The notes under the pieces: model-generated
Database searches by the model: none
Told to the model about the DNA's origin: nothing
Seen by the model: only the letters and a program-made list of their open reading frames with translations
Translations under genes and position numbers: made by a program
In this document: positions 1 to 43,622 of the stretch, in pieces
Numbering within the stretch: position 1 is the first letter of the stretch
Layout: each line of letters begins with the position of its first letter
From: Macrostomum lignano
Taxonomy: Eukaryota
Reading direction: 5' to 3'
Length of the DNA: 43,622 bases
NCBI GenBank assembly: GCA_002269645.1
Contig: NIVC01001983.1
Coordinates: 172,654 to 216,275 of the forward strand

Positions 1-262
1 GTGAGAGGAAGAGTGAGAGGGAGAGTGAGAGGGAGTGAGAGGGAGAGTGAGAGGGAGTGAGAGGGAGAGTGAGAGGGAGAGTGAGAGGGAGAGTGAGTGA
101 TAGGGAGAGTGAGAGGGAGTGAGAGGGAGAGTGAGAGAAGAGTGAGAGGGAGAGTGAGAGTGATAGGGAGAGTGAGAGGGAGTGAGAGGGAGAGTGAGAG
201 GGAGAGTGAGAGGGAGAGTGAGTGATAGGAGAGTGAGAGGGAGGGTGATAGGAGAGTGAGAG
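1..262. repeat. GA-rich simple repeat, (GTGAGAGGGAGA)-like units
   Basis: Direct reading: imperfect 10-12 bp purine units; continues off the window edge. Confidence 0.9.
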
Positions 263-841
263 GCAGCACAGTTACAGATGTGTGAAAGAGGATGAGATGT
301 AGAGGGAGAGTAGTGAAGTGAGGGAGACAGGGAGAAGAGAATGCAACCAAATGTAGCAGACAAAATCGACAGGAATGTGAAAAGATGGACAGCAGACAGC
401 ATTGGCACAGCGGGGACATAGCGTTGAAATAGAAGGAGACAGAGTGCCGCATAAATGGTGCCACCCAAATGGGCAGATGCCAGCAGTGCCTGTCATTCAA
501 AATCAAAACAGCAAGCCCCTGCACCTCAGCCCTGTTTGCAATCTGTATAAATTATAAAAGCACTCGTCTTGCCGGTGCTGTGGCTTAGACAGAAATTACA
601 GGCCTGGCAGCTTAGCGAACAGAATTTTTCCAGTCTAAGAAAAGTATTGGTAAGAGAGACATACTGCCATTATACAGTGTATAGATAGTGCCTGCCTGTG
701 CAAGCATAGCCAGACAAGAGTACGCATATACGCAAAGCAAAGCAACACAAACCAGGGGTTGTAAAACTTTTTTAAACTCGCAAGAGAACCAAGAGCATGA
801 CTGCGGCCCAGAGGGGAGAGAGGAGAGGGAATAGAGTAGAG

Positions 842-2754
842 CAGGGGTCGGCAACCTTTTTCCACTTGAGGGCCAGATGAGGTTTTCAGTTCAATCAAGA
901 CCACGGGCCACAGGTCGCCCCCGATTACTTCAACCCCCCCCCCTGGGTCTTTCTTTACCCTCCAGAATCCGCCCCCCCCCTGGTTTTTTACCTTAGAATC
1001 CCAGAATCAGCCCCCTGGGTTTTTACCCTCCAGTATCTGCCCCACTGGGTCTTTACCCTCCAGTATCTGCCCCACTGGGTCTTTACCCTCCAGTATCTGC
1101 CCCACTGGGTCTTTACCCTCCAGTATCTGCCCCACTGGGTCTTTACCCTCCAGTATCTGCCCCTGGGTCTTTACCCTCCAGTATCTGCCCCACTGGGTCT
1201 TTACCCTCCAGTATCTGCCCCACTGGGTCTTTACCCTTCAGTATCTGCCCCACTGGGTCTTTACCCTCCGGAATCCGCCCCCCGGTTTTTTACCCTAGAA
1301 TCCCAGAATCAGCCCCCTGGGTCTTTACCCTCCAGAATCTGCCCCACTGGGTCTTTACCCTTCAGTATCTGCCCCACTGGGTCTTTACCCTCCAGAATCC
1401 GCCCCCCCCGGTTTTTTACCCTAGAATCCCAGAATCAGCCCCCTGGGTCTTTACCCTCCAGAATCTGCCCCACTGGGTCTTTACCCTTCAGTATCTGCCC
1501 CACTGGGTCTTTACCCTCCAGAATCCGCCCCCGGTTTTTTACCCTAGAATCCCAGAATCAGCCCCCTGGGTCTTTACCCTCCAGAATCCGCCCCCTGGGT
1601 CTTTACCCTCCAGAATCCGCCCCCTGGGTCTTTACCCTCCAGTATCTGCCCCTGGGTCTTTACCCTCCAGAATCCGCCCCCTGGGTCTTTACCCTCCAGT
1701 ATCTGCCCCTGGGTCTTTACCCTTCAGTATCTGCCCCACTGGGTCTTTACCCTCCAGTATCTGCCCCACTGGGTCTTTACCCTCCAGTATCTGCCCCACT
1801 GGGTCTTTACCCTTCAGTATCTGCCCCACTGGGTCTTTACCCTCCAGTATCTGCCCCACTGGGTCTTTACCCTCCAGTATCTGCCCCACTGGGTCTTTAC
1901 CCTTCAGTATCTGCCCCTGGGTCTTTACCCTCCAGTATCTGCCCCTGGGTCATTACCCTCCAGTATCTGCCCCACTGGGTCTTTACCCTCCAGTATCTGC
2001 CCCACTGGGTCTTTACCCTCCAGTATCCGCCCCCTGGGTCTTTACCCTCCAGTATCTGCCCCACTGGGTCTTTACCCTCCAGAATCCGCCCCCTGGGTCT
2101 TTACCCTCCAGAATCCGCCCCCTGGGTCTTTACCCTCCAGAATCCGCCCCCCCCGGTTTTTTACCCTAGAATCCCAGAATCAGCCCCCTGGGTCTTTACC
2201 CTCCAGAATCTGCCCCACTGGGTCTTTACCCTTCAGTATCTGCCCCACTGGGTCTTTACCCTCCAGTATCTGCCCCTGGGTCTTTACCCTCCAGTATCTG
2301 CCCCTGGGTCTTTACCCTCCAGTATCTGCCCCACTGGGTCTTTACCCTTCAGTATCTGCCCCACTGGGTCTTTACCCTCCAGTCTCTGCCCCTGGGTCTT
2401 TACCCTCCAGTATCTGCCCCTGGGTCTTTACCCTCCAGTATCTGCCCCTGGGTCTTTACCCTCCAGTATCTGCCCCTGGGTCTTTACTAAATTACTAAAT
2501 TTGTACGCCCGTTGTTGGCCCGCCACCACCTCACTTTCCTTCGCTGCCAGTTCCCCCATTTCTATTCTGTTCGAAAGTTTGAACGGATGTGCTGTCTGTC
2601 TTCTAGAGTTTGTAAACAGCTACTTTCACGATCAGTTCGTGTCTCATTACTAATTTGTCATTAAAGTTGGCAATTGAGGAAAGAAATTCCCCATTTTAGT
2701 GCACACTAAACTTCCATTTTAGGAAGTTCGCGGGCCGGAGGTTGCCGACCCCTG
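842..2754. mobile_element. Non-autonomous hAT (Charlie/Buster-like) DNA transposon in ACSS3 intron 2
   Basis: Perfect 16-bp TIRs CAGGGGTCGGCAACCT (842-857) and AGGTTGCCGACCCCTG (2739-2754); perfect 8-bp TSD GAGTAGAG at 834-841 and 2755-2762 with central TA (nnnTAnnn, the Buster/Charlie-type preference). No transposase ORF inside. Confidence 0.9.
950..2485. repeat. 28/30-bp minisatellite GGGTCTTTACCCTCCAGTATCTGCCCC(AC)T inside the hAT element
   Basis: About 50 units; a longer variant (GGTTTTTTACCCTAGAATCCCAGAATCAGCCCCCT) recurs near 980, 1283, 1410, 1532 and 2155. Confidence 0.95.
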
Positions 2755-3358
2755 GAGTAGAGAGAATAAGAGAGAAAGGAGAACGGAGAAGCGAGGGACT
2801 AAGGGAAAAGAGAGGAGAGAGGAAATAGACGAGAGTGGAGAGAGAGAAGGGAGAGAAGAGAAATGAAGAGAGGAGAATAGACAAAAAAGCTGAGAAGAGA
2901 CAAATCTTCAGCGGGCCGGATTGCTATTGTGAAATTGAAAGGACGCGAGGGTCGGATAGAGAGGCTTCGCGGGCCACATGTGGAGGAGGGCATGGACTCA
3001 AATGTTGAAAAAGTGCACCAGACAATTTTTAAACAGAGAGACTCAGCTCCCTGCTCCGCTTGGATTCGAAGGTGGAGAGCACGGACAGAGTAAAGAACAG
3101 AGAGCAATTCAATGTGCCGGCGGACTAACTTGGAGAGGCCACGGAGCAGACACAACGAGGGACAGAGAAAGAAAGAGTACAAAACATGACTAAGGGTACA
3201 ATTAGAGGTCAATGGGTTCAGTAGATTCAGTCAAATAGATTAAATACAACTACTAGTATGAAATATTATGTGGTAAGGCACAAGGCCCAAAAAATTGCTT
3301 CAAGGCTCAAATAAAGGATAAAAGGAGAGAGAGAGTCAGCAGCACACACTGAAAGATC

Positions 3359-3503
3359 TGAGGGTGGCTAGCAGTCAACAGCCCACACTGAGGGTGGCTA
3401 GCAGTCAACAGCCCACACTGAGGGTGGCTAGCAGTCAACAGCCCACACTGAGGGTGGCTAGCAGTCAACAGCCCACACTGAGGGTGGCTAGCAGTCAGCA
3501 GCC
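3359..3503. repeat. 30-bp minisatellite at the start of ACSS3 intron 2
   Basis: Unit GAGGGTGGCTAGCAGTCAACAGCCCACACT, about 4.7 copies, beginning a few nt from the exon 2 donor. Confidence 0.9.
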
Positions 3504-3511
3504 CGCCTCAC

Positions 3512-4238
3512 CCTCATAGATGATGGTGGTGTTCCTGTGCAGCAGCGGGGCATAGCAGATGTAGGAATGCCCCACAACCCAGCCGAAGTCGCTGGCCGCC
3601 CACCATACGTCCCCGGGGTCAAGGCCGTACAGGGCGTTCATGGAGAAATTCAACGCCACAGCGTGACCCGCCGAGGGTCGAACGACGCCCTTCGGCGAGC
3701 CGGTGGTGCCGCTGGTGTACAGCAGGTAGACGGGCTCGTTGGCTTCAATTGGCACGGCGTCGTGCTTCCTAGAGGAGGCCAGCGCCTCGGCCCAGTCCGC
3801 GTCGAGGCCCGGGTCGGAGTCGGACAGCGGCAGGCCGCCGGGCCGCTGGAACAGGACCACCCGGTCGACGCAGTGCTGGCCGCCGCTCACTAGGCTCAAC
3901 GCGTCGCGCAATATCGCCCGGTAGTCGATGGTCCGGCCTGGCTCAACGCCGCAGGAGCCACACACGATGACCTTCGGCTTGGCGTGAGCAATTCTGGTGG
4001 CCAATTCCTTGGCAGCGAAGCCGCCAAACACTAGCGAGTGAATTGCGCCGAGCCTGGCCGCGCCTAGCATAGCAACCATGGTCTCCGGCACCATGGGCAT
4101 GTAGATGAGCACCCGATCGCCGCGTTTGACGCCCTCCTTGGCCAGGTAGCCGGCGAAACGGGCCACCTGATCGAGCAGCTGCGCGTAGGTGATCCGGCTG
4201 ACCGACTTAGTGACTGGCGAGTCGTGAATGACGGCCAC
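3512..4238 (-). CDS. ACSS3: Acyl-CoA synthetase short-chain family member 3 (propionyl-CoA synthetase-like), exon 2; later exons lie beyond the left edge
   Basis: Translation VAVIHDSPVT...IYMPMVPE...GAIHSLVFGGFAAKEL...VYLLYTSGTTGSPKGVVRP (AMP-binding signature)...WWAASDFGWVVGHSYICYAPLLHRNTTIIYEG closely matches the ACSS3/PrpE family. Acceptor CAG at 4241-4239, donor GTGAGG from 3511 (phase 1). Confidence 0.9.
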
Positions 4239-4269
4239 CTGGGGTGAGGTGTTGTGCATAGATGGGAAG

Positions 4270-4525
4270 GAAATTGACAAGGAACAAGAGGCAAGAAACA
4301 AGTGACAAGAAGCAAGTGGCTAGTGACAGAAAGCAAGTGACAAAGAACAAGTGACAAAGAGCAAGTGACAAAGAGCAAGTGACAAAGAGCAAGTGACAAA
4401 GAGCAAGTGACAAAGAGCAAGTGACAAAGAGCAAGTGACAAAGAGCAAGTGACAAGGAACAAGAGGCGAGCAAGTGACAAAGAGCAAGTGACAAAGAGCA
4501 AGTGACAAAGAGCAAGTAACAAGGG
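4270..4525. repeat. 14-bp minisatellite (GTGACAAAGAGCAA) in ACSS3 intron 1
   Basis: Direct reading; explains the LSLALCHLLFVTCS pseudo-ORFs. Intron 4239-4631 (393 bp). Confidence 0.92.
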
Positions 4526-4631
4526 AAATTGTGCCTGGTCGCCGAAACCCCCAGGATCTTGGGGTCCCATTCCTTGACTACCCTCGACGAATTATGATCA
4601 GAAAGCCTGTCCACGCAGTATTATAAATCAC

Positions 4632-4949
4632 CTGGTCGCCGAAGCCGTCCTCCACGTGCCTGTCCAGGCAGTTGTAGGCTGTGTTCAGCTCGCCGCCTGT
4701 GAACCAGCGCGGCCGCACCGGGTCCCGATGGTCCAGCACCTTGTTGAACTTTGTTTTCCACGACAGTTTGCTGGCCTGCTCCGCCCAGAACTCTTCGGGG
4801 TTGTGCACGGACTGGCGGAACACCGACTCGTACACCATGGCGGTTGAGGCCACGTTCTCGTAGGTGCACAGCCCGCATCGTGACTGACTGGCGCTCGAAA
4901 TTAGACGGCCCAGTTTAGAAGAGCCACGGGTGAGAACAGCTGATAGCAT
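4632..4949 (-). CDS. ACSS3: ACSS3 exon 1 (putative mitochondrial presequence plus N-terminal domain)
   Basis: ATG at 4949 (the track start at 4973 is TTG). MLSAVLTRGSSKLGRL is R/S/L-rich and lacks acidic residues; then PEEFWAEQA..LSW...RWFTGGELNTAYNCLDRHVEDGFGDQ. 318 nt; donor CAG|GTGATT at 4631 joins exon 2 in phase 0. Confidence 0.88.
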
Positions 4950-5101
4950 GGCCAAGTGCTGCCCATGCAGCAATTTTCATTGTACATGGTTGATCATTGA
5001 AAGTCAGCTTTATGTGTAACATATACCATGGAACTTTTAATGCAATATTGATTTGCTATTGAATATCAGGGCTTGCATGGGTGGAGAAGAAAATTCAGGA
5101 T

Positions 5102-6213
5102 CACAGAATACCACAGAATGCTCATTCTGCCACCCTGAATAAAAAATCTCAATGCAAAATTATTTTCGCTTTGTGCTACTCTTCCTGTGAAGCTGTGGGA
5201 AAGTAGTATGGAGAAGAATCACCATAGACGATTTCACTCGCATGGGCTTGTGATTTTTAGTCTTCTGTTTTTTAGTAATCATACGTCGTAGATCAACGAA
5301 CATTCTTTTATTCTAAGGCGAAGAGCAGTGCGGTGCTATCATGAAAAAATCTCGAGCCCAGTGCGCAGCTTATGGCTGCAATTCCTATGCCTACAAGTGC
5401 CCGCATTTGACGCGATTTCAAGCATTTCCTTCTGGAGACAGTGCAAGGTATGTATTTCAGAGAACACATAGTTGACTCCTGTGGTATGAGTTTTCTTCTT
5501 TGATTTTAGAATCACTTTAGTGTTCAAACTCTTGCATCTTTCAGGTGCGAAGACTGGGCTCGGCGATTGTTTCGAGCTGACCTTCTGCAGGAAAAGCAAA
5601 CGAACACAAATGGAAGAGAGCGGTTGTGTGCAGTTTACACTTCAGGGATGATATGTACACCTGCCCAAATCAACGTCACGAGCCGGGAACGCGCCTTTTA
5701 AGCAGTGCATATCCTGCATTGAACCTTTACAAGAACGCTCCTATTGAACGAAAACAAAAGCCACCGTTAGTTCAAAGTGTGTCGGCACGGCCAGACCCTT
5801 GGAGTCCTGCTTCTGCTGCGCTTCACGATCCTCAACCTTATCCTCAAACATTGTTTTCAATTTTGAATTTGTTTTCTTAAGCGCTGCAGAAGTGTACTAC
5901 ATTCTTTCCATTTATGAACCTTTTATTGTTCTTTAGTCAAATTGTTTACAGTTTTTTGCTTATACAGTATGGAATCCAATACTGGTTGAGTGATTGTTAA
6001 CCACCATAAGATATTGCCACTTAAGTTTTTTAACAATCGCATAATTTCAATTACATCGACTGCTCTAGGAGCTCTCAAAAGCAGTAAACTGCTACTTTAA
6101 TGTTATCAAATAGTTACAACTACTTATAAATCTTCACAGGAAGAGTAGCATCTATGGTGTTTTAATTCGAGACACATTCTACTAATCAATTGAGCATTCT
6201 GTGGTATTCTGTG
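5102..6213 (+). mobile_element. Internally deleted P-superfamily-like TIR element (1112 bp) carrying a THAP-domain gene
   Basis: Perfect 23-bp TIRs CACAGAATACCACAGAATGCTCA (5102-5124) and its reverse complement (6191-6213); 5'-CA...TG-3' ends; flanking direct repeat TTCAGGAT (5094-5101) / GTCAGGAT (6214-6221), 7/8 identical; THAP gene inside. THAP plus CA ends plus 7-8 bp TSD are P-superfamily hallmarks. Confidence 0.75.
5341..5880 (+). pseudogene. Spliced THAP zinc-finger (C2CH) gene, about 147 aa after one 1-nt frameshift; truncated transposase N-terminus
   Basis: Exon 1 5341-5447 MKKSRAQCAAYGCNSYAYKCPHLTRFQAFPSGDSAR, intron 5448-5544 (GTATGT...TTTCAG, phase 2), exon 2 CEDWARRLFRADLLQ then, with one extra A in GAAAAG near 5591-5596, EKANEHKWKRAVVCSLHFRDD...LLSSAYPAL. 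Gives C-x4-C, FP, W, C-x2-H-F and an AVPT-like box. The frameshift may be an assembly error. Confidence 0.8.
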
Positions 6214-8675
6214 GTCAGGATTAGGTTTAATATTTTTGTTTTAATCTTAGACTTAGGATTTTGGGATAATAGTATTAACACTAGCATCCAATATACAGAT
6301 CCTATATAGGTCAAAAAGGATCTCAATATTTTGAGATTATATTTTATTTTCTTTTGTGGATCTTGTGATTTTGGGCTTGGGATGTAGTTGATCCCATTTT
6401 TAATTGTTTGATATTCAAAAAAAAATTATTTATGCTATGACATGATCATAGTAATTATATTTTAGTTGCATATAAAGAAACAAAAAATTGTCATAAAATA
6501 TGAACTCATAATATAATTATAATATCTACAAGACATTAAAAAACTAAATCTTTAATTACATTTTATAGATAAAAGAAAAGTATGAAATTGATATAAATGA
6601 AACCAGCCTTACAAAAATATAGTTTCAAATTTCAATATAGTTTCATAGGCCTATGAGTAGTAATGAGCCTACTAATTCTTTTTTCTAAAACTTTTTGGCA
6701 AGCCATTTAGGAAAAGGTTAAAATGTAATAGGGTAGAATATTAAAGTAAATAAAATTAAATGAATACGCTTGTAAAGGACACATGTAGAAGCTTTAAAAT
6801 AAGATAAATATGATAACATAATAAACAAGTTTGTGGGCATTCTATTTGACAACATAACTCATTAGACAAGCATAATGTACTCTCACATGTAGTTTTTAAT
6901 AAGCTTATGAATTATGAACTGAAAGGTACACACAATTTGCTTGTAAAAGCCAATAAAACTAAGTAGCTAGGCCTAGTAAGTAGTATAATAATCTATATTT
7001 TAATCTTTTAAATGATTTATTATATTATATTTATTGAACTTAACTACTTAAACAACAGAAATTATTAGATACAGACACAAATTAGATACAAAAGTATTAT
7101 TTAGGCAGAGAAATCAGGTCAGGTTCATAAAATATCTGATGAGATTGGGCTGGACGGAAATTGGAATTATAATAAATTTGCTAAAATCGATCACATACCC
7201 ACATACCTACCTACCGACAGAACATTTTTAGTTATATGGATTACAATTACAAAATTCTAATTAGGGAAAGGGAAATTTGAATTTATAATAAATTAAATAA
7301 TTTTAGATTAAATTATTGCAAGATCGAAAACTACAAGCAATAAAGAATTGAATTTTAGCATTTAAAAAGCGTTAAATTTTCAATTTATTGTATGAATCTA
7401 GAAAGCTTATAGCTGACATAAGAAATATAAAAGCATTAAATATTATAAAATACTTTTTGTTTTACAGACCTAATGGTAATAAAGCCCCAAAAAATTGTCA
7501 AATTAAATTAAAGAACAAATCTGTTCTTAAAGTCGAGCTAAAAATCGCATGCATATCATTCATTAATTATGTAAATCACGTGTATCAGAGCTATTACAGG
7601 TAGAATGCAGACTCGTAGGAATGATTGATTTTGCAGCTGGAAGACAATCTTAACTCTAATAAAGCTTATTTAAATGTAAATAGGCTTTATTATAGTAATT
7701 TTCCATGTACTTAATAGTTCTACATGTACATGTGCATGCATGTATGCATACAGTGCATTTTTACGAGTTCTTACATTGTACTCATGCTTACATGCATCGT
7801 ACTTAAATTTAAAGGTATAGTTTCTGTATTTTTTGATCGCTGTTCGCTTACACAATGAACCATTTTTCTATCCAATTAAGCCTCACTGATTGTAATTAAG
7901 CATATACGTGCAGTGTACGTACATGTACATTACATGTACTATGTATACTGCACAATAAAACTACGCAGCATTTCCTCAAAACCATTCGCAATAAATGAGT
8001 CACGGTTGCAGGTCGAAAATCAAACAATATTGTTAGAGCTAGAATTAAATAATCTGATCGATGAAATCGAAGGCGAAATCAATTAAATGTTGTCAAGCAC
8101 TAGTACGTGCTATCGAGTAGCAATACGTGTGCGCTTCGACTGAAAAGTTTTCACGACATCCAGCATCCTGTCCCCTCGTTTCGCTACAATTCATGTGAGC
8201 TAAATAAATGTAGCCGCATCTTAACAATGATTATTAAAAACTGAAAATGAAATCCTAAAATTGGAGCTTGCAACGGGCACAGAATTACAAAGACACGCAA
8301 GCCATGCGGATAAAAAAGTACCGTCAAAATTGTATCTAAACCATTTGAGGCTATCCGATGTTCGAATACATTAAGTAGCATAGTCGATCTACATGAATGC
8401 ATGCATGTGTACATGAAAATGAAGGGGAGTCAGGAATTATGGCACCTTCGTTACCCGTGAAATTTGCATTTGCATAGACACTTGAGTACTTCAGCTTAGA
8501 CAACACTATATATAGAGACACGCTAGCAGAACTGTAGTATTTGCAAAAATCCTACGGATAGTCATGCATAGCACCCATTAGAGCGGTGATTTATGCGTCA
8601 GGCAGGTAAGAAACTTTCTGATTAACAGATTCTATACTGTCCAACGAGTGACTCCAAGCAATATTCTACAGCTGA

Positions 8676-9680
8676 CTCCATTGTCTGGCAGGTGATTCCA
8701 CTGTCTGATTCCACTGACTGACAGGTGATTCTACTGACTGACAGGTGATTCCAATGACTGACAGGTGATTCCACTGACTGACAAGTGATTCCACTGTCTG
8801 ACAGGTGATTCCAATACCTGTCTGACAGGTGATTCCAATATCTGTCTGACAGGTGATTCCAATATCTGTCTGACAGGCGATTCCAATATCTGTCTGACAG
8901 GTGATTCCAATATCTGTCTGACAGGTGATTCCAATATCTGTCTGACAGGTGATTCCAATATCTGTCTGACAGGCGATTCCAATATCTGTCTGACAGGCGA
9001 TTCCAATATCTGTCTGACAGGTGATTCCAATATCTGTCTGACAGGTGATTCCAATATCTGTCTGACAGGTGATTCCAATATCTGTCTGACAGGCGATTCC
9101 AATATCTGTCTGACAGGTGATTCCAATATCTGTCTGACAGGCGATTCCAATATCTGTCTGACAGGTGATTCCAATATCTGTCTGACAGGTGATTCCAATA
9201 TCTGTCTGACAGGCGATTCCAATATCTGTCTGACAGGCGATTCCAATATCTGTCTGACAGGCGATTCCAATATCTGTCTGACAGGTGATTCCAATATCTG
9301 TCTGACAGGCGATTCCAATATCTGTCTGACAGGTGATTCCAATATCTGTCTGACAGGTGATTCCAATATCTGTCTGACAGGTGATTCCAATATCTGTCTG
9401 ACAGGCGATTCCAATATCTGTCTGACAGGTGATTCCAATATCTGTCTGACAGGCGATTCCAATATCTGTCTGACAGGTGATTCCAATATCTGTCTGACAG
9501 GTGATTCCAATATCTGTCTGACAGGCGATTCCAATATCTGTCTGACAGGCGATTCCAATATCTGTCTGACAGGCGATTCCAATATCTGTCTGACAGGTGA
9601 TTCCAATATCTGTCTGACAGGTGATTCCAATATCTGTCTGACAGGTGATTCCAATATCTGTTTGACAGGTGATTCCATTG
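8676..9680. repeat. 24-bp minisatellite (TGTCTGACAGGTGATTCCAATATC), about 40 units including degenerate ends
   Basis: Direct reading; source of the 315-378 aa repetitive pseudo-ORFs on the minus strand. Confidence 0.95.
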
Positions 9681-11000
9681 TCTAATACAGATATCACTGC
9701 TTAAACCTTCTACATTGTTGGAAGCCTTAACAGTCAACAGAACACCCATGACGCCCAAAGCCGCCCTTAGGTGCGAAATTAGGTCGTAATGACGAGTGAC
9801 GCAATTGAAATAATGAAAATAGAATAAACTTAAAATATTTTCTTGTTGGACGTAATTGCTAGCTGTACCCGGTAAGGCATTGAGAGATTTTTGTTATAAT
9901 TGCCAGCATTCCAGCTTCGGGCAGTGTAATAGCTATCTGATAATAACATGCAGGTAAAAAGCTTTGTCAAAGGTGCCACGCCCGCCGGTTCTAAGGCTTC
10001 TAAAATTTGCGTGCAAGAGTACCGCGGCATAGGGGCAACCGAGCCATAGGGCTTCCCCTATTTGGCAGGATATCCATTTCTAGCTTCTAAGCTACTACAA
10101 GACAAACTGTATATAAATGAAATCCACGCTCAAGCATTTTGGGAAAGCTGAGCTTCAGAACCTGCGAGGAAGGGGGCATGCGGGAGCTGGGGAGAAACGG
10201 TCTCACAGACGGCAGAGAAGAAAGAGAGCTACAGAGCTCCGCAGGGCGGCAGGCCTGCATGCTGTACTGCAACGGGAATTCATGCTTGCGAATTCATGCC
10301 CGCGAGTTAAAAGGGCCCGTGGCGACAATTCAGACGGAACGGAGCTCGAGACGAAATGTACGACGGGTTGGGGGGGGGGGGTCGCGACTTAGGCGCAAGG
10401 AGGCAAGGATGAGGGCAGAGAGGCTGGGCTGGCTAAAGCCCCTTCCCCCAGCATCCGCGTACTGCCAAAACACAGTGAGTACAAACACAGCGGCTTGGGC
10501 CTGCATGCTCTCTGCTTCTCAGTCTCCATCGGAGCTGGCATTGGCCAGGGAGAGCAAGAGGGTAGCAGGAAGAACAGGCGGGAGAACAGGAGGGAGAGGC
10601 CAAGGATGGCACGGGGATTGCAGAGAAGCAAATCGGGGGACAAGCGAAGGAAAAGGAGATTGGCATCGCGAAACTCAACCCACCCACCCCATATTTGAGC
10701 GCCAGGCGCTATTGACTGTTTCTTAGCAGCAGCTGCAGCAGCAGAGTATCAGCCTCATCAACCACCTCAGTTTCTCCTGTTCTCAGGCAAGTTTCAATAG
10801 GTAGCTCGCGGCGTGCAATCAACCTCACCTCCGCTTTGCGCGCCCCCGAGCAAATCTCTCTCTCTCTCTCCCTACAAAGCCGGCCGGCCTCATGTGAGGA
10901 GATACGCGCCCCGACTGAACAAGGGAACTGATTTCAGCTGAGGAAGCATAGCCAAACATATTCAAGCACAGCCAAATAACTGACCCTGTCTGCCAAGCAG

Positions 11001-12248
11001 ATGCCGATAGTAGCGAGACTGACAGCTGCCACCGGAACGGTGCTGCTGCTTGCCGCGGTTCTGTGCCGGCTCTGCAATTCAAGCCGGCAGCCGCAGCAGC
11101 CGGGATTTGATGGCGACCAGGCGCTGCTGCGCGAGATCGAGTCCCAGCCGGCGGACCAGGTGCTGCTTCGGCTGGCCACTGGCGACAGCAGCATCGCCAA
11201 ACTGGCTGTTCAGCTGACTCAGCCAGCCAAGCAGCATCTGGTGCAGCGATTGTTCAATGGCAGCAGCCGGAAGATGCAAACTCTGCAGACTGGCATCGAT
11301 CTCTGCTGGTCGCTGGCTGGCGTCAGCTGCGTCTGCGCCCACCTGGAGAACAAGTCGGCCGGCGGGGAGGCCGTGCGGGACTTTCGCTGCGCCAGGGGCG
11401 TTCGCAGCGGTCGAGACTGCGGCGGCGGCGGCGGTGGCACCGGGGGTTGCGCCCAGTGCTCGGCCGAGTTCAAGCAGGCCGGACGGGACTGCTTCGGACC
11501 CGACTGCGCGGCCACCTGCCAGTGCCGTTGTCCCGGAGCCTCCTGGCCCTCTCAGATCCGGCCGTGCTCCTCCTGGTGCAGCCCAACGCGCGGCGGTCCG
11601 TGCTCGCCTGGCGCGGTGGCGGCGCAGCAGACAAGAGCAGCGAGCGAAGTAGCGGCGGACAGCCTGACTTCGAACCGGCTGTGGAACGGCGTCCTGGTGT
11701 GCGCCTTTCTGCTCATATGCCTCATTGTGGCCGCCTACGGCTGCCGCCTCTGCACTCACTGCTCCAAGCTGTGCTCCGGAGTCGCGCAGGCCTTCGCTTC
11801 GCTCCGAACTCGGCTGGGCCTCGATTTTGGCGAATCGAACCTTCGTATCGGCGTCGCTTTAAGCTACGACCGGGCCAGAGGCGCTGTAGGCGGAGCCGGG
11901 GCACACAACGACTATTTGGCAGATTTTGACGACACGGAAGACTATGACAGCAGCGAGGGTGGCGGTAGCGGCGGCGGAGCGGGCCGTCACGGTAGGCGAC
12001 GGCGGCGGCGAGACAGGCGAGGCCGCGAGCGCACCGGCTCCTTCCTGTCGCTGAGCTGCGCAGAGAGCATCAACGTCGTGTCGCCGACCGACCTCATCCT
12101 GCCGAGCTACCGGGAGCAGGCGCCCCCGCCCGGGCCCTTCAGCGCCGCTCCGCCAAGCTACGAGCAGGCGCAGCAGGAGCAGCAGCAGGACTTGCAGAAC
12201 CCGCCGCCGGCCTATTCGGAACTGTTTGAGCCGGGCGGCAGCAGCTGA
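11001..12248 (+). CDS. Intronless orphan type I membrane protein, 415 aa (signal peptide, Cys-rich ectodomain, one TM, PY-motif tail)
   Basis: Non-repetitive GC-rich 1248-nt ORF with ATG and TGA; hydrophobic N-terminus (TVLLLAAVLC); Cys cluster including CFGPDCAATCQC; TM GVLVCAFLLICLIVAAYG; tail LPSY, PPSY, PPAY. Confidence 0.75.
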   Translation: MPIVARLTAATGTVLLLAAVLCRLCNSSRQPQQPGFDGDQALLREIESQPADQVLLRLATGDSSIAKLAVQLTQPAKQHLVQRLFNGSSRKMQTLQTGIDLCWSLAGVSCVCAHLENKSAGGEAVRDFRCARGVRSGRDCGGGGGGTGGCAQCSAEFKQAGRDCFGPDCAATCQCRCPGASWPSQIRPCSSWCSPTRGGPCSPGAVAAQQTRAASEVAADSLTSNRLWNGVLVCAFLLICLIVAAYGCRLCTHCSKLCSGVAQAFASLRTRLGLDFGESNLRIGVALSYDRARGAVGGAGAHNDYLADFDDTEDYDSSEGGGSGGGAGRHGRRRRRRDRRGRERTGSFLSLSCAESINVVSPTDLILPSYREQAPPPGPFSAAPPSYEQAQQEQQQDLQNPPPAYSELFEPGGSS

Positions 12249-14119
12249 GTTGGTTGTCACGGCTTCCCCTTGCACTAGACAGCTAAAAGCAGAGGGACGC
12301 TGCACACGCATTGGCGAGACAGAAAGTTTTTCAGTTTTTTAGCAACAAATCCCAGGACTTCCCAGGAGCAAAGTTTCCACAAAATTTCTGCTGTTTCGAT
12401 ACTTTTAGTGGATTTGTTTCTACCAAATTTGTCTATGGCGGAACCCCACTCAGCGATGAGTGTGAAAGCAAATCTTTGCAAAGCTTGCCGGATCAAATTG
12501 GACAAAAGTCGCGTGATGGCGGCTCCCCTTGTTGCTAAAAAGTGAAAACTTACGGCGTCCCTCTGCTTCAGCAGTTCTGGTGCTCCTCGTGTGCTAATCC
12601 CTCAATTTCGTCCAACTGTTTCTAACGAAAACTGCCATTATTAAATCCCATTGTGTATTGTTTAAATTTTGAAACTGCGCCACCAAAATATCCCATTGCA
12701 TGCCAATAGCAGCGCTGCACCACACTCGCTAATTAATCTTCTGTCACAAGCGAACTGCAAGAATTCCACCATAACAGTGACGAGTTTTGAAGTCATGTCG
12801 AACCGGCCGACGAATTTGTTGTGTCCCGAGCTGCGGTCACTGGGTGTAGAGTAATTAGCGGCCACTTCCCGCAGCTAAAAAAGTTAATTTGTCAATTATT
12901 CGAGAGTGTGCAGAACTGGCTGTGTTGTAAGAGTGAAAAATGGCTGGGCCAAACCCGTGCAAAGTGGGCGATTTTTCTCCAACCAAGCAGCAATAGTGGC
13001 AAAACCAAAGTATTGTTGAAGAAAACCTGTCACCACTGCGCCTCCCCCCCCCAGCCGAGTTAGCGATCTACTGAATCCTTGTTGTTGCATTTTGATCTAA
13101 TCCTGGTCTCTTGGAAAACTCTAACCTATTTGATATAGTGTAACGAGTTCCACTGCCAATGCCATTTATTTTCTACTGGTTTCGCTTGCTCACTATATCT
13201 GTCTGTGTTTTTGAGCTGTCCATTCAGAAGTGCACACAGCAACATCTTTCAAGTTTCCACCCAGAAACCAATGGTCAACAAGTGGGCAGCTCTACGAGCT
13301 AATCCAACTCAAGCCATAACTCTCTACTCTCGGCTCACCAGCCTAAGCTGCATCACCCAGAACCGCGCGGGAGTGGTGTGAAGTTGGGGGGCTGAGAACA
13401 GTTGACCACTGGCTTCGGGATGGTGTAAATGTTATTGCTGAGTGTAAGTGCTAGTGTCCTATCAGTAATGAAGAGCAAACGTCCTCGACTCTCAGTAAGG
13501 TCCATATTTTGACTGATATGTATCATCCCGTATAGTCTAATTCCAATGTGTCGCTATACTTTACCAAGTATAAAAGTGTCCTTGTGCATTTCTGTGTATA
13601 CAAAGTAGCTCGTACATGTATGTTTATTAATAACATTGTCAATTGATTTACGTTGTAACTGTGATACAGTAATGTACAGACGGCCCCACAGAGAGCTTTG
13701 CTAAATATATTAAGTTGTATTCTATTAAAACTGAGAAAAAAATTAAATTTCTCCTGAGCCATTTTTTTGTTTATTTAAATTCAAAAGTTTTCTACTGCGG
13801 CTTTTAAGGCTGCTCAAGATTTGAGATTTGAGCAGTCCTTGGATCCGCAGAGCTGCATAAATTAGCGGCCAAATGTGCAGTTGCTTCAAGGTGTGCAGCT
13901 CTTGACCCGATAAAATCACAATTGTTAGTAATCGCGCAAAGTGATGTTTCAAGCAAAAAAGCATCAGCCCTGGAAGCCAGCTATCCTTGCTAAGACATCG
14001 ACATCCCCTGTGAGCTTTGGCATCAAAGCCTCCCAATTAAGCCATGACTTACCCCTGACTCTTTATTCTCCCTTTGATTCTACCATGATTTATCAATATT
14101 AGATAATTAATATTCCCGA

Positions 14120-14293
14120 AGGTGGGGCAGAGCAACTCAAGCGGTAAACGCATCTCCATGCACATGCCTGACGATTAGAAAGTCAAAAGGGCCGCTGTGC
14201 ACCCCGTGTGAGCGACTGCATGAATGCGTGCCTGAGTACAGCATTGGCGAGCTTGTGTGCTGATGTCCACCGTCAGCACCGGTTTTTGACTAG
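14120..14293 (+). mobile_element. SINE-like dispersed repeat, copy 1
   Basis: Aligns by eye with 23067-23212 (minus): CACATGCCTGACGATTAGAAAGTCAA..CTGTGCACCCCGTGTGAGC versus TACATGCCCGATGATAGGAAAGTCAA..GTGTACACCCTGTGTGAGC. A-box-like CAACTCAAGCGGTAA; 3' hairpin (14257-14279) followed by TTTTT. No clear B box. Confidence 0.5.
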
Positions 14294-14644
14294 TTGTGTA
14301 GAGTGAATAAATATGATATTCTAATTTTCAAGAAAAGAAATGTGCTTCTTGCATATTTCCCGTGTTCAGTATAAGATGCAATTATAAATCCTTTGAAATT
14401 CAACAGCGTTGACGTGGCGCCTGCCTTTGACTTTCTCAGTTTGGCCTTGGTGAGAAAAATTCTGCAAAGGATTTTTTGGCTACGTAATTATTCATACCTT
14501 TGCTGATGGCTTTGTACTATAGTATAATTGCAGACGGTGCGCAAGGGTTGCATGCATGAAGACATGAAGATTAAGCTAAAAAACTCGAAGTGGACTCAAA
14601 TCTAAGGCATCTGCACCAGACTCAAGGTGAACTCGAAGACATTA

Positions 14645-15135
14645 TTATAAGACTTGGACATCAGACTAGAGGAGTGCTCAAAGAAAACTATAAAACTTGG
14701 ACATCAGACTAGAGGAGTGCTCAAAGACACAATTATAAGACTTGGACATCAGACTAGAGGAGTGCTCAAAGACACAACTACAAGACTTGGACATCAGACT
14801 AGAGGAGTGCTCAAAGACACAACTATAAGACTTGGACATCAGACTAGAGGAGTGCTCAAAGACACAACTACAAGACTTGGACATCAGACTAGAGGAGTGC
14901 TCAAAGACACAACTATAAGACTTGGACATCAGACTAGAGGAGTGCTCAAAGACACAACTATAAGACTTGGACATCAGACTAGAGGAGTGCTCAAAGACAC
15001 AACTATAAGACTTGGACATCAGACTAGAGGAGTGCTCAAAGACACAACTATAAGACTTGGACATCAGACTAGAGGAGTGCTCAAAGACACAACTACAAGA
15101 CTTGGACATCAGACTAGAGGAGTGCTCAAAGACAA
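14645..15135. repeat. 45-bp minisatellite (AAGACTTGGACATCAGACTAGAGGAGTGCTCAAAGACACAACTAY), about 11 units
   Basis: Direct reading; gives the RLGHQTRGVLKDTTI pseudo-ORF. Confidence 0.93.
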
Positions 15136-15869
15136 CTGTACATAAGTTGTGTCTGGAACAGCCAGAATGTACATCAGAGATGACAAAATTCGTAAGATAG
15201 AAGCGAATGTCGAGCATACATTAGGGTAAAATGATTTGTGGATTGAGGGGGCGGCAGTCGCTAAACTCCTGCAGCGGCTTAAAAAACAAGAAATCAACAC
15301 CTTATTGGGATTCTGAGTCTCGCTGAGCCGCTTAATGAGGGCGGGGGGGGGGCGGCGAATGCAGAGGCTCAGACAGCCAGGTGCACAGAAATTGAAACAA
15401 AAAAACACTCACTGTCTCACACGCCACGCAGCCAGCTCAAGCAGATGGTCGCCCCCCACCTGCCGATCGCAGGAGCATCACCTGATGCCGTGCAACGAGG
15501 TCTCCCCCCCGACAATGTTCGCTCACTGGGCAAGAGAGGCTTTCTGTCTATCGACTCTGACAGGGCCTGACAAAAGCAATTCCTTACCAAGAGTGTTGGC
15601 TTTCAAATCCTACTGACGAGCTCCTTGCCCTGCACGCTGTCCCAAGCACGCATCCCCGCTCGGCAGGTATGAAATTGATTCGAGAGAAATCGCGTGCGAC
15701 TCAATGGAGGTCCCAGCCTCCAAACGATAAGCTTTATTAATGAGAGTGATGAGGTTTTAATGGCACGCTTAGTTGAGATAGAACTGCTGAATTTATCAAG
15801 TACTGCGATGACAGATGGGTAAAGCACTCTTTCTCATGGGTTAACAGGCCTTCGCAGTCAGCTGCACCC

Positions 15870-16845
15870 TCTATGACCATTGACCGAGAAGGCTGACTTA
15901 CAACCTCTATGATGGGGAAGTCTGCTACACTGCTACAGTTTCACCCTCTATGACCGAGAAGTCAGGTACAGTTACACCCTCTATGACCGAGAAGTCAGAT
16001 ACAATTACACCCGCTATGACGACGAAGTCAGCTACACTGCTACAGTTACCCGCTGTGATTGAGAAGCCAGCTAGTTACACCCGCTATGACCGAGAAGTCA
16101 GCTACAGTCACACCCTCTATGATTGAGAACCCAAGCTATACTCTATGAACCGAGAAACCCACTACACCCTTTATGACCGAGAAGTCAACTAACAGTTTCA
16201 CCTTTTTTGACCGAGAAGTCAACTAACAGTTTCACCCTCTATGACCGAGAAGCCAACTACAGTTTCACCCTCTATGACCGAGAAGTCAAGTACAGTTTCA
16301 CCCTCTATGACCGAGAAGTCAACTACAGTTCTACCCTCTATGACCGAGAAGTCAACTACAGTTCCACCCTCTATGACCGAGTAGTCAACTACAGTTTTCA
16401 CCCTCTATGACCGAGAAGTCAACTACAGTTTCACCCTCTATGACCGAGAAGCCAACTACAGTTCTACCCTCTATGACCGAGAAGTCAACTACAGTTCCAC
16501 CCTCTATGACCGAGTAGTCAACTACAGTTTTCACCCTCTATGACCGAGAAGTCAACTACAGTTTCACCCTCTATGACCGAGAAGCCAACTACAGTTCTAC
16601 CCTCTATGACCGAGAAGTCAACTACAGTTCCACCCTCTATGACCGAGTAGTCAACTACAGTTTTCACCCTCTATGACCGAGAAGTCAACTACAGTTTCAC
16701 CCTCTATGACCGAGAAGTCAACTACAGTTCCACCCTCTATGACCGAGTAGTCAACTACAGTTTTCACCCTCTATGACCGAGAAGTCAACTACAGTTTCAC
16801 CCTCTATGACCGAGAAGTCAGCTAGCTACACCCGCTATGACCGGT
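15870..16845. repeat. 33/34-bp minisatellite (ACCCTCTATGACCGAGAAGTCAACTACAGTTTC) with a 133-bp 4-mer higher-order repeat
   Basis: Variant TTCTACCC recurs at 16329, 16462 and 16595 (133-bp spacing); degenerate left end. Confidence 0.92.
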
Positions 16846-16929
16846 GTGGGTGTACATATCCGTATGCATGCTCAGGACACAGAAGAATGAGAATGACTTT
16901 TTCCTTCCTCGCTTGCTGAGGGCCGCTGG

Positions 16930-17500
16930 CAGAGTTTCTATACGAGCGTAATAAAAATCAATAACAATAACAAAGCCATCTTGTACATGAATAGTCTGGA
17001 TATAGACCAATTTCTTCAGAGCGCAGGATCATATCTCATCAGATTTAATTTAGTTTAATCAGTAGTAGTTACGCATGAATTCTCCGTATTCGTTAATAAA
17101 TTAATTTTGTACACACGGCAATTAACCTGGTTAATCAACGAAGGAAAAATGACAAAGAGCAGATGCGCACTGAGCTCCCCTACATAGGAAAGCCAGCATG
17201 TACTTTTCGTATGCACTAATCACATGACACTAGTAAGAGAGCGAATTTTCGACACGCTACTTATAGTAATAAACTAAAGCGAAACTTATATAAAATTTTT
17301 ATATTATAGATAAAAGAATTCACACAGGTAAAGAGAGCTGGATCACATTGGCATGTTCTGAGTGGGCTGGTAAAAATATTAATTAATATTCACTGATCGT
17401 AGCATTTCTAGGATACTTGTGCCGAAAATTGGATCATATTGCAAGATATGAGCACATTGAGAACTCAAGCCCGCTTATAGATTACTAAGGAGACAGTTTT
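16930..17500 (+). pseudogene. Possible heavily decayed Penelope-like element fragment (RT thumb to GIY-YIG end)
   Basis: Broken peptides in the expected order: EFSVFVNKLI (NGFPxxFINK-like), TELPYIGKP, RILV, ELKP. Many stops and indels; motif resemblance only. Confidence 0.3.
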
Positions 17501-17599
17501 CTTAATTTCTCATTTTTAGTTTCTTTTCAGTGCCAATGCGAATTGAGCTTTTAAAGCCGGCGAAAAGATCATATCTATGAGTATGATCTGGGACAAATC

Positions 17600-18340
17600 C
17601 ACTACACCCATTTATGACTGGGAATTCAGCTACACCCTCTATGACCAACGAAAAGTTGGTTAGTTACACCCTCTATGACTGAAAAATCAGCTACACCCTC
17701 TATGAATGAAAAATCAGCTACACCCTCTATGAATGAAAAATCAGCTACACCCTCTATGAATGAAAAATCAGCTACAACCTCTATGAATGAAAAATCAGCT
17801 ACAACCTCTATGAATGAAAAATCAGCTACACCCTCTATGAATGAAAAATCAGCTACACCCTCTATGAATGAATAATCAGCTACACCCTCTATGACTGAAA
17901 AATCAGCTACACCCTCTATGAATGAAAAATCAGCTACACCCTCTATGACTGAAAAATCAGCTACACCCTATTTGACTTACAATCAGCTACACCCTTTATG
18001 ACTGAAAAAACAGCTACACCCTCTATGACTGAAAAAACAGCTACACCCTATTTGACTTACAATCAGCTACACCCTTTATGACTGAAAAAACAGCTACACC
18101 CTCTATGACTGAAAAAACAGCTACACCCTATTTGACTTACAATCAGCTACACCCTTTATGACTGAAAAAACAGCTACACCCTCTATGACTGAAAAAACAG
18201 CTACACCTATTATTATGACTAAGAAATTAGCTACACCCTCTATGACCGACGAAAAGTTAGTTAGTAACACCCTGTATGACTGGAAAATCAGCGACACCCT
18301 CTATGACCGACGAGAAGTCTACAACACCCTGTATAACCGG
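17600..18340. repeat. 27-bp minisatellite (AGCTACACCCTCTATGAATGAAAAATC)
   Basis: Direct reading; shares the core ACACCCTCTATGA with the 33-bp array. Confidence 0.92.
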
Positions 18341-18495
18341 TGAGAAGTAATTTTAATAATCTTTGATAACTAAAGCCGGACATGGTCCTTTACTAATATA
18401 AAAAGCCACAAGCTTAACATAGCAACCAATAATTAGCCCAGTCTATATAACTTAGCCTCAGCGCATCAGCCAGAAGTTCGCGCCAACCACCGGTT

Positions 18496-18888
18496 TCATA
18501 GAAAATAAGGCGTAGTAGTTTTGTCCGGCACAGTTCGCTGATCGTCCGGCACAGCGTTGAACAGTTTCGGCTCCCGACCTCCGGCGCTGTCCAAGGCCAG
18601 CACAGCGGCCACGTTGCCGCACCGGTAGCAGTAGTTCGGGGCCGACCAGACTGTCACCAGGGCATCGTTGAATACAAATTTATAGCCCTCCTGCACCAGC
18701 TGATGGGCTCGGCAGATCAGTTTCAACTGATTAGCGCTCATAAATTCGGCTGTCACGCGCGGGCCAAACAGATAGCCGGCGCCGCGCGGCGACATGGCGA
18801 AACCGTCGACATCGTCCGGGTCGCTCCAGACCAGATCGCAGAACGGGCCCTTGTGCGGGATCTCCTGCTGGCGGTCTATGGTGCGAAT
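18496..18888 (-). CDS. PPP6C: Serine/threonine protein phosphatase 6 catalytic subunit, exon 3 (last)
   Basis: [24 protein letters not shown]...[10 protein letters not shown]...[12 protein letters not shown]...[14 protein letters not shown]...TTPYFL stop; the TTPYFL end is PP6-type (PP2A ends TPDYFL). Acceptor CAG 18891-18889. Confidence 0.95.
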
Positions 18889-18914
18889 CTGCGGCGGCGG
18901 AGGGGGTAGCTCTT

Positions 18915-19285
18915 GCTTGGCGAAGGATAGGGAAAGTACCAGATGCCCTTTTAAGAATAGAGGAAGTACCCGATGCCCTTTCAAGAAGAGGGAAAGTACC
19001 AGATGCCCTTTTAAGAATAGGGAAAGTACTGGATGCCCTTTTAAGAACAGGGCAAGTACCCGATGCCCTTTGAAAAAGCAGGGTAAGTACTCGATGCACT
19101 TTGAAAAAGCAGGGCAAGTACTCGATGCACTTTGAAAAAGCAGGGCAAGTACTCGATGACCTTTGAAAAAGCAGGGCAAGTACTCGATGACCTTTGAAAA
19201 AGCAGGGCAAGTACTCGATGACCTTTGAAAAAGCAGGGCAAGTACTCGATGACCTTTGAAAAAACAGGGCAAGTACTCGATGTCC
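18915..19285. repeat. 31-bp minisatellite (GACCTTTGAAAAAGCAGGGCAAGTACTCGAT) in PPP6C intron 2
   Basis: About 12 units filling most of intron 18889-19324. Confidence 0.92.
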
Positions 19286-19324
19286 ATTGAAAAATCATAG
19301 AACTGTCAAGGCCGGTACACTCAC

Positions 19325-19595
19325 CTGGTCAAGAGTTCGAATCTCGGGCGACAGGCCGCCGTGGACGCACAGGATGGACTCATCAATCAGGGCAGCAATG
19401 GTGAGCAGGTCGAACACTCGGCAGCAGGCCTTCCACGGATTGGCGTTGCCGTATTTGTTGATGCACTCGTCATAAAAGCCGTACACAGTGGTGATCTGAC
19501 GCGATTCATGATTGCCCCGGAGCAGCGTAATGCGATCGGGATACTTGGCCTTCAGCGCCATCAGGTAGGTCCAAGTCTCCAGAGAGTAGTGACCC
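19325..19595 (-). CDS. PPP6C: PP6 catalytic subunit, exon 2
   Basis: GHYSLETW...[19 protein letters not shown]...[15 protein letters not shown] (GNHE and HGG metallophosphoesterase motifs). Acceptor CAG 19598-19596, donor GTGAGT at 19324. Confidence 0.95.
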
Positions 19596-19649
19596 CTGGG
19601 ATTAAGGAGTTCAATGCATAGATTCAATTAATATGCTGCTAGTGATTTA

Positions 19650-20800
19650 ACTAGGAGGCTAAACTCGGAGTCTAGGACCTTAAACTAGGAGTCTAGAGTC
19701 TAAAACTAGGAGTCTAAAGTCTTAAACTAGGAGTCTAGGGTCTTAAACTATGAGTCTAGGGCCCTAAATTAGGAGTCTAGGGTCTTAAACTATGAGTCTA
19801 GGGCCCTAAATTAGGAGTCTAGGGTCTTAAACTATGAGTTTAGGGTCTTAAACTAGGAGTGTAGGGTCTTAAACTAGCAGTAGAGTCAAATTAGGAGTCT
19901 ATGGTCTTAAACTAGGAGTCTAGGGTCTTTAACTAGGAGTGTAGGGTCTTAAACTAGGAGTGTAGGGTCTTAAACTAGCAGTAGAGTCAAATTAGGAGTC
20001 TATGGTCTTAAACTAGGAGTCTAGGGTCTTTAACTAGGAGTGTAGGGTCTTAAACTAGGAGTGTAGGGTCTTAAACTAGGAGTGTAGGGTCTTAAACTAG
20101 GAGTGTAGGGTCTTAAACTAGGAGTGTAGGGTCTTAAACTAGGAGTGTAGGGTCTTAAACTAGCAGTAGAGTCAAATTAGGAGTCTATGGTCTTAAACTA
20201 GGAGTCTAGGATCTTTAACTAGGAGTGTAGGGTCTTAAACTAGGAGTGTAGGGTCTTAAACTAGGAGTGTAGGGTCTTAAACTAGGAGTGTAGGGTCTTA
20301 AACTAGGAGTGTAGGGTCTTAAACTAGGAGTGTAGGGTCTTAAACTAGGAGTGTAGGGTCTTAAACTAGCAGTAGAGTCAAATTAGGAGTCTATGGTCTT
20401 AAACTAGGAGTCTAGGATCTTTAACTAGGAGTGTAGGGTCTTAAACTAGGAGTGTAGGGTCTTAAACTAGCAGTAGAGTCAAATTAGGAGTCTATGGTCT
20501 TAAACTAGGAGTCTAGGGTCTTTAACTAGGAGTGTAGGGTCTTAAACTAGCAGTAGAGTCAAATTAGGAGTCTATGGTCTTAAACTAGGAGTCTAGGATC
20601 TTTAACTAGGAGTGTAGGGTCTTAAACTAGGAGTGTAGGGTCTTAAACTAGCAGTAGAGTCAAATTAGGAGTCTATGGTCTTAAACTAGGAGTCTAGGGT
20701 CTTTAACTAGGAGTCTAGGGTCTTTAACTAGGAGTGTAGGGTCTTAAACTATGAGTTTAGGGCCTTAAACTAGGAGTGTAGGGTCTTAAACTAGGAATTT
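19650..20800. repeat. 21-bp minisatellite (GGGTCTTAAACTAGGAGTGTA) in PPP6C intron 1
   Basis: About 55 units; variant block TAGCAGTAGAGTCAAATTAGG recurs about 7 times. Intron 19596-20912. Confidence 0.93.
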
Positions 20801-20912
20801 AAGAATAATATATATTTAGAGCACACAACTAGCCCCTTTAAGCACCAATAAGTCACTAATTCCTGAACAGAGTAGGTATACCACAATGAGAGCGCAAATT
20901 ATTAACACCTAC

Positions 20913-21160
20913 CTGTCAACAAAGTCGCCCAGAAACACATAGTTGGTGTCCGGCAGTTCCCCGCCGGTGCGAAACAATTCCAATAAGTCGTAGAACTGTC
21001 CGTGAATATCGCCGCACACTGTCACAGGCGTGCTAACTGGCTGAACGTTGCACTCTTCAATTAGCAGGTCGCTAACGTAGTTGCACAGTTTGTACAGGTC
21101 GCCCTCGGGCAGGTACTTGCAGTCGCGGGCAATCTCAATCCATTTGTCCAAGTCGCTCAT
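20913..21160 (-). CDS. PPP6C: PP6 catalytic subunit, coding exon 1
   Basis: [19 protein letters not shown]...[12 protein letters not shown]...[10 protein letters not shown] (GDIHG and GDFVDRG motifs). Donor GTAGGT at 20912, phase 2. Exons 248+271+393 = 912 nt = 303 aa plus stop. Confidence 0.95.
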
Positions 21161-21242
21161 TGTTTCTGATTGACAATGAACTTTGTTTTACTAGGCATGA
21201 AATTTTAACACCAATCAGGTGATTTAATTATGACTCCAAAAC

Positions 21243-21805
21243 CAAGATACAACGGCACTCCTTCGGATACAATGGCACTCTCTCAGATACAATGACACTC
21301 TCTCAGATACAATGGCACTCTCTCAGATACAATGGCACTCCCTCAGATACAATGGCACTCCCTCAGATACAATGGCACTCCCTCAGATACAATGGCACTC
21401 TCTCAGATACAATGGCACTCCCTCAGATACAATGGCACTCTCTCAGATACAATGGCACTCTCTCAGATACAATGGCACTCCCTCAGATACAATGGCACTC
21501 CCTCAGATACAATGGCACTCCCTCAGATACAATGGCACTCCCTCAGATACAATGGCACTCCCTCAGATACAATGGCACTCCCTCAGATACAATGGCACTC
21601 CCTCAGATACAATGGCACTCTCTCAGATACAATGGCACTCTCTCAGATGCAATGGCACTCTCTCAGATACAATGGCACTCCCTCAGATACAATGGCACTC
21701 CCTCAGATACAATGGCACTCTCTCAGATACTATGGCACTCTCTCAGATACAATGGCACTCCCTCAGATACAATGGCACTCCTTTAGATACATTCCACCAG
21801 ATACT
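21243..21805. repeat. 20-bp minisatellite (CTCAGATACAATGGCACTCC) in the predicted 5' UTR intron of PPP6C
   Basis: About 28 units; source of the MALPQIQWHSLRYNGTPSDT pseudo-ORFs. Confidence 0.93.
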
Positions 21806-21834
21806 TTTAAAGACACTGGAATCAGATTACATAC

Positions 21835-21902
21835 CCTGGCACTTCAACTCCTAATAACGTAAGCCACTTTCCGATACTGCCTGACCCCAGACCCCTTGTG
21901 AA
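21835..21902 (-). other. PPP6C: Predicted 68-nt non-coding 5' exon of PPP6C
   Basis: Preceded on the minus strand by a long U-rich tract ending TTCAGTTCTGCAG (AG at 21904-21903), followed by donor CAGG|GTATGT (21834). Matching acceptor ATCAG at 21170-21166, 5 nt before the ATG. No ATG in the exon. Splice signals only, no transcript evidence. Confidence 0.55.
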
Positions 21903-21989
21903 CTGCAGAACTGAATCACAAAAATAAAGCAATAACATGGATAAAAAAAGTAACTTCGACTGCACGACAACAAGTTTTATCTAATGTGT

Positions 21990-21995
21990 TTTATT
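21990..21995 (-). promoter_or_regulatory. Candidate polyadenylation signal AATAAA for MCEE
   Basis: First canonical AATAAA seen on the minus strand downstream of the MCEE stop (about 435 nt). Confidence 0.5.
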
Positions 21996-22429
21996 ATAAC
22001 AAGCAAAACTACATTAAAATTTCTATGGATTCGAATGTACATATTAGCGTGTACACAGGATAGGGAAAACACACACAACACACACACAGTTCAGACAATG
22101 AGAAGGTCTAATTACTGTACCCTAAGAGAGTGAGCAAGAACTAAAGAAGTACAAAAAGCGGATTAAACTAAAATGAGATTGTATCAATAGTAGTCTCTAT
22201 AGAAAGTAAAATTTAAAAATGGTAAGAGAGGGCCAATTAACAAACACTAATCTATTTATCTATATTTATACTTGTAGAGAAGGGGTCAACCAAGCGGGTC
22301 TTTTGAAACTTCCCTCTGCCCTCCATCTCTAATTTGGCCCGCAGTCGTGAGCTGGATATTTTGCCGATCCCTGTAATAGAGTAACGGGTTTCTACGAACT
22401 TGTCAGTATCTTCAATCAGTTATAATGCA

Positions 22430-22978
22430 CTACTTAGCGTGTCGCTTTTTCCATTCCTCGTCCGGCTGCTCAAGCTCGGTGAGCACGCCGTTAACATCCT
22501 TGGGATGCAGGAACACCACCGGATAGCCGTGGGCGCCCGTTTTGGCTTCGCCGCCAAGAGCGCGCACCTTGTGCTTAGGCAGGTCAGCAATCGCCCCGGA
22601 GATATTGTCAGTCTCAACGCAGATATGATGGATACCGCCAGCCTTGTTCTTGGCTAGGAAATTTGCCACCGGGCTGTCCGAGCCAAGCGGATGCAGCAGT
22701 TCCAGTTTGCAATTGTCCAGCTCAACAAACACCGTAGTGACGCCGTGCTCTGGCAGGTCCTCCGGCTGGCTGACCTTGGCGCCAAACACTTTACTAAATA
22801 GGTCGCTGGATGCTTTCAAATCTGGCACAACTATGGCCACGTGATTGAGACGGGTGAGATTCCACGACCGTTTGCCAGCCAGGCAAGCCGGGCTCGAGTG
22901 CAGCAGAGCCCGACTGGCGGCTGCGGCCAACACTGAGCGGGACTGGCCTAATAGGGACAGGCGACCTAGCAGGGACAT
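22430..22978 (-). CDS. MCEE: Methylmalonyl-CoA epimerase, mitochondrial precursor (intronless, 182 aa)
   Basis: R/L/S/A-rich presequence, then RLNHVAIVVPDL...LPEHGVTTVFVEL...KLELLHPLG..SP..FL.KNKAGGIHHICVETDNI...GAHGYPVVFLHPKD.NGVLTELEQ; VOC-fold metal ligands H, H, E as in MCEE. Confidence 0.95.
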   Translation of the reverse strand: MSLLGRLSLLGQSRSVLAAAASRALLHSSPACLAGKRSWNLTRLNHVAIVVPDLKASSDLFSKVFGAKVSQPEDLPEHGVTTVFVELDNCKLELLHPLGSDSPVANFLAKNKAGGIHHICVETDNISGAIADLPKHKVRALGGEAKTGAHGYPVVFLHPKDVNGVLTELEQPDEEWKKRHAK

Positions 22979-23066
22979 TGTACCGACTGGAGCTGAGTTT
23001 GCAGCGGGTTGAGCAATGATTATTCATTTGTATTTTGCCATGCAATCAGAGCAGCTCTTTCTGTAG

Positions 23067-23212
23067 GCACATACAAGATGCTGTTTGTATGCAGGAATGC
23101 ACTCATACATATGCTCACACAGGGTGTACACTGTGGCCTTGACTTTCCTATCATCGGGCATGTACACTCAGTGTCTTGGGGTTGGTCAGACTCATTAACT
23201 GCTAAGCTACTT
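23067..23212 (-). mobile_element. SINE-like dispersed repeat, copy 2, directly upstream of MCEE
   Basis: Homologous by eye to 14120-14293; head carries the tRNA A-box-like GTAGCTTAGCAGTTAA (minus strand, about 23210-23195). Confidence 0.5.
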
Positions 23213-26200
23213 CACACTCAATGTACCCATTTTACTATTACACAATCATAATCACAACTAAAGTGAAGAGAAGTGTTATTTGTGCTATAAAATACTTTTG
23301 CATTGTTCTTAATTAATGCTTAATTTTTTAAGTAAATTTTTTATTTTTATGTACTTTTAATAATTCAAAATTCAAAATTATCTCTGTCGAAATTGATGGG
23401 AAAGTTTCAGACTTTATAACCATACCAATAAGAGCAATAGTTTTTCTATAAGCTTATCAATAGTTGTTGTAGCTTTTTTATAGCCATAGTCAAATATGCT
23501 TTGGACCAATTGTGTCCTTAACTTTGTTTGAGATTGTATCACCACAGAAAGGTCATTCTATATAAGTTGGATACTAGTCCAAATGTATATTGTAGTTTTT
23601 TAATAATTTACTCAAGGCTTAAAAATATTTAGTCATAAGAATTTAAATGTATTATGCTACTAATACATCAGCTACCAACTTTTTGTAGTCTAGTAAACAA
23701 TTATTAATCTTTCAAGGAATTTTCATTTCATATAACTTGCTTTTTTAATTGATATTTTGATAATTATTTTAGGTAAAAAGTATAAAAGAATATTGTTTAT
23801 TTTTGTACAAATGAAATTTATATATTTCTCATTGTTCATATATTATATACAGGAATTTTTGCCTTCTGAATTATGAATAAAACTATAAGCTTAGGAGTAT
23901 AAGATTAAAAAATGTAAATTATTTTTTATTAAATTTAAATTTCATTTTATTGTGCTTTTAGTTTTATTGAGACATTTCTAGTTTCTATATTAATATAATA
24001 TTATAATATTTCATTTGCTTTTTATATGTATCTATTTTTTCTAAATAGACATAATGAGAATACAAGTATACAATTTAAGGAAATTCAAGTAGTTAAATTA
24101 TTACTTAATAGAACTATACTTTCATATCAATTGTTTCCATTAAAAATTACTAAAATTATCTTACTAAATCTAAAGTATGGTATAAAAGTAAATTGTGCAC
24201 TTTTAATTTATGCTATTTTAAAATAAGCAAAAAATAGGCCTATCACTACTTGGGTCTTAGTTAAAATTAATGTAATTCTAATTGTACAATATTGATCATG
24301 TCAAAGAATATTCTAGAAATTTTAGACTAATTCAATTTAAGGTCAATAAAATCTGCCTAATTTTCCAATATTGCTAAAACTTTTAAATAAATACTAAGAA
24401 GTTAAAAAAATATTTAAAATGGCAAGGATGGTCATTCTTTAAAACTGATAATATGCTAGCTGTTATTATGTTATTTAAGAATTTTGAAGAAGTAGCATTT
24501 CTTGAGAGTTAAAAAATGTATTGACTATATAATACTCAAATGAAAGGTTTTTTGAAAAAGATATTTTATTCTACCAAAAGATTTTCTACTTAAAAATCAC
24601 TTAGATCCTATCCCTTAGAATTATACTATAGATTATAACTAGTATAATCAAATAGTACAGACTTTACAAAGTACAAAAAGACTATAAAGTTTAAATGTTA
24701 TAATGCTATAAATTGAAAACAAAATATACTTGTTTGCCCTTTTTATACATTGGATTTTTTTACTTTGACTAAGGCCAAAGGGCTAAGACAAAATATAATG
24801 AACTAGCAAAAGGTAGCTAATATATTAGTTATTAGTATAAAAGGATTAATATAAATGCAAATGAAAATAAAATAATTATACTATAGGGCATATACCTAGT
24901 CTACCACAATAAATAAAAAATTAAATGAAATTATTGGCAGAAAAATTGCAATATAATGAAATTTACATTAAGTTTTATAGAAATTAGTTAAGATATAGAG
25001 AATATATATGCATCTATGTCCACTGTTTGTTGCCTACTTTGTAAAATATTTAATACTGAGTCTTATTTAAATAGTTTAATGGTGATTTTTAATTTTAAAC
25101 TTATTATGCATGCCATGACAATCTAATAAGTTAACAACATCAATGCCCATTGTCTAGGCAGTAATAGATTTTAACTATGAATATAATATAAATACTTCAT
25201 ATTGCTTTGCATAGTAATCAAACATGATAATGATATATATAATATAGGCCTATATATGCATATATTATATAATTTATTATGAGTAGTATATGTTGTATTT
25301 TATATTATTAGACTAGCATTATCCCTTTAGCTCCTACCATAACTGTATGCATTATAAAAATGTCATTAAAAGCATAATGTTATAACATTATAACAATATT
25401 ATAACTAAGATGATATTAGAAAAATCAATCTCAGGATTGACAGAATATGCCTATTATGGGATTTTGTGACAACTAATTGTAGTAGGTTTAAATTGCCTAG
25501 GCTAGAGGCTTAGCATTAGCAGTAAGGTAGGGATTGGACAAAATTGAATTTTTGCTATTTTTGAAATTCAATATTTTTGACAATATAATATGAAATTTGA
25601 TTAAGACTATGAAATATTTAATTCAAATAAGACAAAACTAAAAACTAAGAATAGGCCTAGTAGTTCTGTTGATACAATACAAATTATACAATTTGATGAT
25701 TTATATATTTGAAAAATAATGTAAACCTCATGCAAATTTTCTAAAAATCACCAAAACCTTTATTCTTTAATTTATAAAAACATAGACATTTTTAGGGTGC
25801 ATCCTTTTCTTTCCTATATACTAAAAATGAGTTGTTTGTACGTAGCTATGTGATTGATTTCATAAAAAAGGGCTTAACCAATTTTCTTCAAACTTGCACC
25901 ATTCGATCAGAAATTTTCCTGGGAACTAAGATGGTACATGCATCTTGGCTAAGAAATTGCTCAATGTTAAAGGAATTAAATATTCGAAAAAAATGCTTTT
26001 TGCAAAGGTCAAGCAGCTCTTTCAACTTGAAATGCATTGTAAGAATAATAGAGAAAAACCTGACTGACTGACTTCTGATTGTGATAAAGATTGCATCACA
26101 ACAAGTTGAAAACAGTGCCAAAGAAAAGCACACATGACTTGATTGAAATTGCGTAACCAAATTGCTAACTTAAATTGAGACTGATACTGGCTGACTGAGA

Positions 26201-26290
26201 AATTGATTATGTCATAACTTTTTACTTTAACCACTTCCTGTAAGAATTGAATTATAAGGGCAACCTAGTTCATGTTCTCCAATTGATAAG

Positions 26291-26350
26291 AGATAGCCTA
26301 GATGCGAACAGACTGGACTGCTAATGTAGCAACCTGGGTTGGAATCTTAG
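26291..26350 (+). pseudogene. Degenerate tRNA-Ser(GCT)-like sequence or tRNA-derived SINE head
   Basis: TAGCCTAG (A-box-like), TGGACTGCTAAT (Ser-GCT anticodon-loop context), GGTTGGAATC (B box with one mismatch). Stems do not pair well, so not a functional tRNA. Confidence 0.4.
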
Positions 26351-26399
26351 TAGTGCAGAATAATTTTTTTATTAAAACACCATAAAAAATACAAAATGC

Positions 26400-26865
26400 T
26401 AAACATTAAAGAGCCACCATGTCAAACTTTAAAGAGTCACCATGTCAAACATTAAAGAGCCACCATGTCAACTATTAAAGAGCTACCATGTCAAATATTA
26501 AAGAACCACCATGTCAAACATATATGTGACTCTGTCAAATGTTAAACACATAAAAGAGACACCATGTCACACAAAAGGGAGCTACCAAGTCAAACATAAA
26601 AGAGACACCATGTCAAACATAAAAGAAGCACTGTGTAAAACAGAAAAGAGGCACTGTGTCAAACATAAAAGAGCCACCATGTCAAACTTTAAAGAGCCAC
26701 CATGTCAAACATTAAAAAGTCACCATGTCAAAACTTGAAGAGCCACCAAGTCAAACATAGAAGAGCCACTATGTCAAACAATAATGAGCCACCATGTCAA
26801 ACATAAAGGAGACATCATTTCAAATGTAAAAAGAAGTGTCATGTCAAACATAAACAAGCCACTAT
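26400..26865. repeat. Degenerate 23-bp minisatellite (TAAAGAGCCACCATGTCAAACAT)
   Basis: Direct reading, about 20 diverged units. Confidence 0.85.
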
Positions 26866-29274
26866 AAAGCTAAAGTAATTGTCGCACTAGGCCTAGCAGC
26901 TACTTGTTTTCTAGTGGATGTTTGCTATTTAAGGATAGATAATTGCTATCAAGGGGATGCTTGCTTTCTGAGGGATGCTTGCTATCTATCTGGGGTAACT
27001 CACAAGGGTAACTTGGGATGCTTGCTATTGGAATGATGCCTGTGCTTGCTCTTGAGAGGTGGAGGGTACTTGCTATCTGAGAGGGGATTGCTAGGCCTAG
27101 CTATCTATAAAGGATTCTTTGTATCTAAGGATGCTGCCTATCTGGGGGATGCTTGCTATCTAGGGTCTTTGTTACTTGTACAGAGCAGAGTTTCTATCCA
27201 GATGTTCCCCATCGGGGGGCGAAGATTGCAGTCATTTTTCTAAAATCTCTTAATATAGGACAGGTGACAGTGACACTAAAATGAGTTGAATTTTTGGCAC
27301 GAATTTGATTCATTTTGAATGCAATGTGTTTATATGTTTGTTCAGTTAATCTATACCATATTTAGAATATTGGAATTCAACCTAGGGGCTCCTTATTTTA
27401 CTTTTTTATATCTTGGATTTTTGGCACTTTAAAATGGGATATAGTTAAGTAAAATTACAAGGGCAGGAAACAAATAAATATAAATAGGCCGAACGAACCT
27501 AATGTCCTAAATAACAATATTGCATTGAGCCTATTGAGAAATTCATTTGCTTTGGTGCCTCTTGTTGTTGTTAGTGTTAGCTGCTTCGTATCGAACTGTA
27601 CATGCATCCATATACTAAAGATGTAAAGTATTTTATGTATCAATTAAATCTCCACACTTTTTATGATGTGTCCGGCATTCTTAAATATTATTGTCTTGTT
27701 GTTTAGTTAGTAGTTATTCAGTAGTGAGTTTCTATTTCCGCGATTCTTACTGTACGTACTTTACTACTATTGTTTTACTGTATCCTAATTCCTATCGTAT
27801 TTCAAATGCAAATGCTCTGTGTTTTGGTGTTAGTTCTCCTGTGCGCCGTAGTAGTTGTAGTTGTAGGGTAGCATAGCCGTTCCAGAGTTCCAGTCGATCC
27901 AGTTTTAATTCAGTAATAGATATAGACATTATTTAGAATTTATCTTAATTACTTTGACTACATAGATTGTTCAGATACGAATACAAATATATAAATGAAA
28001 TGAATTAAGGCGCATTGCACCCACAAGCCAATAACGCAATCGTTCATTCATCTGTCATCACAACGAAAATAAGGCGATTCTTTGAATTCTTGGACTTCAA
28101 GAAACTTATTTTACATTGGCAACCATGCCAGCAAAGAAACGCTGGATCTGCACATTTACAGCCAAGTCAAGTATATTTATTATTGCCTATTCTACCCTGC
28201 CTATTGACTACTGTCTATGCCTAATGGATCATTAAGACAATTGACAATATTTTTTGGTCAGCTATTTTCAATAATATCAATCTGCTTATTGAAGAACTGG
28301 TATTCATTTGGACCTAATTGCTATTATAAATTAATTATCTTGCTTGACTAGTTCTCATTGAAATTTAGTCCTATCAACATATTATTATTAAATGTCAACA
28401 AGATCTCATCAACCGAACAAGGGATCTTCAAAACCGAACATGCAAGTTACTTTCGTTTTTACTGTCTCATGGGGACTATATTCCAAGAGTCTATAAAAGT
28501 GACATACCATTTAAAAGAAGGTATTCTTATCTACAAAATGAGATAAAGTTTTGACAATCTGCTCGATAGATACTCAAGAAAATTAGCAATATTGATAGAA
28601 ATTTTTGAAATAATATGCGTTTTGAAGTTTTTTCTTGATTTGGGATGTCTGTAGAAAAATTGCTCTACAGACCACTATTTTTAACTTACATTCAAAACGA
28701 AACACTTTTTGAATTCAGTGTTAAATTTTCTACAAAGTGATACAACACACATACCAATCTGATAAATAGTTCAGCAAAAAATGCCACTGTTCGGTTGATG
28801 ATACCAAATTGACTGTTCGGTTCGGTTTTCAGATCTCGGGATCATCAACCGAACAGAAAAATCTTCAAAACCGAACGAACAAAAATGGTCCAAAAAAACT
28901 TATTTTTCGCTCGCTTATTCTACCTTACAATAAAAAAGATCTTTTTTAAAAAAGAAAAACTCATTTAAGCCACGTAATTGCAAATATTTCGAGCTTAAAA
29001 ATGTACCAATTTTTATGCAAAATACATAAGAGGATTATTCCATTCTGACAAAATCTTGCTATTAATTGCTTCTATTTCTACTAAAAGTAGCTAAAAGCAA
29101 CATATATATTTTCTTTTCAGAATTCCGCAGCATAAAAAAGAAAATCGAATCAACAAGACAGGCCAAGTTGGATGTGCTAGGCGGCCTACTATAGGCCTAG
29201 GCCTAATGGTAGCCGCTTTACTGTTAAACGATTTAAGAGTAAAGCCTATTAAACGTCTAATTTAATTTATAGTA

Positions 29275-29416
<142 letters not shown>

Positions 29417-29436
29417 CCACAGGTACAATACAAAAT

Positions 29437-30727
29437 TTGATACATGTAGATTGGTGGACTGAAGCAGTTAGAGAGGCGCCCACATGTAGATTGATGGATA
29501 GAAGCAGTTATAGAGAGGCGCCCTTGATACATGTAGATTGATGGATAGAAGCAGTTAGAGAGGCGCCCTTGATACATGTAGATTGATGGATAGAAGCAGT
29601 TAGAGAGGCGCCCTTGATACATGTAGATTGATGGATAGAAGCAGTTAGAGAGGCGCCCTTGATACATGTAGATTGATGGATAGAAGCAGTTAGAGAGGCG
29701 CTCTTGATACATGTAGATTGATGGATAGAAGCAGTTATAGAGAGGCGCCCTTGATACATGTAGATTGATGGATAGAAGCAGTTAGAGAGGCGCCCTTGAT
29801 ACATGTAGATTGATGGATAGAAGCAGTTAGAGAGGCGCCCTTGATACATGTAGATTGATGGATAGAAGCAGTTAGAGAGGCGCCCTTGATACATGTAGAT
29901 TGATGGATAGAAGCAGTTAGAGAGGCGCTCTTGATACATGTAGATTGATGGATAGAAGCAGTTAGAGAGGCGCTCTTGATACATGTAGATTGATGGATAG
30001 AAGCAGTTATAGAGAGGCGCCCTTGATACATGTAGATTGATGGATAGAAGCAGTTAGAGAGGCGCCCTTGATACATGTAGATTGATGGATAGAAGCAGTT
30101 AGAGAGGCGCCCTTGATACATGTAGATTGATGGATAGAAGCAGTTAGAGAGGCGCTCTTGATACATGTAGATTGATGGATAGAAGCAGTTAGAGAGGCGC
30201 TCTTGATACATGTAGATTGATGGATAGAAGCAGTTATAGAGAGGCGCCCTTGATACATGTAGATTGATGGATAGAAGCAGTTAGAGAGGCGCCCTTGATA
30301 CATGTAGATTGATGAACAGCCGTTAGAGAGGCGCCCATGATACATGTAGATTGATGGATAGAAGCAGTTAGAGAGGCGCTCTTGATACATGTAGATTGAT
30401 GGATAGAAGCAGTTAGAGAGGCGCCCACATGTAGATTGATGGATAGAAGCAGTTAGAGAGGCGCCCTTGATACATGTAGATTGATGGATAGAAGCAGTTA
30501 GAGAGGCGTCCTTGATACATGTAGATTGATGGATAGAAGCAGTTAGAGAGGCGCTCTTGATACATGTAGATTGATGGATAGAAGCAGTTAGAGAGGCGCC
30601 CACATGTAGATTGATGGATAGAAGCAGTTAGAGAGGCGCCCACATGTAGATTGATGGATAGAAGCAGTTATAGAGAGGCGCCCTTGATACATGTAGATTG
30701 ATGGATAGAAGCAGTTAGAGAGGCGCT
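29437..30727. repeat. 45-bp minisatellite (TTGATACATGTAGATTGATGGATAGAAGCAGTTAGAGAGGCGCCC)
   Basis: About 29 units with +2 and -6 nt variants; source of the ASLTASIHQSTCIKG pseudo-ORFs. Confidence 0.95.
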
Positions 30728-31412
30728 TTTTTGAAAATTGAATAGAAAAGAGGTTTGACATTATTGTAAAAATTTAATGTACTTTACCTTAAAAGTTGGT
30801 TGAATTGTAAAGTAAATTTGGTAGACTACACTTTCTTGTTAATGCGCTTTCGATTGATAGGCCTTACTCGAGAGCTTTACTCCAGCATATATTTCAAAAA
30901 TGGCCTAAGGATAAAAAAGATAGATACTCAAGAGCCTTGCTTTCTTTGAGCTAGCCTATGCCTAGTTTAAAAGCTGGCCTGTAGTGATGCAATCCTAGGC
31001 CTACCAATGTAAGAGTCAACCTACGAGTACTTGAGCTGTGGGATTTCCAACCAGCCAATGGGAATCAGACCGCGAGTTTTTACTCTTGGATGACTAGGCC
31101 TAACGTGAACTCCCACATTCACATGCCACTGCCAGGCTCCATAACCTTATATTTGAGCAGAACTAGGACCATTGCGCGTAGGCCTACTGATCGGTCTAGG
31201 CCTCATCAATAGAACCGGTATCGGCGCAGCGGGGGGGGTGAGGCAGATCGAGAGGGCTGCTGCCCCGGATGACCCTCCGGACCACCCTACCATCCCTTCG
31301 AGGGGTATGAGCAGCTCGTTGTATTGCGAGATTTTAGCTTAATGCACTGCTCTAATTTTAAAAATTCGCTGGGGGAGGGGGGTCACCACCCAAACACCGC
31401 CCTCTTAATCAG

Positions 31413-31465
31413 CAAGGGCGGATTTACTTGGAACCCCCCAAAATGAAACTCTAGATCCGCCACTG
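31413..31465. mobile_element. 53-bp miniature TIR element with an 8-bp TSD
   Basis: TTAATCAG at 31405-31412 and 31466-31473; imperfect TIRs CAAGGGCGGATTT and reverse complement of the right end CAGTGGCGGATCT (10/13). Superfamily unassigned. Confidence 0.6.
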
Positions 31466-31784
31466 TTAATCAGAGGTGCAGCATCGCAACTGATTTGAAC
31501 CAACATCGAAAGCAAAAATACATTTAGCCTATCGGCCATTTCCGTCACTAGTTAGGGCCTAAAGCAAAACGTAGGCCTATAGTACTCGTATAGGCCTAAA
31601 ATACCTAAATACTTCAATTTTAAAGAATACAAATTAAAGATACATATCTACATAATTTAATTCTTAACTGTACATGAACTCCTAGTTTTCTCTAAGAACT
31701 CATCCTAGACTTATAGTTATCAATTATTATAACTAACATAATTAGCCCTAATTAGTGTTTCAGTGAATTAAAAACAGCAAAATG

Positions 31785-34700
31785 TTTTCTGTGATTGAGT
31801 GAAAATACTGAGCTGGGTCAGACTCAGCTCATTCTGAATGCATTATGGACTCACGTGCTGGGACACACAGAGACAGTTAGAGAAGGAATCGGCCTGTTTG
31901 ATGAAGAGGTTATAGCGGCTCTCAAGTCCTCTCTTTCTGTGTTTGAGTGAAAATGCTGAGCTGGGTCAGACTCAGCTCATTCTGAATGCATGATGGACTC
32001 ACGTGCTGGGACACACAGAGACAGTTAGAGAAGGGATCGGCCTGTTTGATGAAGAGATTATAGCGGCTCTCAAGTCCTCTCTTTCTGTGATTGAGTGAAA
32101 ATGCTGAGCTGGGTCAGACTCAGCTCATTCTGAATGCATTATGGACTCACGTGCTGGGACACACAGAGACAGTTAGAGAAGGAATAGGCCTGTTTGATGA
32201 AGAGGTTATAGCGGCTCTCAAGTCCTCTCTTTCTGTGTTTGAGTGAAAATGCTGAGCTGGGTCAGACTCAGCTCATTCTGAATGCATGATGGACTCACGT
32301 GCTGGGACACACAGAGACAGTTAGAGAAGGGATCGGCCTGTTTGATGAAGAGGTTATAGCGGCTCTCAAGTCCTCTCTTTCTGTGATTGAGTGAAAATGC
32401 TGAGCTGGGTCAGACTCAGCTCATTCTGAATGCATGATGGACTCACGTGCTGGGACACACAGAGACAGTTAGAGAAGGAATAGGCCTGTTTGATGAAGAG
32501 GTTATAGCGGCTCTCAAGTCCTCTCTTTCTGTGTTTGAGTGAAAATGCTGAGCTGGGTCAGACTCAGCTCATTCTGAATGCATGATGGACTCACGTGCTG
32601 GGACACACAGAGACAGTTAGAGAAGGGATCGGCCTGTTTGATGAAGAGATTATAGCGGCTCTCAAGTCCTCTCTTTCTGTGATTGAGTGAAAATGCTGAG
32701 CTGGGTCAGACTCAGCTCATTCTGAATGCATGATGGACTCACGTGCTGGGACACACAGAGACAGTTAGAGAAGGGATCGGCCTGTTTGATGAAGAGATTA
32801 TAGCGGCTCTCAAGTCCTCTCTTTCTGTGATTGAGTGAAAATGCTGAGCTGGGTCAGACTCAGCTCATTCTGAATGCATTATGGACTCACGTGCTGGGAC
32901 ACACAGAGACAGTTAGAGAAGGGATCGGCCTGTTTGATGAAGAGGTTATAGCGGCTTTCAAGTCCTCTCTTTCTGTGATTGAGTGAAAATGCTGAGCTGG
33001 GTCAGACTCAGCTCATTCTGAATGCATGATGGACTCACGTGCTGGGACACACAGAGACAGTTAGAGAAGGAATCGGCCTGTTTGATGAAGAGGTTATAGC
33101 GGCTTTCAAGTCCTCTCTTTCTGTGATTGAGTGAAAATGCTGAGCTGGGCCAGACTCAGCTCATTCTGAATGCATGATGGACTCACGTGCTGGGACACAC
33201 AGAGACAGTTAGAGAAGGGATCGGCCTGTTTGATGAAGAGGTTATAGCGGCTTTCAAGTCCTCTCTTTCTGTGATTGAGTGAAAATGCTGAGCTGGGTCA
33301 GACTCAGCTCATTCTGAATGCATGATGGACTCACGTGCTGGGACACACAGAGACAGTTAGAGAAGGAATCGGCCTGTTTGATGAAGAGGTTATAGCGGCT
33401 TTCAAGTCCTCTCTTTCTGTGATTGAGTGAAAATGCTGAGCTGGGCCAGACTCAGCTCATTCTGAATGCATGATGGACTCACGTGCTGGGACACACAGAG
33501 ACAGTTAGAGAAGGGATCGGCCTGTTTGATGAAGAGATTATAGCGGCTCTCAAGTCCTCTCTTTCTGTGTTTGAGTGAAAATGCTGAGCTGGGTCAGACT
33601 CAGCTCATTCTGAATGCATTATGGACTCACGTGCTGGGACACACAGAGACAGTTAGAGAAGGGATCGGCCTGTTTGATGAAGAGATTATAGCGGCTCTCA
33701 AGTCCTCTCTTTCTGTGATTGAGTGAAAATGCTGAGCTGGGTCAGACTCAGCTCATTCTGAATGCATGATGGACTCACGTGCTGGGACACACAGAGACAG
33801 TTAGAGAAGGGATCGGCCTGTTTGATGAAGAGGTTATAGCGGCTCTCAAGTCCTCTCTTTCTGTGTTTGAGTGAAAATGCTGAGCTGGGTCAGACTCAGC
33901 TCATTCTGAATGCATTATGGACTCACGTGCTGGGACACACAGAGACAGTTAGAGAAGGAATCGGCCTGTTTGATGAAGAGGTTATAGCGGCTCTCAAGTC
34001 CTCTCTTTCTGTGTTTGAGTGAAAATGCTGAGCTGGGTCAGACTCAGCTCATTCTGAATGCATGATGGACTCACGTGCTGGGACACACAGAGACAGTTAG
34101 AGAAGGAATCGGCCTGTTTGATGAAGAGGTTATAGCGGCTCTCAAGTCCTCTCTTTCTGTGTTTGAGTGAAAATGCTGAGCTGGGTCAGACTCAGCTCAT
34201 TCTGAATGCATGATGGACTCACGTGCTGGGACACACAGAGACAGTTAGAGAAGGGATCGGCCTGTTTGATGAAGAGGTTATAGCGGCTCTCAAGTCCTCT
34301 CTTTCTGTGTTTGAGTGAAAATGCTGAGCTGGGTCAGACTCAGCTCATTCTGAATGCATTATGGACTCACGTGCTGGGACACACAGAGACAGTTAGAGAA
34401 GGGATCGGCCTGTTTGATGAAGAGATTATAGCGGCTCTCAAGTCCTCTCTTTCTGTGATTGAGTGAAAATGCTGAGCTGGGTCAGACTCAGCTCATTCTG
34501 AATGCATTATGGACTCACGTGCTGGGACACACAGAGACAGTTAGAGAAGGGATCGGCCTGTTTGATGAAGAGGTTATAGCGGCTCTCAAGTCCTCTCTTT
34601 CTGTGATTGAGTGAAAATGCTGAGCTGGGTCAGACTCAGCTCATTCTGAATGCATTATGGACTCACGTGCTGGGACACACAGAGACAGTTAGAGAAGGAA

Positions 34701-36195
34701 TCGGCCTGTTTGATGAAGAGGTTATAGCGGCTCTCAAGTCCTCTCTTTCTGTGTTTGAGTGAAAATGCTGAGCTGGGTCAGACTCAGCTCATTCTGAATG
34801 CATGATGGACTCACGTGCTGGGACACACAGAGACAGTTAGAGAAGGAATCGGCCTGTTTGATGAAGAGGTTATAGCGGCTCTCAAGTCCTCTCTTTCTGT
34901 GTTTGAGTGAAAATGCTGAGCTGGGTCAGACTCAGCTCATTCTGAATGCATGATGGACTCACGTGCTGGGACACACAGAGACAGTTAGAGAAGGGATCGG
35001 CCTGTTTGATGAAGAGGTTATAGCGGCTCTCAAGTCCTCTCTTTCTGTGTTTGAGTGAAAATGCTGAGCTGGGTCAGACTCAGCTCATTCTGAATGCATT
35101 ATGGACTCACGTGCTGGGACACACAGAGACAGTTAGAGAAGGGATCGGCCTGTTTGATGAAGAGATTATAGCGGCTCTCAAGTCCTCTCTTTCTGTGATT
35201 GAGTGAAAATGCTGAGCTGGGTCAGACTCAGCTCATTCTGAATGCATTATGGACTCACGTGCTGGGACACACAGAGACAGTTAGAGAAGGGATCGGCCTG
35301 TTTGATGAAGAGATTATAGCGGCTCTCAAGTCCTCTCTTTCTGTGATTGAGTGAAAATGCTGAGCTGGGTCAGACTCAGCTCATTCTGAATGCATTATGG
35401 ACTCACGTGCTGGGACACACAGAGACAGTTAGAGAAGGAATCGGCCTGTTTGATGAAGAGGTTATAGCGGCTCTCAAGTCCTCTCTTTCTGTGTTTGAGT
35501 GAAAATGCTGAGCTGGGTCAGACTCAGCTCATTCTGAATGCATGATGGACTCACGTGCTGGGACACACAGAGACAGTTAGAGAAGGAATCGGCCTGTTTG
35601 ATGAAGAGGTTATAGCGGCTCTCAAGTCCTCTCTTTCTGTGTTTGAGTGAAAATGCTGAGCTGGGTCAGACTCAGCTCATTCTGAATGCATGATGGACTC
35701 ACGTGCTGGGACACACAGAGACAGTTAGAGAAGGGATCGGCCTGTTTGATGAAGAGGTTATAGCGGCTCTCAAGTCCTCTCTTTCTGTGTTTGAGTGAAA
35801 ATGCTGAGCTGGGTCAGACTCAGCTCATTCTGAATGCATTATGGACTCACGTGCTGGGACACACAGAGACAGTTAGAGAAGGGATCGGCCTGTTTGATGA
35901 AGAGATTATAGCGGCTCTCAAGTCCTCTCTTTCTGTGATTGAGTGAAAATGCTGAGCTGGGTCAGACTCAGCTCATTCTGAATGCATTATGGACTCACGT
36001 GCTGGGACACACAGAGACAGTTAGAGAAGGGATCGGCCTGTTTGATGAAGAGATTATAGCGGCTCTCAAGTCCTCTCTTTCTGTGATTGAGTGAAAATGC
36101 TGAGCTGGGTCAGACTCAGCTCATTCTGAATACATGATGGACTCACGTGCTGGGACACACAGAGACAGTTAGAGAAGGAATCGGCCTGTTTGATT
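31785..36195. repeat. 148-bp satellite array, about 30 monomers, with a 5-mer higher-order repeat
   Basis: GAGTGAAAAT recurs at 31797, 31945, 32093 and onward (period 148); monomers differ only at about 6 polymorphic sites. Confidence 0.97.
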
Positions 36196-36844
36196 TCTTC
36201 GTCTATAGCTTTAAGTTCCTTTTGTGTCTAGGGCCTAGTCAAATGACTGAAGGCTTAGTTTTGGTTTTATCTACAAACGATATTTTTAAAAAGAGTATAA
36301 TATGCTCCAAAATTGGTAGTGGGCCAACAAACGACAGGGGAACATCTCGGCGGGGCTTTTCGCATTTTTACGTAGACCGATGTCAGAGTCATTTTAGTTT
36401 GTCATGGGCAACTCTGTTTCTATTTAGACCCTTGCCATACGCCGTACACCATCAACATTTGAGCCAAATTGAGCCGAGTTGTCTAGGTGCGAAAAATTGG
36501 TTGGGCAGACTGTTTACGATAAGGGCTGTCTATTAGTCCAGTTTTACAGCGAACAGAAATGAAAATTCGCAAGTCCGTAGGAAGGATTCGGTTCAAATTT
36601 AAGCACGATTTTTCCTACCAAACAGTCAATCGTATTGTGCAGAATCCATGGGCCATACTCTTATAGGGGTAATATGCAAATTGATCTGCATATCCTTATC
36701 TTTCTGTTAACTCTTGACTGTTGCGCAAACTTCGGTTCGTTTTCGCACTTTGAATCGACTCATGCACGTTCTAAGCATGCTAGCTAGACCAAACGAAATG
36801 TCAGAAACTTAATCTCGTATGGAAGCTCCTAGAAGTATGTATGG

Positions 36845-37305
36845 AAGATGGAGAGGAAGGGGCGATGGAGAAGAAGGGGCGGATAGAGAAGAAGGGCGGA
36901 TAGAGAGGAAGGGGCGGATGGAGAGGAAGGGGCGGATGGAGAGGAAGGGGCGGATGGAGAGGAAGGGGTGGATGGAGATGAAGGGGTGGATGGAGAGGAA
37001 GGGGCGAATGGAGAGGAAGGGGCGGATGGAGAGGAAGGGGCGGATGGAGAGGAAGGGCGGATGGAGAGGAAGGGGCGGATGGAGAGGAAGGGGCGGATGG
37101 AGAGGAAGGGGCGGATGGAGAGGAAGGGGCGGATGGAGAGGAAGGGGCGGATGGAGAGGAAGGGCGGATGAAGAGGAAGGGGCGGATGGAGAGGAAGGGG
37201 CGGATGGAGAGGAAGGGGCGGATGGAGAGGAAGGGGCGGATGGAGAGGAAGGGGCGGATGGAGAGGAAGGGGCGGATGGAGGGAAGGGGCGGATGGAGAG
37301 GATAG
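36845..37305. repeat. 18-bp purine-rich minisatellite (GGATGGAGAGGAAGGGGC)
   Basis: Direct reading; gives the RMERKG / EEGADG pseudo-ORFs. Confidence 0.93.
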
Positions 37306-38267
37306 TGGATAGGGAGAAAGGATCCGCTGTCTCTCCTAGTCTCAGTGTCTATCTATATGTAGCTATTCTGCACCTTCAGATTTACGCATCAAAATCCTTT
37401 GGCTGATCTAATATTTGGATCCAGAAAACTTTGAAAGGTGAGTGGGCGCATAATGAATGGTGCAGTTGGCAAAGGAAGTGAAGAGAGAGAAAGAAAGAGA
37501 AAGGAAAAAGATATAGTGAGATAGATGTGCCCAGAGTGAGAGATGGATAATGCCATTCCATATAGATCAGCATGTTCGTGCATCTAAAGTTAAAAACTGA
37601 ACGAAGAGGAAAAATAGGTCTTAAAAGAAAAGAACTTTAGGAACTTTTCTCGCGTTGTCATTGGTTAGCCTAGTTTATTGCTCAGCCATGAGGATTGGCT
37701 GTTCCTGGCTGCTTTTTTGGCGCAACCAATTAGCTATCATGAAATGTGTTCCCATAGGTCTTGAACCTTTGGCATTGGATCCAACGTCTCTTCCTGCGTT
37801 TCGCGATATATACAAGCTACATAAAATTTAAGACTGATTGCCCTTAATTACTTTAAACTTTCATTTTCAAAGCTCTTCAATAGCATCTGACATCTGCAAC
37901 ATCGTTTGGAGATCGTACAACCGGATATCTGCATCTTTCGTGAAACTTTTAAAATATTTTTTCTAATTATTGGCTTTTTATTCATATAGGCTTAGTCCAG
38001 GTCAATTAACATAATATCTCATTAGGTCTAACTTAGTTTTATTAGCTAATAAACTCAAATAGCAATTTAGGGTCTTATAAGTCTAGTGATATTGTAGTGA
38101 TCAAATCCATAATTCTAGCTGTGCTTCTAGCTGTTCTAGCTATTACTGTGTAGACTAGCGTATATACTTCGTATATAAACTAAATTTAGTCGAAGACTAG
38201 GCCGTATAGGTTTGTTTAGTAGTTCTTTAAGTTTTTTTACAAGGTCTAAATTAATAGAGAGACAGGT

Positions 38268-38627
38268 ATGGCAGCAATTAGAAGCAAGAAGGAGAGAGTC
38301 CAAGCCGCAGTGGACAGTGTAATTGAAAGAATTCGCACTGGCAAAGAGTGCAATTATCGAAAAATTGCTCAAGAATTTTCCGTACCTACCACCACCGTTT
38401 ATGACAGAGCTCGCAGGCTGATGAACGGGCTGAAGGTGACGGAAAAAAATACTGCCAAGCGGTATTTGACGCAGGCCGAGGAGCGAGTCTTCTGTGATGC
38501 AATCAAGCAGGCCGCTCGACAGCAGGTCCCCATCACGAGGAAGAAGCTGCTCGAAATGGCAAGTGAGACTGTCCGCAACATCGGCGTTTCGAATGAGGAG
38601 CGCTGCGGTTTGCGTGACGCCACCAAG
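38268..38627 (+). CDS. pogo-type transposase, exon 1 (HTH_psq-like plus CENP-B-type HTH DNA-binding region)
   Basis: MAAIRSKKERVQAAVDSV...NYRKIAQEFSVPTTTVYDR (psq-like HTH) and YLTQAEERVFCDAIKQAARQQVPITRKKLLEMA (second HTH). 360 nt, donor AAG|GTAGGC at 38628. Confidence 0.75.
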
Positions 38628-38704
38628 GTAGGCCAAATTTTAAAATAATAAGAAGCCTGCTTGGACTCAAACATATTTAACTGTTAATTCTCTATCAATC
38701 GCAT

Positions 38705-41700
38705 GTCTATCTCTGAATCAGCACCTGTCTATCACCTCTCTATCAGCCGCCCGTCTGTCTCCTCTCTATCAGCCGCCCGTCTGTCTCCTCTCTATCAGCC
38801 GCCCGTCTGTCTCCTCTCTATCCGCCGCCCGTCTGTCTCCTCTCTATCCGCCGCCCGTCTGTCTCCTCTCTATCCGCCGCCCATCTGTCTCCTCTCTATC
38901 AGCCGCCGGCGCCCGTCTGTCTCCTCTCTATCAGCCGCCCGTCTGTCTCCTCTCTATCAGCCGCCCGTCTGTCTCCTCTCTATCAGCCGCCCGTCTGTCT
39001 CCTCTCTATCAGCCGCCCGTCTGTCTCCTCTCTATCAGCCGCCCGTCTGTCTCCTCTCTATCAGCCGCCCGTCTGTCTCCTCTCTATCAGCCGCCCGTCT
39101 GTCTCCTCTCTATCAGCCGCCCGTCTGTCTCCTCTCTATCAGCTGCCCGTCTGTCTCCTCTCTATCAGCCGCCCGTCTGTCTCCTCTCTATCAGCCGCCC
39201 GTCTGTCTCCTCTCTATCAGCCGCCCGTCTGTCTCCTCTCTATCAGCCGCCCGTCTGTCTCCTCTCTATCAGCCGCCCGTCTGTCTCCTCTCTATCAGCC
39301 GCCCGTCTGTCTCCTCTCTATCAGCCGCCCGTCTGTCTCCTCTCTATCAGCCGCCCGTCTGTCTCCTCTCTATCAGCCGCCCGTCTGTCTCCTCTCTATC
39401 AGCTGCCCGTCTGTCTCCTCTCTATCAGCCGCCCGTCTGTCTCCTCTCTATCAGCCGCCCGTCTGTCTCCTCTCTATCAGCCGCCCGTCTGTCTCCTCTC
39501 TATCAGCCGCCCGTCTGTCTCCTCTCTATCCGCCGCCCGTCTGTCTCCTCTCTATCAGCCGCCCGTCTGTCTCCTCTCTATCAGCCGCCCGTCTGTCTCC
39601 TCTCTATCCGCCGCCCGTCTGTCTCCTCTCTATCAGCCGCCGCGCCCGTCTGTCTCCTCTCTATCAGCCGCCCGTCTGTCTCCTCTCTATCAGCCGCCCG
39701 TCTGTCTCCTCTCTATCAGCCGCCCGTCTGTCTCCTCTCTATCAGCCGCCGGCGCCCGTCTGTCTCCTCTCTATCAGCCGCCCGTCTGTCTCCTCTCTAT
39801 CAGCCGCCCGTCTGTCTCCTCTCTATCAGCCGCCCGTCTATCTCCTCTCTATCAGCCGCCCGTCTGTCTCCTCTCTATCAGCTGCCCGTCTGTCTCCTCT
39901 CTATCAGCCGCCCGTCTGTCTCCTCTCTATCAGCCGCCCGTCTGTCTCCTCTCTATCAGCCGCCCGTCTGTCTCCTCTCTATCAGCCGCCCGTCTGTCTC
40001 CTCTCTATCAGCCGCCCGTCTGTCTCCTCTCTATCAGCTGCCCGTCTGTCTCCTCTCTATCAGCCGCCCGTCTGTCTCCTCTCTATCAGCCGCCCGTTAA
40101 TCTCTGAATCAGCACCTGTCTATCACCTCTCTATCAGCCGCCCGTCTGTCTCCTCTCTATCGCCGCCCGTCTGTCTCCTCTCTATCCGCCGCCCGTCTGT
40201 CTCCTCTCTATCAGCCGCCGGCGCCCGTCTGTCTCCTCTCTATCAGCCGCCCGTCTGTCTCCTCTCTATCAGCCGCCCGTCTGTCTCCTCTCTATCAGCC
40301 GCCCGTCTGTCTCCTCTCTATCAGCCGCCCGTCTGTCTCCTCTCTATCAGCCGCCCGTCTGTCACCTCTCTATCAGCCGCCCGTCTGTCTCCTCTCTATC
40401 AGCCGCCCGTCTGTCTCCTCTCTATCAGCCGCCCGTCTGTCTCCTCTCTATCAGCCGCCCGTTAATCTCTGAATCAGCACCTGTCTATCACCTCTCTATC
40501 AGCCGCCCGTCTGTCTCCTCTCTATCAGCCGCCCGTCTGTCTCCTCTCTATCAGCCGCCCGTCTGTCTCCTCTCTATCAGCCGCCCGTCTGTCTCCTCTC
40601 TATCAGCCGCCCGTCTGTTCCCTCTCTATCAGCCGCCCGTCTGTCTCCTCTCTATCAGCCGCCCGTCTGTCTCCTCTCTATCAGCCGCCCGTTTATCTCT
40701 GAATCAGCACCTGTCTATCACCTCTCTATCAGCCGCCCGTCTGTCTCCTCTCTATCAGCCGCCCGTCTGTCTCCTCTCTATCAGCCGCCCGTCTGTCTCC
40801 TCTCTATCCGCCGCCCGTCTGTCTCCTCTCTATCAGCCGCCCGTCTGTCTCCTCTCTATCAGCCGCCCGTCTGTCTCCTCTCTATCAGCCGCCCGTCTGT
40901 CTCCTCTCTATCAGCCGCCCGTCTGTCTCCTCTCTATCAGCCGCCGTCTGTCTCCTCTCTATCAGCCGCCCGTCTGTCTCCTCTCTATCAGCCGCCCGTC
41001 TGTCTCCTCTCTATCAGCCGCCCGTCTGTCTCCTCTCTATCAGCCGCCCGTCTGTCTCCTCTCTATCAGCCGCCCGTTAATCTCTGAATCAGCACCTGTC
41101 TATCACCTCTCTATCAGCCGCCCGTCTGTCTCCTCTCTATCAGCCGCCCGTCTGTCTCTCTCTATCAGCCGCCCGTCTGTCTCCTCTCTATCCGCCGCCC
41201 GTCTGTCTCCTCTCTATCAGCCGCCCGTCTGTCTCCTCTCTATCAGCCGCCCGTCTGTCTCCTCTCTATCCGCCGCCCGTCTGTCTCCTCTCTATCAGCC
41301 GCCCGTCTGTCTCCTCTCTATCAGCCGCCCGTCTGTCTCCTCTATCAGCCGCCGTCTGTCTCCTCTCTATCAGCCGCCCGTCTGTCTCCTCTCTATCAGC
41401 CGCCCGTCTGTCTCTCTCTATCAGCCGCCCGTCTGTCTCCTCTCTATCAGCCGCCCGTTAATCTCTGAATCAGCACCTGTCTATCACCTCTCTATCAGCC
41501 GCCCGTCTGTCTCCTCTCTATCAGCCGCCGCCGTCTGCTCCTCTCTATCAGCCGCCCGTCTGTCTCCTCTCTATCCGCCGCCCGTCTGTCTCCTCTCTAT
41601 CAGCCGCCCGTCTGTCTCCTCTCTATCAGCCGCCCGTCTGTCTCCTCTCTATCAGCCGCCCGTCTGTCTCCTCTCTATCAGCCGCCCGTCTGTCTCCTCT

Positions 41701-41720
41701 CTATCAGCCGCCCGTTTATC
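38705..41720. repeat. 26-bp minisatellite (CAGCCGCCCGTCTGTCTCCTCTCTAT) filling the transposase intron
   Basis: More than 100 units; the header ATCTCTGAATCAGCACCTGTCTATCAC recurs 6 times. Source of the 465-aa pseudo-ORF. Confidence 0.95.
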
Positions 41721-41764
41721 TCCTCAATGTGATTATACGAGTATATATTCTACTTGCCTACCAG

Positions 41765-43054
41765 GTCAAGCCAGCCGACTGTCGAAGGGCTGGATTACCG
41801 GATTTCTGTTGCGCCATCCCGACATCGCTCAGCGAACGCCGCAGACGGTGAATCCTGCCCGGCGATCGTAACGGAGGGCCGCATTCGTGATTGGTTTCCG
41901 AGCTGGCCGACTTCGATGACGATGACCTTGTCGACGGCGCGCTGCAAGATCCGTCGCGAATTTTTAATTGTGACGAGATTGCAGTGCCGCAAGGATTGAA
42001 GTCTCACGCTGTTCTGGCAGAGAAAGGAATGGTAAACGTGGTGCAGAAGGTCCACGGCAGTGACCGGAAGCATACCACAGTTTTAATTTGTGTTCAATGC
42101 TCAGGTTCTCTATTGCCACCGCCGCTTTGTTTTTCCAGGAAAGACGCAGCCTCGAATGGATGGCTATCCCACTGATTGTCATTATTCTTTTTCACCCAAC
42201 GGGTGGATGACCACCACTGGTTTGAGGAATTTATTAAAAAACATTCATGCCCTATCTAGAACAAAAGCGAGTTCGCCGTCCTGTTGTCCTTTTCACAGAT
42301 TTACACGGCTCCAGATTTCGCTGGAGGTTCTGGAGTATCTGAGGCAGCAGAAGGTTGTGCTCTACGGGCTGGTGCCGAACGCAACGCACGTCATGCAGCC
42401 TCTGGACCTCGCTGTGTTTTCGTCCCGTCAAGATGGGATGGCGCGAGCTTCTCGCCGACAGGTCCCGAGTGCTGGCGATTGGAGACTGTCACCAGGCTGC
42501 GATTCGTGGAAATGCTCCGCGAGGTCCTGCAGAGCGGGCTACTCCGCAGAAATCATGGCTGGCTTCCGAAAAGTGGCATTTTTCCGCGAACCCTGATGCT
42601 CTAGCGTATGACAAGCTCTGCAAGCGGCAAGACCCGGCTCCTAAGCAGCAAGCAGCAGGTGAGAAGGATTGTGAATGCGTGCTAAAAGCAAGCAACACGC
42701 CGCCCACCTCTAGCCTCCCACAGAAAAAATTTAAATCAAAAAAGTGCCAAACAGCCTCAGGCTCTGTGGAGCGCTGCTTCGAGGATGTTCTTGGCACCGC
42801 TAAGCTTCACGACTTGCAAACGAAGCCAGCAACGACCGACAATGATCGCGTACTGGCAGCAGCTGCTGCTGCGCCTGACGCGGACAGGTGAACTGCCAAC
42901 AGATCAGTGACGAGCACGTGAGCTCCGACAGCAGAGCACTGACAGCGAGGACCAGATCGAGAGCAGCCCACTGCATCATCCTCTCTCGATGAGGATACCG
43001 TCGAGGCGGTTGAACCACAGAGTGAGGATTTGCTCGATGCAGAGAGACAGTCTG
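41765..43054 (+). pseudogene. pogo-type (DDE_1, DD35D) transposase, exon 2, with about 8 or more apparent frameshifts
   Basis: Acceptor CCTACCAG| at 41764. Stitching frames gives SKGWITGFLLRHPDIAQRTPQ, RIFNCDE (D1), FVFPGK, YSFSPNGWM, VVLFTDLHGS (D2), LVPNATHVMQPLDLAVF (D3), GFRKSGIFP. Donor GTGAGT at 43055 suggests further exons beyond the window. Confidence 0.8.
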
Positions 43055-43174
43055 GTGAGTAGTCGGTAAATTTTGAAAAGTAAACTCAAATTAACGTATA
43101 GTATACAAGTAAATTTCACGTAAAGACGTAAAAGATGTGACACTGTAAATTACATTGTACACTACTTTAAGACC

Positions 43175-43600
43175 ATCTTCCTAATTTTCTCTCCTCTCCT
43201 CTCTCCTCTCTCTCTCTCCCCTCCTTCTCTCGCTCTGCTCTCCTTCTCCCTCCTCTCCTTCTCCTCTCTCATCTTCCTTCTCTCCCTCTCCTCTCCCTTC
43301 TCTCCCTCCTCTCCTTCTCCCCTCCTCTCCTTCTCCCTCCTCTCCCTTCTCCCTCCTCTCCCTTCTCCCCTCCTCTCCCTTCTCCCTCTCCTCTCCTCTT
43401 CTCCTCCCTCTCTCCTTCTCCCCTCCTCTCCCTTCTCCTCTCTCCTCTTCCTTCTCCCTCCTCTTCCTTCTCCTCCTCTCCCTTCTCCCTCTTCGCTCCC
43501 TTCTCCCCTTCTCTCCATTCTCCCATCCTCTCCCTTCTCCCCTCCTCTCATCTTCCTTATTTCCCCTCTTCTCTCTCCCTTCTTTCTTTCTCATCTCCTG
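43175..43600. repeat. CT-rich low-complexity tract
   Basis: Pyrimidine-only simple sequence; source of the R/E/G-rich pseudo-ORFs. Confidence 0.92.
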
Positions 43601-43622
43601 TCTATGTTACACAGTCATGCGC

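Follow-up and report, generated by a model that had tools for sequence, protein, structure and literature searches.

MCEE and PPP6C of Macrostomum lignano, a candidate operon resolved by spliced-leader trans-splicing

Within the genome of the flatworm Macrostomum lignano, the gene for methylmalonyl-CoA epimerase (MCEE) is followed on the same strand by the gene for the catalytic subunit of serine/threonine-protein phosphatase 6 (PPP6C), and the question raised by this head-to-tail pair is whether the two are transcribed together and separated by spliced-leader (SL) trans-splicing, or whether PPP6C has a promoter of its own. The stretch of DNA analysed here (the window) is the final 43.6 kb of scaffold NIVC01001983.1 in assembly Mlig_3_7 (GCA_002269645.1), the scaffold's locus L002 being 100% identical to window 32999-12430; scaffold coordinates are obtained by adding 172,653 to window positions, and the features discussed below lie on the minus strand unless stated otherwise. 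The window locus was compared with two paralogous loci, L001 and L003, so that three genomic copies are considered throughout. The window contains no copy of the spliced-leader sequence, and no Rfam family was found in it.

The earlier note on this DNA had stated that SL trans-splicing occurs in flatworms, and for M. lignano both trans-splicing and operons are documented genome-wide. A single 35-nt spliced leader is added to about 30% of genes, operon membership has already been assigned to about 15% (10,458 genes), and most operons (75%) consist of two genes (PMC5730564, PMC8629364). Precursor mRNAs with several trans-splice sites account for almost 7% of assembled transcripts (PMC5730564). 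The trans-splice acceptor motif is [T/C]TNCAG and the enriched donor motif is GT[G/A]AG (PMC8629364); the former is found at just 9,551 of 21,754 real trans-splice sites (PMC8629364), so that a match supports an acceptor without defining it. The repeat-adjusted distance between trans-spliced neighbours peaks at about 100 bp, and operon spacers are often lengthened by repeats, the operon signal becoming visible only once these are subtracted (PMC8629364).

Two neighbouring genes on the minus strand

The upstream member of the pair, MCEE, is a single-exon ORF at 22430-22978 that encodes 182 aa plus a stop codon. Its product carries a Glyoxalase/VOC domain (Pfam Glyoxalase_4/Glyoxalase; E 2.4e-22 for Glyoxalase_4), and its best named matches are methylmalonyl-CoA epimerases, the closest named relatives being mitochondrial MCEE; identity is 54-68% to named animal MCEE and 58% to that of Spirometra. 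An arginine-rich N-terminal presequence can be read in the protein. The gene is publicly named BOX15_Mlig004497g1 (UniProt A0A267EKD3, unit Mlig004497.g1), and its id was found, among searchable papers, only in PMC12896417.

A short 5′ leader lies at 22979-23003. The annotated MCEE CDS is 5′-partial (P0241, NSAPVGT-MSLL...) and begins 21 nt upstream of the ATG. In L003, the transcript start implied by this CDS sits directly after CGCAG, where the window and L001 have CGCTG, an A/T difference (T at 23003). Because the 5′-partial CDS starts right after an AG in L003, the comparison suggests that MCEE may itself be trans-spliced, with that AG as its SL acceptor, a point in favour of an operon. 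At the other end, the putative 3′ UTR spans 434 nt (21996-22429) up to the poly(A) signal, an extent drawn from the single AATAAA, and is well conserved, with 2 difference events among the three copies.

The downstream gene, PPP6C, has three coding exons, at 20913-21160 (ATG at 21160, donor GTAGGT), 19325-19595 and 18496-18888 (stop codon included), and the resulting 303-aa model equals NCBI PAA61981.1 and PAA84707.1. Over 99-100% of its length, the protein shares 74-79% identity with animal serine/threonine-protein phosphatase 6 catalytic subunit; a full-length Pfam Metallophos domain (E 6.5e-46), with PPP6C/PpV as the closest named relatives, identifies it as the orthologue. Both the gene identities proposed in the earlier note and its flatworm setting are correct. 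The public PPP6C units are Mlig006564.g1 and Mlig005896.g1, and the annotation treats the CDS as complete, with 303 aa. Exact-protein look-ups for MCEE and PPP6C returned NCBI genome copies only and no RNA-derived contigs; the PPP6C start and an internal 33-mer of MCEE had no exact match in the metagenome collection; and the supplements of PMC5816591, PMC5730564, PMC5173321 and PMC12582326 mention neither PPP6C nor MCEE nor the Mlig gene ids.

Signals between the two genes

The distance from the MCEE stop codon to the PPP6C ATG is 1,270 nt, or 723 nt once a 547-nt minisatellite is subtracted, which lies below the repeat-adjusted limit of 1,000 bp published for genes of the same operon. The two genes are immediate neighbours and point the same way; no opposite-strand gene separates them in the window, and no intervening gene is called in the paralogous loci. 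An opposite-strand gene in the spacer was considered and rejected, the plus-strand ORFs there being only translations of the minisatellite.

Direct reading of the minus strand recovered every sequence feature that the earlier note had listed, at the same coordinates. From the MCEE stop to the PPP6C ATG there is only one canonical poly(A) hexamer, an AATAAA at 21995-21990, identical in L001 and L003. It is followed, at 21989-21909, by a candidate cleavage region, then a GU-rich stretch (TTGTTGTCGTG) and a U-rich tract, and these GU- and U-rich tracts could double as the downstream poly(A) element and the polypyrimidine tract for the acceptor that follows. That acceptor is CTGCAG (21908-21903), a candidate SL acceptor which matches [T/C]TNCAG and whose G at 21903 lies 87 nt beyond the AATAAA, the spacing reported in the earlier note. 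The earlier note described this site as a strong orphan acceptor. T occupies 23 of the 40 upstream nt (0.575), more than at any other of the 170 YTNCAG sites that the two strands of the window contain, and the minus strand has no GT[A/G]AG donor from 23100 to 21161. The possibility that the AG at 21903 is the cis acceptor of a donor inside MCEE was rejected, as no GT[A/G]AG donor is available; the site thus combines the [T/C]TNCAG motif with the lack of a cis donor upstream.

A leader joined at the 21903 acceptor would be followed directly by TTCACAAGG or TTCTCAAGG; an alternative AG acceptor at 21911 would be followed, from 21910, by TTCTGCAGTTC. The 68 nt at 21902-21835, which end in GAAGTGCCAGG, were taken by the earlier note as a non-coding first exon of PPP6C, and they are indeed free of ATG, a property that is unremarkable in itself at this length. 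In L001 and L003 the stretch measures 61 nt, and no unique sequence varies more between the three copies than this putative exon, with its 7-nt indel and 4 substitutions. The candidate donor that follows, GTATGT at 21834-21829, is present as described and is the sole GTA.G-type donor between the 21903 acceptor and the ATG; it departs from the enriched donor motif of the species, GT[G/A]AG. Next comes the minisatellite (21791-21245), a 20-nt repeat in 27.4 copies over 547 nt with 95% matches, which has no ATG on the minus strand and is 272-291 nt longer in both paralogous loci, corresponding to about 14 more copies (about 41 vs 27).

Two further AGs lie closer to the coding sequence. One, at 21193-21191, is TAG in the window and CAG in L001 and L003, and is followed by TAAAACAAAG; an exon beginning there would open with TAA, placing a stop immediately after the AUG in which the leader terminates. 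The other belongs to AATCAG at 21171-21166, whose CAG is followed by AAACAATGAGCG, with AAACA and then the PPP6C ATG 5 nt away; its polypyrimidine tract is weak (50% Y). In the structure proposed by the earlier note this AG would be a cis acceptor, and it may alternatively be a direct SL acceptor. Compared with the 87 nt that separate the AATAAA from 21903, the repeat-subtracted distance from the hexamer to 21191 and 21166 is about 260-280 nt. The M. lignano leader closes with T followed by CAATTTATTGCATG, its 3′-terminal 15 nt. The 68-nt exon model is one of at least four acceptor choices, the three other AGs being equally possible.

Co-transcription weighed against its alternatives

The MCEE-PPP6C pair displays all of the sequence-level criteria published for M. 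lignano operons, and we lean slightly towards the view that it is an operon resolved by SL trans-splicing. In such an operon, transcription would begin upstream of MCEE and run through both genes, and the MCEE mRNA would be cleaved and polyadenylated some 15-35 nt past the AATAAA at 21995. The single 35-nt leader, trans-spliced onto an orphan AG, would rescue the downstream RNA, with CTGCAG at 21903 as the favoured candidate, and the minisatellite-bearing stretch would then be spliced out as a 5′-UTR intron (21834 to 21166). We infer co-transcription, the choice of poly(A) site, the presence of a leader on PPP6C and the choice of acceptor from the arrangement of these signals. The exact exon structure of the earlier note, with the 68-nt exon and its intron, is rather doubtful. 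In the window copy, a junction at 21903 would let the AUG of the leader open an upstream ORF of 33 codons, which runs across the PPP6C start in another frame, and this ORF, together with the off-consensus GTATGT and the poor pyrimidine tract at 21166, counts against an operon reading that uses the 21903 acceptor.

It is also conceivable, with a probability clearly below that of co-transcription, that PPP6C is driven by a promoter within the spacer and that the two genes are merely close neighbours. The sequence TATAATAAAA around 21998-21989 could equally be a TATA-like element with a start near 21965, in which case trans-splicing at 21903 after a very short outron could still take place, giving a hybrid arrangement; or the A/T-rich CATAATTAAAT at about 21234-21224, after the minisatellite, would direct transcription from near 21200, giving PPP6C a 5′ UTR that is short and unspliced. 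These TATA-like matches come from reading alone. The public annotation bears on such a promoter in two ways. MCEE and PPP6C carry different transcriptional-unit ids, each gene being g1 of its unit, which means that the assembly yielded no unit bridging the two; it weighs little against an operon, because units are prone to break in repeat-rich operon spacers, as the authors of the genome-wide survey point out (PMC8629364). In addition, the PPP6C CDS is complete and not 5′-partial, so its transcript model extends at least to an in-frame stop upstream of the ATG; the complete annotation also fits a 5′ UTR that would hold the in-frame TAG of the 68/61-nt exon. Among M. lignano genes conserved with human, the 45% that are trans-spliced speak for an operon and the 55% that are not for a separate promoter. 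The published reporter-driving regions reach at most 2 kb upstream of the start (PMC5730564), so that compact promoters are usual, which also favours a separate promoter. However, short same-strand spacing is characteristic of trans-spliced pairs, and pairs that include a non-trans-spliced gene have single-peaked distances without the 100-bp peak (PMC8629364). Across the three copies, moreover, no unique sequence is less conserved than the candidate promoter stretches. The interval 21995-21835 shows 7 events in 161 nt, compared with 15 in 1,474 nt upstream of MCEE (Fisher p = 0.004), and this higher variation is more in keeping with a spacer free of constraint than with a core promoter under conservation. 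The earlier note had argued that almost no room is left for a promoter. This is an interpretation and not an observation, and it stands only if MCEE uses the AATAAA at 21995 as its poly(A) signal and PPP6C has its 5′ end at 21903; stop codon and ATG are 1,270 nt apart.

A variant nested within the operon reading would keep co-transcription and join the leader close to the PPP6C ATG, at 21191 or 21166, in which case the 68-nt "exon" and its donor would be chance sequence in a spacer of about 780-805 nt (about 230-260 nt minus the minisatellite). This variant is unlikely, although several observations speak for it. Repeats commonly lie within operon spacers (PMC8629364), the 68-nt stretch differs between copies by the indel and substitutions noted above, and GTATGT deviates from the donor consensus. 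A junction at 21190 places TAA right behind the AUG of the leader, and one at 21165 creates an ORF of 3 codons (MKQ-stop), its stop sharing bases with the PPP6C AUG, so that both neutralise the leader's AUG more cleanly than does 21903 in the window copy. On the other hand, neither 21191 nor 21166 fits [T/C]TNCAG, and their pyrimidine tracts are weak (0.50 Y at 21166). Had the transcript been cut at 21165, a 5′-partial product of 304 residues should have been annotated, as a 5′-partial one was for MCEE, whereas the annotated PPP6C has 303; this expectation presumes the behaviour of the annotation pipeline. Furthermore, one would expect a strong orphan acceptor at 21903 to be used when it lies in the same pre-mRNA, an expectation that goes back to Conrad et al. 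1993 as cited in PMC8629364.

Comparison with other operons and significance

Set beside the SL operons already described in the same species and assembly (Wudarski et al. 2017, PMC5730564; Ustyantsev and Berezikov 2021, PMC8629364), the pair shows no structural difference. It shares with them same-strand neighbours, a repeat-adjusted spacer below 1 kb, a tandem repeat in the spacer, a [T/C]TNCAG acceptor, the two-gene size and a conserved housekeeping gene, PPP6C, in the downstream position; it is known here from sequence alone and lies in two annotated transcriptional units. The pair is probably an ordinary candidate of this catalogued class, with a layout that is unsurprising and, for about 15% of M. 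lignano genes, the norm.

The likeness to the SL2-type operons of Caenorhabditis elegans lies in a poly(A) signal about 100 nt before the trans-splice acceptor, with a U-rich element between the two; there, downstream mRNAs are made by 3′-end cleavage coupled to trans-splicing. In contrast to C. elegans, M. lignano has a single 35-nt leader that ends in AUG, with no division into SL1 and SL2 (PMC8629364, PMC12582326), so that, according to the literature, the specialised second leader for downstream genes that marks the SL2 type is missing; its spacers, again unlike those of C. elegans, can contain hundreds of bases of minisatellite. In the parasitic flatworms (Schistosoma mansoni and cestodes; PMC12582326), the leader ends in AUG as it does in M. 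lignano. Their acceptors are common to cis- and trans-splicing, and intercistronic distances in S. mansoni average 233 bp, with the median at 99 bp (PMC12582326).

The conserved adjacency in relatives that the earlier note had looked to was not encountered in the flatworm flanks examined: PPP6C was not found within 10 kb downstream of the Spirometra MCEE, nor MCEE within 8 kb upstream of the Paragonimus PPP6C. The MCEE-PPP6C pair is likewise absent from the text and supplements of PMC12582326, and MCEE from the 5.6-kb metagenome contig carrying P0007, the closest PPP6C found in a metagenome.

Within M. lignano, a neopolyploid, the three homeologous copies may differ in processing or translation through the length of the minisatellite, which could lie within a 5′-UTR intron or the spacer between the cistrons, the T/C difference at 21193, the 7-nt indel and the A/T difference at 23003, and would then represent sub-functionalised duplicated operons, a reading that we regard as very improbable. 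The indel would shift the reading frame of the leader's AUG between copies. A functional reason for co-regulating MCEE and PPP6C is a weaker alternative.

Beyond annotation, the significance of the pair is slight, as about 15% of M. lignano genes have already been placed in SL-resolved operons. Its practical value lies in the choice of promoter, as a PPP6C reporter should use the region upstream of MCEE and not the spacer. If the operon reading is true, the pair would add one more two-gene operon, apparently lineage-specific, and would provide a minor instance in which a large minisatellite separates a poly(A) site from the CDS that follows, with expression undisturbed.

M. lignano trans-splicing and the two genes of the pair

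Macrostomum lignano makes wide use of spliced leader (SL) trans-splicing. Leader-containing and poly(A)-adjacent (T-fill) reads have been mapped to the assembly considered here; 28,273 genes are trans-spliced, and nearly 7% of assembled transcripts are precursor mRNAs with several trans-splice sites (Wudarski et al. 2017, PMC5730564). One 35-nt leader, CGGTCTCTTACTGCGAAGACTCAATTTATTGCATG, is added to 30% of genes and to 45% of those conserved with human; the top trans-splice acceptor motif is [T/C]TNCAG, and cis donors are mostly GT[G/A]AG (Ustyantsev and Berezikov, PMC8629364). When the repeat-adjusted threshold is set at 1 kb, operons take in 10,458 genes (15%), and 75% of the operons contain two genes; the repeat-subtracted distance between trans-spliced neighbours peaks near 100 bp, and operon spacers owe a substantial part to repeats (PMC8629364). 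With 15% of genes in operons and repeat-rich spacers, the arrangement proposed for MCEE and PPP6C is thus the documented norm for this genome and no surprise.

The gene identities given in the earlier note hold, as glyoxalase/VOC and metallophosphatase domains and named animal homologues are found for the respective products. MCEE (BOX15_Mlig004497g1) is an uninterrupted ORF of 182 codons (22978 to 22430, minus strand) in which a domain search finds the glyoxalase/VOC domain. Its best named relatives in a protein search are mitochondrial methylmalonyl-CoA epimerases, the closest being that of the tapeworm Spirometra (58% identity). The exact protein belongs to a cluster of two members; P0241, the one from NCBI, has three coding loci in GCA_002269645.1 (prefix NIVC01). 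PPP6C follows on the same strand with nothing between. Its three exons (21160-20913, 19595-19325 and 18888-18496, minus strand) encode a metallophosphatase-domain product of 303 aa with 74-79% identity to animal PPP6C/PpV, named BOX15_Mlig006564g1 and BOX15_Mlig005896g1 [Macrostomum lignano] in the database. Each PPP6C intron holds its own minisatellite array (21-nt and 31-nt units). The closest PPP6C found outside Macrostomum (79% identity) is intronless and lies in an ENA metagenome assembly (ERZ25070786, ctg53160l), on a 5.6-kb contig, where its neighbour is an oppositely oriented dioxygenase gene.

The window is extraordinarily rich in minisatellites (45 TRF rows), for example at 1001-2487, 8714-9677, 14632-15134, 15933-16843, 17665-18307, 18929-19294, 19660-20796, 29437-30726, 31786-36194 and 38727-41725, and its right-hand end is largely filled by a 148-nt satellite (30 copies) and a 26-nt array (115 copies). 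About 13.5 kb downstream of PPP6C, on the same strand, lies an acetyl/propionyl-CoA synthetase-like gene (3495-4973, minus, continuing below 3495; ACAS_N E 4e-23, AMP-binding E 1e-46) with a 14-nt minisatellite in its intron; like MCEE, it encodes an enzyme of short-chain acyl-CoA metabolism. A GC-rich ORF of 415 codons (11001-12248, plus) matches no Pfam family. Its product would have a hydrophobic stretch and, towards the C terminus, the PPxY-like motifs PPSYEQA and PPPAYSEL; the ORF may be a gene for a membrane protein specific to the lineage, or one that arose by chance in sequence of 61% GC. The several ORFs flanking the 26-nt minisatellite (38268-38648 and 41891-42891, plus) gave no significant Pfam match (one below the cut-off, the others none) and by eye resemble helix-turn-helix and transposase remnants.

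The spacer and its three genomic copies

The layout described in the earlier note, read on the minus strand, proved correct in every item. The MCEE stop is followed by 434 nt of unique sequence, a putative 3′ UTR, up to AATAAA (21995-21990), the sole such hexamer in the spacer. A GU-rich and then U-rich tract comes next and ends in CTGCAG (21908-21903). Beyond it lie a 68-nt ATG-free stretch (21902-21835, a putative exon), a candidate donor GTATGT starting at 21834, 27.4 copies of a 20-nt minisatellite unit (21245-21791), a CAG ending at 21166, AAACA and the PPP6C ATG at 21160. Stop and ATG are separated by 1,270 nt, or 723 nt without the 547-nt repeat.

The assembly contains three copies of the locus. 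The window's own copy (32999..12430) is 100% identical to NIVC01001983.1, of whose 216,275 nt the window makes up the last 43,622 (scaffold coordinate = window + 172,653). L003 lies about 37 kb off on that scaffold (140128-160697) in inverted, convergent orientation, and L001 lies on NIVC01000364.1. L001 and L003 are each about 98.3% identical to the window over 24452 to 21245. The triplication agrees with descriptions of the DV1 line, which report a duplicated large chromosome or neopolyploidy, and the inverted pair is possibly an assembly artefact. Minisatellite copy numbers vary between the loci. An identical PPP6C protein is encoded by all three copies, its CDS being annotated in L001 and L003 and absent from the annotation of the window's own copy.

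Among the three copies, 15 difference events fall in the 1,474 nt upstream of MCEE, 2 in its coding sequence (549 nt), 2 in the putative 3′ UTR (434 nt) and none in PPP6C exon 1 (248 nt). The 161 nt from AATAAA to the donor (21995-21835) contain 7, with 3-nt and 7-nt indels; compared with the region upstream of MCEE, the numbers, small as they are, give a Fisher p of 0.004. This pattern would fit constraint that ends at the poly(A) signal and is followed by unconstrained spacer, UTR or intron. AATAAA, CTGCAG, GTATGT and AATCAG-AAACA-ATG are identical in all three copies, as expected anyway at 98% identity. A further cluster of differences (21191-21200, minus), 31-40 nt before the PPP6C ATG, alters AG acceptors: the window has TAG where L001 and L003 have CAG, and L001 has an additional TTTTCAG.

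Acceptors, exon models and alternative promoters

Because MCEE is intronless and no GT[A/G]AG donor was found on the minus strand from 23100 to 21161, the candidate acceptor at 21903 is a true orphan. It fits the trans-splice motif, and its upstream 40 nt (23/40) are the T-richest of any of the window's 170 YTNCAG sites, both strands counted. It lies 87 nt from AATAAA; the spacer counted from the cleavage site would then be roughly 60-75 nt, within the published 100-bp mode.

As a rule, the leaders of flatworms end in AUG; this AUG reportedly serves as initiator for some mRNAs only. Four AGs were considered as leader acceptors, each named by its G. At 21903 (CTGCAG), the leader AUG opens in the window a 33-codon ORF that runs across the PPP6C AUG in a different frame, and in L001 and L003, where the exon is 61 nt, a 14-codon ORF ending 24 nt before that AUG. 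From 21911 (ATTCAG) it shares the frame of the PPP6C AUG, which it does not reach, a stop following after 20 codons. At 21191, which reads CCTAG in the window and CCCAG in the two paralogues, TAA follows at once, and at 21166 (AATCAG) it gives MKQ-stop overlapping the PPP6C AUG. Since the AUG initiates only some mRNAs and its context is weak (U at -3), these frames rank the four acceptors weakly. In favour of 21903 are its fit to the motif and a pyrimidine tract that is much the stronger (T fraction 0.575 versus 0.35).

The deposited 5′ ends also bear on the transcript models. The deposited PPP6C product is complete, with 303 residues, unlike that of MCEE; presuming how the pipeline handles open 5′ ends, this would place an in-frame stop 5′ of the ATG. 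Such a stop is compatible with the 68/61-nt exon, which has an in-frame TAG, with a leader joined at 21190, where TAA is the first codon, or with a 5′ UTR left unspliced, and less so with a transcript cut at 21165. The MCEE CDS (P0241) is 5′-partial and begins 21 nt 5′ of its ATG (NSAPVGT-M...); as the frame is open seven codons further upstream, its transcript model must begin at most 2 bases from the CDS start. That start comes directly after CGCAG in L003 only (L003 9995-10000), T replacing the A in the window (23003) and in L001. MCEE itself is probably SL trans-spliced, and its candidate acceptor (window 22999-23003, minus) may survive in one of the three copies and be missing from the others.

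Judged on sequence features, a trans-spliced flatworm operon is a reasonable guess that agrees with all the criteria at this level, and co-transcription of the pair with resolution by SL trans-splicing appears somewhat favoured. Class membership is defined by RNA data: reads that carry the leader at the downstream gene and, ideally, a precursor that spans both genes. The two genes carry different transcriptional-unit ids, each "g1", with no bridging unit in the public annotation; this speaks weakly against an operon, because spacers rich in repeats are, according to the authors (PMC8629364), where such units are prone to break. An independent PPP6C promoter is a less probable but substantial alternative: one position for it is immediately upstream of 21903, where the poly(A) signal is overlapped by TATAATAAAA and a short outron would still be trans-spliced; another is beyond the minisatellite. 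The variability of 21995-21835, in small numbers, speaks mildly against a conserved core promoter there. Within the operon reading, the exact model of the earlier note (leader acceptor at 21903, exon 21902-21835, intron 21834 to 21166) is doubtful. Against it stand a donor, GTATGT, that departs from the consensus, the weakness of the 21166 acceptor and the variation between copies. It is unlikely that the leader is instead joined next to the PPP6C ATG, the minisatellite being part of the intercistronic spacer; repeats within the spacer are what the published analysis describes for many operons (PMC8629364).

Relatives and standing of the pair

The conserved adjacency in relatives anticipated by the earlier note was not found in the flanks of two parasitic flatworms: no gene was found within 10 kb downstream of Spirometra MCEE or within 8 kb upstream of Paragonimus PPP6C. 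The longest contigs carrying MCEE and PPP6C in Spirometra differ in length, which suggests that the genes lie on different contigs, and PMC12582326 does not include the pair among the conserved flatworm operons that it discusses. Of the thousands of candidates that a published annotation, open to browsing, already catalogues, MCEE-PPP6C is one, and it is at most one more case of a documented arrangement. If the operon is real, it is probably specific to the M. lignano lineage.
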